The notes beneath the pieces were generated by a model that had not been told where the DNA came from, did not search any database, and saw only the letters and a list, made by a program, of their open reading frames with translations. DNA of 64,000 nt from Escherichia phage APCEc01: sequence record NC_029091.1. One strand, written 5' to 3'. The position numbers were made by a program, and so were the translations under genes. This document shows, in pieces, positions 1 to 64,000 of the stretch (within the stretch, counting starts at the first letter, position 1; each line of letters begins with the position of its first letter).

Positions 1-1023
1 ATGGCTGAATGGATAGATAATGAATTTGCTTATCGTGCGTTTTCTCACCTCCCTCGTTTTAGACAAATCAATAATTCAAGCACATTTAAATTAACGTTTC
101 GTTGTCCAGTTTGTGGCGACTCCCAGACAGATGCAATGAAAGCCCGCGGTTGGTATTACGGTGGTACTCCTGGTAATGTACATTGCTATAACTGTCAATA
201 CCACAATACAATTTCAGGATACTTAAAAGAGTACGATGAAGAGCTTTATCGCGAGTATCTAATGGAAGTTCGTAAAGAAAAAGCTAGAATGGAACCAAAG
301 ATTGAAAAGGTTCCTGAAGCTAAGCCGGAGCCAGAGAAAAAGACTATAAATTCTTTGCCGTCTTGTTCTCGTCTGGACAAGCTGCCTGAAGAGCATCCTA
401 TTGTGAAATATGTTAAGACTCGGTGTATTCCTAAAGAATCATGGAACAGATTATGGTTCACATTAGAATGGCCCAAATTGGTCAACAAGATTCAACCTGG
501 TACGTATAAGAAAGAGATTCCCGAACCACGTTTAGTTATTCCTATTTTTAATAAAGATGGGAAGGCCGAGTCATTCCAAGGACGTGCACTTCGTAAAGAT
601 GCTCCTCAGAAATATATCACTATTAAAGCGTTTGAGTCTGCAACAAAAATTTATGGTGTTGAACGTGTTAAGGAAGGGGACGTCTGGGTAATGGAAGGCC
701 CTATTGATAGTTTATTCATACCCAATGCAATCGCTATTACAGGCGGCTCGATAGATTTAGATGTGGTACCATTTAAAGAACGTCGGGTATGGGTAATGGA
801 TAATGAACCTAGGCATCCGGATACTATAGCTCGCATGAAGCGATTAGTTGATGCAGGCGAACGTGTCATGTTCTGGGACCGAGCTCCATGGAGATCAAAG
901 GATGTGAATGATATGGTAATGAAAGAAAATGCAACACCACAAGAAATTTTAGAATATATGAAACAGAATATTTCAAGTGGGTTGCATGCTAAAATGAGAT
1001 TATCTCGTTATTCGAAGATTTAA
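1..1023 (+). CDS. 61: DNA primase gp61
   Basis: 340 aa. Zn-ribbon CPVCGDS...CYNCQ, TOPRIM-like EGPIDSLF/DNEPRHPDT. Collinear with remembered T4 gp61 (342 aa). Confidence 0.95.
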   Translation: MAEWIDNEFAYRAFSHLPRFRQINNSSTFKLTFRCPVCGDSQTDAMKARGWYYGGTPGNVHCYNCQYHNTISGYLKEYDEELYREYLMEVRKEKARMEPKIEKVPEAKPEPEKKTINSLPSCSRLDKLPEEHPIVKYVKTRCIPKESWNRLWFTLEWPKLVNKIQPGTYKKEIPEPRLVIPIFNKDGKAESFQGRALRKDAPQKYITIKAFESATKIYGVERVKEGDVWVMEGPIDSLFIPNAIAITGGSIDLDVVPFKERRVWVMDNEPRHPDTIARMKRLVDAGERVMFWDRAPWRSKDVNDMVMKENATPQEILEYMKQNISSGLHAKMRLSRYSKI

Positions 1024-1217
1024 ACAAGCCCTATAATAGCAAAGGCCAAATCAACTACAGTATCCAATGGAACAGAAGGAACTATAATACCATGGGCAAC
1101 TAACAATGGTGCAATCCCGAAGTTCCATGAAATAATGCCACCTACAACTATTGCAGCGATAGCAGTTTTCTTTTTATTGCCTTTAATAGCGTTGATTAAC
1201 GATGGAAGTTTAAACAT
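1020..1217 (-). CDS. Small predicted 2-TM membrane protein, convergent with gene 61
   Basis: 65 aa with two hydrophobic stretches. Strong SD AAGGAG 5 nt upstream of the ATG on the minus strand. Its stop overlaps the gene 61 stop. Confidence 0.6.
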   Translation of the reverse strand: MFKLPSLINAIKGNKKKTAIAAIVVGGIISWNFGIAPLLVAHGIIVPSVPLDTVVDLAFAIIGLV

Positions 1218-1305
1218 AATATCTCCTTAGTTACCTATTATTTATTACGCTTTATAAAATTAATGTTAGAATTAACTCTCTTATACTGAATTGAAAGGAA
1301 AAATA

Positions 1306-1827
1306 ATGGCACACTTTAACGAATGTTCACAACTTATTTCTGGTGTTGATAAAGCGGAAGAAGCTTATTTTAATGCTCTGATTCACGAAGATAAAGACCC
1401 ACTGCAGGTAATGCTTGATATGCAGAAATCTTTACAGGTTCGTCTGGCAAATGACAAGCCTGAACATAACAAACATCCTGATGAATTGGCCACTGCTGGT
1501 GATGTTGTTGATTGGCTGCGTAATCAGAAAGATTATATTGATGATGAATTCCGTGAACTGCTGACTTCACTTGGCGGTATGAGCAATGGTGAAAAAGCCG
1601 CCAGCAGTGTATGGAAGCCGTGGAAGGCACAACATGCTGAATATCGAAATCGTCGTATCGATGAACTGTCTCCTGAAGACCAGCTTGAAATTAAATTTGA
1701 AATGATTGATATTCTGCATTTCGTTCTAAATATGTTCCAAGGTCTAGGTCTTTCGGCTGAAGAAATCTTTAAACTTTACTACTTGAAAAACCAACACAAC
1801 TTTGAACGTCAGGATAATGGTTACTGA
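1306..1827 (+). CDS. 56: dCTPase/dUTPase (dCTP pyrophosphatase) gp56
   Basis: MAHFNEC... near-collinear with remembered T4 gp56 (171 aa), e.g. ELSPEDQLEIKFE, KLYYLKN. The ATG at 1306 follows AAAGGA. The track start at 1291 is a TTG extension. Confidence 0.93.
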   Translation: MAHFNECSQLISGVDKAEEAYFNALIHEDKDPLQVMLDMQKSLQVRLANDKPEHNKHPDELATAGDVVDWLRNQKDYIDDEFRELLTSLGGMSNGEKAASSVWKPWKAQHAEYRNRRIDELSPEDQLEIKFEMIDILHFVLNMFQGLGLSAEEIFKLYYLKNQHNFERQDNGY

Positions 1828-1833
1828 TTAAGT

Positions 1834-1841
1834 TATAAATA
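1834..1841 (+). promoter_or_regulatory. Late promoter TATAAATA upstream of soc
   Basis: Exact T4 late consensus TATAAATA about 30 nt upstream of the soc ATG. Confidence 0.7.
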
Positions 1842-1872
1842 CACCTGTAATTAAACAACAAAGGAGTTAATT

Positions 1873-2109
1873 ATGGGTGGTTACGTTAATATCAAAACCT
1901 TTACACGTCCGGCTGGTGAAGGTAAAGAAGTTAAAGGTATGGAAGTTTCTGTACCGTTTGAAATTTATTCAAACGAACATCGGATTGCAGATTCTCATTA
2001 TCAGACCTTTCCTTCTGAAAAGGCGGCATATTCTACTGTAGTTTCTGATGCAGCTGACTGGAAAACTAAGAATGCTGCAATGTTTACGCCTACACAAATA
2101 GGTGGTTAA
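1873..2109 (+). CDS. soc: Small outer capsid protein Soc
   Basis: 78 aa. GYVNIKTF...HYQTFPSEKAAYSTV matches remembered T4/RB69 Soc. Confidence 0.9.
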   Translation: MGGYVNIKTFTRPAGEGKEVKGMEVSVPFEIYSNEHRIADSHYQTFPSEKAAYSTVVSDAADWKTKNAAMFTPTQIGG

Positions 2110-2116
2110 TAATTCA

Positions 2117-2144
2117 AGGAATCCTTCGGGATTCCTTTTTTTTT
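2117..2144 (+). terminator. Intrinsic terminator after soc
   Basis: AGGAATCC-TTCG-GGATTCCT hairpin followed by T8. Confidence 0.85.
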
Positions 2145-2153
2145 GTTTCTACA

Positions 2154-2183
2154 GTTTACAACCACTAAAAACTGTGTTAAGAT
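2154..2183 (+). promoter_or_regulatory. T4-type early promoter
   Basis: GTTTAC, 18-nt spacer, TGt + TAAGAT. ACAGTTT/AAACTGT inverted repeat across the -35 and spacer. Confidence 0.65.
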
Positions 2184-2211
2184 ATTCTTACTTACTCAAG
2201 AGGAGAACAAT

Positions 2212-2439
2212 ATGTTAAATCGTTGGATTAAACCTAATAACACATTAGGTGCTTTGATTGCTCAAGAAGTTTCGTTGAAATACGGTCTTGGATATTACGA
2301 TGATGTAGTCGTACACTCATTCATGATGGATGGTGAAGACGTCAAATTTAATGCCGAAATCCGCTGGGATGACGGTGGTGTTCGTTTTGTTCGAGGAACA
2401 ATTAATGCTTACGATACTGAAGAAGTTGTTTGCTGTTAA
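2212..2439 (+). CDS. Hypothetical protein (75 aa)
   Basis: ATG preceded by GAGGAG. The upstream part of track ORF 2143.. covers the promoter and is rejected. Confidence 0.65.
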   Translation: MLNRWIKPNNTLGALIAQEVSLKYGLGYYDDVVVHSFMMDGEDVKFNAEIRWDDGGVRFVRGTINAYDTEEVVCC

Positions 2440-2452
2440 ACCAGGCGAAGGT

Positions 2453-2653
2453 ATGATGCCTATTCCTGATACACACGAAAAAAGTTGGGAATATATCGGT
2501 GACGGAATGATGGAAGAAGTTGTTCGTCCAAAAACAAAACAGGTTAATGCTTCAAGCTCTTCAAGTTATAATCATTCATACGTATCGTCTTGGCCTGGTG
2601 ATTCTGGGTCAAGTTATTCTGATTGTGGTTCAAGCTCAGGGAGCTGCGAATGA
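2453..2653 (+). CDS. Hypothetical protein with Ser-rich low-complexity tail (66 aa)
   Basis: MMPIPD... start after GAAGG. C-terminus NASSSSSYNHSYVSSWPGDSGSSYSDCGSSSGSCE. Confidence 0.5.
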   Translation: MMPIPDTHEKSWEYIGDGMMEEVVRPKTKQVNASSSSSYNHSYVSSWPGDSGSSYSDCGSSSGSCE

Positions 2654-2829
2654 ACAAGATAGTTAAATGGTTTAAAAGCTGGGACGATGGTGTCGGTCCA
2701 GAAGATTGGCTGGATGTTCTTGAAGAGAATATGGCTAAAGAATTCAAGAAACATGAAGAAAAGCTCGTCGAAGATGAAGGCGGACGTATTGTAAAACTTT
2801 ATATGGGTGAACCATCGAGGAAATTATAA
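2650..2829 (+). CDS. Hypothetical protein (59 aa)
   Basis: ATGA start/stop coupling with the upstream ORF. Hydrophilic, same-strand operon context. Confidence 0.55.
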   Translation: MNKIVKWFKSWDDGVGPEDWLDVLEENMAKEFKKHEEKLVEDEGGRIVKLYMGEPSRKL

Positions 2830-3293
2830 TGGATGCTATGCTATTTAAAATGTATTTGCTTGAAGCCAAGTCATTTAAACATATACCAGTGGAAGATAAG
2901 ACTCCACTAGAAATAGCTATTCTCATTAACAAAAGTCTAAATAATCCGCAATATATCATAGAAGAATTCTGCAAATTGCAGATTCCTAAAGGTTACAAAA
3001 TTCGTGTAGAGCGAGTTGGAGCTATTACTCATTCTAAAAATTCTCCGTTTAGTCTTGAAGAAGGCATAAAGGACTTAGGTTATGAATCTACGGAAAATGC
3101 CGTTTATGTGAATCCAGAAAAGCGTTTAGATTTGTTTGAAAAGCGAGACCATAAGTATTTTGCCAAAAAATACTTTATTACATCATTAGCAGATTTAATC
3201 CATTTGCAACGAGCTATTTGGAAATTTTTTAAGACAAAAGGTGTAGCGCTAGAAACATTCTCTGAGCAGCCTAGTTTTTATTTAGGTGAATAA
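2829..3293 (+). CDS. Hypothetical protein (154 aa), in the mrh-region position of T4
   Basis: TAATG coupling and GAGGAA SD. The position between soc and modB corresponds to the T4 mrh cluster. No motif recognised. Confidence 0.65.
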   Translation: MDAMLFKMYLLEAKSFKHIPVEDKTPLEIAILINKSLNNPQYIIEEFCKLQIPKGYKIRVERVGAITHSKNSPFSLEEGIKDLGYESTENAVYVNPEKRLDLFEKRDHKYFAKKYFITSLADLIHLQRAIWKFFKTKGVALETFSEQPSFYLGE

Positions 3294-3294
3294 T

Positions 3295-3474
3295 ATGGAC
3301 CTTATGAGTATGTTTGACGAGCCTGAAGTTGAGGCTCCTAAAGTGCATCGTAGTGAACTTGTTGATGAACTAGATAGTATTATACAACGACATGGCTTTA
3401 GTTTACCTGTCGAAGCTCTGAAAGACCTTGCCTCTTATTATGACGACCCTCCACCATGGAGTCCTTGGAAATGA
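3295..3474 (+). CDS. Hypothetical acidic protein (59 aa)
   Basis: ATG after AGGTGA. The track start at 3286 is a GTG extension. Confidence 0.55.
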   Translation: MDLMSMFDEPEVEAPKVHRSELVDELDSIIQRHGFSLPVEALKDLASYYDDPPPWSPWK

Positions 3475-3635
3475 AAGAGAAATTTAAAGAGAAATTCTTA
3501 CTAGAAATCAAGGAAAAAGACTTTGAGACATGGTATCGAATGGTGAAAGGGTTGACATTGCTTTTTAAAGCATCCTTATTCATGTTAAAACAACCTGGTC
3601 CTGATGGTCCTTTAGTAGGAAAGCTTAAAAAGTAG
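3471..3635 (+). CDS. Hypothetical protein (54 aa), below the ORF-track cutoff
   Basis: ATGA coupling with the upstream ORF. MKEKFKEKFLLEIKEKDFETWYRMVKGL...; ends just before the promoter at 3635. Confidence 0.45.
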   Translation: MKEKFKEKFLLEIKEKDFETWYRMVKGLTLLFKASLFMLKQPGPDGPLVGKLKK

Positions 3636-3663
3636 TTTACATTCCCTCCTCTCGTGTTATGAT
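3635..3663 (+). promoter_or_regulatory. T4-type early promoter
   Basis: GTTTAC, 17-nt spacer, TGt + TATGAT. Confidence 0.7.
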
Positions 3664-3690
3664 AGGCTTATCTTTAAATGGAGGTCTATC

Positions 3691-4272
3691 ATGACATGTC
3701 AATCTGAACTTCAAGAACGTGAATACCTAACAAATCTGATTGATAGCAAATTCACCCGCCAAGAACAAAACATTCTCTGGGCTTGCACCGATTCTAAGGA
3801 AGACCCGGATTTCCACTATGAATTAGACCATCTTGTTCGTAAGCATATGACTTCTACAGCACCAGTAGAACTCTACCGTGGTGTAACTCCAGAAGAAGTA
3901 GAACGTCTTTCCCTTCTTTCTGTTGGATGCCATTGGTCTCCTGGACGAGTAACGTCGTTCACAACTGATTTCAGTACAGCTCGTCAATTCTCCGGGAGAT
4001 GGGAATATCAGACGTACACTATTCTTAGTCTCAGGAATGCTCCATTCATTTTTGATTACTACCAAAATATGGTTAACATTGTACTCGCCGGAAAGAACCC
4101 TAAGCATGTTATGGAAGAAACTCGTATCGATGTCCTAGATATGATTGAATCTGAACAAGAGTACATGGTCTCAGGCATCTCTCGATTTGAGATTGTGGAA
4201 ATTGAAGACTTAGAATATGACCCTTTATCTCGATTATACAAAATCATTCATTTGAAAATGTTGAATTTTTAG
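3691..4272 (+). CDS. modB: ADP-ribosyltransferase, ModB position
   Basis: 193 aa. R-S-E ART triad visible: LYRGV, VTSFTTD, EQEYMVSG. Paralog of the next ORF. T4 transcription order is modB then modA. Confidence 0.75.
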   Translation: MTCQSELQEREYLTNLIDSKFTRQEQNILWACTDSKEDPDFHYELDHLVRKHMTSTAPVELYRGVTPEEVERLSLLSVGCHWSPGRVTSFTTDFSTARQFSGRWEYQTYTILSLRNAPFIFDYYQNMVNIVLAGKNPKHVMEETRIDVLDMIESEQEYMVSGISRFEIVEIEDLEYDPLSRLYKIIHLKMLNF

Positions 4273-4301
4273 TGTACAAACTCTTCCGATGATGATATTA
4301 T
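4272..4301 (+). promoter_or_regulatory. T4-type early promoter
   Basis: GTGTAC, 18-nt spacer, TGa + TATTAT. Confidence 0.65.
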
Positions 4302-4329
4302 ACCTTTATCAACCACAGGAGAAACCTAA

Positions 4330-4938
4330 ATGTTTATGCCGTATAACGAGTGTGAAATTGAAGAAATGGTTCGTCGTGCTCAAAACCCCGAATATCAAGA
4401 TGTATTGCAGTACGAAATTGATAGTCAATTCAACGATAATGAACAAAGCATCCTTTGGCAGTGTATGGAAAACAAGCCAGACTGTATTCAACAGGAGTTA
4501 AGTTCAATCGTTCGTAGAAATTGGACGTCTTCTGTTCCTGAGACAATGTATCGTGGAATCTCTAAGAAAACTATGGCCACACTTGATGATAAAGGCATTG
4601 GTAGTATTATTAAATTTGACAGAGTAATGAGCTTCAGCCCAGTGTTCGGTGTAGCACGTAACTTTGCTTCGTATAATTTTTACGGAACATTTAATATGTT
4701 CTGCATCAAAGATGCACCATTTGCTTTCAACTTCCGTGAACATATGCTTAACATGATTCTGGCTGCGCCATCTTGTGAGTTCAATGGAGCTTTCCCTGAA
4801 GCGACAAGACGGTCTAATGCTAGACTTATATCCGACGAATGTGAATTTATGCTCCCTATAGGGACTACACTGCGTGTAGATTCTATTATTCAAGATGGAC
4901 GTTATACAATCTGGAATCTGTCTATTGTCAGTTACTGA
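4330..4938 (+). CDS. modA: ADP-ribosyltransferase, ModA position
   Basis: 202 aa. MYRGI, VMSFSPV, ECEFMLP triad. AGGAG SD. Confidence 0.75.
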   Translation: MFMPYNECEIEEMVRRAQNPEYQDVLQYEIDSQFNDNEQSILWQCMENKPDCIQQELSSIVRRNWTSSVPETMYRGISKKTMATLDDKGIGSIIKFDRVMSFSPVFGVARNFASYNFYGTFNMFCIKDAPFAFNFREHMLNMILAAPSCEFNGAFPEATRRSNARLISDECEFMLPIGTTLRVDSIIQDGRYTIWNLSIVSY

Positions 4939-5012
4939 CTGAATTGGAATAACCGGATGGAACTCAGAACCATTATAACACATAAAAAATTAAAGCATTT
5001 TACGAAAAAAGA

Positions 5013-5041
5013 GTGTACACTACCTGAGGGCATGATATTAT
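5013..5041 (+). promoter_or_regulatory. T4-type early promoter
   Basis: GTGTAC, 17-nt spacer, TGa + TATTAT. Similar to the promoter at 4272. Confidence 0.65.
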
Positions 5042-5091
5042 AAGCTTATCAGCTAAATGACCTTAACGTCCGTAAGACAGAGGAAAATATT

Positions 5092-5838
5092 ATGTTATCA
5101 AATAATAAAATTAACAAAATCAATCGTCGTCTTGACCACACCAGAGCTTCTGCGAAGAGACGCTCTAAGGATTTTAACTTAGACTTTAATTACCTTAAAA
5201 ACATTCTTGATCAAAAGGTCTGCGCTTACTCAGGTGAATCTTTCAATAACTCTGTTGAAGGTGAGAAATTATCCTTAGAACGTTTTAATAACGATATCGG
5301 CTACATTAAAGGTAATGTTATCCCGGTTAAGAAAAAATATAACACGGCTCGTTCTGATTTAACATTAGAAGAACTTATTGAGAAACGTGACGCTGTTGCA
5401 AGACGTATCGCTAATCCTTCTGCCCGTAAAGTAGAGAAACTTAATCTCGACGAGAAGAAATGGGCCCAAATTAAAAAGGTTTATGATACTATTTTAAAAA
5501 TCCGAGCAAAACGTGAAAATCGTGTTAAGCATATGGCGAACATGATGAAAAATCAACCTTTATCTAACGAATCTAAACTTAGAATTGTTGCTTTGAAAGC
5601 ACGCATTAATGGCTCACATCAAGCAGAAGGCCATGAACTTACTAAACTCAACGTTCTTCTTAAAGGCTCTGACTGGAAAACTAAAACTAAATTAACTGAC
5701 GCTGAATCGCTTTTCGATACATATGATAAAGTTATCCAAGGTCTGCAACGTTTTGAAAAGATTGGTTTCATTGGTAAATTAAAATTGAAACGTGGCTTAC
5801 CACTTAGCGCATCATTATTCCAACTGATTAAAGGTTAA
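5092..5838 (+). CDS. srd: Srd-position protein (248 aa)
   Basis: Lies between modA and dda, with a size matching T4 Srd (about 250 aa). Basic coiled-coil-like C-terminus. HNH-like N-terminal motif CAYSG...LSLERFNNDIGYIKGNV. Confidence 0.6.
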   Translation: MLSNNKINKINRRLDHTRASAKRRSKDFNLDFNYLKNILDQKVCAYSGESFNNSVEGEKLSLERFNNDIGYIKGNVIPVKKKYNTARSDLTLEELIEKRDAVARRIANPSARKVEKLNLDEKKWAQIKKVYDTILKIRAKRENRVKHMANMMKNQPLSNESKLRIVALKARINGSHQAEGHELTKLNVLLKGSDWKTKTKLTDAESLFDTYDKVIQGLQRFEKIGFIGKLKLKRGLPLSASLFQLIKG

Positions 5839-5840
5839 TT

Positions 5841-6152
5841 ATGGTTTATGTATATGCAATAGTTTATCGAGATATGGAAGGATTTACTGTCCCAGTTCCA
5901 CTTGATGAACATCGTCCTGCAGTATTTTTTAGAAAGGATATTGCAGATAAAGTTTTCGATACTTTGAAAACACAGTATAAAACAGATTTAAAAATGGGAG
6001 TTCTAAGAATGGTCGAAACTCCGCGTAAGTTCTGGTTTAATAAGCTTGAAATGAAACACGTTAAACTAGATGCGGAGACGCAAAGATTGTATCAACGAAT
6101 TCTGGACACAGGCCATATTGTTAGTATTCCAATTGCAGGGACTTTACGATGA
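5841..6152 (+). CDS. Hypothetical protein (103 aa), dda.1 position
   Basis: Tightly packed ORF with a 4-nt overlap with dda. Confidence 0.65.
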   Translation: MVYVYAIVYRDMEGFTVPVPLDEHRPAVFFRKDIADKVFDTLKTQYKTDLKMGVLRMVETPRKFWFNKLEMKHVKLDAETQRLYQRILDTGHIVSIPIAGTLR

Positions 6153-7462
6153 CATTTGATGATTTGACTGAAGGCCAGAAAAACGCCTTCAACGTTGTTA
6201 TGAACGCTATTAAAGAAAAGAAACATCATGTAACTATTAATGGGCCTGCTGGTACAGGTAAAACAACCCTTACTAGATTCATCGTTGAAGCTCTTATTTC
6301 TGCCGGAGAATCAGGTATTATTTTAGCAGCCCCTACACATGCTGCTAAAAAGGTTCTAAGCAAACTTGCAGGTCAAGAAGCATCGACTATTCATAGCATT
6401 CTTAAAATCAACCCAACTACATACGAAGAAAACGTATTGTTTGAACAGAAAAAGGTTCCCGACTTAGCCTTGTGTCGTGTACTGTTATTTGATGAAGCGT
6501 CAATGTGCGACCGTTCTCTGTTTAAAATAATGTTAGCTAGTATCCCTAAATGGTGCACAGTAATTGGAATCGGCGACCGATGCCAGATTCGACCGGTAGA
6601 CCCAGGCGAATCAACTGCATATCTAAGTCCTTTCTTCACTCACAAAGACTTCGTGCAATGCAACCTTACAGAAGTTAAACGTAGCAATGCACCAATTATT
6701 GATGTTGCGACTGATATTCGTAATGGCAAATGGATTTACGATAAAGTAGTTGATGGACACGGTGTTCACGGATATACAGACCTTAAATCGTATATGATGA
6801 ACTATTTTAACGTCGTTAAAACTCCTGAAGACCTTTTCGAAAATCGAATGATGGCATTCACAAATAAGTCGGTGGACAAGTTAAATTCAATTATTCGCCG
6901 AAAACTTCTTGAAACAGAAAAACCATTTATTAAAGACGAAGTCATTGTTCTACAAGAGCCGTTTACTAAGACGTACAAGCTAGATGGCAAAAATATGACT
7001 GAAATGCTTTTCAATAATGGGCAATTCGTTCGTATTCGAGATGCTGTAGAAACGTCTACATTCGTTAAAGCACGTGGTGTTTCAGGCGAATATATGATAC
7101 GATACTGGAATCTTACAGTAGAAACATATGGGGATGATGAAGAATACATCCGCGAAGATATAAAGGTTATTTCTTCTGAAGAAGAGCTTTATAAATTCAA
7201 TTTGTTTTTGGCTAAGACCGCAGAAACATACAAATTCTGGAATAAAGGCGGTAAAGCTCCATGGAGCGAATTCTGGGATGCTAAACGTATGTTCACTAAG
7301 GTGAAGGCACTACCAGTATCAACCTTCCATAAGGCCCAGGGTATGTCTGTTGACACGGCCTTTGTTTATACACCGTGTATCCATTATGCTGATTCAGAAT
7401 TAGCTAAACAGTTATTGTATGTCGGCACAACTCGTGGTCGTTTTGACGTCCATTTTATTTGA
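6149..7462 (+). CDS. dda: Dda SF1B DNA helicase
   Basis: 437 aa. MTFDDLTEGQKNAF..., Walker A GPAGTGKTT, DEASM. Collinear with remembered T4 Dda (439 aa). Confidence 0.96.
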   Translation: MTFDDLTEGQKNAFNVVMNAIKEKKHHVTINGPAGTGKTTLTRFIVEALISAGESGIILAAPTHAAKKVLSKLAGQEASTIHSILKINPTTYEENVLFEQKKVPDLALCRVLLFDEASMCDRSLFKIMLASIPKWCTVIGIGDRCQIRPVDPGESTAYLSPFFTHKDFVQCNLTEVKRSNAPIIDVATDIRNGKWIYDKVVDGHGVHGYTDLKSYMMNYFNVVKTPEDLFENRMMAFTNKSVDKLNSIIRRKLLETEKPFIKDEVIVLQEPFTKTYKLDGKNMTEMLFNNGQFVRIRDAVETSTFVKARGVSGEYMIRYWNLTVETYGDDEEYIREDIKVISSEEELYKFNLFLAKTAETYKFWNKGGKAPWSEFWDAKRMFTKVKALPVSTFHKAQGMSVDTAFVYTPCIHYADSELAKQLLYVGTTRGRFDVHFI

Positions 7463-7471
7463 GAGAAAATT

Positions 7472-8149
7472 ATGAGCACTGATGTTATTATAGATTTTGA
7501 AACATTCGGCAATACATCAAAAGCGGCTGTTATTGACCTTGCGGTTATTGCATATAATTCCGACCCTGAAGTTGTTGAATCATTTGAAGAACTTGTTCAA
7601 CGAGGTAAGCGAATTAAATTTAATTTAGCTTCTCAGAAAGGGAAGCGAGTTTTCGCTAAATCCACTATGAAATGGTGGAAAGAACAATCGGCTGAAGCGC
7701 GTAAAAACTTGGCTCCGTCTGAAGACGATGTCACTACGCTTGAAGGCATTAAAATCTTTTTAGACTATTGCCGAGCTAATAAAGTTGACCAATGGAAATC
7801 ACAGATGTGGTGCCGTGGTATGAGCTTTGACTTCCCGATCTTGGTCGATTTGATTCGTGACCTCTATCGTGATGAAGGTGTTCTTGAACCAGAGATTGAT
7901 ACTGATAAATTAGAACCGGTTAAATTCTGGGCTCAACGTGATATTCGTACGGCAATCGAAGCTTACTCGTTGACACGAGGATTAAGTATGTGTCCATTAC
8001 CGATGGGTACGCTAAAAGGATTCGTTGCCCATGATAGTATTCATGATTGTGCTAAAGATATTTTGATGTTAAAATATGCTCAGCGTTATGCGCTTGGCCT
8101 TGAAGATGTCCCTGAGAATCCTGACCCGTTAAGTGTAAAACAGCGATAA
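7472..8149 (+). CDS. dexA: Exonuclease A (DEDDh 3'-5' exonuclease)
   Basis: 225 aa. IIDFETFG and HDSIHDC exonuclease motifs. Lies just after dda, as in T4. Confidence 0.88.
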   Translation: MSTDVIIDFETFGNTSKAAVIDLAVIAYNSDPEVVESFEELVQRGKRIKFNLASQKGKRVFAKSTMKWWKEQSAEARKNLAPSEDDVTTLEGIKIFLDYCRANKVDQWKSQMWCRGMSFDFPILVDLIRDLYRDEGVLEPEIDTDKLEPVKFWAQRDIRTAIEAYSLTRGLSMCPLPMGTLKGFVAHDSIHDCAKDILMLKYAQRYALGLEDVPENPDPLSVKQR

Positions 8150-8154
8150 AACCA

Positions 8155-8184
8155 GTTTACAACCAAGGATGGTTGGAGTATAAT
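8155..8184 (+). promoter_or_regulatory. T4-type early promoter (CCAAGGATGG family)
   Basis: GTTTAC, 18-nt spacer, TATAAT. The spacer CCAAGGATGGTTGGAG recurs at 8713, 46418 and 55061. Confidence 0.75.
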
Positions 8185-8215
8185 CTTTCTATCTTAACCA
8201 AACAGGAAAAACATT

Positions 8216-8710
8216 ATGAATATCAATACTACGGCTACTTACATCCTGAAAGACGAAAAACAAATCAACTGGTACGGTGCTTCAGTGCGAGCTTATGAAA
8301 AGTTTTGTGAAATTTTAGGTGCCACTCAAGGTAATAGTTTCACTATTGTTAACTTCATCAAACAAGCTGAAGGCCCTTGGTTATTCTTAGAAATTAAAAA
8401 TTCACACGGTACAATTTCTACTACCGCCCTTCCAAGCACTGACTTTGAATTGTTGATTGAAGAAGTAGAACCCGTTAAAGACATCTGTATTGATATGGAT
8501 ATCGCTTGTATGTACGGTACTCTGATTAAGCCTATTGAGCCTACTGATTTGTTGTGTAAAGCTGTTTCAATTCGACGTCCGTTCGCAGGTCCAGTGAGTG
8601 GATGGGTAACTGATCAGTGGATTGAAGACGGTGTCGAACTTCTGAACGTTGTTCATGCAGGTGATTTTAGTGTAGTTCCACGTAGTGCTGTGGTTAATAT
8701 TCTAAATTAA
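8216..8710 (+). CDS. Hypothetical protein, paralog 1 of a tandem family (164 aa; motB/dexA.x region)
   Basis: The C-terminal GWVTDQWIEDGVELLNVVHAGDFSVVP motif is shared with the next two ORFs. Confidence 0.7.
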   Translation: MNINTTATYILKDEKQINWYGASVRAYEKFCEILGATQGNSFTIVNFIKQAEGPWLFLEIKNSHGTISTTALPSTDFELLIEEVEPVKDICIDMDIACMYGTLIKPIEPTDLLCKAVSIRRPFAGPVSGWVTDQWIEDGVELLNVVHAGDFSVVPRSAVVNILN

Positions 8711-8712
8711 TG

Positions 8713-8742
8713 TTGTACATCCAAGGATGGATGGAGTATAGT
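8713..8742 (+). promoter_or_regulatory. T4-type early promoter (CCAAGGATGG family)
   Basis: TTGTAC, 18-nt spacer, TATAGT. Confidence 0.65.
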
Positions 8743-8770
8743 GAATTCAATTTAAACAAAGAGAGAAATT

Positions 8771-9235
8771 ATGATTACTATTGGTGAAATTAAGCGTGTA
8801 TCGACAGCGTCTCGTTCTAAAGCTGCAGGAAAGCTGGTTGAAGTAGTAGGACTTCGTACTAATGGCATGGGCCGTATTAAAGAAGTTAAAGTTCGAATCA
8901 TTCCTAGTTCTGGAAAAACTGAAACTCAGTTCGCCTATGTAAGTCCTAAATTCTTGGAAACTCGTGTAAGTGCCCACTTTGCTTCAAGCGATATCGTTGA
9001 GCCTACTACACAGTTCAAATGGGCCTTGTGTAAAGGTGTTGAATTCCAGACTGATAAAGAATTTGACTTCATCGATGAATACGGTTATCCAAGCAAAACT
9101 GATACTATGTGTGGCTTCATTAGCGACCAATGGGTTGAAGATGGTGAAAAGTTATACAATATCGTATTCTTAGGTGACTTCCGAGTTGTTAAAGAATCTG
9201 AAATCACTCGCTATGTGTCTCCTCGTAAAGCTTAA
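8771..9235 (+). CDS. Hypothetical protein, paralog 2 of the tandem family (154 aa)
   Basis: VSTASRSKAAGKLVEVVGL... and GFISDQWVEDGEKLYNIVFLGDFRVV are shared with 9245..9664. Confidence 0.7.
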   Translation: MITIGEIKRVSTASRSKAAGKLVEVVGLRTNGMGRIKEVKVRIIPSSGKTETQFAYVSPKFLETRVSAHFASSDIVEPTTQFKWALCKGVEFQTDKEFDFIDEYGYPSKTDTMCGFISDQWVEDGEKLYNIVFLGDFRVVKESEITRYVSPRKA

Positions 9236-9244
9236 GGAATTATT

Positions 9245-9664
9245 ATGAATATTGTAAATCTCTCTACAGGTGATTACGTATATGTATCTGTTGCTTCTCG
9301 CTCTAAAGTTGCCGGGAAGTTGGTTGAAGTTCTTTCTGTGAGTGATCCGGTTTTTGGACGTAACGAAGTTAAAGTTCGAGATGTTAATGGTAACATTGGT
9401 TACGTCTCAAGTCAGTTTATTGAACCAGAAGAAAAAGCGTTCAAATGGAAACTGTGCAGGTCAGTTTTAGTTGTAAAAGACCATGAATTTACTATTGCTG
9501 CCGCAACTGATGGGTCTCCATGGACAACGAATCAAGTCGCTGGTTTTATTTCAGACCAATGGGTTGAAGATGGTGTTAAGCTTTATAACATCGTTTTCGC
9601 CGGACAGTTCATGGTAGTTCCTGAATTCCAAATCAAAGGATATAGCCAAGCATCTTTTGCATAA
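9245..9664 (+). CDS. Hypothetical protein, paralog 3 of the tandem family (139 aa)
   Basis: VSVASRSKVAGKLVEVLSV... and GFISDQWVEDGVKLYNIVFAGQFMVVP. AAGGAA SD. Confidence 0.7.
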   Translation: MNIVNLSTGDYVYVSVASRSKVAGKLVEVLSVSDPVFGRNEVKVRDVNGNIGYVSSQFIEPEEKAFKWKLCRSVLVVKDHEFTIAAATDGSPWTTNQVAGFISDQWVEDGVKLYNIVFAGQFMVVPEFQIKGYSQASFA

Positions 9665-9668
9665 AGTA

Positions 9669-9697
9669 GTTTACTTCTCCTCCGGTTTTGATATTAT
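9669..9697 (+). promoter_or_regulatory. T4-type early promoter
   Basis: GTTTAC, 17-nt spacer, TGa + TATTAT. Confidence 0.7.
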
Positions 9698-9723
9698 AAC
9701 CATATCAACCAGAGGAGAATAAT

Positions 9724-10248
9724 ATGTTAGTTTACCGCGTAGAACGTAGTTTTTGTACTCAACGTGAATCATTACCAGGAATTGCTATCGAAGACGGTAA
9801 AGCCGTCAGAATTTGGGAAACCTCTTGGAATAAAGAACCTCGCTCGCCATACGGTTGGTCGGGCACCGACAACTCTGAAGAAACATGGGAGTTCCTTAAT
9901 AAGCATGGAATACTCTCAGGTAACTTCTACCATCACGGCGACAACTATAATGTCCCTAATCGTCCTACAGTAAATGAAGACAAACTCCTTGAACAAAATA
10001 TCTTAAGATACTATAGAATTGAGCACACATTTGAATTGAACGAAGATTGGGCTCAAGGGTTCTATTTTGGATTTGAAAGTGTTGACGCGGTTTATGCATG
10101 GTTTGATGACCAGGTGGATGTTGAACTCTTGAAAGCTAAAGGATACTACATCGCGGTCTATGAAGCACCTGATTTCATCCTCGGAAGTTGTCAATTAATG
10201 TTTAGACGTTCATTGGCAGAACAAGTTGATTTTATTTTGCTAAAATGA
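9724..10248 (+). CDS. Hypothetical protein (174 aa, Trp-rich)
   Basis: GAGGAG SD. No motif recognised. Confidence 0.7.
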   Translation: MLVYRVERSFCTQRESLPGIAIEDGKAVRIWETSWNKEPRSPYGWSGTDNSEETWEFLNKHGILSGNFYHHGDNYNVPNRPTVNEDKLLEQNILRYYRIEHTFELNEDWAQGFYFGFESVDAVYAWFDDQVDVELLKAKGYYIAVYEAPDFILGSCQLMFRRSLAEQVDFILLK

Positions 10249-10277
10249 TGTACAACAACTATGGTCTATGATACTAT
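10248..10277 (+). promoter_or_regulatory. T4-type early promoter (TATAGACCTATCAA family)
   Basis: ATGTAC, 18-nt spacer, TGa + TACTAT. GGTCTA/TAGACC inverted repeat around the -10. Confidence 0.6.
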
Positions 10278-10305
10278 AGACCTATCAAAACAAGAGGAGA
10301 ATATT

Positions 10306-10533
10306 ATGAAACGTCAAATCATTAAAAACGTAACTACTGATTCAAACATCGATGAGTTTGAAGATGTTCTGTTTAATCCTGATTTAGTTGTTGTACAGAA
10401 AAACTGGACCGAATTTTTATGCTACACTGAAGTGGTTTACGTTTACGAAAAACTCGGTGATGAAATGCCTATCTATGGTATCTTCCGTGAAATCACTGAA
10501 AACGGTACAACTTATTGGAAGGAAACTTACTAA
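10306..10533 (+). CDS. Hypothetical protein (75 aa)
   Basis: ATG after GAGGAG. The track start at 10261 lies inside the promoter and is rejected. Confidence 0.65.
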
Positions 10534-10943
10534 TGGCTAATAAATTCCGCGTTAACTCATGGTACCAATTTAAAGATAAACGTGCCCAAGAAGAGTTTAT
10601 TAAAGACCATACTGATAATGGGATTTACGCACGACGTCTTGGCATGGAACCATTTAAAGTATTAGATGTTGACCATCTTGGGCGTCCTACTAAAATTGTG
10701 ACATCTACTGGCATGGTTGGATACGCAACAGGCGGTGATATTCTTGATGAAAACTTTATCTGGCTCTCTACTAGTGAAGCAGAGTTTTTTGATGAAGTGG
10801 GAAATCCATATCAAGCGTCCGAAGAGCAAGATTCTGGTGAACTTGACGAATTGTCTGAATTTCCGGTGATGACAATTACTATCGAAAATAACGACCAGGC
10901 ATGGTCTTTGTATCAAATGTTGAAAGCACATTTTAAGGAATAA
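10533..10943 (+). CDS. Hypothetical protein (136 aa), member of the dispersed two-domain paralog family
   Basis: TAATG coupling. ...[23 protein letters not shown]... and C-terminal [22 protein letters not shown] resemble ORFs 11128 and 38574. Confidence 0.7.
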
Positions 10944-10945
10944 TA

Positions 10946-11125
10946 ATGCCGTTATACGACTATAAATGCCAATCTGAAGATTGCGGACATGAATATGAAA
11001 AAATTAAAAGGATTTCTGAACGAGAAAACGATGTTTGCCCTGAATGTCATCGTCTGTCTACTCGTCGGGTTTCTGCTCCTAAACATGTGAACGGTGGTTT
11101 TTACGACTTACTTAAGAAGGGTTAA
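10946..11125 (+). CDS. Zinc-ribbon mini-protein (59 aa), FmdB/CxxC-type; absent from the ORF track
   Basis: MPLYDYKCQSEDCGHEYEKI...CPECHRLSTRRV: a YxC-x2-C ... CPxC pattern. It exactly fills the gap between neighbouring ORFs. Confidence 0.6.
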   Translation: MPLYDYKCQSEDCGHEYEKIKRISERENDVCPECHRLSTRRVSAPKHVNGGFYDLLKKG

Positions 11126-11127
11126 TT

Positions 11128-11553
11128 ATGGCTTTTAAAGGTTTTGAAGTTGGTAAGAAATATCGTATTATCAAAGGACAGGAAGATAATTTCTTGAGAA
11201 TTCTTAATACGACGGGTAAACATCTTAATACTAATCTGCATACTACTTTATTGTCCAAAGATTTTATTGTGGAAGAGATGATTGGTTATGGTGTTTCGGT
11301 TATTGCTGTAGAAGCCGTAGGCGATTATGGCCGAACTATTCATAGTATGCAAGGTGATATTCTGCTTTATGGTGCAGAATTTAAATTCTTTGAAGAAGTT
11401 CAGGAACCAGATACAGCTGTCGATTTCAAAAAAGGCTCTATAGAATTTGTTGATGGTTCGGTGATCGTATCAGGCGATGTGGTCATTACAGTTAAAAGTG
11501 AACAAGGGCGTTTGGCTGCAATTGATGCACTTCAGAAAATTAAATTTAAATAA
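11128..11553 (+). CDS. goF: GoF-position protein (141 aa), member of the dispersed paralog family
   Basis: Lies immediately upstream of gene 39 and has the same length as I recall for T4 GoF (141 aa). The symbol rests on position and size only. Confidence 0.5.
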   Translation: MAFKGFEVGKKYRIIKGQEDNFLRILNTTGKHLNTNLHTTLLSKDFIVEEMIGYGVSVIAVEAVGDYGRTIHSMQGDILLYGAEFKFFEEVQEPDTAVDFKKGSIEFVDGSVIVSGDVVITVKSEQGRLAAIDALQKIKFK

Positions 11554-11570
11554 GGGCTTCGGCCCTTTTT
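11554..11570 (+). terminator. Intrinsic terminator
   Basis: GGGC-TTCG-GCCC followed by T5. Confidence 0.75.
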
Positions 11571-11594
11571 GCTTTAGATTTCGGATGATAGAAT
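11568..11594 (+). promoter_or_regulatory. MotA-dependent middle promoter for gene 39
   Basis: Exact MotA box TTTGCTTTA, then a 12-nt spacer, then the -10 TAGAAT. Confidence 0.7.
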
Positions 11595-11616
11595 ACCTTC
11601 ATAACGAGGAGACAAC

Positions 11617-13434
11617 ATGATTAAAAATGAAATTAAGGTATTGTCAGATGTAGAACATATTAAGAAACGTAGTGGTATGTATATTGGTTCTTCTGCTAAA
11701 GAAGCACATGAGCGTTTTTTGTTTGGTAAATATCAACAAGTTGAATATGTTCCTGGTCTGGTTAAATTAATCGATGAGATTATTGACAACTCGGTTGATG
11801 AAGCTATTCGTACATCATTTAAGTTTGCAAATAAAATTGATGTGCAAATTAAAAATAATCAAGTTTCGGTGGAAGATAACGGACGTGGTATTCCTCAAGG
11901 TTTAGTTACCGACCAAACAGGTGAACAAATTCCTGGGCCTGTAGCAGCCTGGACTATTCCAAAGGCTGGTGGTAACTTTGGTGATGACTCTGAACGCAAG
12001 ACTGGTGGTATGAACGGCGTCGGGAGTAGTTTAACTAATATCTTCTCTACGTTGTTTACAGGCATCACGTCAGATGGCGAAAATGAAATCACTGTTAACT
12101 GTTCAAACGGAATGGAAAACAAATCATGGTCTTCTAAGAAATCTAAAGGTAAAGGCACTAAAGTAATCTTCACTCCTGATTTCTCTTCATTTGAAGAGCA
12201 TAATTTATCTCAAATTTATTTAGATATTACTTTAGACCGACTTCAAACATTGGCAGTCGTTTATCCTGATATCAAGTTCACATTTAATGGTAAAAAGGTT
12301 GATGGTAATTTTAAACGATTTGCTAAACAATTTGGTGAAGATAACATCATTCAAGAAAATGATAAAGTCTCTATAGCATTCACAACATCACCAGATGGCT
12401 TCCGTCATTTAACTTATGTGAATAACATCCATACTAAAAATGGTGGTCATCATGTTGAATGTGTAATGGATGATATCTGCGAACATCTTTTGCCGGGTAT
12501 TAAAAAGAAATATAAGGGTATTGAAGTCACTAAAGCTCGTGTTAAAGAATGTCTCACAATGTTGATGTTTATTAGAGACATGAGCAACATGCGTTTTGAT
12601 TCTCAGACTAAAGAACGTTTAACGTCAACGTATGGTGATATTCGTAATCATATCCAATTAGATGCTAAGAAAATTGCTCAGGCACTTCTTAAAAACGAAG
12701 CCTTGATTATGCCTATTGTTGAAGCAGCATTAGCTCGTAAATTGGCAGCAGAAAAGGCTGCAGAAACTAAAGCAGCTAAAAAGGCAACTAAAGCTAAGGT
12801 TCATAAGCATATTAAAGCTAACCAATGTGGTAAAGATGCAGATACGACATTGTTTTTAACAGAAGGTGATTCGGCAATTGGTTATCTCATTGATGTTCGT
12901 GACCGTGAACTACACGGCGGATTCCCATTACGTGGTAAGGTGATGAATAGCTGGGGTATGTCATATGCTGATATGATGAAGAACAAAGAGCTCTTTGATA
13001 TCTGTGCTATCACGGGTCTTATTCTTGGTGAAAAGGCAGAGAATACGAACTATCGTAATATTGCAATTATGACCGATGCCGATCATGACGGTCTTGGAAG
13101 TATCTATCCGGCTTTGCTTGCTTTCTTTAGTAATTGGCCTGAATTGTTTGAACAAGGACGTATTCGCTTTGTTAAAACACCTGTAATTATTGCACAAATT
13201 GGCAAAGCTCAAAAATGGTTTTATACTGTAGCTGAGTATGAAGAAGTTAAAGATACACTGCCTAAGCATAGTATTCGATACATCAAGGGATTAGGCTCCC
13301 TTGAAAAGTCAGAATATCGTGAAATGATTCAGAACCCTGTGTACGACGTAGTTAAACTTCCTGAAAATTGGAAAGAACTCTTTGAAATGTTGATGGGTGA
13401 TGATTCAGAACTTCGTAAAGAATGGATGTCCTAA
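11617..13434 (+). CDS. 39: DNA topoisomerase II large subunit, uninterrupted 39+60 fusion
   Basis: 605 aa. GHKL ATPase N-terminus, TOPRIM LTEGDSA, IMTDADHDGLG. Covers T4 gp39 plus gp60 in one continuous frame. Confidence 0.95.
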   Translation: MIKNEIKVLSDVEHIKKRSGMYIGSSAKEAHERFLFGKYQQVEYVPGLVKLIDEIIDNSVDEAIRTSFKFANKIDVQIKNNQVSVEDNGRGIPQGLVTDQTGEQIPGPVAAWTIPKAGGNFGDDSERKTGGMNGVGSSLTNIFSTLFTGITSDGENEITVNCSNGMENKSWSSKKSKGKGTKVIFTPDFSSFEEHNLSQIYLDITLDRLQTLAVVYPDIKFTFNGKKVDGNFKRFAKQFGEDNIIQENDKVSIAFTTSPDGFRHLTYVNNIHTKNGGHHVECVMDDICEHLLPGIKKKYKGIEVTKARVKECLTMLMFIRDMSNMRFDSQTKERLTSTYGDIRNHIQLDAKKIAQALLKNEALIMPIVEAALARKLAAEKAAETKAAKKATKAKVHKHIKANQCGKDADTTLFLTEGDSAIGYLIDVRDRELHGGFPLRGKVMNSWGMSYADMMKNKELFDICAITGLILGEKAENTNYRNIAIMTDADHDGLGSIYPALLAFFSNWPELFEQGRIRFVKTPVIIAQIGKAQKWFYTVAEYEEVKDTLPKHSIRYIKGLGSLEKSEYREMIQNPVYDVVKLPENWKELFEMLMGDDSELRKEWMS

Positions 13435-13456
13435 GCTCCTTCGGGAGCTTCATTTT
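13434..13456 (+). terminator. Hairpin/terminator after gene 39
   Basis: AGCTCC-TTCG-GGAGCT followed by TCATTTT. Confidence 0.6.
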
Positions 13457-13476
13457 AATTTTAATAAGGCTTAATT

Positions 13477-14577
13477 ATGAAAGTTATGTTTATCCCATCT
13501 CGTGCAGTCCCATTTAACCCAGAACGTGTACAAGGTGGTCTTGAAGCAGTACATTTAAATGTGTTGAAATATCTTGTGTCCATCGGTGCCGATATTGATT
13601 ATATTGGTTTTGATAATGACACATTTGGTGATTGGAAAGTTAATCATCATCCTGTTGGTCATCTGACTAAATTCAGTCTAGGTATGAGTTATACTATGGC
13701 TCGTAAGATTGTTGAACTAGCCGGCATCCATGAATACGATTTTGTTGTTACTATGGAACCGACTAAACTAACCGTTCAGGCAATTAAAGACGCAGGTCTC
13801 TCTAAAGTTCATAAGAATTTTATGGCAACACCATTTGAACCGGTATCTCGTGGCATTGTTCAAATTTGGGACCAGACTATTCAAATTCATAAGAATGGTG
13901 GTAAGAGTTATGCTCCTACTAAAGCCTTCCGTGAATTTGAACGTAAATATTGTTATATGACTTCAGGTCTGACTGACAAAATTGATTATGATTATTGGCG
14001 AGCAAATCCTTTGTTTGAAGCCGAAGATTATCCGGTTATTTGTTTGACTGAAAAGCCAGAAGTTCTTCCGGCGACGGATCTGATTATTAGTGCACAACGT
14101 TATGACACTAAAATGCGTCGTACTGATGTTGCTCTTGAAGCGATTAAAGCACTAGGCGAAAATGGTGCAGGATACTGTCCAAGCAAATGGGCGCCACCGG
14201 CTAAATATCCTGTTATTATTGATGCTCCACACAGTGAAATTATGGAACGTCTTAAAACAGCTAAAGCACTTATTAATACGTGTCCTGACACAGGTACGGT
14301 AGAGAATAGTTCTATTGAAGCCATCTCTAAAGGTGTCCCTGTAATCCAGTTAGTTTTTAAGGATTATCCTCATGCGACATTTGAATACGACCCAGATACT
14401 GTGCGTGTAGAAATTGATTCCTCTACTCCTAAGAAAGAAGTAGTTGCGCTTTACACAAAAGCTGTATTAGAATTCACTGACACATACGAAGCTCGAGTTA
14501 AACGTGCTGAAGCAGTATGGAAGAAGTATAACCGAGATGCAGTTGTTGCGATGTGGGATAAAATCTTCACAGCGTAA
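13477..14577 (+). CDS. GT-B fold glycosyltransferase (candidate hmC sugar transferase)
   Basis: 366 aa. N-terminal MKVMFIPSRAVPFNPERVQGGLEAVHLNVLKYL and C-terminal GTVENSSIEAISKGVPVIQ resemble GT4/GT1 signatures. Sits between 39 and rIIA.1. Confidence 0.7.
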   Translation: MKVMFIPSRAVPFNPERVQGGLEAVHLNVLKYLVSIGADIDYIGFDNDTFGDWKVNHHPVGHLTKFSLGMSYTMARKIVELAGIHEYDFVVTMEPTKLTVQAIKDAGLSKVHKNFMATPFEPVSRGIVQIWDQTIQIHKNGGKSYAPTKAFREFERKYCYMTSGLTDKIDYDYWRANPLFEAEDYPVICLTEKPEVLPATDLIISAQRYDTKMRRTDVALEAIKALGENGAGYCPSKWAPPAKYPVIIDAPHSEIMERLKTAKALINTCPDTGTVENSSIEAISKGVPVIQLVFKDYPHATFEYDPDTVRVEIDSSTPKKEVVALYTKAVLEFTDTYEARVKRAEAVWKKYNRDAVVAMWDKIFTA

Positions 14578-14593
14578 ATCCTGAATAGCCTGA

Positions 14594-14644
14594 GGCACTA
14601 TTACACATAAGATGATAGATTATATGGTCTTTAGTAATAGTGCC
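14594..14644. repeat. 11-bp perfect inverted repeat (stem-loop) upstream of rIIA.1
   Basis: GGCACTATTAC (14594-14604) and GTAATAGTGCC (14634-14644). The 29-nt AT-rich loop contains TGATAGATTATAT. Confidence 0.8.
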
Positions 14645-14669
14645 CTAGGAATCTACTGAAGAGAATATT

Positions 14670-14870
14670 ATGAGAACATATAACGTGGACTTGGAACTTT
14701 TTGATAAAGCAGTGCTCCGGGAATTCCGGCTTATCCAAAGATTTTTTGATATCGAATCAGCAGAGTCCTTTAAAGAACGCTTTAAAGAAATTCGATATAA
14801 AATACAAACCGATACAGCTACTAAAGAAGAACTTCTTGAAGTAGCAGAAATTTTTAAACGTAACTTGTGA
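14670..14870 (+). CDS. rIIA.1: rIIA.1-position protein (66 aa)
   Basis: Small ORF directly upstream of rIIA, as in T4. The call is by position only. Confidence 0.55.
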   Translation: MRTYNVDLELFDKAVLREFRLIQRFFDIESAESFKERFKEIRYKIQTDTATKEELLEVAEIFKRNL

Positions 14871-14882
14871 TGAGAGAAAAAT

Positions 14883-17096
14883 ATGATTATTGAAACGGCT
14901 AAAGAAACGATTATTGGTTCAGGCGGTAAGAGCACAGCATTCACTATTCAAGGCAATAGCAAAGTTTATAAGATTTTGTCTAATGACCTTTATACAAACA
15001 AAGAATTGGCTTGTGTACGTGAATTAATCACAAACTGTATCGATGGACAAATTCTTAATGGTTGCACTGATAAGTTTATTGTTCAGGCTCCAGGTCGTTT
15101 AGACCCACGTTTTGTAGTTCGAGACTTTGGTCCTGGTATGAGTGATTTCACCATTCGAGGTAATGACGAAGAGCCAGGAATCTATAACTCATATTTTGCT
15201 TCAACTAAAACATCGAGTAACGATTTCATTGGTGGATTCGGACTCGGCTCTAAAGCTCCATTAGCATATACCGATACGTTTAACCTTACGTCTTATCACA
15301 ACGGTGAAGTTCGTGGTTACGTAATCTACCAAGATGACACGGGTCCACAGATTAAGCCAACCTTCGTAGATAAGATGGGTCCTGATGACCGTACGGGTGT
15401 AGAAGTAGTTGTACCGGTTAACCCGGAAGATTTTGAAAAGTTCGCATCCGAAATTGCTTATGTTATGCGTCCTCTAGGTGATATTGCAGAAGTTCGTGGT
15501 GTTAAAGATATTAAATACTTTCCTGAATTTGATGATGTGTATTTGGCCAAGGAAGCTCCATGGGGTGAACGTGGTAATATCATGGCTGTTTATGGTGGTA
15601 TTGTATATCCAATCGGAAGTGTTATTAAAGAACAAACATGGATGATGACGCGATGCACTACAGCTTATATTAAATTCCCTATGGGTGAACTAGATGTAGC
15701 CCCGTCTCGTGAAGCATTGTCATTTGATAAACGTACAGTAGCAAATATCCATAAACGCGTTGCAGAAATCGATGCTAAATTGTTCGCTGAAGATTCTAAG
15801 AAATGGATTGATTGTAAATACCCACGTCATGTGTTCCGTGAAATTGATTCTCTTGGCTATACCGCTCGTAAATACATGGAAAAGGCTGGGTCTAATATTG
15901 AATCACTGAAATACTCTAAAGAACAACTAACTTATTCCGAGTTGTACAAACGTTTTAAAATGGGACCCGAATGGTGCAACCTTGGTGTTGTATATGATAT
16001 CGTTTCAGACCCACGACTTCGTCGTATTCGTGAAAGTGGTAGCTCATCGGCAACTATTTCAATTAACAGTCTGATTGGTATTAACATTAAAAACGTTGAA
16101 ATTGTTATTGACGACGTTAAGGGACGCGTTCCATTAATGCGAGCTCTTAATTCAATTGAAATGACTAAAGACGAGGTTAAATTAACCGGTAAAGTTCCAC
16201 GCGGTTTTGGTAAAAGCGTACTATTCGTTGACCCTACAGACGAAGATGCAATGAAACTTCTGGAACGCCTTAAAGTTATCTTTGATGGCGACAACATTAA
16301 CATGTACAAGACTTCAGAGCTTTTACAAATCGTTAAGCCATGGATTGAAGTCAAGACTCGTTCTAATGGGCCTCGTCCTAAATCCCCAAGTGCTCATCGG
16401 TTCTTTAAGAATGAAAACGATGTTTGGGTATCAGAAGATCTCTTTATTCCGGCAAGTGAAGCAGATGAAATCCAAGGTTATGCTATAGTTCGTAATCGTT
16501 CTAATGCTGAATGTCTTGACGCAGATAAAGGTTGGTTGAACTATGACTCCAATTTCTTGACCCGTATTGCTGATTTGTCAGGTATTAAAGAGTTCACTGT
16601 AGTCCGTCCACAGATTGCTAAGAAAGTTCGTAAACTTGGTGAAGTAGAATGCTTGTTCGAAAAATCAATTAACGACTATATTACGCTAATCGATAAAGTA
16701 GATTATGATGAGTATGTATCACCAAGTCGTAGAGCACAGCCCTATCTAAACCATATTACTCGTAACGAAGAGCTTAACTTCCTTAGTAAGTATTTTAGCT
16801 CTAAGAACAAAGAAATCAGTAAAGACTTTGCAAAACTCTCCACAGTAAATAATCGCTGGGGATGGAATCGATTCGCAGGTGCTACTAATACAGACCTGAA
16901 TAAGAAGTTAGAATTGTGTGCTAAAATTTTCGATAAGCTTAAAGATAATGCTTACGATAATGATGATAAAATGGTTATTGAATTCGAAACCAATTATCAT
17001 ATTGTGACAGAATACATGGGACGACGTGGTACTCTTTCCAAAGAACAGGTCGCTCAAATCGTTAAATTCATGAAGGCCGTGGAAGCGGCCAAATAA
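14883..17096 (+). CDS. rIIA: rIIA protein
   Basis: 737 aa. MIIETAKETIIGSGGKS...LYTNKELACVRELITNCIDG is collinear with remembered T4 rIIA. Confidence 0.93.
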   Translation: MIIETAKETIIGSGGKSTAFTIQGNSKVYKILSNDLYTNKELACVRELITNCIDGQILNGCTDKFIVQAPGRLDPRFVVRDFGPGMSDFTIRGNDEEPGIYNSYFASTKTSSNDFIGGFGLGSKAPLAYTDTFNLTSYHNGEVRGYVIYQDDTGPQIKPTFVDKMGPDDRTGVEVVVPVNPEDFEKFASEIAYVMRPLGDIAEVRGVKDIKYFPEFDDVYLAKEAPWGERGNIMAVYGGIVYPIGSVIKEQTWMMTRCTTAYIKFPMGELDVAPSREALSFDKRTVANIHKRVAEIDAKLFAEDSKKWIDCKYPRHVFREIDSLGYTARKYMEKAGSNIESLKYSKEQLTYSELYKRFKMGPEWCNLGVVYDIVSDPRLRRIRESGSSSATISINSLIGINIKNVEIVIDDVKGRVPLMRALNSIEMTKDEVKLTGKVPRGFGKSVLFVDPTDEDAMKLLERLKVIFDGDNINMYKTSELLQIVKPWIEVKTRSNGPRPKSPSAHRFFKNENDVWVSEDLFIPASEADEIQGYAIVRNRSNAECLDADKGWLNYDSNFLTRIADLSGIKEFTVVRPQIAKKVRKLGEVECLFEKSINDYITLIDKVDYDEYVSPSRRAQPYLNHITRNEELNFLSKYFSSKNKEISKDFAKLSTVNNRWGWNRFAGATNTDLNKKLELCAKIFDKLKDNAYDNDDKMVIEFETNYHIVTEYMGRRGTLSKEQVAQIVKFMKAVEAAK

Positions 17097-17105
17097 GGAA
17101 ACATT

Positions 17106-18053
17106 ATGTACAATATCAAATGCTTGTCCCAAGAAGAACAGTTAGAAGCTTACGGCCTGGTTGAATCAGGCAAATGGACTCGTAAAGAAATTGCCGATTA
17201 CTTCGACATTTCAACAGATACTCTTCGTAAGATTGTTAAGAATTTTAAAGCAGAAGGCGTTGCCCCTGAAGCAAACGATGCCTCTTATGTAATCGAAGAA
17301 GTTCCAGAAAATGATGAACCTATTATCGGCGGACATCGTCCTGAAATCGTATGGAACGCGTCATCTAAATTTATTTCAATTATTGAAGGACGCGTAGCAT
17401 ACAATGCGACTCCATCAAGTCATGCAAATTTTGAAGAAATTAAAGCTAATCTGGTCGCAGGAAACCTTAGTAAAGCTGTCGAACTTATTAACATCAAGAA
17501 AGCTATTACTAAGTTTGTTGATGGTAATGTTACTATTGAAGGTGGTAGTTTATTTTATCAAGGTATAGAGATTCGTTCAGGGCTGGTTAACCGTATTATT
17601 GATTCTATGGAAAAAGGTGAAGACTTTAAATTCTATCTGCCATTCCTTGAAAACCTGTTAGAAAACCCAAGCGAAAAAGCTGTACAACGTTTATTCGACT
17701 TCTTGGTTGCAAACGATATTGAAATCACTGAAGATGGTCATTTCTATGCGTGGAAAGTAGTTCGTAAGGACTATTTAGACTGCTATAGTGGTACATTTGA
17801 TAACTCCCCAGGTAAAGTTGTTTCAATGCCTCGTACTCGAGTTAACGACGATGATACTCAAACCTGTTCTCGCGGTCTCCATGTTTGTGCTAAATCTTAT
17901 ATTCGCCACTTTGGTTCAAGCTCAGATAAAGTTGTGAAAGTTAAAGTTCATCCACGTGATGTTGTATCCATCCCAGTTGACTATGGTGATGCTAAGATGC
18001 GTACTTGTCGTTACGAAGTAATTTCAGACGTTACTGAATTATTTGCAGAATAA
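17106..18053 (+). CDS. rIIB: rIIB protein
   Basis: 315 aa, directly after rIIA. Size matches T4 rIIB (312 aa). Confidence 0.88.
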   Translation: MYNIKCLSQEEQLEAYGLVESGKWTRKEIADYFDISTDTLRKIVKNFKAEGVAPEANDASYVIEEVPENDEPIIGGHRPEIVWNASSKFISIIEGRVAYNATPSSHANFEEIKANLVAGNLSKAVELINIKKAITKFVDGNVTIEGGSLFYQGIEIRSGLVNRIIDSMEKGEDFKFYLPFLENLLENPSEKAVQRLFDFLVANDIEITEDGHFYAWKVVRKDYLDCYSGTFDNSPGKVVSMPRTRVNDDDTQTCSRGLHVCAKSYIRHFGSSSDKVVKVKVHPRDVVSIPVDYGDAKMRTCRYEVISDVTELFAE

Positions 18054-18058
18054 TAATT

Positions 18059-18081
18059 GGGGACTTCGGTCCCCTTTTTTT
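18059..18081 (+). terminator. Intrinsic terminator after rIIB
   Basis: GGGGAC-TTCG-GTCCCC followed by T7. Confidence 0.85.
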
Positions 18082-18095
18082 CTTTAGGGGTAAAC

Positions 18096-18383
18096 ATGAT
18101 TCATCCATTTGACGTATCAGAATCCAAAATCGCTAATCTTCGTGGCCATCATAAATGTAAATCAGTGTATTGCGCTAAATTGGTAAAACACCCGGGCGAT
18201 GCACACTACGGCTGGTTAGAATGCGACGAAGTTGTTATTGAAATTCCGCCGGTAGATGCAGAATATCTTGAAGAAGGTGACCGCATTTATTTTGGCGAAC
18301 TACACATCAGAGGTATCTATGGTAAAGACGAACTTGGGACTGTTGAGGCTGAAGAGTCTTCCGACATTTATCCTGTCGAATGA
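18096..18383 (+). CDS. Hypothetical protein (95 aa)
   Basis: MIHPFDV... start after AGGGG. The track start at 18057 lies inside the terminator hairpin and is rejected. Confidence 0.6.
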   Translation: MIHPFDVSESKIANLRGHHKCKSVYCAKLVKHPGDAHYGWLECDEVVIEIPPVDAEYLEEGDRIYFGELHIRGIYGKDELGTVEAEESSDIYPVE

Positions 18384-18399
18384 GTTTTTGACTAGCGAA

Positions 18400-18876
18400 A
18401 TGAAAGTGAAGATTGCTGACACCGCTCGGTATTCCCTGAGCCAAAATCCAGACCAAAACAAAGAAGATGTAGTTCGACGTTGTAAGGTTGCAGTCTTTGC
18501 AGAGTATGTAGTAGCAAATTGGCTAGACGGATATGTTAATAAAGGTATTGAAGATGTAGAAGACCCGTACACGTATGCATGGGACGTGTTAGCCCATCCC
18601 AAATATTGTGGAATTCGTGTAGAAGTCAAGACACATCAGATGGATTCTAAATGGATTTCTGTTACCACAGGATACAGTGGTGATTATCCGGGTGGTAATG
18701 GAATCAATATAGGGCCCTTCTTGAATCATCGAGTCGCAGATTGTATTATTATATTAGATGTCAAAGAAACCTCACCTGACGTCTTCTCTTATTCTATAAA
18801 GTTCGTGGGAGACCATGAAGACCTAAAGAAAATCGTCCGCAAGAGCAACTACAACGGGTGGTATCTTCATCTTTAA
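18400..18876 (+). CDS. PD-(D/E)xK nuclease-like protein, denB position
   Basis: 158 aa from MKVKIADT. AWDVL...IRVEVKTH fits D...ExK. It lies between rIIB and ndd, where T4 carries denB. The start is uncertain (the frame is open from 18256). Confidence 0.5.
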   Translation: MKVKIADTARYSLSQNPDQNKEDVVRRCKVAVFAEYVVANWLDGYVNKGIEDVEDPYTYAWDVLAHPKYCGIRVEVKTHQMDSKWISVTTGYSGDYPGGNGINIGPFLNHRVADCIIILDVKETSPDVFSYSIKFVGDHEDLKKIVRKSNYNGWYLHL

Positions 18877-18888
18877 TTTCATAAAAGT

Positions 18889-18918
18889 GTTTACAACTAA
18901 GTAGGACTATGATATAGT
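18889..18918 (+). promoter_or_regulatory. T4-type early promoter within a stem-loop
   Basis: GTTTAC, 18-nt spacer, TGa + TATAGT. TAGGACTA/TAGTCCTA inverted repeat brackets the -10. Confidence 0.75.
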
Positions 18919-18944
18919 AGTCCTATCTAAAAGAGGATAACATC

Positions 18945-19208
18945 ATGAAATTTAAATTTTTCTACGCAAAACATAAAGTAACAGGCGAATTTGTTTCAAT
19001 GTACAACACTGCAGATGACGAAGGGATGATTTATACCCATTTGGGACTATCTCATTGGGACTCGGACATGCCTTATATGTCATCTGAAGCCGAAATAACT
19101 CGTTTAGTTAACGGACATATGAACGACCATTTTGGTGTTATTCTTTCTAAAGACCTTAAAGAGGTTATCAACAAAGGATATATGGAACTAGCGGAAGTTG
19201 AGATATGA
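18945..19208 (+). CDS. Hypothetical protein (87 aa)
   Basis: GAGGA SD; promoter-proximal. Confidence 0.65.
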   Translation: MKFKFFYAKHKVTGEFVSMYNTADDEGMIYTHLGLSHWDSDMPYMSSEAEITRLVNGHMNDHFGVILSKDLKEVINKGYMELAEVEI

Positions 19209-19291
19209 GCTCTAAAATGTGGATCGGAATATGGTTGCTTAGTATCCCAATGATTTGTATAATATTTTCAATTGTGTTGAGGTACTTATGA
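19205..19291 (+). CDS. Micro membrane peptide (28 aa), below the ORF-track cutoff
   Basis: ATGA coupling. MSSKMWIGIWLLSIPMICIIFSIVLRYL is a single TM helix. Confidence 0.45.
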   Translation: MSSKMWIGIWLLSIPMICIIFSIVLRYL

Positions 19292-19398
19292 AAATTGCAC
19301 TTCTTATTGTACTAAGAACAATTTGTGATACGGGTTTTTACATTGCATGTTCGTTCACTGGAACATGGTTGGCTTTAACATATTTTAATGTAATTTAA
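19288..19398 (+). CDS. Micro membrane peptide (36 aa), below the ORF-track cutoff
   Basis: ATGA coupling. MKIALLIVLRTICDTGFYIACSFTGTWLALTYFNVI. Confidence 0.45.
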   Translation: MKIALLIVLRTICDTGFYIACSFTGTWLALTYFNVI

Positions 19399-19400
19399 TT

Positions 19401-19430
19401 GTTTACAACAAGGTAGGATTATGGTATAGT
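19401..19430 (+). promoter_or_regulatory. T4-type early promoter within a stem-loop
   Basis: GTTTAC, 18-nt spacer, TGg + TATAGT. GTAGGATTA/TAGTCCTAC imperfect inverted repeat. Confidence 0.75.
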
Positions 19431-19458
19431 AGTCCTACTGAAACATGAGGAACACAAA

Positions 19459-19659
19459 ATGGCTAAGCTTTTTAAAGATGTTGAAATTGATGAAAAATTT
19501 GTTCTGAATAATGGTCAGCAGCTTATTCGTGTAGCTTCTATCGCCGGACAAACTCATAACTGTATCGCCCCAACGTGTTGGACTCGATTCTTTATTGAAG
19601 ATGACACTGAATGTTTAACTGTTGAAGAGCTTTTTGAACGTTCTGATATGGCCGAATAA
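19459..19659 (+). CDS. Hypothetical protein (66 aa)
   Basis: GAGGAA SD; promoter-proximal. Confidence 0.65.
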   Translation: MAKLFKDVEIDEKFVLNNGQQLIRVASIAGQTHNCIAPTCWTRFFIEDDTECLTVEELFERSDMAE

Positions 19660-19661
19660 AA

Positions 19662-19691
19662 TTGTACAAACTCTTGAGAGCAGAGTATAAT
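19662..19691 (+). promoter_or_regulatory. T4-type early promoter within a stem-loop
   Basis: TTGTAC, 18-nt spacer, TATAAT. TGAGAGCA/TGCTCTCA perfect 8-bp inverted repeat. Near-copy of the cassette at 47823. Confidence 0.75.
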
Positions 19692-19735
19692 GCTCTCATG
19701 GATTACAAAAACATTAATCAATTGAGGAAATTAGC

Positions 19736-20182
19736 ATGTCCAAATATTTAACTCGTAAAGACCTTCTGGCAGTTGGCGGTGAAGTTGTTGCAGTAGTTCG
19801 TAATGGCGAATACGGTTCCGAAGTTTCTAAAGAGTTTCGTTCTCGTGAAGGTTTTTACTTCTTTGTTAAAGGTTCATCTGATTGGCGACAAGTAGCAGCA
19901 CGATTCTTTGTAGGACGTCAACGTTCTAAACAAGGGTTGGATGCAATTCTTTCTCACATTCGTCAAGGCCGTTCGCAACTAGCCCGTACCATGGGCACTA
20001 ACAATATTGAATATGATGTAATCTTTGTTGCAGCTAAGAACATGAAACCACTGACCACTGGTTATGGTAAAGGTCAATTGGCTCTGGCATTCACTCGCAA
20101 CCATACATCAGAATATCAAACACTCACTGAAATGAACCGTCTTCTGGCTGATAATTTCAAATTCATTCTGCAGAGTTACTAA
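19736..20182 (+). CDS. ndd: Nucleoid disruption protein Ndd
   Basis: 148 aa. ...[12 protein letters not shown]...[40 protein letters not shown] matches remembered T4 Ndd. Confidence 0.9.
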
Positions 20183-20189
20183 TTTATAC

Positions 20190-20222
20190 AGGCCTATTAA
20201 GTTAGGCCTTTAATTTATTTTT
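20190..20222 (+). terminator. Terminator-like hairpin after ndd
   Basis: AGGCCT...AGGCCT palindromic 6-bp stem followed by a T-rich tract. Confidence 0.55.
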
Positions 20223-20234
20223 GAGGTAATTAAA

Positions 20235-20381
20235 ATGGTAGCATGGATTATTGCATTGCTGTGTTGGTCGTTTTTATTCGTTAACACTTTAGTTACAGGC
20301 GAAACAACAGTATTTCAACAGGCCGTATCACAAGGTACCTTAGCGGTCTTAGCTCTTCTTAACGTGTTAAAAGGCGAGTAA
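20235..20381 (+). CDS. Small membrane protein (48 aa), below the ORF-track cutoff
   Basis: GAGGT SD. MVAWIIALLCWSFLFVNTLV... is hydrophobic. This is the region where T4 has ac/stp. Confidence 0.5.
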   Translation: MVAWIIALLCWSFLFVNTLVTGETTVFQQAVSQGTLAVLALLNVLKGE

Positions 20382-20521
20382 TGATTAAGAAAATCTTAGC
20401 AGGAGCCTTCGGGCTCTTGTTGTTGCTTACGGTTCTGTACTACGGTGTGATGTTTGGACTAATCCAAGTAGTGCTTTTCATTTCAGATGTTATAATGGTT
20501 ATTCGTTCATTAATATGGTGA
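20381..20521 (+). CDS. Small membrane protein (46 aa), ac position
   Basis: TAATG coupling. MIKKILAGAFGLLLLLTVLYYGVMFGLIQVVLFISDVIMV... Lies immediately upstream of gene 52. Confidence 0.5.
   Translation: MIKKILAGAFGLLLLLTVLYYGVMFGLIQVVLFISDVIMVIRSLIW
20470..20496 (+). promoter_or_regulatory. Possible MotA-type middle promoter for gene 52
   Basis: Imperfect MotA box AGTGCTTTT, then a 12-nt spacer, then TATAAT. Two mismatches to the box consensus. Confidence 0.35.
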
Positions 20522-20525
20522 AAAT

Positions 20526-21851
20526 ATGCAATTGAATTCTCGTAATCTAAAAAGTATTATTGATAACGAAGCCTTAGCATATGCGATGTACACCGTTGAA
20601 AACCGTGCAATCCCAAACATGATTGATGGATTTAAGCCGGTTCAACGTTTTGTGGTTCATCGTGCGTTAGATTTGGCTCGTGGTAATAAAGAAAAATTTC
20701 ATAAACTTGCGTCAATTGCAGGCGGTGTTGCAGATTTAGGTTATCACCATGGTGAATCTTCTGCACAAGATGCAGGTGCATTAATGGCTAACACATGGAA
20801 CAACAACTATCCACTGTTAGATGGCCAAGGCAACTTTGGTTCTAGAACAGTCCAAAAAGCTGCAGCATCTCGTTATATTTTTGCTCGTGTAAGTAAAAAT
20901 TTCTATAACGTATATAAAGATACTGAATATGCTCCAGCTCATGAAGATAAAGAACACATTCCACCAAAATTTTATCTTCCTATTATTCCGACAGTTCTTT
21001 TAAATGGCGTCTCTGGTATTGCAACCGGTTACGCAACAAATATTCTGCCTCATAGTTTTAAATCAGTCAAAAAGGCTGTATTACAAGCTCTTCAAGGTAA
21101 AAATGTCACTAAGCCAAAAGTTGAATTCCCGGAATTCCGTGGTGAAGTACATGAAGTTGATGGGCGTTATGAGATTCACGGAACATATAAGTTCACATCT
21201 CGCACTCAAATGCAGATAACTGAAATCCCATATAAATTCGACCGTGAAACGTATGTGAGTAAGGTTCTTGACCCGTTGGAAGACAAAGGTCTAATCTCAT
21301 GGGAAGATGATTGTGGTGAACACGGCTTTGGGTTTAAGGTGAAGTTCCGTAAAGAGTACTCGCTTCCTGATGATGAAGAGCTACGTCATGAAAAAATCAT
21401 GAAAGATTTTAGTCTCATCGAACGTCGTTCACAAAACATCACAGTGATTAATGAAAAGGGTAAATTAGCGGTCTACGATAACGTAGTGGACTTAATCAAA
21501 GATTTTGTTGAAGTCCGTAAGACTTACGTTCAGAAACGTATTGACAACAAAATCCTTGAATCTGAAAAAGCATTTAAACTTGCTTTTGCTAAGGCACACT
21601 TCATCAAAAAAGTTATCAACGGTGAAATTGTGATTCAGGGCAAGACTCGTAAAGCTTTGTCTGAAGAGCTAGCACAAATCGAAATGTATAAAGAACATGT
21701 CGATAAACTGGTAGGTCTTAACATCTTCCATATCACTTCCGACGAAGCACGTAAACTAGCAGAAGAAGCTAAAGCTAAGAAAGAAGAAAATGAGTATTGG
21801 AAGTCTACTGATGTTGTGACAGAGTACACTAAAGACTTGGAGGCACTTTGA
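20526..21851 (+). CDS. 52: DNA topoisomerase II medium subunit gp52
   Basis: 441 aa. PNMIDGFKPVQRF and AASRYIFAR (active-site Tyr region). Size as T4 gp52. Confidence 0.94.
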   Translation: MQLNSRNLKSIIDNEALAYAMYTVENRAIPNMIDGFKPVQRFVVHRALDLARGNKEKFHKLASIAGGVADLGYHHGESSAQDAGALMANTWNNNYPLLDGQGNFGSRTVQKAAASRYIFARVSKNFYNVYKDTEYAPAHEDKEHIPPKFYLPIIPTVLLNGVSGIATGYATNILPHSFKSVKKAVLQALQGKNVTKPKVEFPEFRGEVHEVDGRYEIHGTYKFTSRTQMQITEIPYKFDRETYVSKVLDPLEDKGLISWEDDCGEHGFGFKVKFRKEYSLPDDEELRHEKIMKDFSLIERRSQNITVINEKGKLAVYDNVVDLIKDFVEVRKTYVQKRIDNKILESEKAFKLAFAKAHFIKKVINGEIVIQGKTRKALSEELAQIEMYKEHVDKLVGLNIFHITSDEARKLAEEAKAKKEENEYWKSTDVVTEYTKDLEAL

Positions 21852-21928
21852 GTGCCCTAGCCTTAGGATTTCTCGGTGCAATAGCTGCACTAGTGATTTG
21901 GCTGTATTGGTTGGACAAACATGATTAG
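21848..21928 (+). CDS. Possible micro membrane peptide (26 aa, TTG start)
   Basis: GGAGG 4 nt upstream of a TTG. (L/M)SALALGFLGAIAALVIWLYWLDKHD. Overlaps the gene 52 stop. Confidence 0.35.
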   Translation: MSALALGFLGAIAALVIWLYWLDKHD

Positions 21929-21947
21929 GGAGCTTCGGCTCCCTTTT
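21928..21947 (+). terminator. Intrinsic terminator after gene 52
   Basis: GGGAGC-TTCG-GCTCCC followed by TTTT. Confidence 0.8.
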
Positions 21948-21971
21948 GTGCATTTTTTTTCTCACAAAACA

Positions 21972-22000
21972 GTTTACTTTTGCTTCAAACATGATAGTAT
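21972..22000 (+). promoter_or_regulatory. T4-type early promoter (duplicated cassette, copy 1)
   Basis: GTTTAC, 17-nt spacer, TGa + TAGTAT. Contains the MotA-box-like TTTGCTTCA. Confidence 0.7.
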
Positions 22001-22039
22001 AAACCTATCAAAACAAAACAACCAAATTGGAGAAATAAA

Positions 22040-22255
22040 ATGTCTAAAATGAAATTAACTCAAAACACAACTACTCGTTTCGGTAAAGTTAAACCTGGTA
22101 TGAATGCTCCCCGTAAAGCACTTGTTGAAGAATTAAATTTCTTAGAAGTTGAAATCAATTCTTTAGTGGTTCGCGGTTCAAATGGACATCATTTAGAAAA
22201 GCTTCGTTCTAAAAAGGCAAAACTTATTGGCCTTATTAAAGAAATGAGTTTGTAA
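22040..22255 (+). CDS. Hypothetical basic protein (71 aa), motA.1 position
   Basis: GGAG SD. Lies between 52 and motA, as T4 motA.1 does. Confidence 0.65.
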   Translation: MSKMKLTQNTTTRFGKVKPGMNAPRKALVEELNFLEVEINSLVVRGSNGHHLEKLRSKKAKLIGLIKEMSL

Positions 22256-22292
22256 ATTTTACCAGGGCTTTTGAAAAAGAGCCCAAAATAAA

Positions 22293-22321
22293 GTTTACTT
22301 TTGCTTCAAACATGTTATTAT
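22293..22321 (+). promoter_or_regulatory. T4-type early promoter (duplicated cassette, copy 2)
   Basis: GTTTAC, 17-nt spacer, TGt + TATTAT. About 80 bp is near-identical to the region at 21971. Confidence 0.7.
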
Positions 22322-22358
22322 AGACCTATCAAAACAAATACTAATTTGGAGAAATAAA

Positions 22359-22991
22359 ATGTCTAAAGTTACTTACATCATCAAAGCTTCTGAAAACGCT
22401 CTGAATGAAAAAACTGCTGCAATAATGGTTTATATCATTAAGAACAACTTCACCACTGCTGCCAATGTCCGTGAAGCTCTGGAAGCAGAATACAATGCAT
22501 CGGTTGTTAACTCTAACATTGGCGTATTGATTAAGAAAGGTTTAGTCGAAAAATCTGGTGATGGACTTATAGCAACAGGCGAAGCAATGGATATTATCCA
22601 AAAAGCTGCAGACCTCTTTGCCCAAGAAAATGCTCCAGAACTTCTTCAGAAACGTAACACTAGAAAAGCACGTGGAGTTACTCCTGAAATGCATGAATTA
22701 GCAAACTTTGTTTTTGAAAATATTAAAGATAAAGTTGAAGTTAAAGAAATTGGCGAAAACCGTAGTAACTTGGAAGTTCGATTTGCAAAACGAGTTCTAG
22801 GTATTCGTCAGATCGAAATTCGTCGAAATGGTTCTCTTAGAATCTTTGCATACAACATGTCAGAAACTGAATCAAAGCTGTTTACTTCTCTTGAAAATGA
22901 TGTTAAGATTAAGATCGGTGGTAAATATACTTACATTGACTTCCCTAATGTGTCCAAAGAAATCATTACCCTTGTAACTAACGTACTGTGA
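22359..22991 (+). CDS. motA: Middle-transcription activator MotA
   Basis: 210 aa. MSKVTYIIKAS...NSNIGVLIKKGLVEKSGDGLI...QENAPELL matches remembered T4 MotA. Confidence 0.93.
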   Translation: MSKVTYIIKASENALNEKTAAIMVYIIKNNFTTAANVREALEAEYNASVVNSNIGVLIKKGLVEKSGDGLIATGEAMDIIQKAADLFAQENAPELLQKRNTRKARGVTPEMHELANFVFENIKDKVEVKEIGENRSNLEVRFAKRVLGIRQIEIRRNGSLRIFAYNMSETESKLFTSLENDVKIKIGGKYTYIDFPNVSKEIITLVTNVL

Positions 22992-23001
22992 GGAATACAT
23001 A

Positions 23002-23331
23002 ATGAATAAGCTGAATATTATTAACGAACTTCGTAAATGTGCAGAACCTACTCAGGAAGGATGGGATATTTGGTACCACGGGGCTTATTTAGGGACAATT
23101 GTAAAGATTAAAGCAGGCCAATATACGGTTATTCGTGAAAATAATGACGCGCCATTTGGCCTTCGTAAAAACTACATGGCAGCGATCAGTTCATTTGTTG
23201 ATGCAGCTTACGAAATCTATAAAGAAGATTATAAAGAATACCAGCAGTCACAACCGGTTATTCGTTCGATTGGTGTAAATAAACAAGCACAAAAATCTAT
23301 TTGGCAACGTATTAAAGGATGGTTTAAATGA
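23002..23331 (+). CDS. Hypothetical protein (109 aa), arn-cluster region
   Basis: GAGGAA SD. Confidence 0.65.
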
Positions 23332-23789
23332 AAACTTTTAAAGAACGTTTAGCTCTGTTAGATAAAGCTTTGTCGCGTGAGACTCCGGAAAGTCTGGCTG
23401 CTAAATTAGCTTCTTACGGCGGTGAATATACAGAACAAAATGTTTTAGATGAAGTTCCTGAAATCTGTTGGCAGACTGTGTATTGGGATGAAAACCAAAA
23501 GTATCAACGACGAATTGTCTGTGCAGCCAACCGTTTTAAATTAAAAGATGGACGAACTCTTATTATTCCAGGTGCTCGTCATTATTCTAAAGATATGGCA
23601 GAAGTTTTAGATGTAGTTAAACCTCAATTAGTTACTCAACAAGTTTGTGATGATGACCAAGGGTTTATTGACCAATATAGTAATTATTGGACACGTGAAG
23701 AAGCAATGATTATTGCAACTTACGCTGGACAAGTACGTATTGAACGTGGTGGTAATGAAAAAGAACTTTATTCTGAGGACCTTTACTAA
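23328..23789 (+). CDS. Hypothetical protein (153 aa), arn-cluster region
   Basis: ATGA coupling. IVCAANRF...[12 protein letters not shown]...[21 protein letters not shown] motif block of unknown function. Confidence 0.65.
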
Positions 23790-24070
23790 TGAATCTTAAA
23801 CAACTCCAGATTGATGCTATTGAAGCCCACATTAATCATATCAAACGCCTGAATGCTATGATGGAAGAAAATTATGGTATGTATGCTAATCAGCCTGGTT
23901 GGGATGCTTTAGACCATCCTTATTTGGTTAATTTATGTAAAGGTGATACGTTAGCAATTATTCGTGATGGGTTAAAACCTTTCTTGCGCGACATGTATAT
24001 TAAAATGAACGAAGAAATTATTAGCTCGTTTCAATATCAATTAAGGAAATTAGACGATGAGAATAATTGA
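23789..24070 (+). CDS. Hypothetical protein (93 aa); size and position are compatible with Arn but the sequence is not recognised
   Basis: TAATG coupling. T4 Arn is about 92 aa and lies between motA and asiA. Confidence 0.6.
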   Translation: MNLKQLQIDAIEAHINHIKRLNAMMEENYGMYANQPGWDALDHPYLVNLCKGDTLAIIRDGLKPFLRDMYIKMNEEIISSFQYQLRKLDDENN

Positions 24071-24272
24071 TTCTAAAGCAGATTATTTTAATTCTGTTAA
24101 TGATAAGAATAAAGCTTTAATTCGTCACTTTATTACTGAGATGGGATATACTGACTCTAAAGATTTGAAAGAGCACATTATCGAATGTTCTGTGGCTAAA
24201 AAGTTTTCTTTCACAGACAAATGTTTAAATGAGGTTATAAATCATTATGAACAATCTTGTAGCAAAACATGA
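24057..24272 (+). CDS. Hypothetical protein (71 aa)
   Basis: AAGGAA SD inside the end of the upstream ORF. Confidence 0.55.
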   Translation: MRIIDSKADYFNSVNDKNKALIRHFITEMGYTDSKDLKEHIIECSVAKKFSFTDKCLNEVINHYEQSCSKT

Positions 24273-24355
24273 TTTCAATAAGGCTTCCGTCCATAAGGAC
24301 AAGAAGAAATCAGAACTTCAATCTAAACGTAAACAAAAACATAAGGGTAAAGACT

Positions 24356-24655
24356 ATGCTTACTAAAATCAAAGAAAATCCTGCCACTGAACTTGTTATT
24401 CGATGCGAAGAACTTGCAGAGCTTTATCAGGTTAACAGAGAAGTGTGTCGTAGTGTTATCGTAGATATGGAAGACGAAGTATGTTCTCGTATTCCTTTTA
24501 GTGTTGATTTCAATCACATGAAGCCTGGTGAAATCACTATCGTCTTTGGTTCTGACTATACTGAAGAACGGGCTCTTAATGCCCTAGAATATGAAATGTC
24601 ATTCTTTGACATACAGGACTACATTGATAGTTATAAGGAACAATATGAGTCATAA
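24356..24655 (+). CDS. Hypothetical acidic protein (99 aa)
   Basis: ATG after AAGGG. An alternative ATGA-coupled start at 24269 would add a basic segment rich in rare AGG/ATA codons. Confidence 0.55.
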   Translation: MLTKIKENPATELVIRCEELAELYQVNREVCRSVIVDMEDEVCSRIPFSVDFNHMKPGEITIVFGSDYTEERALNALEYEMSFFDIQDYIDSYKEQYES

Positions 24656-24806
24656 TCTTCAGAACGTAGTAGAGGCCGAACGTGAGCGTGAGGCTTTAGT
24701 CTATAATGAACTATTAGTTCAATTCTTGGTCTTACACTCGTACGAACAGGAAGACTATACCAATTACGTTAAAAGCGTAGAAAAAGCCGTTTACAATCAA
24801 CACTGA
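24645..24806 (+). CDS. Hypothetical protein (53 aa), asiA.1 position
   Basis: AAGGA SD. MSHNLQNVVEAEREREAL... Confidence 0.5.
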   Translation: MSHNLQNVVEAEREREALVYNELLVQFLVLHSYEQEDYTNYVKSVEKAVYNQH

Positions 24807-24818
24807 TAATGGTACTAT
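24789..24818 (+). promoter_or_regulatory. T4-type early promoter for asiA
   Basis: GTTTAC, 18-nt spacer, TGg + TACTAT. Confidence 0.75.
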
Positions 24819-24852
24819 ACTCCTATCAATTAAGTGGAATGAATAAAACGTT

Positions 24853-25125
24853 ATGAATAAAGACATTGAAATCGTACGTGAAATTATTACTATTGCTTCT
24901 ATTTTGATTAAATTCTCTAGGGAAGATATTGTTGAAGACCGAGCAAGTTTCATCGGATTCTTGAATGAGATTGGAATTAAAAAAGATGGTCGGCAGCTAA
25001 ATCAGAATTCGTTCAGAAAACTAATTACAAATTTAACTGCCGAAGAAAAGAAAACACTGATTAGTGAATTCAATGAAGGTTTTGAAAATATTTATCGTCA
25101 TTTAGCGATGTATTCTAACAACTAA
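24853..25125 (+). CDS. asiA: Anti-sigma-70 factor AsiA
   Basis: 90 aa. MNKDIEIVREIITIASILIKFSREDIVE...NQNSFRK...DEFNEGFE matches remembered T4 AsiA. Confidence 0.95.
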   Translation: MNKDIEIVREIITIASILIKFSREDIVEDRASFIGFLNEIGIKKDGRQLNQNSFRKLITNLTAEEKKTLISEFNEGFENIYRHLAMYSNN

Positions 25126-25785
25126 TTATTTAGCCCTTCCTAGTATTCGGACCGCTTGGTTGCATATAGCCGCTAAGCGATCTTCCTCAAGTATATTATT
25201 CCCCTTATACCAATACATCGTCACAGTTCCAGCATAGATGTTATCCAAATTAAAGTATGGACAACTATACATATAAGAAAGTTCGGCAGTCTTAGATTTT
25301 GTAGGCAAAAATGCAAATTCTGATTTAGATGAGAAATGACGGCCACTTAAATGAATTATATATTCATTAGCCGTTTTATCCACCGGGAATCCACCAAGGG
25401 ACTTTTCAGAAATTGTGCTAGGTAGTTTGCCTTCATAAGCTATAAGGTCGACAAAATAATTTAAGTTTTTAGGTCTGAAAGAATACACAGCACTAAAATC
25501 TGCACCAGATGAGATATGAACTATTTGCAGTTGTTCTAGAGCCGCAGATTCAAAACGTAAAGCTCGTTCTTTTTGGATTATTTCAGTATAAGTATCATAC
25601 TTAGCTCTTACATAATAATCCAGCAAAATACTTCCTTTGTACCATATTAGTGCCATTAGGAACAAAAGAATAATTACCGCTACTCGGGACATTAAAACCT
25701 TTCCAGTAGCGTTATCTTTGAAAATACGATCTAGCAACCCAAATAGAATATCACTAAGCGAAAATGACACTTTTGGTGTTGCCAT
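25126..25785 (-). CDS. t: Holin T
   Basis: 219 aa. ...SDILFG.LDR.FKDNATGKVL...FESAALEQLQIVHISS...YSCPYFNLDNIYAG... matches remembered T4 T. Confidence 0.95.
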   Translation of the reverse strand: MATPKVSFSLSDILFGLLDRIFKDNATGKVLMSRVAVIILLFLMALIWYKGSILLDYYVRAKYDTYTEIIQKERALRFESAALEQLQIVHISSGADFSAVYSFRPKNLNYFVDLIAYEGKLPSTISEKSLGGFPVDKTANEYIIHLSGRHFSSKSEFAFLPTKSKTAELSYMYSCPYFNLDNIYAGTVTMYWYKGNNILEEDRLAAICNQAVRILGRAK

Positions 25786-25794
25786 AATACCTCC

Positions 25795-26346
25795 TTACTT
25801 AAAGATATTTATAATCGCTTTGATAATAGATTTGTTTTCAAGGTCAGGGAATTTAGGTAATTCGCCGCCAAGATGTTCATGTTTTTCTAAAAGGGCAAAG
25901 AATTTTTTGAGCTCTTTAAATTTTCGTTTTTCTTCTCTATTAGCAACCTCTGCGTCAATAAGAGAACTTAAAACACTGAATAATTTATAGAGTTCATGAA
26001 TTTTCTTATCACGTTGAACTACGCGTTTATATGCTTCATCTTCCTTCCACCCGTCGTCAGTCCAAAGGTCAAATTCACCTGGTTCTTCTGTAGTGACATT
26101 TTGAAGAGCACCTGGAGTGTCAATAACAATTTTTTGCTTATCATAAGTCCATACTGTTTTTCCGCGATGGTCTTCAACATATACCCATTCTTGCTCGCGT
26201 TCATCAAATATAACAGCATAGCCTTCTTTAGGGTCTAAAGGTTTTTTTGGTGTCGAATGAGCCGGAAATCCTACGCCTTTTAATGGTTTATAATTTTCTT
26301 CTTTGTAAAATTCTTTAGTGTCAAAATAATAGTGATAGAGTTTCAT
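25795..26346 (-). CDS. 38: Tail-fibre assembly chaperone gp38 (T4 type)
   Basis: 183 aa. MKLYHYYFDTKEFYKEENYKP...FFALLEKHEHLGGE matches remembered T4 gp38, not the longer T2/T6 adhesin type. Confidence 0.93.
   Translation of the reverse strand: MKLYHYYFDTKEFYKEENYKPLKGVGFPAHSTPKKPLDPKEGYAVIFDEREQEWVYVEDHRGKTVWTYDKQKIVIDTPGALQNVTTEEPGEFDLWTDDGWKEDEAYKRVVQRDKKIHELYKLFSVLSSLIDAEVANREEKRKFKELKKFFALLEKHEHLGGELPKFPDLENKSIIKAIINIFK
25806..25813 (-). promoter_or_regulatory. Late promoter TATAAATA for t
   Basis: Exact consensus on the minus strand, 21 nt upstream of the t ATG, inside the 3' end of gene 38. Confidence 0.7.
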
Positions 26347-26351
26347 ATTAT

Positions 26352-26370
26352 AAAAAGGGACCGAAGTCCC
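26352..26370 (-). terminator. Hairpin/terminator between 37 and 38
   Basis: Minus strand: GGGAC-TTCG-GTCCC followed by T5. Confidence 0.7.
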
Positions 26371-26376
26371 TTCTCC

Positions 26377-29300
26377 TTATGCTAAACGAACGATATAGTT
26401 AAAAGCAACGTTTTTAACTGTGTTTTCTGTATTTCCTGTGGCATTTACAGTTATTGTATGTCCATGGGAACCAATTGCAACAGTATGAGAATGAGCACCA
26501 ATACCTACCGAATGGGTATGAGCACCAATACCCACAGTATGAGCATGGTTACCAGTAGCGCTAGTAGTTCCTGACCAACTATGAGTGTGGGCACCGTCTG
26601 AAGAAGTTTTGGCTATATTCGACCGTGCAGTAGCACCGTTCACGGTTCCAGTGAATTTAGCGTCGGCGTTTGCACCTACACTATTATATCCGTCATAGAA
26701 TATGTTATTGGATATGTCGGCTCGTATCTGAGGACCTGAACGCGCGTGTTGGTGCGCACCAGCGGAACTAGTATTACCACTCACTGTATGGTTATGGTTA
26801 CCAGTGGTATTACTGGTCTTAGTACCATAATCAAAGCTTGAAGTCGTTTTGCTACCATAATCAAAACTTGACGTATTTTTAGTACCCAAATCTGTGCTTG
26901 ATGCACTTGCACTATGGCTATGAGCCTTAACACCGTCTGCTTCTGTACTCAATACAGCACGCCCAGATGGTTTACCCTTGATAGTTTGACCACGCATATC
27001 AGGCAGAGTGCCGGAAGGATACACCGCAGCTAACTTAGGATACAAGTCAGCATCAAATGTTTGACCTTCCATTATGGCATAACCTTCAGGAGGTGTATCA
27101 GTAGGCCAAGGAATCGGAGCACCAATTGGGTAACTCGAGACAATATCCGTCTTAAGGTTATTTATTGTTGTATTCAAGTTAGCAAAATTACCAGAACCAC
27201 CAGTGATATTACCATCAGTACCGAATTGAGCATTTCCGACTTTAAGAGGTTTAGTAATATCGACAGAATCAGAGTTTAATGCAATACCATGTGAATATGT
27301 GTAGCTGTGCATACGAACGACGTTGCCGCCATCGCCAATACCTAAATACCATTTCGGAACATCTGCTTTACGTCCTTGAATGAAGTTAGAAGACTTTTGT
27401 GTTGGAGCATTTATTCTAATAGCATCTGATGCCATATTTACTGTTATGCGTTGACCAGCCGTAGTTCCAGCCGCTTCTACTTTAAATCTACCGCCGCCGA
27501 TATCTACATCATGATCCATGGAAACTTTACCATTACTTAATGTAATATAGAACGGACGTAAATTAGAAATACCACCTGATTCACCAGCATTCTGCGGAGT
27601 TGGAATAATATAAAACTTATCTTCAGAACGACGGAAAATAGCACCATATTCAGCATCGTAAATACGGAAAGCATCAGCAGTCCCGCCAATTTTAACCTGT
27701 CCGGTAATTGAGGCACCACCTTGAACAAACAATCCATTATTCATTGTAACGTTGCCAACTAGAGTGCTTAATCCGTTAACTCTAAGACTTCCGTCGGTTA
27801 TTAAGCTTCCTCTAGCATTAACCTGTCCATTGAACTGAGTTACAACAGGGCCTGTAGTTTCAGAACCGGTCGGAGCTACACGCTGCGCATAAAAATAATA
27901 ACCTTGCCCATCTGATACTTCAAAAACTGATTCACGAGATTTATCACCTGAAGCGTTAAAGGCATTACCCCACGCTTTAATAGATACATAACTTTTATTC
28001 TGGCCCGCGCGAGTACCGCCAGCCCACAGTATAGTTTTAGTGCCATCTATTGCTGTAGGAGCGTCAAGTTGAATACCATCGGGTCTAGCACCAGTAAGAA
28101 CTAACCCGTTATCAAATTTAATTCTTTGTATTGAAGATACTGTGCCGTCTGCTCTAAGATTTAATTCGTTAACCCCGGTCTTAATATTTAAAATACCGGG
28201 TTCAACAATAAGACCTTCACCCATTGAAATAGCTACTCGGCCAGTACCACGAAAATAGTGATAAAGTTTACCGTTACTGTTATAGCCAAGATGTGTTTGT
28301 CCATCGCCAGAGTTATTACCATCTATTTCGGTTCTGATAGAAACCATTGCAGAGTTTTGACCTGGTAAAATCCATGTGGCACCTTGGTCGGTACTGCGTC
28401 CAAATATGGTTTTGCTTGTGCCACGGAAACCATCGGAAGTAACAGAAGCAACAGAATAACCTCCGCCTACTAAATCAAAATTACCTTGTTTAATATATTT
28501 CAGACCAGTTACAGTGTCGCCGAGAACAAGATACTTATCGCCCATTACACCGACGTTACCATAATCACTAGACGGGAAATCTGTAGTGAATGTACCTAAT
28601 GCAAGGCTATTACGGCCAGCCATTCGGCCATCGTTACGAATACCATACTGTTTTGACTGTGGAGTATTACCTGTCCACCAAGACATTTCATCGGCTTGGC
28701 CTAATTGAGCAGTACAAAGCTCATGCCACATAGTGCCACCGGATTTGGCACGAACTCTACGAAGATAGTTTACACCATTCGTTTCACCGGTGCCCGGGTA
28801 TACATACTTAACTAATGAATCCGTATCATATACACCAAATGCTTTGCCATCGTGAATAACAGTATCAACCCCAATGCGTTTAGTTAATAACGAATCTGAT
28901 GCTAAAATACGGTTGGCTTGAAATTCACCGCCGTTTATAGAACGGAAATAGAATTCACTATTGGTAGTACTTCCTGTTCCTTGTCTAACCCTAAGACGTA
29001 TTTCACCATCAGTTGTAGTTTGAGGACGAGCATATATAACGCCACGTTCAGTGCCATCGGCATTTTCAAACCAAAGATGGGCATTTGCTGTTTCACCGGT
29101 TGAAGCTCTTGAATAAAACGAACCTTGCAATGCTCTAAAAACTTGAGCTGAAATACTACTACCAGCGGTAATCTGGCCACTTGTGGAAAAATTTCCAAAA
29201 TTGTTTATTGGTCCATTGACGCGTAAAGTTCCATCAATAGTTACATTTCCACTGATATTACCGCCAGCGGAAATGCTTAAATCGATGATATTTCCTGAAT

Positions 29301-29427
29301 CATCTTTAGTAAAAAGAGTTCTATCTTTTAAGTTTATAGCCAATTCACCTTCGGCTAATACTGAAGCAGCAGGACGTGCACCTGCGGTTTTGCTTCTTTT
29401 AAATTGTATTTGTTTTAAAGTAGCCAT
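26377..29427 (-). CDS. 37: Long tail fibre distal half-fibre gp37
   Basis: 1016 aa. Conserved N-terminus [16 protein letters not shown]..., C-terminal HxH repeat needle. Lies between 36 and 38. Confidence 0.95.
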
Positions 29428-29435
29428 AAGTCCTC

Positions 29436-30101
29436 TTAATAATAGCCGAAATCTTGAACAGAATCCTTAATTACGATTTGGTCGAAACGAGGAACATGAT
29501 TAGCCTCAGACGCCGGATTCTGTGAGAAAAAGTTTGGTGCTGTTAAAGTACCAGTCATGGTATCGCCTTTACGCAATACACGGGAATTTGCGTTATCCGT
29601 AACAATATTTATTCGTCCATCAACATAATCTTTTCTTGTGAGATCATTTGCTGCAACCGGAGCAGTCATATCGCTTCTTACTTGTCCTGAAGCAGATACA
29701 ACGCCCTTTGTATTAATATCGCCATTACGTGTATTGATTACTACAGTTCTACCCGCTGTTCCTTGTGATGATTTAAAACCAATACCATACCACGAAACAA
29801 TATCAATATTTGCTGTAACAAAAGTAGCTGCATCTCCATTACCAGGATAAATACCAGATTGATTTGTATTGTTTATAGCATATGGTATTTGAACACCGCT
29901 GTTAAATGTTACCTTTGATGCATAAGTACCACCATTAGCTTTAGAAACGAAATCGTTATCAGCAGCTTGTGGTTTATTATATTCTGAATAGAGTTTAAAC
30001 GTTTTATACAGGACGTCATCACCTGCTGGCATTAAAGGGAAATTACCTTGATGCCATATAACGGCACCGCCAGTTGTACTACCAGCTTTTAAATCGGCCA
30101 T
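29436..30101 (-). CDS. 36: Long tail fibre distal connector gp36
   Basis: 221 aa (same as T4). [23 protein letters not shown]... Confidence 0.92.
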
Positions 30102-30125
30102 AGTTGTCTCCTTATATGTATACCA

Positions 30126-30133
30126 TATTTATA
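30126..30133 (-). promoter_or_regulatory. Late promoter TATAAATA for gene 36
   Basis: Exact consensus on the minus strand, about 25 nt upstream of the gene 36 ATG. Confidence 0.75.
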
Positions 30134-30134
30134 C

Positions 30135-30158
30135 AAAAATGGGAGACCGAAGTCTCCC
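30135..30158 (-). terminator. Intrinsic terminator after gene 35
   Basis: Minus strand: GGGAGAC-TTCG-GTCTCCC followed by ATTTTT. Confidence 0.8.
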
Positions 30159-30163
30159 TAAAT

Positions 30164-31291
30164 TTATTCTGATGCTTCTTCAAATTCTTGTCCAAATACC
30201 TTACCGGTATAAGTTGAAGATTGAGTAGGTAATGTCATTATGTCTGGAGCACTTAAAGATTCTGAAACATAATTTACACGAATACCATTTATACCAAACT
30301 CAGCAGGTTTTGAAACGCTTCCATTGCATGATACTTCAGTTAATATAACGTTTCTTAATCCACCTTGCCCTACTGGAGCTGTACGATAACAATAAATCGT
30401 GAACCCGTCAGCACCAGCAGGAATTTCTATGTAGTCTTCATATATCTTCCATTCACCTGCGCCCCCATCAAAGTTTATATCCTTAAATGAAATAGGTGAA
30501 GTAGAAAGAGATTTAAAGAAACGAATAGAAAGTCGTGTCGTCCCTTGTGCTAACAAATCAGCATCGGCCATTAGTTGGAATTTCATATAAAGGAAATCTC
30601 CAGGCTTCAATTTATACCCAGCGAGAGGTGTAATAATGGACGTTGTAGGCATCCTTTTAATTTCATTATTAGTACCTCCAACAGCAGATAAAAATGTGTC
30701 TGTCGATTCGTACGTACGACTAGGGAAGCCGGTAGCACCAATATCATCGATCGTGTCGTACACAACATCAAGTGGTGTACTATAGTCGGTTGAAGTTTTC
30801 TTATTACTATACTTAATATGTTCTAGTGCTATAGCATTCTTACCAGAAATATAAAATGCCGAATAAGAAATGTCCACTATATTTAAAACTTGTTGAGCTA
30901 ATGGAATAGCAGAACTTCCGGCTTTATTAAACCATGCAAGAACTTCTAGCGGAAAGTTTGTTTTAGCGTTAGTAACAAGAGCAAATATAAAATTTGAAGA
31001 ATATGTGTCCATGAAAGTAACAAATGCACTTGACGTGGCGTCGTTTTCAGTAGAGAAATTATATGTCTTAGATTCAACTACTGCACCCGTTGTAGGATTT
31101 ATTACACGAACGTTTAATCCAACGGAAAAAACCTGGGACCCAAGTGGATTATCCTGGAACTTAATATAAGCAGGAGATGTTGATAGCGGGCAAGAGCCCG
31201 CTATGCTTAATTTAAATCGTACTGAATTGCTTTCCGATAAAAATGGCGTTTGGACGTATCCTTGTCCAAACTTAGCCATAAATTTTTCCAT
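30164..31291 (-). CDS. 35: Long tail fibre hinge gp35
   Basis: 375 aa. MEKFMAKFGQGYVQTPFLSESNSVR... collinear with remembered T4 gp35. Confidence 0.93.
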   Translation of the reverse strand: MEKFMAKFGQGYVQTPFLSESNSVRFKLSIAGSCPLSTSPAYIKFQDNPLGSQVFSVGLNVRVINPTTGAVVESKTYNFSTENDATSSAFVTFMDTYSSNFIFALVTNAKTNFPLEVLAWFNKAGSSAIPLAQQVLNIVDISYSAFYISGKNAIALEHIKYSNKKTSTDYSTPLDVVYDTIDDIGATGFPSRTYESTDTFLSAVGGTNNEIKRMPTTSIITPLAGYKLKPGDFLYMKFQLMADADLLAQGTTRLSIRFFKSLSTSPISFKDINFDGGAGEWKIYEDYIEIPAGADGFTIYCYRTAPVGQGGLRNVILTEVSCNGSVSKPAEFGINGIRVNYVSESLSAPDIMTLPTQSSTYTGKVFGQEFEEASE

Positions 31292-31299
31292 AATACCTC

Positions 31300-34200
31300 T
31301 TATTCAATCCACTCGAATTTAACAGATTTATTCACAGGGTCTGGAATAATGCGGACATTACCAATCCTTAAGAAATCCCTTATTGTCAAGTTTCCGATTG
31401 TTGCATTATCAGAAGGTAAAGCACCAATATCAGAAGGTTGAGGAGGGTTTCCACCATCAAATACCTGAACAAAACTTGACCAAGAATTTTTAGTTTTCTG
31501 CCATGTACGTGTCCAACGGGTTGTACGTGCTTCTGGAGTTGTTGGATAAGTAATCCAATCTTGGTAAAGTGAATCAAGTGTATTACCAAACTGAGTCAAT
31601 GTACCAGGAGATTTAACTTCTTCGCCACGTTCTAAGTATGGAAGCCCAGTCACTTCATTAGTTTTTTCAACCATTTTAAAATAACCTGGGAACTGGTTAT
31701 AAGTGGCTGAATCGTTAATATCGATTGACCAGAATCCTACAGTATCAGATGTTGGTGCACGGGTATATAAATCAGACGTTTTAGTACCCTGAGAACGAAT
31801 TCTCGAGTTAACAGTCAAACCATCTGAATTTATAGTAGCACCTTTGGCAATGATTAAGCCTTCACCAATTGTAATCTGACCGGATTGGTTATTAATTGAT
31901 AATGGACGTAATCCATTAAATCCACCAGTCTGATCACCTGATGCAGTAAGCATAAAATATGTGCTGCCTCCATCATTGCGAATAAAGAATCCGTAATCAC
32001 CACTAATTGCTCTGAAAGCATTTGCAGACTTGCTAATGAATTCACCATTGGCTGTAACTGAACGACCAAATGTTGCAACACCATTCGCATTTAACGTGCC
32101 TGAAGCGTTAACATTTATTGGCATCACAGTACCATTAATGCTAAACGCTATATTCCCATCTTTATTACGTTGAGAATAAAAATGATTAGACGTTTCATCA
32201 CCAACTTCAAATACAGTAGAACGTGTTGTATCTGATCCGCCACCAAACTGATTTCCCCAAACTCTGATAGTCATCGTCTGTGCTGGGTTAGTTCCAGTCT
32301 GAGGTCCTTTTTCAAAAATCAGTCGAGTAGCTGTTCCCGTATTAGAAATAGTCAGTGTACTATTAGCAGATACCGAACCACCAAACGTAGCAGTACTAGA
32401 TGATACAAGAGGGGCACTCAGATTCGTTTGTTGGGTTAAGGTTAGTGAACCATTAACCGTCTGTGCAATGTCCCTACGAATGAACTGAGATGAATCTAGT
32501 CCATCTAATAAATTACTATCTACGGCTTTAGCTTTCAATGGCAAATAATTTGCTAATACACGGTTTAATTCATATGGGGATATAGCATAGCTATTTTTTT
32601 CATATGATTCTAAAGGTTGTGTTGAACCAACTGTATCATTACCAACGAATGTAATTGAACCAGATGAAGTTTTAACAAATCCACGAATTGCTGTAGTAGC
32701 AGCCCATGTTGGTTCATTCTGGACAATCCATTTTAAATTCTTAGGAGATACAGCAGTATTAGCAGAAGTTCCTGTTATAGTTTCAGCCTGAGTAGCAACC
32801 TTAATTACGCCTTCAGACGTTTCAGTGGACTTAGTCCCTAAAAGCTTTTTAGGAGTAATAAGAACATCATCTAAAGTTCCTGCATTAGATTCTGCCTGAG
32901 TCGCTACGCGAAGTGTACCACGTTGTGTTTCATTTGCTTTAGAAATATCAAGAGTATAATGGTTCCACAAGGTTCCTTCTTCAATAAGTCCAGAATCAGA
33001 ATTAACACTGGTACGGTCAGAAGAATCAAAATGAGTTTTAATTTTCAGTGGAGTCGAGATACGAGTATCATCAGTTCCAGTATCAAATTCAACTTGCGTA
33101 GCAAGTTCGGCTATGCCGGATAATCCTTCCGTAGCTTTCCTATCATTTAACGTCTTAGGCGTTACTGCACGTGTATAATCAGTCCCAGCATTAGTTTCTG
33201 TTTGCGTAGCAATTTCAATTAAACCAATACGTCCATCAGTAGAAGTTTTCTTATGTAGTGTTTCAGGAGTTACTACAGCGTGAGAATAACCTGCTTGTGA
33301 TTGACCAGCAATTACTTCACTATCAACAGCTAAAATTACTGCACCTTGTTGAGCATAAGTTGCTTTATATTGGTCAAGGGCTTTAGGAGAAATAGTTAAA
33401 TTATTTACGGTTTTATTATAAACGTTAGTGCCTGCAGCACCACGAGTTTCAGCAGGAGTAGCAGAAGTAGTTGATACATATTTAACTATACCTGATAGTG
33501 TTTCAGAACCCTGACGTGCCTGCAATTTCTTAGGTGTAATAATCGTTGTGTCATCAAGACCAGCATCGGTTTCAGTCTGAGTAGCAATTTCAGCAAGACC
33601 GCGACGAGTTTCAGTTGCTGTACGCTCATTTAGTTTTTTAGGCGTAACAATAGTATCGTCCACAAATGATGCTGTGGAATTCTGGTTAACTTGTGCTGTT
33701 GTAGCAATTTTAGCGATACCACGTCGAGCTTCAGTTGCTGTACGATTTGCCAACGTTTCAGGAGTAATAGCCACTTCTTTAGCTGGAGTATTCTCTAAAT
33801 CAACATTTGCTTGCGCTTGAGTAGCAAGAGCAATAACACCTAAACGAGCTCGTGTAGCATCAGTTCCAGCATCAACACGTTCTACAGTTGGGACGTTTTG
33901 TTGAACAACCCAATAACGTGTACCAGCAACGGTGTCTTCGATATACGCTAATTCTAATACAGGAACATATGAAGTAGTGCCATTGAATTCTAGTTCAGTA
34001 ACAGAGACCCATTGAGCATCAGGTGGATATTCAGAACGTTTAGGGAACTGAAGCAATGCAACAGAAGAAGCAATTGTATCACCTTCGGCAGCTTTAATTT
34101 TTACTGTTTGGCCTTTACGCATGTAGTTCATTGAAATTTTAACAGTGTCACCACTCAAAATTCCGGAAGGCAGCGTAAGATTAATAGTTCCGGCTGTAGC

Positions 34201-35175
34201 GTTATTTGTGCCAAAAATAAGAACTTCTTCATTTGGACGAATATTTGAATCCGCACGGATAATACGAAGACGCGATTTCTGGTCGCCTTCCCATATACGC
34301 CATAAACTATTTGCAGCATCAAAAACAAAAAACGCGTCAGAGTCATTTCTGCCTTCGGCAATATGAGTCCCGACTTCACCAATAGACGTTGTATCATCAA
34401 ATGTTTTAACAATTGTATGATACAGTGGGTTTAATCTATCTAAATCGACTAGGCTGATTATATCACCATTGTTAGCATTACGTGGAAGTGTAATGTTGAT
34501 TGGTGCTGCACTAGTAAAACGACGAACGATAAAATCATTTGCTTGTGCTTGATATGGTGACGCAGGTGTAACAGTGATTGATTCTTTACCATAATCGGTA
34601 ATATACATCTGCCACAAACGATTACTAAACACAAACAATAGTTGTGAACGTGGGCGCGTCATTAAAACTGTACGAACTTGTTCACCTCTAAAGTTTAAAA
34701 TACTCTGCACAGACGCGTTAATCTGTACTTTAACTGTCCCGGTTCTTCCACCAATATCAGCCAAAACAACAGTATCACCATCAACCGGCGCATTTGGCAA
34801 CGTGAAAACCATATCATTGCCGGCACCAGTGTTAACCGAAATCGATTCACCTGAAGAAAGTTGATAAGTCCCAGAAGCGACAGTTATCCATTGTGCATCA
34901 GTACGAACTGCACGCCATTGTAAAAGGTTAAATGCCCCGGAAGGAGACACGATATCATTTATTGCTTGATATAAACGGTTGTCATAAAGAACAACAAATC
35001 CTTTATTATATCCACGCGTAGAATCATATACTTGAACGGTGTTTTCTTGTACCAGGAAGTCAACGTTTACGCCATCAGTACCTACTGTACGGTCGGCTAA
35101 TGCTACGTTAACAATCTTGTCGCCACCGGCGTCCAGACCGTCTTCGGCTCTGAACTTACGTTTGATGTCGGCCAT
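31300..35175 (-). CDS. 34: Long tail fibre proximal half-fibre gp34
   Basis: 1291 aa (T4 1289). MADIKRKFRAEDGLDAGGDKI... with internal fibrous repeats. Confidence 0.95.
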   Translation of the reverse strand: MADIKRKFRAEDGLDAGGDKIVNVALADRTVGTDGVNVDFLVQENTVQVYDSTRGYNKGFVVLYDNRLYQAINDIVSPSGAFNLLQWRAVRTDAQWITVASGTYQLSSGESISVNTGAGNDMVFTLPNAPVDGDTVVLADIGGRTGTVKVQINASVQSILNFRGEQVRTVLMTRPRSQLLFVFSNRLWQMYITDYGKESITVTPASPYQAQANDFIVRRFTSAAPINITLPRNANNGDIISLVDLDRLNPLYHTIVKTFDDTTSIGEVGTHIAEGRNDSDAFFVFDAANSLWRIWEGDQKSRLRIIRADSNIRPNEEVLIFGTNNATAGTINLTLPSGILSGDTVKISMNYMRKGQTVKIKAAEGDTIASSVALLQFPKRSEYPPDAQWVSVTELEFNGTTSYVPVLELAYIEDTVAGTRYWVVQQNVPTVERVDAGTDATRARLGVIALATQAQANVDLENTPAKEVAITPETLANRTATEARRGIAKIATTAQVNQNSTASFVDDTIVTPKKLNERTATETRRGLAEIATQTETDAGLDDTTIITPKKLQARQGSETLSGIVKYVSTTSATPAETRGAAGTNVYNKTVNNLTISPKALDQYKATYAQQGAVILAVDSEVIAGQSQAGYSHAVVTPETLHKKTSTDGRIGLIEIATQTETNAGTDYTRAVTPKTLNDRKATEGLSGIAELATQVEFDTGTDDTRISTPLKIKTHFDSSDRTSVNSDSGLIEEGTLWNHYTLDISKANETQRGTLRVATQAESNAGTLDDVLITPKKLLGTKSTETSEGVIKVATQAETITGTSANTAVSPKNLKWIVQNEPTWAATTAIRGFVKTSSGSITFVGNDTVGSTQPLESYEKNSYAISPYELNRVLANYLPLKAKAVDSNLLDGLDSSQFIRRDIAQTVNGSLTLTQQTNLSAPLVSSSTATFGGSVSANSTLTISNTGTATRLIFEKGPQTGTNPAQTMTIRVWGNQFGGGSDTTRSTVFEVGDETSNHFYSQRNKDGNIAFSINGTVMPINVNASGTLNANGVATFGRSVTANGEFISKSANAFRAISGDYGFFIRNDGGSTYFMLTASGDQTGGFNGLRPLSINNQSGQITIGEGLIIAKGATINSDGLTVNSRIRSQGTKTSDLYTRAPTSDTVGFWSIDINDSATYNQFPGYFKMVEKTNEVTGLPYLERGEEVKSPGTLTQFGNTLDSLYQDWITYPTTPEARTTRWTRTWQKTKNSWSSFVQVFDGGNPPQPSDIGALPSDNATIGNLTIRDFLRIGNVRIIPDPVNKSVKFEWIE

Positions 35176-35205
35176 TCGTTTTTCCTTTATTGTTTCAATA
35201 ATACT

Positions 35206-35213
35206 TATTTATA
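35206..35213 (-). promoter_or_regulatory. Late promoter TATAAATA for gene 34
   Basis: Exact consensus on the minus strand, about 31 nt upstream of the gene 34 ATG. Confidence 0.75.
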
Positions 35214-35216
35214 CCA

Positions 35217-35246
35217 GTTTACGCTTTCAAATGAGTGTGTTACTAT
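35217..35246 (+). promoter_or_regulatory. T4-type early promoter for rnh (divergent from P-late 34)
   Basis: GTTTAC, 18-nt spacer, TGt + TACTAT. Confidence 0.7.
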
Positions 35247-35278
35247 AGACAAGTTGACTAACTGAACAAGAGGTTCAT

Positions 35279-36196
35279 ATGGATTTAGAAATGATGTTGG
35301 ATGAAGATTACAAAGAAGGTATTGCACTTGCCGACTTTAGTAACATTGCATTGGCAGCCGCATTAAACAACTTTGAAGACGGCGATAAAATTACTGTTCC
35401 GATGGTTCGCCATGTAATCTTGAATTCAATTCGTAAAAACGTAGTGATGTTCCGTAAGCAAGGCTATACAAAATTTGTATTGTGTATGGATAATGCTACT
35501 TCAGGTTATTGGCGTCGTGACTTTGCTTACTATTACAAGAAAAATCGTAAAACCGATCGTGAAGCTTCAAAGTGGGATTGGGAAGGATATTTTACTGCAC
35601 TCCATCAAGTTGTTGATGAGATTAAGAAATACATGCCATACGTTGTAATGGATATTGACAAGTATGAAGCGGATGACCATATCGGTGTATTAACTAAATA
35701 TTTGTCATTAGCCGGTCATAAGGTATGTATTGTTGCATCAGATGGTGACTTTACACAATTACACAAATATCCTAACGTTAAACAGTGGTCGCCACCACAG
35801 AAAAAATGGGTTAAAATTAAGAACGGTTCTGCTGAAATTGATTGCATGACTAAAATCCTTAAAGGTGACCGTAAGGATGGTGTTGCATCTGTTCGAGTTC
35901 GTGGTGACTTCTGGTTTACTCGAGTTGAAGGTGAACGAACTCCGAGCATGAAAACAACGATTATTGAAGCAATTGCCAATGACCGTTCTCAAGCTGAAGT
36001 ATTATTAAGTGCAGAAGAATATAAACGGTATCAAGAAAATTTGGTTCTCATTGATTTTGATTATATCCCTGATAATATTGCTTCAACCATTATAGAGTAT
36101 TATAACTCATATAAACCACAACCTAAAGGCAAGATTTATTCATACTTTGTAAAATCTGGTCTTTCTAAATTAACAAGTGTAATTAATGAATTCTGA
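35279..36196 (+). CDS. rnh: RNase H / 5'-3' flap exonuclease
   Basis: 305 aa (same as T4). FEN-family acidic clusters (CMDN..., EADDHIG, ASDGDFTQL). Confidence 0.93.
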   Translation: MDLEMMLDEDYKEGIALADFSNIALAAALNNFEDGDKITVPMVRHVILNSIRKNVVMFRKQGYTKFVLCMDNATSGYWRRDFAYYYKKNRKTDREASKWDWEGYFTALHQVVDEIKKYMPYVVMDIDKYEADDHIGVLTKYLSLAGHKVCIVASDGDFTQLHKYPNVKQWSPPQKKWVKIKNGSAEIDCMTKILKGDRKDGVASVRVRGDFWFTRVEGERTPSMKTTIIEAIANDRSQAEVLLSAEEYKRYQENLVLIDFDYIPDNIASTIIEYYNSYKPQPKGKIYSYFVKSGLSKLTSVINEF

Positions 36197-36203
36197 GGTA
36201 AAC

Positions 36204-36473
36204 ATGGCTAAGAAAGAAGCAGTTGAATTTAATCAAGATGTGCATGGTGAAGAACTGGCTAAACTAGTCAAGGAAGCTTCCGATAACAAACTTAAAATTT
36301 CTGGTTATAATGAACTGATTAAAGACATTCGTACTCGTGCTAAAGAAGAGCTTGGTGTCGATGGAAAAATGTTTAATCGTTTGTTAGCTCTTTATCATAA
36401 AGACGCTCGTGATCAATTTGAAGCTGAAAACGAAGAGGTAGTCGAGCTTTATGACACAGTTTTCACTAAGTGA
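36204..36473 (+). CDS. dsbA: dsDNA-binding protein DsbA
   Basis: 89 aa from MAKKE (T4 DsbA is 89 aa). Lies between rnh and 33. Confidence 0.8.
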   Translation: MAKKEAVEFNQDVHGEELAKLVKEASDNKLKISGYNELIKDIRTRAKEELGVDGKMFNRLLALYHKDARDQFEAENEEVVELYDTVFTK

Positions 36474-36789
36474 TATTAAACCGGTTGATGAGGCCGGTTT
36501 ATCTGAACAAGAATTAGCAGTAAAACACGATAAAGATGATATCGCTAAATTGCTTGACCGGCAAGAAAACGGATTCATTATCGAATCCATGGTTGAACAA
36601 TTTGGTATGTCTTATTTAGAAGCAACAACTGCTTTCTTGGAAGAAAATTCTATTCCAGAAACACAATTTGCTAAATTTATTCCTACAGGAATTGTTGAAA
36701 AAATTACAAGCGAAGCAATTGACGAAAACATGCTTCGCCCATCAGTTGCTCGTGGCGAAAAAACTAATACGTTAGATTTCTTATTATGA
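36451..36789 (+). CDS. 33: Late transcription co-activator gp33
   Basis: 112 aa (same as T4). Lies between dsbA and 59. Acidic. Confidence 0.85.
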   Translation: MTQFSLSDIKPVDEAGLSEQELAVKHDKDDIAKLLDRQENGFIIESMVEQFGMSYLEATTAFLEENSIPETQFAKFIPTGIVEKITSEAIDENMLRPSVARGEKTNTLDFLL

Positions 36790-37439
36790 TTAAAATACGC
36801 ATGCCTCCTGATGGAGAACGTTATATTAACGGAAAATCGGTATACAAACTATACTTGATGTGCAAACAACATTTTAATGGTCGGTATGACGTAATCAAAT
36901 ATAACTGGTGCATGCGTGTTTCGGATAATGCGTATCAAAAACGCCGAGATAAATATTTCTTTGAAAAACTAGCAGAGAAATATAAATTGAAGGAACTCAC
37001 CTTGATATTCATAAGCAACTTAGTTGCTAACCAAGACGCATGGATTGGTGAGATATCAGACGCTGATGCATTAGTTTTCTATAGGGAATATATTGGACGT
37101 CTCAAACAAGCCAAGGAGACGTTTGCTGAAGACGTACGTAACATCTACTATTTCAGTAAGAAAGTTGAAGTTAGTGCGCTTCAAGAGATATTTGATTATA
37201 ATAACAACGTTCAGTCGAGCTACATATTTAAATTGCTACAAAGCAATATAATTTCATTTGAAACTTTCTTATTGTTGGACTCGTTTTTGAATATTATAGA
37301 TAAGCACGACGAACTCACCGATAACTTAGTCTGGCAAAATTATTCTACCAAATTAAAGGCATATCGAAAAATACTTCAAATCGATGGAAATGTTGCTAAG
37401 AAATTGTTCATAGAAACAATCAAATCATGTAAGTATTAA
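36786..37439 (+). CDS. 59: Helicase loader gp59
   Basis: 217 aa (same as T4). MIKIRMP...YKLYLMCKQHFNGRYDVIKYNW... Confidence 0.9.
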   Translation: MIKIRMPPDGERYINGKSVYKLYLMCKQHFNGRYDVIKYNWCMRVSDNAYQKRRDKYFFEKLAEKYKLKELTLIFISNLVANQDAWIGEISDADALVFYREYIGRLKQAKETFAEDVRNIYYFSKKVEVSALQEIFDYNNNVQSSYIFKLLQSNIISFETFLLLDSFLNIIDKHDELTDNLVWQNYSTKLKAYRKILQIDGNVAKKLFIETIKSCKY

Positions 37440-37468
37440 GCTTTATTTCTTGTGTGTTAAAATTACTT

Positions 37469-37476
37469 TATAAATA
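37469..37476 (+). promoter_or_regulatory. Late promoter TATAAATA upstream of gene 32
   Basis: Exact consensus. T4 gene 32 is known to have a late promoter. Confidence 0.65.
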
Positions 37477-37486
37477 AATCATACCA

Positions 37487-37557
37487 GCTACGAGGTATAA
37501 GTGTCGTAGCAACCAACTGTAAATAAATTAAATAATCTAAATAAAAGGTAATAATCC
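37487..37557 (+). promoter_or_regulatory. Gene 32 translational operator (hairpin/pseudoknot plus an unstructured A/U tract)
   Basis: GCTACGA...TCGTAGC 7-bp stem followed by AAATAAATTAAATAATCTAAATAAAAGG leading to the ATG. This matches the architecture of the T4 gp32 autoregulatory site. Confidence 0.7.
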
Positions 37558-38460
37558 ATGTTTAAACGTAAATCTACTGCTGACCTCGCTGCTCAAATGG
37601 CTAAACTGAATGGTAACAAAGGTTTCTCTTCAGAAGATAAAGGCGAATGGAAGCTGAAGCTAGATGCATCCGGTAATGGTCAAGCGGTAATTCGTTTCTT
37701 GCCAGCAAAAACTGATGATGCACTACCATTTGCAATTCTTGTTAACCACGGTTTCAAGAAAAATGGTAAATGGTATATTGAAAATTGCTCTTCTACACAT
37801 GGTGATTATGACTCTTGTCCTGTATGTCAGTACATTAGTAAAAATGACCTGTACAATACCAACAAAAATGAATATTCTCAACTGAAACGTAAAACTTCTT
37901 ATTGGGCTAATATTCTGGTTGTTAAAGACCCTCAAGCTCCAGATAACGAAGGTAAAGTATTTAAATATCGTTTCGGTAAAAAGATTTGGGACAAAATCAA
38001 TGCAATGATTGCTGTTGATACCGAAATGGGTGAAACTCCAGTTGATGTTACTTGTCCGTTTGAAGGTGCCAACTTCGTTCTGAAAGCTAAGCAGGTTTCC
38101 GGTTTTAGCAACTATGACGAATCTAAATTCTTGGGTCAATCTGAAATTCCTCGTATTAATGATGAAGCATTCCAGAAAGAACTATATGACCAGATGGTAG
38201 ACCTTACTACTTTGACGGCTAAAGACCAGTTCAAATCCTTTGAAAAATTAAATGAATCTTTCGCTAAGGTTCTTGGTACTGCCGCTCTTGGTGGTGCAGC
38301 AGCCGCAGCAGCTTCTGTTGCAGATAAAGTTGCTTCTGACCTTGACGATTTTGATAAAGACATGGAAGCCTTTAGTTCTGCAAAAACTGAAGATGACTTC
38401 ATGAGCTCTACCTCATCCTCTGATGATGGCGACCTCGATGACCTGTTAGCTGGTTTATAA
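37558..38460 (+). CDS. 32: ssDNA-binding protein gp32
   Basis: 300 aa. [17 protein letters not shown]..., Zn site [14 protein letters not shown], acidic C-terminal tail. Confidence 0.96.
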
Positions 38461-38466
38461 TAAATT

Positions 38467-38488
38467 GGGAGACTTCGGTCTCCCTTTT
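38467..38488 (+). terminator. Intrinsic terminator after gene 32
   Basis: GGGAGAC-TTCG-GTCTCCC followed by TTTT. Confidence 0.85.
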
Positions 38489-38515
38489 GAGTATCTGTAA
38501 ATTGCCGAAAAAGTT

Positions 38516-38544
38516 GTTTACTTCTTCCCTGGATGTGTTAGTAT
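38516..38544 (+). promoter_or_regulatory. T4-type early promoter (TATAGACCTATCAA family)
   Basis: GTTTAC, 17-nt spacer, TGt + TAGTAT. Confidence 0.7.
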
Positions 38545-38573
38545 AGACCTATCAACAACATGAGGAAATCAAA

Positions 38574-38966
38574 ATGGAAATCGGAAAATCTTATATCATT
38601 AACCCTTTATTTAAAGATGACTTTGTTCAAGAAGCACCACACAATAATGCTAAGATGTTAAAATTGATTGAACTCCACGGGCCTAGTTTTGTTGTAAACG
38701 GAATGGAACCTGATTATGATAGCGATACGTCAAACGTAGTAAGTGTAACTATGGAAGATGGTACTGTATGTTCTGCCGGTGGTGAAATTGAAACTTATTT
38801 TGAGATTTATCCTGACGAGTTCAAATACTTTACTGAGGTAGATATAGTAAAGCCTCAACCTACTAACGAAGGTATAGCTTTAGGTGTAACAAAAATCCAT
38901 TGTATCGTAGATGAAACCAACGTCGACGAAATCATCGAACTTTTGCAAAAAACTTTTAAAAAGTAG
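38574..38966 (+). CDS. Hypothetical protein (130 aa), member of the dispersed paralog family
   Basis: ...GGEIETYFEIYPDEFKYFTEV... and C-terminal IHCIVDETNVDEIIELLQKTFKK resemble ORFs 10533 and 11128. Confidence 0.7.
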   Translation: MEIGKSYIINPLFKDDFVQEAPHNNAKMLKLIELHGPSFVVNGMEPDYDSDTSNVVSVTMEDGTVCSAGGEIETYFEIYPDEFKYFTEVDIVKPQPTNEGIALGVTKIHCIVDETNVDEIIELLQKTFKK

Positions 38967-38995
38967 TGTACAATCAGATAGGGTTATGTTATAGT
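38966..38995 (+). promoter_or_regulatory. T4-type early promoter within a stem-loop
   Basis: GTGTAC, 18-nt spacer, TGt + TATAGT. GATAGGGTTA/TAGCCCTATC imperfect inverted repeat. Confidence 0.7.
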
Positions 38996-39028
38996 AGCCC
39001 TATCAAATCAAAAGTGAAGGAGAATAAA

Positions 39029-39277
39029 ATGAGATTGCAACGTCAGAGCATCAAAGATTCTGAAGTTAGAGGTAAATGGTACTTCAACATCGTTGGTAAA
39101 GATGCTGAACTCCTTGAACAAGCTGAAGAAGCTTTACGCGAAATGGGTTGGAACGAAGAATGTGATGGATGTCCACTCTACGAAGATGGTGAAAGTGCAG
39201 GATTCTGGATTTGCCACTCTGATGTTGAAATGTTCAAAGCCGATTGGAAAGTTGTTAAGAAAAATCTGAGGAAATAA
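39029..39277 (+). CDS. Hypothetical protein (82 aa)
   Basis: MRLQRQ... start after GAAGGAG. The track start at 38966 lies inside the promoter and is rejected. Confidence 0.65.
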   Translation: MRLQRQSIKDSEVRGKWYFNIVGKDAELLEQAEEALREMGWNEECDGCPLYEDGESAGFWICHSDVEMFKADWKVVKKNLRK

Positions 39278-39279
39278 TT

Positions 39280-40965
<1,686 letters not shown>

Positions 40966-40966
40966 A

Positions 40967-41221
40967 ATGATTTTACGTTTTATTAATTCATATGGCACCA
41001 CAATTTTTGAAATGAAAAATCCAAGTGAACTGGATATCCCTTCACCGAATAGTGAAATCACAGTTAAAGGTGAACGATTCATTTGTTATTCACATGAACG
41101 AATTTATGAATATCGTGAATTCTGTGGTGGATTCGGTATAGAAAAAGAACCGTTGGTTTATTTCAATATCACAGTCTTGACACCTAAAGAATACGAAGAA
41201 ATTATTGCTGAGGATAATTAA
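40967..41221 (+). CDS. Hypothetical protein (84 aa)
   Basis: Tightly packed after td. No motif recognised. Confidence 0.6.
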   Translation: MILRFINSYGTTIFEMKNPSELDIPSPNSEITVKGERFICYSHERIYEYREFCGGFGIEKEPLVYFNITVLTPKEYEEIIAEDN

Positions 41222-41250
41222 CGCTTCAGTTTAAAAGTGTATAATAAATT

Positions 41251-41273
41251 AACGGGATAAATACTATCCCGTT
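41251..41273 (+). promoter_or_regulatory. 9-bp perfect stem-loop upstream of nrdA, overlapping a -10-like TACTAT
   Basis: AACGGGATA-aatac-TATCCCGTT. A GTGTAT lies 19 nt upstream of the TACTAT. Confidence 0.5.
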
Positions 41274-41308
41274 TGGAGTAATGTCTATCAACCTATACTG
41301 AGGAATAT

Positions 41309-43564
41309 ATGCAAGTAACTAAGAGCAGTGGTGTATCCCAAAATTTTGATGCACAGAAAATTATTCAAGTCTTAACTTGGCAATGTGAAGGAACACAAAT
41401 TGACCCATATGAATTGTACGAAGAAATTAAGACCCATCTTGTCGACGGGATGAGCACCAAAGATATCCAGAAGATTTGTATTAAAGTTGCAGCTAACTCG
41501 ATTTCTGTCGAAGAACCTGATTATCAGTATGTCGCCGCCAAAGGGCTAATGTTTGCACTTCGTAAAGATGTATATGGGCAGTTTGAACCGCCTGCTTTTA
41601 TCGACCATATTTCTTACTGTGTTAATGAAGGCAAATATGACCCTGAGCTGTTGTCTCAATATTCAGCAGAAGAAATCATTTATCTCGATTCACAGATTAA
41701 ACATGAACGAGACTTTGACCTGACTTATGCTGGTGCTATGCAGCTTAAAGAAAAATATCTAGTTAAAGATAAAACAACTGGGAAGATTTATGAAACTCCA
41801 CAGTTTGCTATCATGGCTATTGGCATGGCCTTACACCAAGACGAAACTCATGACCGTTTGAAACATATTATTCGTTTTTATGATGCCGTTTCTACTCATC
41901 AAGTTTCATTGCCAACCCCAATTATGGCAGGTGCTCGTACTCCGACTCGCCAGTTCTCTAGTTGTGTAGTTATTGAAGCCGGTGATTCGTTAAAATCTAT
42001 TAACAAAACTTCAGCATCAATTATTGAATATATTTCTAAACGAGCTGGTATCGGTATCAACGTTGGTATGCTTCGTGCAGAAGGTTCTAAGATCGGTATG
42101 GGTGAAGTTCGACATACGGGTGTTATTCCATTCTGGAAACATTTCCAAACTGCAGTAAAATCTTGTTCTCAAGGTGGTATTCGTGGTGGTGCTGCTACAG
42201 CGTATTATCCGATGTGGCACTTAGAAGTAGAGAACCTATTAGTTCTGAAAAATAACAAAGGCGTGGATGAAAACCGTATTCGACATATGGACTACGGAAT
42301 TCAGATTAATGACCTTATGATGGAACGCCTTGGTAAAAATGATTATATTACTTTATTTAGCCCTCACGAAATGTCAGGCGAACTATACTACTCGTTCTTT
42401 GAAGATCAAGATAAATTCCGTGAGCTTTATGAGAAAGCTGAAAAAGACCCAACAATCAGAAAGAAAAGAATCAAAGCACTAGAACTCTTTGAATTGTTCA
42501 TGACTGAACGTTCTGGCACCGCTCGAATTTATCCGCAATTCGTTGATAACACGAACAACTACACTCCATTTATTCGTGAAAAAGCTCCAATTCGTCAGAG
42601 TAACTTATGTTGTGAAATCGCTATTCCAACTAATGATGTGAATGGTCCTGATGCTGAAATTGGTTTATGCACATTATCTGCTTTTGTATTAGATAAATTT
42701 GATTGGCAAGACCAAGATAAAATTAATGAACTTGCTGAAGTACAAGTACGTGCACTTGATAACCTGCTAGACTATCAAGATTATCCGGTTCCGGAAGCTT
42801 TAAAAGCTAAAAAGCGTCGAAACCTCGGTGTTGGTGTGACGAACTATGCAGCATGGTTAGCTTCTAACTTTGCTTCATATGAAGACGCTAACGATTTGAC
42901 TCATGAATTGTTTGAGAGATTGCAATATGGCCTTATCAAAGCATCAATCAAACTCGCCAAAGAAAAAGGATGTTGCGAGTATTATTCAGACACTAAATGG
43001 TCTAGAGGCGAATTACCTATCGACTGGTACAATAAAAAGATTGACCAAATCGCAGCCCCGAACTACGTCTGTGACTGGGAAGAACTTCGAGCTGAACTCA
43101 AAGAACATGGAATTCGTAACTCAACGTTGTCTGCACTCATGCCTTGTGAGTCAAGCAGTCAAGTATCAAACTCTACAAACGGGATTGAGCCACCACGTGG
43201 TCCAGTAAGTATTAAAGAATCTAAAGAAGGCAACTTCCGACAGGTTGTTCCTAATATCGAACATAACATGAGTCTTTACGACTATGCGTGGAAACTTGCT
43301 AAGAAAGGTAATAAACCTTATTTGACCCAAGTTGCTATCATGTTGAAATGGGTGTGCCAATCTGCTTCTGCTAATACTTACTATGACCCTGCAGTATTTG
43401 AGAAAGGTAAAGTGCCAATGTCAGTAATGCTTGACGATCTGCTTTACTTCTGGTACTTTGGCGGAAAAAACCTCTACTATCATAACACTCGTGATGGGTC
43501 TGGTACAGACGACTATGAATTAGAAACACCTAAAGCAGAAGATTGTTCTGCTTGTAAGCTTTAA
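41309..43564 (+). CDS. nrdA: Aerobic ribonucleotide reductase alpha subunit
   Basis: 751 aa. ATP-cone N-terminus, SNLCCEI active-site block, C-terminal redox CSACKL. Confidence 0.96.
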   Translation: MQVTKSSGVSQNFDAQKIIQVLTWQCEGTQIDPYELYEEIKTHLVDGMSTKDIQKICIKVAANSISVEEPDYQYVAAKGLMFALRKDVYGQFEPPAFIDHISYCVNEGKYDPELLSQYSAEEIIYLDSQIKHERDFDLTYAGAMQLKEKYLVKDKTTGKIYETPQFAIMAIGMALHQDETHDRLKHIIRFYDAVSTHQVSLPTPIMAGARTPTRQFSSCVVIEAGDSLKSINKTSASIIEYISKRAGIGINVGMLRAEGSKIGMGEVRHTGVIPFWKHFQTAVKSCSQGGIRGGAATAYYPMWHLEVENLLVLKNNKGVDENRIRHMDYGIQINDLMMERLGKNDYITLFSPHEMSGELYYSFFEDQDKFRELYEKAEKDPTIRKKRIKALELFELFMTERSGTARIYPQFVDNTNNYTPFIREKAPIRQSNLCCEIAIPTNDVNGPDAEIGLCTLSAFVLDKFDWQDQDKINELAEVQVRALDNLLDYQDYPVPEALKAKKRRNLGVGVTNYAAWLASNFASYEDANDLTHELFERLQYGLIKASIKLAKEKGCCEYYSDTKWSRGELPIDWYNKKIDQIAAPNYVCDWEELRAELKEHGIRNSTLSALMPCESSSQVSNSTNGIEPPRGPVSIKESKEGNFRQVVPNIEHNMSLYDYAWKLAKKGNKPYLTQVAIMLKWVCQSASANTYYDPAVFEKGKVPMSVMLDDLLYFWYFGGKNLYYHNTRDGSGTDDYELETPKAEDCSACKL

Positions 43565-43618
43565 GACTTTTTATTATAATTTACTCATGGATGAGTTAAT
43601 AACTAAGTGAGAAATATA

Positions 43619-44797
43619 ATGAGTACAGTTTTTAACACACAACAAGTCGATGTTTTGAATGAACCGATGTTCTTTGGTTCTGGTCTTGGCCTCGCACGGT
43701 ATGATATTCAGCGTCATAAAGTTTTTGAAGAGCTTATCGAAAAGCAGCTCTCGTTCTTTTGGCGTCCCGAGGAAGTAAACTTGATGTTGGATTCGGCCCA
43801 GTTTAATAAGCTTCCACAGTTCCAACAGGACATCTTTACCAACAACCTTAAGTATCAATCATTATTAGATTCTATCCAAGGTAGAGCACCATCTGCGGTA
43901 CTTATGTCATTGCTTTCAGACCCTTCATTAGATACATGGGTTGCTACATGGACTTTCAGTGAAACTATTCACTCTCGTTCATATACTCATATTATGCGAA
44001 ATCTTTATACAGATCCATCGAAGGTGTTTGATGAGATTGTATTAGATGAAGCTATTATGAAGCGTGCCGAATCTATCGGACGATATTATGATGATGTTCT
44101 GGTTAAAGCTCGTTATTGGGAAAACGCTAAAGCTGATATCGAATACCAAAAAGAAATTAATGCAGACGAAGACGTTATTGAAGATGCTATTGAGCATGAG
44201 ACATATTGGAAGCGTGAGCTAATGAAATCTCTTTACCTCTGTTTGCATGTTATTAATGCCTTAGAAGCTATTCGTTTTTATGTATCTTTCGCATGCACCT
44301 TTAACTTCCACAAGAATATGGAAATCATGGAAGGTAATGCCAAGATTATGAAGTTCATTGCTCGTGATGAACAGCTCCACCTCAAGGGCACTCAATATAT
44401 TATTCGTGCTTTACAAGATGGCGAAGACGGTGATGAATGGGTCAAAATTGCTCAAGAGTGTGAACAAGAAGCAGTTGATATTTTCATGGAAGTTAACGCT
44501 CAAGAAAAAGAATGGGCTGAACACTTGTTTAAAGATGGTGCTCTTCCAGGTCTAAATGTTAAAATCCTAAGTGAATTTGTGGATTATCTTACCGTGTCTC
44601 GTATGCGTAGTTGTGGTCTGCCATGTCCTCTTAAAGACGTATCAACTCGTCATCCTATTCCATGGATTCGTGAGTATTTGAACTCTGATTTGGTTCAAGC
44701 AGCCCCACAAGAAGTTGAAATCAGTTCTTATCTTGTCGCACAAATTGATAATGATGTAGACCAAAATGTAATCAATTCATACAAAAAATATTTCTAA
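43619..44797 (+). CDS. nrdB: Aerobic ribonucleotide reductase beta subunit (intron-less)
   Basis: 392 aa from MSTVFNTQ. Di-iron and tyrosyl motifs (SETIHSRSYTHI, EGNAK...ARDEQLH) in one continuous ORF. Confidence 0.95.
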   Translation: MSTVFNTQQVDVLNEPMFFGSGLGLARYDIQRHKVFEELIEKQLSFFWRPEEVNLMLDSAQFNKLPQFQQDIFTNNLKYQSLLDSIQGRAPSAVLMSLLSDPSLDTWVATWTFSETIHSRSYTHIMRNLYTDPSKVFDEIVLDEAIMKRAESIGRYYDDVLVKARYWENAKADIEYQKEINADEDVIEDAIEHETYWKRELMKSLYLCLHVINALEAIRFYVSFACTFNFHKNMEIMEGNAKIMKFIARDEQLHLKGTQYIIRALQDGEDGDEWVKIAQECEQEAVDIFMEVNAQEKEWAEHLFKDGALPGLNVKILSEFVDYLTVSRMRSCGLPCPLKDVSTRHPIPWIREYLNSDLVQAAPQEVEISSYLVAQIDNDVDQNVINSYKKYF

Positions 44798-44801
44798 GGA
44801 C

Positions 44802-44815
44802 GGGACTTCGGTCCC
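44802..44815 (+). terminator. UUCG hairpin after nrdB
   Basis: GGGAC-TTCG-GTCCC. The following T-tract is weak (ACTTTATT). Confidence 0.5.
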
Positions 44816-44823
44816 ACTTTATT

Positions 44824-45234
44824 ATGAAAGATATCGCCGCCGAATATTCCTTTATTAAATATACAGAATTGGAGCTATTAGAAGATGCAACAATTAAAAC
44901 AGTTGATGTCCCTAATAAGAAAAATGTCATATATGCTATTGCTATAGATGACGAACTTGTGTATATTGGTAAAACCAAGAATTTAAAGAAACGCATTAAC
45001 TATTATCGAACAGCCATAAATCGAAAAGACCAGACTTCAGATTCAAGAAAATCACTTATGATTTTGGATGCCTTAATGCAAGGCAAAAAGGTTGAATTCT
45101 GGGCCCGCCAATGTTTTGACCTTTCAGTCACCAACGAACTTGGTTCAATGACCATCGCAACAATGGACCTTGAAGAACCGCTTTTTATCAAAAAGTTCAA
45201 CCCGCCTTGGAATATCCAACATAAGAAAAAGTAG
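44824..45234 (+). CDS. denA: Endonuclease II (GIY-YIG family)
   Basis: 136 aa (same as T4). VIYAIAIDDELVYIGKTKNLKKRINYY is a GIY-YIG motif. Lies after nrdB. Confidence 0.88.
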   Translation: MKDIAAEYSFIKYTELELLEDATIKTVDVPNKKNVIYAIAIDDELVYIGKTKNLKKRINYYRTAINRKDQTSDSRKSLMILDALMQGKKVEFWARQCFDLSVTNELGSMTIATMDLEEPLFIKKFNPPWNIQHKKK

Positions 45235-45263
45235 TTTACACACCACAAGGATTGTGGTACAAT
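45234..45263 (+). promoter_or_regulatory. T4-type early promoter within a stem-loop
   Basis: GTTTAC, 18-nt spacer, TGg + TACAAT. CCACAA/TTGTGG inverted repeat. Confidence 0.7.
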
Positions 45264-45281
45264 TTAAAAAAAACTAACTGA

Positions 45282-46415
<1,134 letters not shown>

Positions 46416-46417
46416 CG

Positions 46418-46447
46418 GTTTACAAACACCAAGGATGGTGATACTAT
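46418..46447 (+). promoter_or_regulatory. T4-type early promoter (CCAAGGATGG family)
   Basis: GTTTAC, 18-nt spacer, TGa + TACTAT. Confidence 0.7.
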
Positions 46448-46476
46448 GGGTTTATCAACAACACGAGGAGAAAATT

Positions 46477-46977
46477 ATGAATATGCAATTGATTACTAAC
46501 GATATGGTCGTAAACGCTTTTGGAGACACAACTGACGGAATCCGGGTCTTTAAGAAAGGACGTCCAGTTGGTTATCTTACTGACCTACGTGTTACACTGG
46601 CCAAAAATCTTAAAAAGAAAGTAAAACAAAAAGAGTATTCAACCCGATACGCTGAAGAGAAACGCGAAGCGATGCCGGAAGCAGTTAATGCCATGGTAGA
46701 ATTTCTTCAAAACAATTTGACTAAATATGATGCTAATGTGTTCATTAATATTAGTCAACCAAACGTACATATCGCAGGTATAAAATTCTACATTATTTGC
46801 GACCCTCTTACCGACAAATTCAACCGCCTCGGAATTTCAAGTCCATATCATACAGCAGAAGAGTTGTGTGTATTGTTTGAATCATACAAAATCCAGTGTG
46901 ATGGTTTGAAAACCGTTCTTATCAATGGATTATCCCGAGATGAAATCATTGAGATTATTAAAACATGCTTAAAGTAA
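46477..46977 (+). CDS. alc: Alc-position protein (host transcription terminator-like function in T4)
   Basis: 166 aa from MNMQL (T4 Alc is 167 aa). Lies between rnlA and the spanins. The call is by size and position only. Confidence 0.6.
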   Translation: MNMQLITNDMVVNAFGDTTDGIRVFKKGRPVGYLTDLRVTLAKNLKKKVKQKEYSTRYAEEKREAMPEAVNAMVEFLQNNLTKYDANVFINISQPNVHIAGIKFYIICDPLTDKFNRLGISSPYHTAEELCVLFESYKIQCDGLKTVLINGLSRDEIIEIIKTCLK

Positions 46978-47321
46978 ATCCTATTTACGCTATAGTAGCA
47001 GCTTTTGCTCTAGTTTCTACGGTAACAATAGTTGTCTTAAACAACAAAGTTGATTCGTTGAATACTGAATTAGCTTCTGTCAAAGAGACTGCTAAAAACA
47101 ATGCTAAAGTATTAGACGACTTCAAGGTTCAATATCAGTCAATCGAAGAAATGACTTATAAGAACCGTGTTTTAGTTGACCAACTTAAGGCCGAAAATGA
47201 AAAGCTCCGTAAGGATTCGAAGAAGAAGAACGTGGTGGCAAGTAAGCCAGGATTGGTCGAAAAACAAATCAACAGGTCCTTCGATTCCTTTGCAGAAGAC
47301 CTCAGGAAGCTCTCAGAATGA
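46965..47321 (+). CDS. pseT.3: i-spanin (PseT.3 equivalent)
   Basis: 118 aa. N-terminal TM IYAIVAAFALVSTVTIVVL followed by a coiled-coil periplasmic domain. Lies directly upstream of a lipoprotein ORF. Confidence 0.8.
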   Translation: MLKVNPIYAIVAAFALVSTVTIVVLNNKVDSLNTELASVKETAKNNAKVLDDFKVQYQSIEEMTYKNRVLVDQLKAENEKLRKDSKKKNVVASKPGLVEKQINRSFDSFAEDLRKLSE

Positions 47322-47608
47322 TTAAATTAACTGTGGCTGTATTATCTATTGGTCTCCTAGTTGGATGTACTCAGGATGTGCCAGTAAGCCCTAAAGAAAC
47401 TTTACATCCTTCATGGCCTACGCCTATTTCCGAATATAACCAGAAATGGCAAGTAAAGGTTATTGATGGTAATCCATGGGTTGGAATGCCGTTTGAAGAC
47501 TCTCAAGAATTTCGTATCTGGTTAAACGACGTAAAAAGATATATACATGACCAGAAGACTATGTTATGTTATTATCGTAGTGGTTTAAAAGAGGAAAAAT
47601 GCCAATGA
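47318..47608 (+). CDS. pseT.2: o-spanin lipoprotein (PseT.2 equivalent)
   Basis: 96 aa. Signal peptide with lipobox LLVGC. ATGA coupling with the i-spanin. Confidence 0.8.
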   Translation: MIKLTVAVLSIGLLVGCTQDVPVSPKETLHPSWPTPISEYNQKWQVKVIDGNPWVGMPFEDSQEFRIWLNDVKRYIHDQKTMLCYYRSGLKEEKCQ

Positions 47609-47823
47609 CTAAAGAACAGCATGAATACATTAAAGGGCTTATCTATGAATCTGAAATGGCGGCTATGATTTATGGACGCCAGATTCAACGATTAGAATCT
47701 TTGCCTCCGACTAATGACCGCTTGTTAGTTCAGTCTCGTGCTAATCTGAAAAATGAATATCAGAATAAGTGGGCAGTAGCGACTAAAGCTCTTCATGAGT
47801 ATATTGAATCTTTAGTAAAATAG
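47599..47823 (+). CDS. Hypothetical protein (74 aa), pseT.1 position
   Basis: Overlaps the o-spanin 3' end. Helical and hydrophilic. Confidence 0.6.
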   Translation: MPMTKEQHEYIKGLIYESEMAAMIYGRQIQRLESLPPTNDRLLVQSRANLKNEYQNKWAVATKALHEYIESLVK

Positions 47824-47852
47824 TTTACAAACTCTCGGGAGCAGAGTATAAT
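47823..47852 (+). promoter_or_regulatory. T4-type early promoter within a stem-loop
   Basis: GTTTAC, 18-nt spacer, TATAAT. GGGAGCA/TGCTCC inverted repeat. Near-copy of the cassette at 19662. Confidence 0.75.
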
Positions 47853-47880
47853 GCTCCTATGGATAATTGAGGAAATCTAA

Positions 47881-48179
47881 ATGAAAACATTACTAGAGAA
47901 TTACATCAAACGGTCTGATGAGTATATTGATATCTGCCGTGGAATGACACTTGTAGATTATGACAAAGATGCAGCAAAGGCACTAGATGAAGCAGGTAAA
48001 GCTCTTCGTAAAGCTGCTAAAGAAAAAGGGTTGGATTTGCAACAACTCAAAAGTCATATGATTAAATTTATTTCTTCAAACGTTAGAAGTACGTCAATTA
48101 ATAAAAACGTTGCTGAAATTAATAAAGACCGGCGCGAACTCAACATTCGTATTCTTGAAGCTTTCTTAGGAATCAAATA

Positions 48180-48180
<1 letters not shown>
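47881..48180 (+). CDS. Hypothetical protein (99 aa)
   Basis: GAGGAA SD; promoter-proximal. Confidence 0.65.
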
Positions 48181-49266
<1,086 letters not shown>

Positions 49267-49267
<1 letters not shown>

Positions 49268-49458
49268 TGAAACGATTATATGAAGTGATTGAGGCCATCG
49301 AACATCATAAAGAATATTTGTTTGTAGCATGGCCTTTAGTAAATGGACAGTTCGGTATTGATGTGCTGGACTATGAGCATGAAGAACGTTTGGATGGCGG
49401 TATATTTGATAACGTCGACCAGGCAATTGAATGGTTAAATGAAAACTATGTACGATAA
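49267..49458 (+). CDS. Hypothetical protein (63 aa)
   Basis: TAATG coupling with pseT. Confidence 0.6.
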
Positions 49459-49663
49459 ACATCATGAAATCGAAGATGAAGCATACAAAATGCTTCGTAA
49501 ACTAGTGGGACTTAATATGAGTCCTACATTAATCAACAAACTCGCAGGAATTCGTAATGATCTGAATACTCGTTACAAAGGCGAATATCATGTAGAGTTT
49601 GTTCCTGTAGGTGAACCGACCGAGCGATTTGTTGTTCGAGTTAAAGTAAATACTGTACACTGA
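49439..49663 (+). CDS. Hypothetical protein (74 aa)
   Basis: Overlaps the upstream ORF. An alternative ATG at 49448 is possible. Confidence 0.55.
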   Translation: MKTMYDKHHEIEDEAYKMLRKLVGLNMSPTLINKLAGIRNDLNTRYKGEYHVEFVPVGEPTERFVVRVKVNTVH

Positions 49664-49670
49664 GGTAATT

Positions 49671-49946
49671 ATGTTCCCAACTTATTCTGAAATTGTAAAG
49701 GTAGTCTTCAGTCAGATTATTGCTAATAATATGTTTGAAGTGCTTGATAATGCAGCCGAACTCAGAGTTCATGCTCAACTAACTCATGTACTCAATGCTT
49801 TGCTCCCAGACCAAGTAGATTCTATTGCTATTACTCTTCTCCCTGGGTCTGCACACGTCATAGTGGTATTTGATCTTGACGGCGATTTAGTTATCCAATG
49901 TGATATCAATTTCGGTACACAAAAAATTGAATGCAAAGCAATTTAA
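49671..49946 (+). CDS. Hypothetical protein (91 aa)
   Basis: GAGGT SD. Confidence 0.6.
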   Translation: MFPTYSEIVKVVFSQIIANNMFEVLDNAAELRVHAQLTHVLNALLPDQVDSIAITLLPGSAHVIVVFDLDGDLVIQCDINFGTQKIECKAI

Positions 49947-49948
49947 TG

Positions 49949-49978
49949 GTTTACAACATGGTGGAGTTGTGATACTAT
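49949..49978 (+). promoter_or_regulatory. T4-type early promoter within a stem-loop
   Basis: GTTTAC, 18-nt spacer, TGa + TACTAT. GGTGGAGTT/AACTCTACC imperfect inverted repeat. Confidence 0.7.
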
Positions 49979-50006
49979 AACTCTACCAACAAATGAGGAA
50001 ATAGAA

Positions 50007-50243
50007 ATGCTAAGTGAAAACCCAATTACAGTACACGAATTTCAGATTAAAGTAAAAGAATTTGCTCAAGCACTCATCAATAAAGTGTCTGAACGTTTCC
50101 AAGATGCAACATTACGAGTTATTCAAGAATCTCCACGTTCTTTTCTCATAATCGTTAATCCTAAAGATGGTGACCAAATTACTAATCTTAAATTAGGCAG
50201 TGATGGTCTTGTTGAAGCAACTCGAGTATATGGAACACTATAA
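50007..50243 (+). CDS. Hypothetical protein (78 aa)
   Basis: GAGGAA SD. Confidence 0.65.
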   Translation: MLSENPITVHEFQIKVKEFAQALINKVSERFQDATLRVIQESPRSFLIIVNPKDGDQITNLKLGSDGLVEATRVYGTL

Positions 50244-50355
50244 TGAGAGCTATCTCATTACTATCGAGAATGGTCATAAATCTGAGCACTACCAACTTAG
50301 CCTGTCTAATCCGGTTAAAGGTATTGTTGAATCAGAATCTGTTTATATCTCCTAA
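50230..50355 (+). CDS. Possible small protein (41 aa), below the ORF-track cutoff
   Basis: MEHYNESYLITIENGHKSEHYQLSLSNPVKGIVESESVYIS. Fills the gap before the DAHP synthase gene and overlaps the upstream ORF by 14 nt. Confidence 0.4.
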   Translation: MEHYNESYLITIENGHKSEHYQLSLSNPVKGIVESESVYIS

Positions 50356-50363
50356 GGATTGTT

Positions 50364-51356
50364 ATGTTACCTGTCGTCGGAAAACTTATTTCTCCAAAAG
50401 AACTGGCTGAGATTATTCCTTTGTCGGAAGCTTACGCGTCACAAGTGGTTTCTCATCGCGAACAAGTTAATTCGATTATGAACGGTGAAGACCCACGCAA
50501 ACTTATTGTTGTAGGTCCTTGTTCAATTCATGACCCTATTGCTGCTGTTGAATACGGCAAACGTCTGGCTGAACTTCAAACTCGTCTTCCTAATGTTCTG
50601 TTAGTGATGCGCGTTTATTTTGAAAAGCCTCGAACTACCGTAGGTTGGAAAGGTCTTGTAAATGATCCATATCTTGACGGAAGTTTTGATATGAACCACG
50701 GTCTTATAGTTGCACGAACATTGTGTCGTAAACTTCTACGTATGGGACTTCCATTAGCAACTGAAGTATTAGACCCATTCACGATTAAGTATCTTTCTGG
50801 TATTTTCTCATGGGTTGCTATTGGCGCCCGTACGACTGAAAGTCAGACACATCGTGAAATTGCTTCAGGTCTACCGATGTGCGTAGGCTTCAAGAACGCA
50901 ACCAATGGTTCTATTAAAGTAGCTACAGACGCGATGTATAGTGCCGCCTGGCCTCATCGGTATATGGGTATGGACGTCGATGGTACTGTAGGCATTGTTG
51001 AAGCTGAAGGTAATCAGAATACGCATATCGTATTGCGTGGTGGGACCAACGGTCCGAACTATCATTCTTCTGATATTCAAGAAGCTTCTAACAAAGCAAG
51101 GGCAGTAGGTCTGAATCATTATGTAATGGTTGACTGTAGCCATGCAAACGCTGATGGGCATTATAGCAATCAAATTGGTATTGGTAAAAATTTAGCAGCT
51201 AATGATTTGGTCAAAGGAATTATGATAGAATCGTTCCTACATGAAGGAAATCAAAAAATTTCTGATAATATGTCCTATGGCGTTTCCGTTACCGATGCGT
51301 GCATCAGTTGGGAACAAACTAAAGAGCTGTTAACTTATATTAATAAGGTTCAATAA
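50364..51356 (+). CDS. 3-deoxy-D-arabino-heptulosonate-7-phosphate (DAHP) synthase, class I-alpha (AroG/F/H-like)
   Basis: 330 aa. GPCSIHD, RVYFEKPRTTVGWKGL.NDP, IGARTTESQ.HRE.ASGL, GFKN, CSHAN, IESFLHEGNQ and VTDAC blocks are collinear with remembered E. coli AroG. Confidence 0.9.
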   Translation: MLPVVGKLISPKELAEIIPLSEAYASQVVSHREQVNSIMNGEDPRKLIVVGPCSIHDPIAAVEYGKRLAELQTRLPNVLLVMRVYFEKPRTTVGWKGLVNDPYLDGSFDMNHGLIVARTLCRKLLRMGLPLATEVLDPFTIKYLSGIFSWVAIGARTTESQTHREIASGLPMCVGFKNATNGSIKVATDAMYSAAWPHRYMGMDVDGTVGIVEAEGNQNTHIVLRGGTNGPNYHSSDIQEASNKARAVGLNHYVMVDCSHANADGHYSNQIGIGKNLAANDLVKGIMIESFLHEGNQKISDNMSYGVSVTDACISWEQTKELLTYINKVQ

Positions 51357-51937
51357 TGAAAGCTAGCACATACCTTCAGATTGCATATCTGATTTCTCAA
51401 GAATCAAAATGTTGTTCATGGAAAGTTGGCGCCGTCATTGAAAAAGATGGACGCATTATTTCTACAGGTTATAATGGCTCTCCTTCAGGTGGTACAAACT
51501 GTTGCGAACATGCATCCGAAAACGGTTGGTTGAAGAATAAACCAAGCCCGGTCATCGTTGCTGGTCATAAAGAAGGCACTACAGCATTTGGACGGGCAGA
51601 TAATTTTGTTTTGGCTAAAGAACATCGGGCCGCTCATAGTGCATGGTCTGCTAATAACGAAATCCATGCTGAATTGAATGCCATTTTGTTTGCTGCTCGC
51701 AAAGGTAATTCTATTGAAGGTGCTACGTTGTATACGACACTTTCTCCGTGTCCTGATTGCACTAAAGCTATTACACAGTCAGGTATTAAAAAGGTTGTAT
51801 ATGCAGAATTATATGACCGATCTCCTGAAAATTGGGCAGACATTCTTAAACAAGCTGGTATTGAAGTAATTCAGTACTCTCGTAATAATCTTCGTTCTCT
51901 GAATTGGGAACAAATTCGAAACTTTTGTGGTGAATAA
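51356..51937 (+). CDS. cd: dCMP deaminase
   Basis: 193 aa (same as T4). HAELNAI and PCPDCTKAI zinc motifs. Confidence 0.94.
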   Translation: MKASTYLQIAYLISQESKCCSWKVGAVIEKDGRIISTGYNGSPSGGTNCCEHASENGWLKNKPSPVIVAGHKEGTTAFGRADNFVLAKEHRAAHSAWSANNEIHAELNAILFAARKGNSIEGATLYTTLSPCPDCTKAITQSGIKKVVYAELYDRSPENWADILKQAGIEVIQYSRNNLRSLNWEQIRNFCGE

Positions 51938-51938
51938 T

Positions 51939-52235
51939 ATGATTTTAACTGAACAAGAAACTATGGTTCTTCGTGAACGTATTAAAACTATTCTGTCTGT
52001 AGGCGTTCATTGTGTTGTATTTGAAAAGGCTAACGGTGATGTTCGTACGATGTTTGCCTCCCGCGATGAACTTGAAGTCAAATATGAAAATAACAATCCG
52101 GCAACAGAAGTTCGTTATGAACCTCGTGAATCAGTTCGAGCATTCGATACCAAGTTAGGTCAGTGGCGTTCTTTCCGCCTTGATAAAGTAATTTCGGTTG
52201 ATGGTACTCCGGTAGAACGTTTGCTTCTTATGTAA
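51939..52235 (+). CDS. Hypothetical protein (98 aa), cd.1 position
   Basis: ATG directly after the cd stop. Confidence 0.6.
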   Translation: MILTEQETMVLRERIKTILSVGVHCVVFEKANGDVRTMFASRDELEVKYENNNPATEVRYEPRESVRAFDTKLGQWRSFRLDKVISVDGTPVERLLLM

Positions 52236-52292
52236 TATGCTTTACGACTAGTATGATATTATTAATCTATCGTCAAACAACAAGGAAATAAG

Positions 52293-52625
52293 ATGTCTGA
52301 AGTACAACTCCCAATTCGTGCTGTTGGTGAATATGTCATTCTGGTTTCTGAACCCGCTCAAGCAGGTGATGAAGAAGTTACAGAATCAGGACTTGTGATT
52401 GGTAAACGTGTTCAAGGTGAAGTTCCTGAACTATGTGTAGTTCATTCTGTAGGTCCTGATGTTCCTGAAGGTTTTGTTGAAGTCGGTGATTTGACTCCAC
52501 TACCAGTTGGACAAATTCGAAATGTTCCACATCCATTTGTGGCTTTGGGACTTAAACAACCTAAAGAAATTAAACAGAAATTCGTAACATGCCACTATAA
52601 AGCTATTCCGTGTCTTTATAAGTGA
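52293..52625 (+). CDS. 31: Co-chaperonin gp31 (GroES analogue)
   Basis: 110 aa. Almost identical to remembered T4 gp31 ([34 protein letters not shown]...[11 protein letters not shown]). Confidence 0.96.
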
Positions 52626-52632
52626 TATAAAT
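52625..52632 (+). promoter_or_regulatory. Late promoter TATAAATA upstream of rIII
   Basis: Exact consensus immediately after the gene 31 stop. Confidence 0.6.
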
Positions 52633-52749
52633 AACTATATGAAGAGAACACTCTTCTAAGCGGTAGCCTACAACTGAGAGACTTGTCGAAAGAAGGTGAA
52701 ATTCAGACGAACGTGGCTACTAAATATTATCTCGAATTGAGAATTTAAA

Positions 52750-52998
52750 ATGATTAAACAATTACAACACGCTCTTGAACTGCAACGAAACGCATGGAAT
52801 AACGGTCACGAAAACTACGGCGCGTCGATTGATGTTGAAGCCGAAGCACTGGAAATCCTGCATTATTTCAAACATCTGAACCCGGTACAGGCAGCTTTGG
52901 CTTCTGAACTGGAAGCAAAAGATGAACTGAAATATGCTAAGCCTTTGGCTTCTGCAGCTCGTAAAGCAGTACGTCATTTTGTTATTACCCTTAAATAA
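52750..52998 (+). CDS. rIII: rIII lysis-inhibition accessory protein
   Basis: 82 aa (same as T4). Lies after gene 31. Helical. Confidence 0.8.
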   Translation: MIKQLQHALELQRNAWNNGHENYGASIDVEAEALEILHYFKHLNPVQAALASELEAKDELKYAKPLASAARKAVRHFVITLK

Positions 52999-53295
52999 GT
53001 TTTAGGTGATTCGCTACCTTAAGTGCGGCTAGAAAATCGAGGAGCCGTCGAACTGTCTGATTAATGATTTGCGAATCATTATAGTTTTAAGGCCCCGGCA
53101 GTTTTACGGTGTACCTCTTGAATGTATTTTGTACTATCACGCGTCAGAAAAAGGTTATCTGTCTAAGTCGTGGTTGGTATGATGACGGGTTTATGGTTAT
53201 CCTGTCGGTAAATATTCAAAACCTAAGTACCCCTTTGAGGGCTTTCGCAGGCAATGCCAATAAGTCCTGCATTTTCATTTAAAAGAGAATTTATA

Positions 53296-53472
53296 ATGGC
53301 AAAACAAGTTAAAGCAAAGAAAGCAGTTGAAAAGAAAGTTGGTGATTCTAAACGCGCTGGCTACAAGCGTGGGTCGAACTCTCGTATCAATCAAACTGTT
53401 GAGAAGATCATGCGCCGAGCACGTGCGGTTCTTCGAGATGATGCTTCTCGTTTTGGAAAGGTTGTTGCATAA
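53296..53472 (+). CDS. Highly basic small protein (58 aa)
   Basis: MAKQVKAKKAVEKKVGDSKRAGYKRGSNSRINQTVEKIMRRARAVLRDD... An in-frame upstream ATG at 53254 is possible. Followed by a strong terminator. Confidence 0.55.
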   Translation: MAKQVKAKKAVEKKVGDSKRAGYKRGSNSRINQTVEKIMRRARAVLRDDASRFGKVVA

Positions 53473-53477
53473 TTTTA

Positions 53478-53499
53478 GGGAGACTTCGGTCTCCCTTTT
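53478..53499 (+). terminator. Intrinsic terminator
   Basis: GGGAGAC-TTCG-GTCTCCC followed by TTTT. The hairpin is identical to the one after gene 32. Confidence 0.85.
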
Positions 53500-53531
53500 G
53501 TGCGTTTAGGGCGGAAAAAGTTTAAAAAGAT

Positions 53532-53560
53532 GTTTACTCTCCTGTAGGATGTGTTACTAT
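53532..53560 (+). promoter_or_regulatory. T4-type early promoter (TATAGAC family)
   Basis: GTTTAC, 17-nt spacer, TGt + TACTAT. Confidence 0.7.
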
Positions 53561-53602
53561 AGACTTGTACCACCTAATCAATAAAACAACCTGGAGAACA
53601 AA

Positions 53603-53971
53603 ATGAAAATCAATCTGAACTCATACATCAAATGTAAAGACCATGATGGTTATAAAGCTATCGAAATTAAAGAATTCCAGTGGATGTTATACAAAGAGCA
53701 ATTTGAGTTCGTAGGTTGTATGACCCCTGAAGGTCCTTCTGATGATTTCTCTTGGAAAATTGTGTTAGCAAACTTTTTCACAGGTGACACATACGAATTA
53801 AAAACTATTATTACCGGTAAAATTCGTTCAGAAACATATGTTGACGAAGAAACTGGTTACTCTGAAGATGTTACATGGTATCAAAATGGACGCATTACCG
53901 CAGATAACCTGATCGAAAAAATGAAAGCCAAAGGTGTTTTAAATTTAGACAATTGGATTAAAGTTGCATAA
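53603..53971 (+). CDS. Hypothetical protein (122 aa)
   Basis: GGAG SD; promoter-proximal. Confidence 0.65.
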   Translation: MKINLNSYIKCKDHDGYKAIEIKEFQWMLYKEQFEFVGCMTPEGPSDDFSWKIVLANFFTGDTYELKTIITGKIRSETYVDEETGYSEDVTWYQNGRITADNLIEKMKAKGVLNLDNWIKVA

Positions 53972-53975
53972 AACA

Positions 53976-54004
53976 GTTTACTTTGGTACAGGTTATGTTA
54001 TTAT
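53976..54004 (+). promoter_or_regulatory. T4-type early promoter within a 10-bp perfect stem-loop
   Basis: GTTTAC, 17-nt spacer, TGt + TATTAT. TGGTACAGGT/ACCTGTACCA inverted repeat. Confidence 0.75.
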
Positions 54005-54045
54005 AGACCTGTACCAACAAACAACTTAAACATCTGGAGAATAAA

Positions 54046-54411
54046 ATGAACTACACCAACTTCGAACGTAAATATGTTTCTAACGGTATTGCTGGTTCTT
54101 CTGAAGTTATTTGCTTATGGAAACACGAAAACGGTACAGTTTGTGAAATCGAACAGTGCATGACTCCTAATTACGTTTATATGCGATTTGAAAATGGTAT
54201 CACGGTTTCAATCACGATGGAAGGTTCAAATTTTAAAATTGCATTAGATGATGATTTCCGTCAGCGTGATTTAGGTACTCATCCTTGCTGGAATGGTGTT
54301 AATCGTAAACTTCTGGTTAAAACTTGGATTCGTCATATCCTGAGTAACCGAGCTAAACCTGAACATCTTGAAGCAATCTTTGATGTAGTTCTTAACGAAT
54401 TTGATATCTAA
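54046..54411 (+). CDS. Hypothetical protein (121 aa)
   Basis: GGAG SD; promoter-proximal. Confidence 0.65.
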   Translation: MNYTNFERKYVSNGIAGSSEVICLWKHENGTVCEIEQCMTPNYVYMRFENGITVSITMEGSNFKIALDDDFRQRDLGTHPCWNGVNRKLLVKTWIRHILSNRAKPEHLEAIFDVVLNEFDI

Positions 54412-54418
54412 ATTAATT

Positions 54419-54434
54419 GGGAGCCGAAGCTCCC
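54419..54434. other. Stable hairpin whose UUCG loop reads on the minus strand
   Basis: Plus strand GGGAGC-CGAA-GCTCCC. There is no T-run on the plus strand. Confidence 0.6.
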
Positions 54435-54446
54435 ACTGAGGAAATT

Positions 54447-55061
54447 ATGTTTAAAGTTAATACTTTTTATAAAATGAATTTTAAAAATGGGGATATTACT
54501 CCACACCTTAAAAACATGTTCTCATATGACCTTATTGAGCCTTTTGAAGTTTTAGAAGTTACTGATGCCGGCTCAGTTTGTGAAATTAGAACTTCTGAAG
54601 GTAAAATTTATCAGGCCGGTGTTGGTAAATTCAGTAATTGTTTTACTTTAATATTCTCGACCGATTTAGATGAGCATTTTATTGAATGTCCTAACCCTAA
54701 GGTCTATGAAGTTCCACATCAAGAAACTAAGAAAAATGGACCGCACGAATATACGAAGGTTGAAACTCCTCACGGCGTGATGTGGCGACATAACTCTCCT
54801 TTTGGAAGTAAAGGAACATTTGCTCAACTGGCTAAGCCCTACGACGATGAAAAATATGTAGTAGTCCTTTTATCTGAACAGGGTACTCAAGACCGTGGAT
54901 GCCAGCGTTCTGGTTTATTGAGTGAACTCGAAGCTCATAACCTAGCACGTGAATTCGTTGAGAAAAATCCTGGTTCTGAAGCTCTAGTCATGAAAGCAAT
55001 TACTCAATATATCACTGCTCAACCTGTTGTTCATCCGGTAGAAATTAATTTCATTAAGTAG
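54447..55061 (+). CDS. Hypothetical protein (204 aa); N-terminal domain related to the dispersed paralog family
   Basis: MFKVNTFYKMN...FEVLEVTDAGSVCEIRTSEGKIYQAGVGKF...DLDEHFIEC. The track start at 54417 lies inside the hairpin and is rejected. Confidence 0.65.
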   Translation: MFKVNTFYKMNFKNGDITPHLKNMFSYDLIEPFEVLEVTDAGSVCEIRTSEGKIYQAGVGKFSNCFTLIFSTDLDEHFIECPNPKVYEVPHQETKKNGPHEYTKVETPHGVMWRHNSPFGSKGTFAQLAKPYDDEKYVVVLLSEQGTQDRGCQRSGLLSELEAHNLAREFVEKNPGSEALVMKAITQYITAQPVVHPVEINFIK

Positions 55062-55091
55062 TGTACATCCAAGGACGGATTAGAGTATAAT
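55061..55091 (+). promoter_or_regulatory. T4-type early promoter (CCAAGGA family)
   Basis: GTGTAC, 19-nt spacer, TATAAT. Confidence 0.6.
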
Positions 55092-55115
55092 GATTTCTTT
55101 AGTAAGTGGAAAAAT

Positions 55116-55313
55116 ATGAAATTTTTAATAGCACAAACAGTCCAATTAAAAGGTGTTGGAATCCCTGGGATGATTTTTAAAGTTCTCAACGAATTTAAAA
55201 CTGCCGCTGGAATTATCAATGAAGCGTATGCTGTTCAATGGGTTGATGGGACTTCTGACATACGTATGGGTAAAGAGTTATCTCCTATTAAAGGGTTGAA
55301 ACATGTTGAATAA
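55116..55313 (+). CDS. Hypothetical protein (65 aa)
   Basis: Promoter-proximal ORF. Confidence 0.6.
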   Translation: MKFLIAQTVQLKGVGIPGMIFKVLNEFKTAAGIINEAYAVQWVDGTSDIRMGKELSPIKGLKHVE

Positions 55314-55521
55314 ATTAATCCAGAAATTGTTTGGTACGGAAATGATTGAAGTTACTTATCGTGTAACCGACGTTTTTCCATATTACGCGGAAAACCGTTT
55401 AGAACCATACGTTACGTCAATTAAAATGCCTAAAAATGACAGAAATTTATCTATCGAAGACCGTATACCTGGATACGGACATTGGGCTGATGTTGAAATT
55501 ATAAGTGTTAAAGATGTCTGA
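55303..55521 (+). CDS. Hypothetical protein (72 aa)
   Basis: Overlaps neighbouring ORFs at both ends. Confidence 0.55.
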   Translation: MLNKLIQKLFGTEMIEVTYRVTDVFPYYAENRLEPYVTSIKMPKNDRNLSIEDRIPGYGHWADVEIISVKDV

Positions 55522-55972
55522 ATTAGAAATAAGAAGTAATTTCAAATGGCCGTCATGTGCATTAAGTAACTTTGCTCAATGGCCTTTTGTTATGGATGGT
55601 ATTCAATTCGGAGGTCTTGAAGGATTTCTCCAAGGATGTAAGGTGAAAAATGTTGAACAACAAAGACGTATATTTGGGTTGTCTGGATTGGCTGCACAGC
55701 AAGCTGGAAGGTCTTACGCAAGAGCTCAGGACCGTGGGACTCTCTTCTGGTTAGGAGTTCCATTTTCAAGATACTCCGAAGCGTGGAAAGAATTATACAC
55801 AAATGCATATTTTGAAGCCGCGATCCAAAACAAGGGGTTTCGTGATGCCTTACAAGCCTCTAAAGGAAAAATTTTGAAGCACAGCATGGCCAGCCACCTA
55901 ACAAAAGATGATACAATACTAACTGAAGATGAATTTATTGACGTGTTAAACCTATTAAGAGACTCTTTATGA
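55514..55972 (+). CDS. NADAR (YbiA/DUF1768)-like protein
   Basis: 152 aa. LSNFAQWPFVMDGIQFGGLEGFLQGCKV aligns by eye with the E. coli YbiA block FSNFAAWPIKVDGKTWPTSEHYFQAQKF. A downstream W...F(E/R)..L...K.L.H block also aligns. Confidence 0.5.
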   Translation: MSELEIRSNFKWPSCALSNFAQWPFVMDGIQFGGLEGFLQGCKVKNVEQQRRIFGLSGLAAQQAGRSYARAQDRGTLFWLGVPFSRYSEAWKELYTNAYFEAAIQNKGFRDALQASKGKILKHSMASHLTKDDTILTEDEFIDVLNLLRDSL

Positions 55973-56793
55973 AGCCTACTATTTTGACTGATATTGATGG
56001 TGTATGTTTAAGCTGGCAATCTGGACTTCCTTATTTTGCCCAAAAATATAACCTTCCATTAGAACATATTTTAAAAATGATTCAGGACGAAAAATTTATT
56101 TCTCCTGGTAAACTGTTCAATACCGACGATAACCTTGGTAAACAATTAATAGAAAAATATAATAGCTCTGATTTTATTCGTTACTTAGCGCCTTATTCTG
56201 ATGCTCTTCGAGTTATCAATAAACTAAAAGAAGACTATAATTTTGTAGCCGTGACGGCGCTAGGTGATTCAATTGATGCTCGATTGAATAGACAATTTAA
56301 TTTGAATGCTTTGTTCCCAGGCGCTTTCTCTGAAGTAATGATGTGTGGTCATGATTCTTCAAAGGAACAATTATTCGAACTAGCTAAAACAAAATATAAC
56401 GTAATTTGTTACGTTGACGATTTAGCTCATCATTGTGACCATGCGGCAGAAATTCTTAATGTACCGATTTATTGGTTGGCTCGTGGTGAACGTGATGCCA
56501 TTCCTCGTACTGCACAACGTGTACACACGTGGGATGATATTGAATCTCGTTTGGTTCTGCCTAAGAATAATTCAGATTCAGATCGTGAAGACCTTTTAAA
56601 ACGATTGGCGGATTTGCTTAAAGAATCTGGTGCAACAAGTCCAGGTGCATGGCCCAATCAAATTGGTGGCCCCTCGACAACACGTACTCCATATACCTGG
56701 CGAACCCAAGGACCAACTGATATGCAGCCGTGGTGGACGATTCAAAACTTTCCTTTAGATTCGTCTAAATGGACTTGGTCTATAAATTGTTAA
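55969..56793 (+). CDS. HAD-superfamily phosphatase-like protein (30.2 position)
   Basis: 274 aa. N-terminal DxDG motif LTDIDGVCL and a later YVDD. Trp/Pro-rich C-terminal tail. Confidence 0.6.
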   Translation: MKPTILTDIDGVCLSWQSGLPYFAQKYNLPLEHILKMIQDEKFISPGKLFNTDDNLGKQLIEKYNSSDFIRYLAPYSDALRVINKLKEDYNFVAVTALGDSIDARLNRQFNLNALFPGAFSEVMMCGHDSSKEQLFELAKTKYNVICYVDDLAHHCDHAAEILNVPIYWLARGERDAIPRTAQRVHTWDDIESRLVLPKNNSDSDREDLLKRLADLLKESGATSPGAWPNQIGGPSTTRTPYTWRTQGPTDMQPWWTIQNFPLDSSKWTWSINC

Positions 56794-56802
56794 GGGTTAA
56801 TT

Positions 56803-57072
56803 ATGTTTGTAGTTCATGATATTACAGATGGCAAAAATACCACACGTGACTACGGTCACGTTAACATGTTCTTTCGAGACTGGCCATTGTTTCGTTCAGT
56901 AAAAGACGCAGAAATATTTAAAGAGTGTGTTGAACAAGGGTTCATCTACATTTCAGAATACTATGTTGAAGGACTCGGTAAATGGATTACAACTTATCAG
57001 AAAACGCTGAAATCGCTTCTAGATGAAGTGGCTTATAATAGAACCGTAACCAAAATCGAGGACATCAAATGA
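56803..57072 (+). CDS. Hypothetical protein (89 aa), 30.1 position
   Basis: AAGGG SD. 4-nt overlap with the ligase gene. Confidence 0.6.
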   Translation: MFVVHDITDGKNTTRDYGHVNMFFRDWPLFRSVKDAEIFKECVEQGFIYISEYYVEGLGKWITTYQKTLKSLLDEVAYNRTVTKIEDIK

Positions 57073-58562
57073 TTTTAGATATTTTAAACCAAATAGCTGC
57101 GATCGGTTCTACTAAAACAAAACAGGAAATCCTTAAGAAAAATAAGGACAACAAATTACTTGAACGTGTGTATCGTTTAACATATGCACGTGGTATCCAG
57201 TATTATATTAAGAAATGGCCAGGACCAGGTGAAAGGTCTCAAGCGTATGGTCTTCTTGAATTAGATGACATGTTGGATTTTATTGAGTTCACATTAGCCA
57301 CTCGTAAACTCACTGGTAATGCTGCAATTAAAGAGCTCATGGGTTATATCGCTGATGGTAAACCTGATGATGTAGAAGTCCTTCGTCGTGTAATGATGCG
57401 CGACCTTGAAGTAGGTGCTTCAGTGTCTATCGCGAATAAGGTGTGGCCTGGACTTATTCAATTGCAACCACAGATGTTAGCATCTGCATATGACGAGAAA
57501 TTGATTACTAAAAATATTAAATGGCCCGCATTTGCCCAATTAAAAGCAGATGGTGCTCGTTGTTTCGCTGAAGTTCGCGATGATGGTGTTCAATTCTTTT
57601 CTCGTGCCGGCAATGAATATCATGGTCTTACTCTATTAGCGGATGAACTAATGGAAATGACTAAAGAAGCTCGTGAAAGACACCCTAATGGGGTTTTAAT
57701 CGACGGTGAATTAGTTTACCATTCATTTGATATTAAAAAGGCTGTGAGCTCAGGAAATGACCTGTCGTTCTTATTTGGTGATAATGAAGAATCCGAAGAA
57801 GTACAAGTTGCGGACCGTAGCACTTCAAACGGTTTAGCAAATAAATCTCTTCAAGGGACTATTTCTCCTAAAGAAGCTGAAGGTATGGTTCTTCAAGCCT
57901 GGGACTATGTTCCTTTAGATGAAGTCTATTCTGATGGCAAAATTAAAGGTCAGAAATACGATGTTCGTTTTGCTGCTCTTGAAAATATGGCTGAAGGCTT
58001 TAAACGAATTGAGCCAATTGAAAATCAGTTAGTTCGTAATCTTGACGAAGCTAAAGTGGTTTATAAAAAATATGTTGACCAAGGTCTTGAAGGTATTATC
58101 CTTAAAAACCGTGATTCGTATTGGGAAAACAAACGTTCTAAGAACCTAATTAAATTTAAAGAAGTTATTGATATCGCTTTAGAAGTTGTAGGATACTATG
58201 AACACTCTAAAGACCCTAACAAATTAGGTGGTGTCGAACTCGTATCACGTTGTCGTCGTATTACAACCGATTGCGGTTCAGGTTTTAAAGATACAACTCA
58301 TAAAACAGTTGACGGTGTAAAGGTTCTTATTCCTTTAGACGAGCGTCATGATTTAGACCGTGAACGATTAATGACCGAAGCTCGTGAAGGTAAATTAATT
58401 GGACGTATCGCTGATTGTGAATGTAATGGTTGGGTTCATTCTAAAGGCCGTGAAGGCACTGTAGGTATTTTCCTCCCAATTATTAAAGGGTTCCGTTTTG
58501 ATAAAACAGAAGCGGATTCGTTTGAAGACGTATTTGGACCGTGGTCCCAGACAGGTTTATAA
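57069..58562 (+). CDS. 30: ATP-dependent DNA ligase gp30
   Basis: 497 aa. Adenylation motif AQLKADGAR, and EGIILK, LIKFK motifs. Confidence 0.95.
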   Translation: MILDILNQIAAIGSTKTKQEILKKNKDNKLLERVYRLTYARGIQYYIKKWPGPGERSQAYGLLELDDMLDFIEFTLATRKLTGNAAIKELMGYIADGKPDDVEVLRRVMMRDLEVGASVSIANKVWPGLIQLQPQMLASAYDEKLITKNIKWPAFAQLKADGARCFAEVRDDGVQFFSRAGNEYHGLTLLADELMEMTKEARERHPNGVLIDGELVYHSFDIKKAVSSGNDLSFLFGDNEESEEVQVADRSTSNGLANKSLQGTISPKEAEGMVLQAWDYVPLDEVYSDGKIKGQKYDVRFAALENMAEGFKRIEPIENQLVRNLDEAKVVYKKYVDQGLEGIILKNRDSYWENKRSKNLIKFKEVIDIALEVVGYYEHSKDPNKLGGVELVSRCRRITTDCGSGFKDTTHKTVDGVKVLIPLDERHDLDRERLMTEAREGKLIGRIADCECNGWVHSKGREGTVGIFLPIIKGFRFDKTEADSFEDVFGPWSQTGL

Positions 58563-58750
58563 TGAAAGCTTATTTAGAAACAGTTATTGTAGCTAAGAAG
58601 GATGGTGGAGATGTTTCCACCTCTTGCTCTCAGATTATATTAGATTTTCCTAATAACGATTCCTATCATATTTTTATGGACAATTTCGATAAGTACGAAA
58701 AAGGCTCTAATTTTGAAGTTTATCGTACTTTGCTTCCGATTGTGGATTAA
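58562..58750 (+). CDS. Hypothetical protein (62 aa)
   Basis: TAATG coupling with the ligase gene. Followed by a terminator. Confidence 0.55.
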   Translation: MKAYLETVIVAKKDGGDVSTSCSQIILDFPNNDSYHIFMDNFDKYEKGSNFEVYRTLLPIVD

Positions 58751-58769
58751 GAGCCTTCGGGCTCTTTTT
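58751..58769 (+). terminator. Intrinsic terminator
   Basis: GAGCC-TTCG-GGCTC followed by T5. Confidence 0.85.
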
Positions 58770-58777
58770 GGCATAAA

Positions 58778-58785
58778 TATAAATT
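58778..58785 (+). promoter_or_regulatory. Probable late promoter for alt
   Basis: TATAAATT (7 of 8 match to TATAAATA) 21 nt upstream of the alt ATG. An overlapping CATAAATA lies at 58772. Confidence 0.5.
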
Positions 58786-58805
58786 ATTACTAAAAGGAAA
58801 ACACT

Positions 58806-60893
58806 ATGTCTGAACAATTAAATGAAGTGTTTGAATCTGAAGGCAGTCTTCCTGTCGTCAATTTGAACCCTAAAGCTAAAGTTCCACAAGTCTGGAAAAT
58901 TGGTGATATCGATACAAATATTGTAGTTCGTTTATTCTCTTACCTTTCCGAAGGCGACGCTGTAAAACAAGTTAAACTTGGCGACAAATACGCTCATGTT
59001 GTTATTATGAGTCTGTCTGAAAAGGGTAATCTCGCTGAATTGAAAAATGGCCTTGGTCCTGCTCCTATTGATGCAATCAACACCATTTTCAATACAGTAT
59101 ATGAACAAGTTAAAGCTCTTCGTATGGATGCAGTTCTGTTCCGATTCCCTACCAAGAAATTGAAAGGACGTGGACAACAGCTTCAAACTCTTCTTGCTCG
59201 TTTAGTTTCTACTAAAACCGGTGGTCGTTTTAAAGTATTGTCGGCAATGTATCAATTCACAGGTAAACACACCTATGTGATGATGGTTCGTAAAAATGCC
59301 AACATTGAAGATATTAAAGGCATCCCTAACATTAACACAGAGTTGTACACGAAAGTAGATTCTGATGTTGGCGAAGTTTATGTGAGTAAAAAGACCGGCG
59401 AAAAAGTCACCAAAGAAACGGCTATCGCTGGTTCTATTGCTGCTGTAGAAGAAAAACGTAAAGATAAGCCTGTTATTGCTCGTACTAAAATTTCTCGTCG
59501 TGCTATTGCCGCAAGCCAATCTTTAGAAGCTGACCGCCAAGAAGGTGAGTTATTCCAGAAATACGAAAATTCTGCTAAAGAAGTTAGTGGCCCGGCTACA
59601 GCCGAATTACTTCCTGAAGCATATGAAATCGTACTAGCCCAAGCATCATCCACAGCAAAAGGCACTTTAGTTGCTGATATCGAAAATAAGATTTATAATC
59701 GTATTGATGAATCCTTTAGATTTGCTGATGAAGTTTCTTATGGTAGTGTTATTAAGCCAACTTTAGAAAAGTTTGCTAAGAAAATTAAAACTGAAAAAAC
59801 AACATCTGTTAAAGCATTAGCTGCTTTTGTTGAAGCTGCAAACGAAATTGCGGACTCTATTAAAGACGAATGGTTTGAAGATTTTAGACGTGATAATTTC
59901 CAACTGGCCGACGATGTTTTAGCTGAAGTATCTGAAAAAACTTGGAAACAACGTAAATCAGCGTTCTTGTCTAATGTGATGTATACTTATGCACGAGAAT
60001 CGGCTAGAGGCACCTTTAATATAACAATGAATCGGGACCCTAAACAATACTCTGTTGCTGAAAAACGAGCTATTCGCGAATATGCCTCTTCTGCGTATAC
60101 CGATATCAATAATATGTTGTTAGGCCGTTATAAACCGGATTTTTATGATGTTGCAGATGAAGATGAAGTTAAACGCGCTATTGATGGTCTTGATTCGGCG
60201 TTTTTAAATGGAGACCGTTTACCTGAAGGACTAACGTTGTATAGAGCCCAGTCTATCAGAATGCCTATTTACGAAGCAATGGTTAAAAATAAGGTATTCT
60301 ACTTCAGAAACTATGTTTCTACTTCATTAGCTCCTATTATTTTTGGTGGGTTTAAAGAGAACGTTGCCCTTGGACTTGCTCCTGAAGAAGTTCGCAAAGA
60401 GCTTAACATTGACAATAATGACGAAGGTGTTACTATTTCTCCTAGCCTGGCACGTACCGCTATGCATGCGCCAGAACAAATTCGTGTTAATGTTGGATGG
60501 GCCATTGATGGCGCTCATAAAGTTAACGTGATTTATCCCGGACAGTTGAGTAATCACCCTAATGAGCAAGAAATTATTTTGCCTAGAGGCATTCTCTTGC
60601 AGATAAATAAAATTACAGATGCGTCATCTGACACTGGTGCAGGTTTAGAATCCAACCTTAAATTTATTCAAGCTGAAGTCATGTCCTCGGACCAGTTGGA
60701 CGAAGCTGTCATTTACGATGGTGATGTTCTCATGGAAACAGGCGAGGTAGTTGCTATGACGGGTGAAATCGAATCAGATGAGCCGGTATCTTTTGCCTCA
60801 TTTGTAGAAAAAACTAGTGCACCTAAAGGTTTGAAATTGTTAGCATCTTTAATGGATTTAGAATCAGTTCCGTTTAAATTTATCCAAGGATAG
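58806..60893 (+). CDS. alt: Packaged ADP-ribosyltransferase Alt
   Basis: 695 aa (T4 682). C-terminal ART triad LYRAQS, YVSTSLAP, EQEIILPRG. Lies between 30 and 54. Confidence 0.88.
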   Translation: MSEQLNEVFESEGSLPVVNLNPKAKVPQVWKIGDIDTNIVVRLFSYLSEGDAVKQVKLGDKYAHVVIMSLSEKGNLAELKNGLGPAPIDAINTIFNTVYEQVKALRMDAVLFRFPTKKLKGRGQQLQTLLARLVSTKTGGRFKVLSAMYQFTGKHTYVMMVRKNANIEDIKGIPNINTELYTKVDSDVGEVYVSKKTGEKVTKETAIAGSIAAVEEKRKDKPVIARTKISRRAIAASQSLEADRQEGELFQKYENSAKEVSGPATAELLPEAYEIVLAQASSTAKGTLVADIENKIYNRIDESFRFADEVSYGSVIKPTLEKFAKKIKTEKTTSVKALAAFVEAANEIADSIKDEWFEDFRRDNFQLADDVLAEVSEKTWKQRKSAFLSNVMYTYARESARGTFNITMNRDPKQYSVAEKRAIREYASSAYTDINNMLLGRYKPDFYDVADEDEVKRAIDGLDSAFLNGDRLPEGLTLYRAQSIRMPIYEAMVKNKVFYFRNYVSTSLAPIIFGGFKENVALGLAPEEVRKELNIDNNDEGVTISPSLARTAMHAPEQIRVNVGWAIDGAHKVNVIYPGQLSNHPNEQEIILPRGILLQINKITDASSDTGAGLESNLKFIQAEVMSSDQLDEAVIYDGDVLMETGEVVAMTGEIESDEPVSFASFVEKTSAPKGLKLLASLMDLESVPFKFIQG

Positions 60894-60922
60894 TTTACAA
60901 ACACATGGATGTGTGATACTAT
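60893..60922 (+). promoter_or_regulatory. T4-type early promoter within a stem-loop
   Basis: GTTTAC, 18-nt spacer, TGa + TACTAT. ATGGATG/CATCC(c)AT inverted repeat. Confidence 0.7.
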
Positions 60923-60951
60923 CATCCCATCAACAACATGAGGAAAACGTT

Positions 60952-61245
60952 ATGAAATCTATGCTTCGCTTTAATGGTCAAGAACTAGTAGTTGAAGATG
61001 CTATCCCAGCGGATGATGTTTTTAACGAAGCTGTGATTGACGAATTGAATCGAGTATTCCCAGGTGCATTCCATATTGCTATGGAACCTCTTAAAAACTT
61101 TCGTGACCCTGAGCACACTGATCAAATTTTTATCGGTGTGGTGACAGGTCATTTAGAAACAGAGGTACCAATGGTCGTATTAGTTAAATACTCTAAAGAT
61201 GATACTCCATTCCGAGCACCAGCATTCCTTTCATTCCGTAAATAA
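60952..61245 (+). CDS. Hypothetical protein (97 aa)
   Basis: GAGGAA SD. The track start at 60913 lies inside the promoter and is rejected. Confidence 0.65.
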   Translation: MKSMLRFNGQELVVEDAIPADDVFNEAVIDELNRVFPGAFHIAMEPLKNFRDPEHTDQIFIGVVTGHLETEVPMVVLVKYSKDDTPFRAPAFLSFRK

Positions 61246-61251
61246 ACCCCT

Positions 61252-61276
61252 AAAGGGAGACAACGTCTCCCTTTTT
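61252..61276. terminator. Bidirectional terminator between convergent early and late units
   Basis: AAA-GGGAGAC-AAC-GTCTCCC-TTTTT lies between the + ORF stop (61245) and the gene 54 stop (61278). Confidence 0.8.
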
Positions 61277-61277
61277 C

Positions 61278-62240
61278 TTATAGTCCTAAAACTCTTGACG
61301 CAGAATTCACCACACCTGTCAATGTGTTTATATTAGACACACCACCAGCAGTCCCACCTAATCTAGAAAGTCTTGATACTGCACTTCCTAGACCAGAATC
61401 ATTCTGATTATTTCCAAACATTCCTGAAACACTACTAATAAGTCCTGATTCCAGCCATTCTAAAGCGGCCTGTCTATTTACAGCACCTGATTGCATAACG
61501 CGATAAGCAAATGTTACATCAAAAACTGTTATCTGATTATCACCATCATACGTTAACTCAGGAGAAGAGACACTAACAGGAATACATCCTGTGAACATGA
61601 CAGCGGTATGTGGTAAACCATTTCGTGCGTGTAAATTAACCTGAATATCTGCTTCGACGTCTTGTGGTAAAGCACGAAGACCTGTTACAGGGTCTTGGAC
61701 TGAGTTTACCCAGTCTTGCATTGCTCTAAAGTTAGATGCTTCAGAATCCATTCTAAAGCTTATTACTAACGGGTCCATTTCACGGCCGGTAATTCGGATG
61801 TTCGGGGAGTTATAGTTGAAATCCGTTTCATAAGATAATCGGTTCTCAGGCATTTTTACAGAATAAATCATTAAACCTGTATTATTATATGCCATATTGA
61901 AGAAGTCTATCAGATAAGCTCCTACTGTGAACTCACCTAACAAGCTTTGTACCGTACGTTGACTCATTGCTCCAATCAGGTATTTACTTATACCTGATTT
62001 TCGAATTAATTTCTGTGTTCCTGCTGTAATCAGGGTTGTTACGCCCTGATTGATATCACCTTGAGACAATCCTAGCCAATCTGAATCCAACCCTAAGTTA
62101 TTATAAGCAAAACTACCAATTGACGAAATTAGTGAAGACGATTTGGTTGATGGTGTAGTAGCAAATACACAACTAAACATATTGTTTCGTTGGAAATCTG
62201 CATTTATAGCTTGGTTATTAAATTCTTCTAAAGAATACAT
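61278..62240 (-). CDS. 54: Baseplate tail-tube initiator gp54
   Basis: 320 aa (same as T4). Adjacent to alt, then 48 and 29 as in T4. Confidence 0.88.
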   Translation of the reverse strand: MYSLEEFNNQAINADFQRNNMFSCVFATTPSTKSSSLISSIGSFAYNNLGLDSDWLGLSQGDINQGVTTLITAGTQKLIRKSGISKYLIGAMSQRTVQSLLGEFTVGAYLIDFFNMAYNNTGLMIYSVKMPENRLSYETDFNYNSPNIRITGREMDPLVISFRMDSEASNFRAMQDWVNSVQDPVTGLRALPQDVEADIQVNLHARNGLPHTAVMFTGCIPVSVSSPELTYDGDNQITVFDVTFAYRVMQSGAVNRQAALEWLESGLISSVSGMFGNNQNDSGLGSAVSRLSRLGGTAGGVSNINTLTGVVNSASRVLGL

Positions 62241-63349
62241 TAGAAAGTCCCCGCATAAAGTGAAGAACGGTTTAATGTAATAATTTCTCGCATTGTTATC
62301 TCTAACGTAAATGTTGATGGTAAGTTAGGAGCAACAGCGAGACCATTAAATTGTCCATTTGGAGTTTTATCAAAACGTACGCTTTGAATTTGACATGGAC
62401 CAAATACGTCAGTTAATCCATCAAATTTAGACGTATAACCAAAGTTTTTAACCATCCAAATTGTAGGGTTGCTTACAACTAATACATTTGTTAATGACGC
62501 AGTAATCTTTTCAAACAATGTCTTATTTTTTACTGCATCATCTGGCGTCATAGGCTCAATAAACGTTGAACGGTACCATTCGTCTAAATAACTTTTAATC
62601 TCTTGGGCGTACTGTGATTTACCGGTCTCACCATATGAGAAATAGTTAAAATACTGGTAAATGTTTATAATAGCCATAAGGTCTTCAGTTGAACGCGGAG
62701 TTAAATCCCATGTAAAGACTTTGGTACGGTTCTCAGCACCACCGTACATACTACGAGAAGTCGTATAAATCTGTTCGTTATTATCGGCCATAAGCCCTTG
62801 AGTAATAGAATCTAATGCACCAAAAACTGCAGTAGAAGCAATGTTACTTAAAACACCCGTAGCAGTACCTCCACCTTTAGTAATAAGGCTATCACCGATA
62901 TCATTAAAACGATGTGAAGTTGTATCAACATCAGATTTGGAACGTGGCAAAAGTATATTAGCAACAGGAGTTTTGTTTATAGTGGACTTATTAGCTCCGG
63001 CAGGAAGCAAGCCATTTGAGAATTTAGTCACTGCATCTTTCACGTTGTCAGTTAAATCTGATATGATACCATTAGATGAAGTCCCGGCATACGCCGGACG
63101 TAAATTCCTGAGGGATCCTGAATCGCGTGCAGACATATTGTACGCGGTAAATAATAATCCATTCTTATAAAGGTCTGTTACCTGGAAGTCTCCTGTGGAG
63201 TCATTTCCGGCTGCTCTTCCTGTAGGAAATTGAGCAACATAAGTTTTAGTAGTTGTTTCGGTTTTAGTGCTTTGCCCGGCACTTTCTGAGACTGGGATTG
63301 CTTTATTTAAATCCTTTGCATCTACTACTATTTCTTTTACACTAATCAT
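62240..63349 (-). CDS. 48: Baseplate tail-tube junction protein gp48
   Basis: 369 aa (T4 364). 1-nt overlap with gene 54. Called from synteny. Confidence 0.85.
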   Translation of the reverse strand: MISVKEIVVDAKDLNKAIPVSESAGQSTKTETTTKTYVAQFPTGRAAGNDSTGDFQVTDLYKNGLLFTAYNMSARDSGSLRNLRPAYAGTSSNGIISDLTDNVKDAVTKFSNGLLPAGANKSTINKTPVANILLPRSKSDVDTTSHRFNDIGDSLITKGGGTATGVLSNIASTAVFGALDSITQGLMADNNEQIYTTSRSMYGGAENRTKVFTWDLTPRSTEDLMAIINIYQYFNYFSYGETGKSQYAQEIKSYLDEWYRSTFIEPMTPDDAVKNKTLFEKITASLTNVLVVSNPTIWMVKNFGYTSKFDGLTDVFGPCQIQSVRFDKTPNGQFNGLAVAPNLPSTFTLEITMREIITLNRSSLYAGTF

Positions 63350-63357
63350 AATAATCC

Positions 63358-64000
63358 TTAATTAACACCGGTGGCATGGAAAATTCCAGGAGCCGTTGTA
63401 CTTGTTACAGGGGTCATATTCTGGACTACGGTATTCTTTTTGACGACATTATTTGTGTTACTAATCGCCGCTACCGGTTGCTGTTGTTTAGATTCAGAAG
63501 CACGTCCTTTCTCTATTGACTGAACTTGTTTTGCTTCCGGAGATTTAGACGAAGATTCAGGCTTAACTGTTGTCTGAGCCTTTTTGGCTTCAGCCATTTT
63601 ATTATTTAGCTTTTCAAATCTAGCATCTAGTTCCTTTTTAACAACAGGAGTTTTATTAAGTTCAGGGTCTTTAATAAGTTTACTTAAATCAGCATAAGAC
63701 TTCTCGACGTTTTTAGCATTTTCCGGATTAGTCATATCGATTTTATCGATATAATCCTCAAATCTAACCAGTGCCGCACGAGTTTCATTAGCTTTTATAT
63801 ACGCCTCTTTACGCTCCTCTTCAGGTAACTCTTTTAATTTTGCTGATTCCGCAGCACGCTCATCGCTTGTACTAAACTCTTCTTTATTGTCATTACCACG
63901 AACCCAGTTAGTAACGAATGTTTTGCCGCGTTGTAACATATCAAGACCTTTAGAAACGGTTCCTAATTCCCCATCGTCACGTTTCATTTGATATTTAGCG
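63358..64000 (-). CDS. 29: Baseplate hub/tail-length determinant gp29, C-terminal part (5' end outside the window)
   Basis: The frame stays open to the window edge. Lies upstream of 48 as in T4. Charged coiled-coil-like sequence. Confidence 0.75.
   Translation of the reverse strand, partial: AKYQMKRDDGELGTVSKGLDMLQRGKTFVTNWVRGNDNKEEFSTSDERAAESAKLKELPEEERKEAYIKANETRAALVRFEDYIDKIDMTNPENAKNVEKSYADLSKLIKDPELNKTPVVKKELDARFEKLNNKMAEAKKAQTTVKPESSSKSPEAKQVQSIEKGRASESKQQQPVAAISNTNNVVKKNTVVQNMTPVTSTTAPGIFHATGVN

Follow-up and report, generated by a model that had tools for sequence, protein, structure and literature searches.

The two early promoters on either side of the gene 30.8 homologue, between genes 30.9 and 30.7, raise the question of why one of them carries a hairpin around its -10 box and the other does not, and whether such promoters are mobile regulatory cassettes resembling promoter-early stem-loops (PeSLs), as the first-pass annotation of this DNA had proposed. 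The stretch analysed here (the window, 64,000 nucleotides) belongs to a T4-like coliphage of the genus Mosigvirus with 99% identity to phages JK36 and SCS57, and the locus is made up of the following features:

53478..53499, + strand: intrinsic terminator after gene 30.9, GGGAGAC-TTCG-GTCTCCC followed by TTTT
53532..53560, + strand: early promoter of the 30.8 homologue, weight matrix score 33.3 bits
53603..53971, + strand: gene 30.8 homologue, 122 aa, named 30.8 in the JK36 annotation
53976..54004, + strand: early promoter of the 30.7 homologue, weight matrix score 36.5 bits
53983..54017, + strand: hairpin embedded in the 30.7 promoter, 11-bp perfect inverted repeat
54046..54411, + strand: gene 30.7 homologue, 3' of the hairpin-bearing promoter

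Two differently built promoters flank the gene 30.8 homologue

The terminator at 53478-53499 makes up the 5' half of the left cassette; its TTCG loop is conserved, its stems covary in the comparison with T4 and locus L007, and the 65 nt 5' of promoter 53532 fold with -19.7 kcal/mol. Promoter 53532 itself (-35 GTTTAC at 53532-53537, 17-nt spacer, -10 TACTAT at 53555-53560) retains just the 3' half-arm CTTGTACCA that it has in common with promoter 53976, and we rejected it as a stem-loop promoter, as its RNA fold has a z of +0.4 and an embedded hairpin is absent. In promoter 53976 (-35 GTTTAC at 53976-53981, 17-nt spacer, -10 TATTAT at 53999-54004), which is kept in T4 and at least 12 other loci, the arms TTGGTACAGGT (53983-53993) and ACCTGTACCAA (54007-54017) enclose a loop consisting of the TGn motif and the -10 box, and the RNA fold of -17.9 kcal/mol (z -4.67) was equalled in stability by 0 of 200 shuffles. 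The gene separating the two cassettes is a variable module: its product is 37% identical in amino acid sequence to T4 gp30.8, while the flanking DNA is 82-92% identical.

The window holds 25 T4-type early promoters at gene junctions

The estimate of about 25 T4-type early promoters made in the first-pass annotation turned out to be exactly 25, all on the + strand and separated from background by a clean gap. With a position weight matrix built from these sites, all of them score at least 20.8 bits and no further site of at least 12 bits lies elsewhere on either strand of the window; re-finding the 25 is circular because the matrix was trained on them, and the informative part is the absence of others. 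The 346 sites that the matrix returned over 72 T4-like loci all lie on the gene strand (0 on the other), and the matrix also recovers the orthologous promoters in T4 itself. A generic sigma-70 scan of the window gave 65 matches versus 56.5 expected and cannot discriminate these promoters, and we therefore relied on the T4-type matrix instead.

The extended consensus of the 25 promoters (aaaAa..GTTTACaa.c......Ga.taTG.TAttATa..CcTATCaa) carries the UP tract, GTTTAC, TGn, TAnnAT and +1 positions of T4-type early promoters. From 5' to 3', a cassette comprises the upstream stop codon, an A-rich UP-like tract, the -35 hexamer GTTTAC, a spacer of 17-18 nt with TGn at its end, the -10 box TAnnAT, a start region with additional conserved positions near +1 (CcTATCAA), a CA-rich unstructured leader, a Shine-Dalgarno sequence (SD) and ATG. 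All 25 sites have the PeSL-type layout of intergenic promoter, SD and start codon and are co-oriented with the early genes and, as far as can be read from the sequence, every cassette occupies the whole gene junction. The cassettes are predicted to be very strong sigma-70 early promoters, a high strength being established for T4 early promoters. The claim that every cassette precedes open reading frames of unknown function did not hold, as 11 of them precede genes named in the JK36 annotation: modB (3635), modA (4272), srd (5013), motB (8713), cef (10248), ndd (19662), motA (22293), asiA (24789), rnh (35217), rnlA (45234) and alc (46418). The early promoters other than the focal pair are as follows:

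2154..2183, + strand: early promoter, UUCG terminator upstream, embedded hairpin absent
3635..3663, + strand: modB early promoter, -35 hexamer overlapping the upstream stop codon by one base
4272..4301, + strand: modA early promoter, by weight matrix and consensus
5013..5041, + strand: srd early promoter, by weight matrix and consensus
8155..8184, + strand: early promoter of the CCAAGGATGG family
8713..8742, + strand: motB early promoter, CCAAGGATGG family
9669..9697, + strand: early promoter, by weight matrix and consensus
10248..10277, + strand: cef early promoter, embedded hairpin GGTCTAT/ATAGACC, z -3.5
18889..18918, + strand: early promoter, embedded hairpin TAGGACTA/TAGTCCTA, 8 bp, z -3.1
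19401..19430, + strand: early promoter, embedded hairpin with a U·G pair, z -3.7
19662..19691, + strand: ndd early promoter, embedded hairpin TGAGAGCA/TGCTCTCA, 8 bp, z -3.6, family of 47823
21971..22048, + strand: motA-type promoter (21972) with 5'-UTR and ATGTCTAAA, left copy of a 78-nt direct repeat
22292..22369, + strand: motA early promoter (22293), right copy of the 78-nt direct repeat
24789..24818, + strand: asiA early promoter, by weight matrix and consensus
35217..35246, + strand: rnh early promoter, by weight matrix and consensus
38516..38544, + strand: early promoter, UUCG terminator upstream, embedded hairpin absent
38966..38995, + strand: early promoter, embedded hairpin GATAGGGTTA/TAGCCCTATC with a U·G pair, z -6.8
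45234..45263, + strand: rnlA early promoter, hairpin CCACAA/TTGTGG confined to the spacer
46418..46447, + strand: alc early promoter, concerted evolution with 60893
47823..47852, + strand: early promoter, embedded hairpin GGAGCA/TGCTCC, z -2.7
49949..49978, + strand: cd.2 early promoter, 13-bp hairpin with a G·U pair, z -5.2
55061..55091, + strand: 30.5 early promoter, 19-nt spacer, CCAAGGACGG variant
60893..60922, + strand: alt.-3 early promoter, hairpin not significant (5 bp, z +0.3)

The cassette type of 19401 also occurs at a non-orthologous place in loci L007, L011 and L019.

A hairpin in one fixed register brackets the -10 box in a third of the promoters

Inverted repeats bracketing the -10 region had been described for many of these promoters, and they are present in some and lacking in others: a perfect repeat of at least 6 bp brackets the -10 box in 7 of 25, and the longest stem between a promoter's own spacer and its own downstream segment averages 4.92 bp compared to 3.67 bp when the segments are cross-paired (permutation p<5e-5). 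Overall, 7-9 of the 25 promoters have a significant embedded hairpin, 5 others have an upstream UUCG terminator and about 10 have neither, and the share with an embedded hairpin is only about one third. Among the examples put forward earlier, the repeat at 53976 was recovered with a length of 11 rather than 10 bp (z -4.7), and the hairpins at 19662 and 18889 (8 bp each, z -3.6 and -3.1), 38966 and 49949 (z -6.8 and -5.2) withstood the analysis, whereas the one at 60893 has only 5 bp (z +0.3) and that at 45234 (6-7 bp) lies wholly in the spacer instead of around the -10 box. Hairpins were also found in three promoters beyond these examples (19401, 47823 and 10248). A search of the entire window against Rfam at gathering thresholds gave 0 matches, and the hairpins are thus not a curated RNA family.

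We then used a wider sample of 267 unique promoters out of the 72 T4-like loci, in which promoters of related phages are not independent instances, a problem that group-level tests lessen and do not abolish; since a MotA-anchored scan of viral contigs supplied 2 loci only, the window is only thinly covered by the sample between 12 and 33 kb. Repeats of at least 6 bp between a promoter's own arms occur in 35% of the 267 promoters versus 5.7% of cross-paired controls, and repeats of at least 8 bp in 20% versus 0.7%. When approximate orthologue or family groups are counted instead, 33 of 134 have the repeat, compared to the 5.7% background (p 7e-13). The pairing is concentrated in one register, with at least 6 consecutive pairs in 90 of 267 promoters (register -2 has 36 and most other registers 0-14), and the dyad axis is fixed on the first two bases of the -10 box or between them (T-12/A-11). 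The spacer supplies the 5' arm, and the 3' arm begins where the -10 box ends and extends to about +3, with a mean stem of 8.1 bp and a mean loop of 11.1 nt that includes TGn and the -10 box. Stem sequences diverge widely between promoters while complementarity is retained, and all four Watson-Crick pair types are present at the outer positions; the innermost pairs (aT at -4/-3 with the AT that ends the -10 box) belong to the promoter consensus. These comparisons indicate that the inverted repeat is a real hairpin under selection.

Mismatches inside the stems point to the strand on which pairing is selected. They comprise 18 G·T and 1 A·C mismatches and 3 of other kinds, compared to 351, 225 and 523 in the cross-pair null (binomial p 8e-5 and Fisher p 0.0015), with the G·T cases spread over at least 12 different promoter groups. 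This bias identifies the sense strand, at the level of sequence, as the strand selected for pairing; a hairpin in the non-template DNA strand would be expected to produce the same bias.

Embedded hairpins and upstream terminators are nearly mutually exclusive

At the focal locus a terminator precedes one promoter and a hairpin lies within the other, and in the wider sample the two elements hardly ever occur together. A repeat of at least 6 bp was found in 4 of 50 promoters with an upstream hairpin-plus-T-run terminator versus 89 of 216 promoters without one (Fisher p 2.4e-6), and by group in 1 of 28 versus 32 of 106 (p 0.0025). The terminator-preceded promoters 2154, 21972, 22293, 38516 and 53532 have the weakest core folds in the window. 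Of the promoters at which the upstream gene extends to the -35 hexamer itself, so that a separate terminator does not fit, about 40% encode the hairpin. Among promoters without an upstream terminator, 59% also have no repeat of at least 6 bp, which shows that the hairpin is not obligatory.

Hairpins followed by a T-run that qualify as intrinsic terminators are present at 53478-53499, at ~21921-21945 and before promoters 2154 and 38516. A U-tract, scored as at least 5 T within the 8 nt past the 3' arm, follows 0 of 94 embedded hairpins; canonical intrinsic termination is thus unlikely for them, and we rejected the embedded hairpin as a canonical terminator. The anticorrelation suggests that at tight junctions the hairpin takes the terminator's place, a predicted role; a search of the literature for T4 termination sites or measured 3' ends gave nothing usable.

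Promoters share more sequence than their consensus accounts for

Three sequence families, two of promoters and one of a 5'-UTR motif, had been recognized in the window beyond the -35 and -10 elements, and all three are real. For the first (10248, 22293 and 38516), exact copies of TATAGACCTATCAA are found at 10275, 22319 and 38542 and variants of it at 21998 and 24816, a count reached by 0 of 100 shuffles. For the second, CCAAGGATGG is present at 8163, 8721 and 46429 and CCAAGGACGG at 55069 (family count reached by 1 of 100 shuffles), and the shared 5'-UTR motif was likewise retrieved, at 38551, 46454 and 60929 (0 expected). Using column shuffles that keep the position-specific consensus, we found 10 promoter pairs with in-register exact runs of at least 13 nt; at its 99th percentile, the null gives 14 for the second-longest pair of promoters and 10 for the pair ranked tenth. 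Overall pairwise identity, a family test less sensitive than the exact-run statistic, placed only 3 promoter pairs above the null. The similarity therefore extends past the hexamers, to which it might have been limited, although much of it is extended consensus, and the excess of shared sequence above the consensus-preserving null is modest.

Cassettes as substrates for recombination

The clearest exchange involves the two motA-promoter copies, 78-nt direct repeats with a 321-bp promoter-plus-ORF unit between them. The left copy drives a 71-aa ORF (22040-22255), and exchange between the copies deletes 321 bp. JK36 positions 40951-41028 (locus L002) align to both 78-nt copies, and the unit is missing from JK36, L021, L022 and many other Mosigvirus records (about half); of the records in the phage collection, 74 cover the region in full, and many others, at 95-98% identity, cover ~76% of it in two pieces. 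At the focal locus, phage LZ lacks gene 30.8, and both endpoints of the deletion lie in the 5'-UTRs of the two cassettes. Homology blocks begin at the -35 hexamer of 53976/7 in 10 loci and of 60893 in 7 loci, and promoter-only homology islands are found at non-orthologous places. In SHSML-52-1, the -35 hexamer and spacer at 38514 are duplicated in tandem over 16 nt. P(alc) and P(alt.-3), the early promoters of alc and alt.-3, lie 14.5 kb apart, are identical at 41 of 42 positions within T4-type genomes and have in Mosigvirus a common type that differs from the T4 type. Sequence exchange is needed to account for promoters that match each other within a genome and share another type in a different genus, and the pattern indicates that the two promoters evolve in concert.

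Breaks fell at promoter-bearing junctions in 0.32 and at other gene junctions in 0.23 of loci (p=0.08), with no excess per nucleotide. As this enrichment is not significant, we do not claim a genome-wide association and examined close relatives instead, in which about 10 of about 12 recent indels involve homing endonucleases or microhomology and about 2 are bounded by cassettes. Homology-block ends accumulate at many gene boundaries in the whole set, which includes distant loci. Comparison of indel breakpoints with cassette positions thus yielded individual cassette-bounded events and no significant enrichment at promoter junctions, and of the earlier reading as PeSL-like mobile cassettes the anatomy and individual cassette-bounded events stand while the mobility is not supported. 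The cassettes can, judging from these alignments, act as recombination substrates, and we saw no evidence for a dedicated mobility mechanism.

A probable composite cassette and the alternatives to it

Taken together, the promoters are probably best explained as compact composite regulatory cassettes, each consisting of a promoter, an optional hairpin in read-through RNA and an occasional crossover site. The promoter's own transcript would begin inside the 3' arm of the hairpin, and with such a start the hairpin would form only in read-through RNA from upstream promoters. In this RNA the hairpin would stand in for the canonical UUCG-loop terminators of roomier junctions, and its effect may be to attenuate or pause read-through or to shield the upstream message at its 3' end; a terminating or attenuating action gains indirect support from the sense-strand G·U bias and the near-exclusivity with canonical terminators. 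Because cassettes share 15-80 nt of near-identical sequence in the same orientation, T4-type homologous recombination would occasionally cross over between them, and the products, in part seen above, would be deletion, duplication or swapping of the intervening genes and homogenised promoters. More tentatively, the -10-centred hairpin could be a distinct class of promoter-embedded RNA insulator or 3'-end element that lacks a U-tract and is evolutionarily interchangeable with UUCG terminators. T-even-type phages would then use the element at every junction where the next promoter directly follows the end of a gene, and the dyad would lie at T-12/A-11 because the arms fit only into two sequence-free parts of the promoter. 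That the repeat additionally works on the non-template strand of the DNA as the promoter opens is less likely.

A simpler account holds that there is only a long constrained promoter and leader consensus, with neither hairpin function nor cassette exchange, and that repeats, apparent families and block boundaries all result from purifying selection on promoter strength and translation initiation beside fast-evolving small genes. It gains from the column shuffles, in which consensus alone accounts for most pairwise identity and 3 pairs exceed the null, from the innermost stem pairs being part of the consensus, and from junction-level breakpoint enrichment being non-significant with most recent indels unrelated to cassettes. 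We nevertheless consider it unlikely, since the cross-pair controls retain the consensus, yet their repeat frequency is 6- to 30-fold lower, and four pair types occur at the outer stem positions. Moreover, selection on promoter strength predicts neither the 18:1 bias of G·T over A·C nor the anticorrelation with terminators, the identity of P(alc) and P(alt.-3) needs exchange, and the 321-bp unit is flanked by the 78-nt repeat.

Still less probable in our judgement is a hairpin that works at the DNA level, on the non-template strand or as a transient cruciform, exposing the -10 box and speeding open-complex formation. The dyad between the first two -10 bases in 90 of 267 promoters coincides with the upstream edge of the transcription bubble known from sigma-70 structures, and the G·T bias is on the non-template strand, whose sequence is that of the RNA; the fixed register, however, is also expected if the arms are limited to the sequence-free positions flanking TGn and the -10 box. 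A melting aid should stay needed beside a terminator, yet the two are nearly mutually exclusive, and two thirds of equally high-scoring promoters have no repeat. In addition, the region of the 5' arm (-15 to -25) is established to be duplex in the open complex. The idea that the repeat is the operator of a dimeric phage or host DNA-binding regulator that shuts off early promoters, for which dyad symmetry over the -10 box would be a classical position, is very improbable and was rejected, as complementarity is conserved but sequence is not, the arms being wholly different among promoters (for example GGTAGGACT, AGGGCTAT, GAGAGCCAT, TTGGTACAGGT and AAAGATGGATTCA), and as the tolerance of G·T but not A·C is a single-strand signature.

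Relation to published PeSL elements

Published PeSLs combine a strong early promoter, an AT-rich upstream tract, a stem-loop mostly between -35 and -10 or overlapping -10, an SD and an ATG, and are repeated genome-wide (PMC2839356, PMC4122927). The match of the window cassettes to these promoter/stem-loop elements is well supported, and the kind of element is largely known. Like the PeSLs of RB49 and phi1 (Arbiol et al. 2010, PMC2839356), the cassettes are intergenic composites of stop codon, AT tract, promoter, SD and ATG repeated in early regions, with the stem-loop between -35 and -10 or over -10 and with G·T pairs in the stems. ORFs between neighbouring RB49/phi1 PeSLs differ in presence from one close relative to another, and crossovers map between -10 and SD/ATG (PMC2839356), and the LZ and motA-repeat events have the same geometry. 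The promoters and stems differ, near-perfect TTGACA/TATAAT and G/C-rich GGGG...CCCC stems in RB49/phi1 (PMC2839356) standing against GTTTAC, TGn, TAnnAT and mixed stems (of the GGTAGG...CCTACC kind) in one fixed register without U-tracts in the window, which makes the window element a T-even-type analogue rather than a sequence homologue. One RB49/phi1 stem terminated transcription as well as rrnB T1 in a reporter (PMC2839356); this terminator assay and the mini-circles belong to the RB49/phi1 side, whereas the window cassettes are known as sequences.

The PeSLs of T4 and PST (Comeau et al. 2014, PMC4122927) have the same consensus, TTTACW N17 TAYWAT, and lie preferentially near indels and replacements in hyperplastic regions; their AGNA-loop-TCNT stems fit the AGGA...TCCT and AGGG...CCCT stems of our analysis. 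That study covered T4 and PST rather than Mosigvirus, and a figure legend in it places the stems 'just upstream' of the promoter, whereas we distinguish upstream terminators from -10-bracketing hairpins, the two being nearly exclusive. The cassettes also resemble the T4 'uber' UP/-35/TGn/-10 promoters (Hinton 2010, PMC2988021) in the A-tract, GTTTAC, TGn and extra positions; the text of that review makes no mention of secondary structure overlapping -10, and the hairpin layer is additional here. Like canonical Rho-independent terminators, the embedded hairpins stand where a transcription unit ends, and they differ in the absent U-tract, less G+C-rich stems and long loops (~11 nt). Elements at T-even internal-protein loci, as described where they are cited (Repoila et al. 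1994, in PMC2839356), have T4-type promoters with AT-richer, weaker stem-loops and flank highly polymorphic small genes; they are described there for two loci, whereas the window pattern is genome-wide in early regions. We found no earlier report, in the literature searched, of the fixed register, the 18:1 bias of G·U over A·C or the exclusivity with terminators.

The cassettes mark every Mosigvirus early transcription unit, yet they are unannotated in deposited records, and a simple weight matrix with 0 opposite-strand matches in 72 loci could be used to annotate them. For T-even-type phages the PeSL idea is sharpened, in that the stem-loop looks like a sense-strand RNA replacing a terminator between genes arranged end to end, which offers a testable hypothesis on the insulation of strong tandem promoters in very compact genomes. 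The notion of a mobile cassette is tempered at the same time, the cassettes being one crossover route among several and not demonstrably preferred over other junctions. For engineering, they are natural portable promoter-leader units, and their direct repeats are likely sites of instability.

Gene order and early promoters

The window is taken from a T4-like coliphage of the genus Mosigvirus. It covers the early-gene half, is oriented along early transcription and has a T4-like gene order:

1-25 kb: early genes (primase, modA/B, dda, dexA, gene 39, rIIA/B, ndd, gene 52, motA, asiA)
26-35 kb, opposite strand: late tail-fibre genes
35-62 kb: rnh to alt (rnh, gene 32, frd, td, nrdAB, rnlA, alc, pseT, cd, gene 31, rIII, 30.9-30.1, ligase, alt)

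Shigella phage JK36 is 99.3% identical to window 52000-56000, and phage vB_EcoM_SCS57 is 99.2% identical to window 21700-22700, at the same coordinates.

The first-pass annotation had counted about 25 T4-type early promoters, and a loose pattern search and then a weight matrix derived from its sites recovered 25 (20.8-45.1 bits), all on the + strand and named here by the position at which the -35 hexamer begins. No further site of at least 12 bits was detected on either strand of the window, and this absence is the informative part, since the matrix was trained on the same 25 sites; in a generic sigma-70 scan of the window they were not distinguishable from noise. Their consensus, aaaAa..GTTTACaa.c......Ga.taTG.TAttATa..CcTATCaa, extends well beyond the two hexamers and is of the known 'uber' UP/-35/TGn/-10 T4 early promoter type (PMC2988021). 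In 16 of the 25, including 3635, 4272, 10248, 38966, 45234, 47823, 55061 and 60893, the distance from the end of the upstream stop codon to the -35 hexamer is 0-6 nt. In 8 promoters the two share a base, the G of TAG being the first base of GTTTAC. At such junctions the cassette (promoter plus leader) is thus the entire intergenic region, and the A-rich UP-like tract lies within the upstream gene's C-terminal codons. The cassettes had been said to precede only ORFs of unknown function, which is wrong, as 11 precede modB, modA, srd, motB, cef, ndd, motA, asiA, rnh, rnlA and alc.

The three proposed sequence families are real, if modestly so: their motifs are present where they had been placed, above shuffled expectation. 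Against a column-shuffle null that retains the extended consensus, only 3 pairs stand out by identity, while exact in-register runs (13-19 nt) exceed the null 99th percentiles in 10 pairs; self-comparison found likeness that is not restricted to the hexamers.

Inverted repeats bracketing the -10 box

We compared each promoter's own spacer and downstream segment with all cross-pairings, a design that retains the consensus, and found a mean longest stem of 4.92 bp for own pairings versus 3.67 bp for cross-pairings (p<5e-5; 25 promoters), with own-arm stems of at least 6 bp in 7 of 25. RNA folding z-scores of -2.7 to -6.8 were obtained for 53976, 18889, 19401, 19662, 38966, 49949, 47823 and 10248. 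The proposed embedding of promoters in inverted repeats therefore holds for about a third of the 25, but not for 53532 and 60893 (z +0.4 and +0.3), for which it had also been claimed. At 45234 there is a small hairpin confined to the spacer. In T4, the early promoter that follows gene 32 (locus position 3767) carries a perfect 12-nt palindrome, ATAAAGCTTTAT, wholly within the spacer, a placement unlike that of the class bracketing the -10 box.

A wider sample comprised T4, SHSML-52-1 and 69 viral-contig loci anchored on gp30.7, MotA and DexA, in which the matrix found 346 sites, every one of them on the gene strand. Among the 267 unique promoter sequences, own-arm repeats of at least 6 bp occurred in 35% (5.7% of cross-pairs) and of at least 8 bp in 20% (0.7%), and 33 of 134 approximate orthologue or family groups carried a repeat (p 7e-13 against background), with residual non-independence among related promoters remaining in these statistics. 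The stems are wholly different between promoters with complementarity kept (GGTAGGACT/AGTCCTACC, AGGGCTAT/ATAGCCCT, GAGAGCCAT/ATGGCTCTC, AAAGATGGATTCA/TGAATCCATCTTT), and the outer stem positions use all four Watson-Crick pair types. Numbered from the first base of the -10 box, the dominant register pairs position -k with k+1: 90 promoters have at least 6 consecutive pairs in this register, versus 36 in register -2 and 0-14 in most others. Isolated internal stem mismatches were G·T in 18 cases, A·C in 1 and others in 3 (cross-pairs: 351, 225 and 523), a G·T excess (binomial p 8e-5, Fisher p 0.0015) that is spread over at least 12 promoter groups. This bias of G·T over A·C points to a single-stranded structure of the sense strand.

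Embedded hairpins and terminators

Within the window two promoter architectures are cleanly distinct. Promoters 2154, 21972, 22293 (the motA promoter), 38516 and 53532 lie 38-121 nt beyond the previous gene and have the weakest core folds; upstream of each stands a canonical terminator, in most cases a UUCG-loop hairpin with a T-run. The embedded hairpins sit in promoters directly adjoining the stop codon of the gene before them.

53478-53499: terminator with TTCG (UUCG) tetraloop, after the 30.9 stop codon
about 21921-21945: terminator with TTCG (UUCG) tetraloop, before promoter 21972
upstream of promoters 2154 and 38516: terminators with TTCG (UUCG) tetraloop

Terminator stems covary between phages (GGGAGAC/GTCTCCC in the window versus GGACTCC/GGAGTCC in T4); in the terminator at 53478-53499 the stem does so relative to T4 and other phages while the TTCG loop stays constant. 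In the wider sample, repeats of at least 6 bp were found in 4 of 50 promoters with an upstream terminator versus 89 of 216 without (p 2.4e-6), and at the group level in 1 of 28 versus 32 of 106 (p 0.0025).

As the 94 embedded hairpins all lack a following U-tract, we rejected their identification as canonical intrinsic terminators. The predicted start, the A at +1 in CcTATC, falls within the 3' arm, so that the promoter's own RNA would lack the hairpin and only read-through RNA from upstream could form it. Our reading is that the hairpin would take a terminator's place at junctions too tight to hold one, and it may act on read-through transcripts as an attenuator, pause site or 3'-end protector.

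A scan also listed as a minus-strand terminator-like site the hairpin TGGGAGC-CGAA-GCTCCCA at 54418-54435, between 30.7 and 30.6, whose minus-strand loop is TTCG; there is no minus-strand gene nearby.

The 30.8-30.7 locus

Interval 53532-54045 contains the promoters preceding the 30.8 and 30.7 homologues, in the order 30.9 stop codon, terminator, P30.8, gene 30.8, P30.7:

53532-53560, + strand: P30.8, no hairpin
53976-54004, + strand: P30.7, with an 11-bp hairpin at 53983-54017

The hairpin core of P30.7, GGTACAGG...CCTGTACC, is kept in T4, and in 10 loci a homology block starts at 53976/7, where the -35 hexamer begins. The gene 30.8 product has only 37% protein identity to T4 gp30.8, while the flanking DNA is 82-92% identical. 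P30.8 and P30.7 have TATAGAC(T/C)TGTACCA and GGAGAA(C/T)AAAATGAA in common, in direct orientation. In phage LZ, which lacks 30.8, the P30.8 leader joins the 30.7 start codon directly, placing both deletion endpoints within cassette leaders. This natural LZ deletion (L079, about 990-1017) also took the 30.7 Shine-Dalgarno (the junction reads ...cacaaacaaaaATG), so 30.7 would there be translated from a leader without one.

Cassettes and recombination

The proposed shuffling of gene modules by cassettes is partly supported, by individual events. Among three larger differences between the window and its closest relative, JK36, is a 321-bp unit consisting of promoter 21972 and a 71-aa ORF (found in 92 phage records), flanked by a direct repeat of 78 nt that spans the motA promoter, its leader and the three initial codons; the region is complete in 74 records, and exactly this unit is missing from many others (95-98% identity). 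The promoters of alc (46418) and alt.-3 (60893), 14.5 kb apart, are identical at 41 of 42 positions within T4-type genomes, and in Mosigvirus share a type different from that of T4-type genomes, which indicates exchange between cassettes. The 19401 cassette type also occurs in JS98-like genomes ahead of a different gene, and the conserved 47823 promoter type is followed by differing genes.

Other observations speak against a special role of the cassettes. Across all loci, breaks affected promoter-bearing junctions in 0.32 of loci versus 0.23 for other junctions (p=0.08), with no per-nucleotide excess. The tail-fibre region aside, close relatives (JK36, SHSML-52-1, ST0, HX01 and several viral contigs) show about 12 recent, independent indels. 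Just two of them are cassette-located, the 321-bp unit and a promoter duplication of 16 nt; the remainder are homing-endonuclease insertions, microhomology deletions and one 1.1-kb gene insertion. The duplication, in the SHSML-52-1 orthologue of 38516 (L005, about 5476-5497), tandemly repeats GTTTAC and the first 10 spacer nt, yielding two overlapping -35 boxes, and looks like slippage inside the promoter cassette.

Relation to known promoter-early stem-loops

The suggested likeness to promoter-early stem-loops (PeSLs) is sustained by anatomy and proposed role, which fit the cassettes of RB49/phi1 (PMC2839356) and T4/PST (PMC4122927). The AGNA-loop-TCNT stem type reported for PST is also matched here, whereas RB49-type PeSLs have TTGACA promoters and G/C stems, and the window elements are not their sequence homologues. 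Judged by sequence, the window cassettes would belong to this already known kind, and the overall pattern is recognisable. The fixed dyad register, the bias of G·U over A·C and the near-exclusivity with canonical terminators were not found reported in the PeSL and T4 promoter literature examined; these are a testable refinement of PeSLs rather than a new class, and the evidence for terminator substitution is the part of mild interest to the specialist.

Other differences from relatives

Just after the rIII stop codon, 52999-53133 holds 135 extra bases versus 3 nt in SHSML-52-1, ST0 and a further locus (L006), and is 32 nt shorter in HX01; it contains a weak promoter-like site below the matrix threshold (GTGTAC-N17-TACTAT at 53109). 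Relative to JK36 and T4, a 1.1-kb insertion lies at 50258-51353, with a junction overlap of 13-19 nt and no promoter cassettes at its borders. Its ORF (50364-51356) is annotated as phospho-2-dehydro-3-deoxyheptonate aldolase (DAHP synthase) in SHSML-52-1, ST0 and HX01 and, lying between cd.2 and cd, would be an auxiliary metabolic gene. The distal tail-fibre region (27222-29239, - strand) is replaced relative to JK36 (2016 versus 2241 nt, no megablast similarity), the usual host-range mosaic. Relatives carry 670-800 nt insertions at window points 11602, 13428 and 36789, all absent from the window: an HNH endonuclease before gene 39 (HX01), an insertion after gene 39 (two further relatives, L021 and L023) and, separating genes 33 and 59, a homing endonuclease (SHSML-52-1). 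L023 (viral contig UViG_2974739009), a close relative, also has an in-frame 438-nt deletion (window 3709-4147, junction overlap 9 nt) inside the modB ADP-ribosylase homologue (3691-4272).

Follow-up and report, generated by a model that had tools for sequence, protein, structure and literature searches.

The window analysed here, a stretch of 64,000 nucleotides from Escherichia phage APCEc01, carries a counterpart of bacteriophage T4 gene 30.3, now called adfN, in a cluster of 30.x genes in which the order 30.3-30.2-30.1-30-alt is that of T4, with 30.4- and 30.5-like genes on the other flank. The features of the locus, together with the ADP-ribosyltransferase genes encoded elsewhere in the window, are summarized in Table 1.

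Table 1. The adfN gene, its sequence features and the genes discussed in the text (positions in the window)
Feature	Coordinates	Strand	Basis and comments
Two tandem Mod-family ADP-ribosyltransferase genes (context)	3691..4272, 4330..4938	+	phrog_832 'RNA polymerase ADP-ribosylase', E = 8.5e-38 and 1e-37
adfN (T4 gene 30.3 orthologue)	55514..55972	+	ATG 55514 to TGA 55972, 152 aa plus stop; predicted phage-type NADAR, putative guanine-ADP-ribose glycohydrolase
Start overlap ATGTCTGA	55514..55521	+	adfN ATG within the final codons of the upstream 30.4-like ORF (55303..55521, 72 aa)
N-terminal catalytic block S18-K43 (SNFAQWPFVMDGIQFGGLEGFLQGCK)	55565..55642	+	conserved among homologues; aligned to YbiA by the family profile
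E36, catalytic glutamate, codon GAA	55619..55621	+	read from sequence; invariant in 61 homologues
K43, conserved ADP-ribose-contacting lysine, codon AAG	55640..55642	+	read from sequence; invariant in 61 homologues
H123, last-strand residue marking phage (gp30.3-type) NADARs, codon CAC	55880..55882	+	invariant in 61 homologues; ends model strand 120-123
C-terminal alpha-helix, residues 138-151, intact	55925..55966	+	AlphaFold2 model helix 138-151
Stop overlap ATGA	55969..55972	+	adfN TGA shares bases with the start codon of the 30.2-like HAD-fold gene
HAD-like gene, 30.2 orthologue	55969..56793	+	69% identical to T4 gp30.2
DUF3045 gene, T4 30.1	56803..57072		Pfam domain, T4 comparison
DNA ligase	57069..58562		T4 comparison
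Alt ADP-ribosyltransferase (context)	58806..60893	+	PF03496 E = 2.9e-28; phrog_802 E = 1.3e-261

The adfN locus and its neighbours

A GTG lies in frame with adfN at 55505, three codons 5' of the ATG; when read from the ATG, the gene has exactly the length annotated for T4 30.3 (459 nt), and the residues mutated in published work keep the numbers E36 and K43. The overlaps of adfN with the genes on both sides represent the tight packing, with overlapping starts and stops, that is typical of T4 early gene clusters. In T4, 30.4 likewise overlaps 30.3 (T4 annotation), and adfN and the 30.4-like ORF are probably translationally coupled within one transcript. A scan of the region 52000..58800 yielded promoter-like and terminator-like sites at background level only (23 vs 20.7 expected and 4 vs 4.4 expected, respectively). 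In the T4 annotation, a further gene, 30.3' (75 aa), lies within 30.3 in another frame. In the window, the equivalent frame (55650..55877, plus strand) is interrupted and consists of two ORFs of 34 aa (55650..55754) and 24 aa (55803..55877), which speaks against 30.3' as a conserved protein-coding gene.

Elsewhere in the cluster, the position of T4 30.6 (95 aa) is occupied by a 204-aa ORF (54447..55061, plus strand) that belongs to phrog_17531, a family of unknown function (E = 5e-146), and shows no similarity to T4 30.6, so that this position looks like a variable slot. At the beginning of the window, the primase gene 61 (1..1023) and the gene 56 dCTPase ORF (1291..1827) are separated by a gap of 268 bp (1024..1290). 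The T4 dam methyltransferase gene lies between genes 61 and 56 (T4 annotation) and, given that only 268 bp separate the two, seems to be missing at that position in this phage. Behind gene 56, in passing, no segF homing endonuclease gene caught attention.

Three ADP-ribosyltransferases are encoded in the window, as the original prediction had stated, namely Alt and two Mod-family proteins, the latter labelled 'ModB' and 'ModA'. The Mod proteins of the window are 31-38% identical to T4 ModA/ModB; in BLASTP, the ORF starting at 4330 matches T4 ModB (1e-31) better than ModA (3e-20), and the ORF starting at 3691 matches ModB but not ModA. Both thus resemble T4 ModB more than ModA, so that the two labels rest on position and not on sequence.

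Family, fold and conserved residues of AdfN

The sole Pfam match of AdfN is PF08010, 'Bacteriophage protein GP30.3', which is covered completely (model positions 1-138 of 138; E = 2.2e-69) at 232 bits, above the gathering cut-off of 36 bits that defines membership. In PHROGs, AdfN falls into phrog_652, a family of unknown function; no match to AdfN was obtained in the NCBIfam search, among PDB sequences searched with phmmer or, at E <= 1, to PF08719 (NADAR) in the Pfam search. The original prediction had recognized the core of the YbiA/NADAR family by eye and had pointed to PF08719 as the profile to be searched. AdfN itself lacks this match, having the separate entry PF08010, but 23 of the 60 proteins in an alignment of the window AdfN with 59 homologues match PF08719 (best E = 1.5e-7). 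Furthermore, an HMM of the gp30.3 family matches E. coli YbiA (2b3w) with E = 0.0088, aligning LSNF..F..DG....s.EGFLqslKf with FSNFAAWPIKVDGKTWPTSEHYFQAQKF of YbiA and matching E36 and K43 of AdfN to the E and K in the YbiA segment SEHYFQAQK. The AlphaFold2 model of AdfN, built from the 60-sequence alignment, has high confidence values (pLDDT 92.8, pTM 0.88). The fold evidence and the profile evidence independently support the assignment of AdfN to the NADAR superfamily, with a predicted YbiA fold; the likeness seen by eye is real, though visible only with profile or structure methods.

The conserved residues of AdfN agree with this assignment. The block SNFA.WP...DG......E.F.Q..K that had been read from the sequence is present exactly, as S18-K43, and comprises an E-x-[FY]-x-Q-x-x-K segment after the SNF...DG motif, in which E36 and K43 occupy the positions of the NADAR catalytic Glu and Lys. 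In conservation columns computed over 61 gp30.3-type sequences, the invariant positions are P13, A16, L17, S18, N19, F20, F25, E36, G37, F38, Q40, K43, Q50, A61, A112, H123, L136 and T137. A second motif proposed originally, W...F...L...K.L.H, is only approximate: the actual sequence is F109-RDA-L113-QAS-K117-GKILK-H123, of which the His is indeed invariant, and the segment is not a single helix, as had been assumed, but in the model comprises a helix and, after it, the last beta-strand. The residue at this last-strand position differs among NADAR families: members of the YbiA family have Glu, DarG1 has Asp and phage NADARs have His (PMC11125620; PMC11543638). H123 of AdfN is the phage-type His. 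The C-terminal helix is of full length, and the ORF reaches residue 152.

Orthology and conservation relative to T4

Judging by sequence and synteny, the window adfN is the orthologue of T4 gene 30.3. The protein is identical to T4 gp30.3 (NP_049816) at 146 of 152 positions (96%), without gaps, and the two share the length of 152 aa, the flanking genes, the residues E36, K43 and H123, the EGFLQ segment and the intact C-terminal helix of the PF08010 (Phage_30_3) family protein. The six differences (K11R, E89P, I120V, M125I, H128G and D139A, the last being the only one in the C-terminus) are conservative or surface-type and all fall at variable columns. At the DNA level, the genes are 88.9% identical and differ in 37 synonymous and 6 non-synonymous codons, indicating strong purifying selection. 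A tblastn search with AdfN found matches in 1509 phage records, mostly T4-like phages of Escherichia, Klebsiella, Aeromonas, Acinetobacter and Vibrio. Taken with the PF08010 match and the codon differences, this spread indicates that adfN, as judged from its sequence, is a real gene, far beyond chance. A 2-kb query around adfN shows 100% identity to Shigella phage JK36 and matches 664 phage records, nearly all of them T4-like coliphages.

Conservation relative to T4 is mosaic across the region 53600..58562. AdfN (96%) and the 30.7-like ORF (93%) are nearly identical to their T4 counterparts, whereas other neighbours have diverged far more (ligase, 64%; 30.1, 58%; 30.4, 53%; 30.5, 64%; 30.8, 37%), and in 30.2 (69% overall) conservation is confined to residues ~1-180, the C-terminal tail having been replaced. 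This pattern suggests that adfN is unusually strongly constrained or, alternatively, that T-even phages have exchanged the segment by recombination.

Distant gp30.3-type NADARs (~38% identity) are encoded on large metagenomic contigs, up to 308 kb. The contigs of two such homologues, P0040 (on a 308-kb contig) and P0064 (on an 82-kb contig), are crowded with small unannotated ORFs and are jumbo-phage-like in appearance; genes for a NUDIX protein and a Thg1-like protein are located 3-5 kb downstream of the P0040 gene (locus L002), and a GGDEF-domain gene lies 2 kb upstream of the P0064 gene (locus L005). The genes flanking these two homologues have no PHROG matches, their contexts being phage-like, and none of the neighbours is similar to gp30.2 (BLASTP E = 1.7). 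The possibility that the coupled HAD-like protein 30.2 is a T-even co-factor or conserved partner of AdfN was accordingly dropped, the linkage not being conserved in these two distant lineages.

Function of T4-type AdfN and its relation to other NADARs

The function of T4 gp30.3 has been established experimentally. On oligonucleotides, the purified T4 NADAR cleaves guanosine-ADPr and leaves thymidine-ADPr intact (Cihlova et al. 2024; PMC11125620); in the methods of that study, the construct is given as 'gp30.3; residues 1-208' vs the annotated 152 aa, which may be a typographical error or reflect tag residues. Johannesman et al. (2025; PMC11825919) mapped DarTG1 resistance in T-even phages to gene 30.3, which they renamed adfN (anti-DarT factor NADAR). 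In the same work, deletion of adfN in T4 or T2 abolished plaquing on DarTG1 hosts, and adfN supplied in trans fully rescued the DarTG1-sensitive RB69, whose own allele has lost the last 15 residues to a frameshift; the T4 protein cut at that point had reduced activity. The T4 AdfN mutants E36A and K43A gave only partial rescue, purified T4 AdfN but not E36A removed ADP-ribose from DarT1-modified DNA, and there was no effect on the thymine-modifying DarTG2 (PMC11825919). The phage NADAR has also been grouped with the enzymes that reverse G-ADPr, not with those that reverse C-ADPr (PMC12945103). The proposal made from the raw sequence, that a phage NADAR could be an anti-DarT counter-defence, is thus matched by experiments on the 96%-identical T4 orthologue for DarTG1 (PMC11825919; PMC11125620).

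One check proposed along with it, rescue of DarT1 toxicity by co-expression, was negative for the T4 protein: two studies observed no rescue by T4 gp30.3 in uninfected E. coli (PMC11125620; PMC11825919), although it is effective during T-even infection. T4 AdfN is fully active in T-even infections only, T5 and Bas25 being barely rescued (PMC11825919). Given this failure in uninfected cells and with unrelated phages, an additional T-even factor seems to be needed for its action.

T4-type AdfN can be compared with several related proteins. The gene of DarG1, the NADAR antitoxin of DarTG1 (represented by the Geobacter lovleyi NADAR, PDB 8bat, and the E. coli C7 NADAR), adjoins that of its toxin, and DarG1, unlike T4 AdfN, relieves DarT1 toxicity in cells that are not infected; it has Asp in place of His123 and extra N-terminal elements that form an electropositive DNA channel, whereas the phage enzyme consists of the core only (PMC12945103). 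AdfN(Bas32) and AdfN(Bas60) resemble the T4-type protein in being phage-encoded, guanine-specific NADARs that counter DarTG1, but they belong to other NADAR clades, having been acquired independently, and are effective in uninfected cells and for unrelated phages. E. coli YbiA (PDB 2b3w, PF08719), ~20% identical to AdfN, is chromosomal, belongs to a LexA-controlled operon, has Glu in the last strand and EHYFQ instead of EGFLQ, and acts also on riboflavin intermediates. Another T-even factor that counters the same defence, AdfA (T4 gp61.2), is unrelated in sequence and is a non-enzymatic DarT1 binder. AdfA was not found in the 64,000-nt window; its T4 position is upstream of gene 61 and, because the window begins at the gene 61 ATG, lies just outside.

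Proposed role of the window adfN and its significance

We consider it very likely (probability of about 0.93) that the window adfN encodes a T4-type AdfN, a core-only NADAR enzyme that removes guanine ADP-ribose and thereby defeats DarTG1. Under this scenario, the host toxin DarT1 would ADP-ribosylate guanines of the replicating phage DNA, and AdfN would hydrolyse the N-glycosidic bond joining ADP-ribose to N2 of guanine; with the adducts stripped off, phage replication could proceed and the abortive-infection defence afforded by DarTG1 would fail. AdfN would then be an orphan antitoxin, a functional equivalent of DarG1 without the toxin. By analogy with the T4 protein, the 96%-identical window allele is expected to remove guanine ADP-ribose and to confer DarTG1 resistance in T-even infection.

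Several alternatives to this assignment can be envisaged. The phage might need a NADAR to clean up after itself, clearing off-target guanine marks made on DNA or RNA by its own Alt, ModA and ModB, with the action against DarT1 as a side effect; the presence of Alt and two Mod-family enzymes in the same window is compatible with such a role, and guanine-specific pierisin-type ADP-ribosyltransferases belong to the same R-S-E clade as Alt and Mod. The T4 NADAR, moreover, strips guanine-linked ADP-ribose from RNA as well (PMC11833690). Nevertheless, we find this option very unlikely, considering that adfN lies ~51 kb from the Mod genes and ~2.8 kb from alt, in no operon with either; that descriptions of Alt, ModA and ModB present them as ADP-ribosyltransferases acting on proteins, ModB being RNAylating as well, with no guanine base target reported in the literature examined; and that T4 and T2 lacking adfN were grown and titred on DarTG1-free hosts, the reported defect being on DarTG1 hosts (PMC11825919). 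In addition, the 96% identity of AdfN to its T4 counterpart vs 31-38% for the Mod proteins implies that AdfN and Mod do not co-vary.

It appears highly improbable that AdfN degrades mainly low-molecular-weight ADP-ribose derivatives, for example nucleotides used in immune signalling, and not DNA adducts. Such an activity has been predicted, soluble ADPr derivatives being the proposed preferred substrates of viral NADARs (Iyer et al. 2022), and would fit the fold and catalytic block common to AdfN and YbiA, as well as with the bare core of AdfN, devoid of the DNA-binding extensions of DarG1 (PMC12945103). The T4 protein, however, is active on ADP-ribosylated DNA, its deletion phenotype is specific to DarTG1, and the last-strand residue of AdfN is His, not the Glu that defines the YbiA family. 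We attach next to no weight to the idea that AdfN is an inactive relic in which the loss of the His of YbiA EHYFQ killed the enzyme. Position 37 is indeed Gly in the window protein, and the original prediction took the resulting EGFLQ as a reason to doubt activity; yet G37 is invariant in 61 family members, and the T4 enzyme, which has the same EGFLQ, is active in vitro and in vivo, so that the replacement is no argument against activity and the relic interpretation is refuted for the T4 orthologue. The strong purifying selection on adfN also speaks against decay.

Returning to AdfN as an anti-DarTG1 enzyme, two extensions of this role are conceivable, if quite unlikely: the T4-type NADAR might in addition keep in check the guanine ADP-ribosylation of DNA or RNA by Alt and Mod, or its T-even dependence might stem from a dedicated phage partner bringing the core-only enzyme to replicating DNA.

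As the function of T4 gp30.3 was published in 2024-2025, the finding for the window is already known, and the window contributes one more, nearly identical T4-type allele. It is of value as a benchmark, in that a NADAR was recognized from raw sequence and its biology was predicted correctly. The broader significance of adfN is that a phage-borne, orphan antitoxin-like enzyme can undo a toxin-antitoxin defence that ADP-ribosylates phage DNA.
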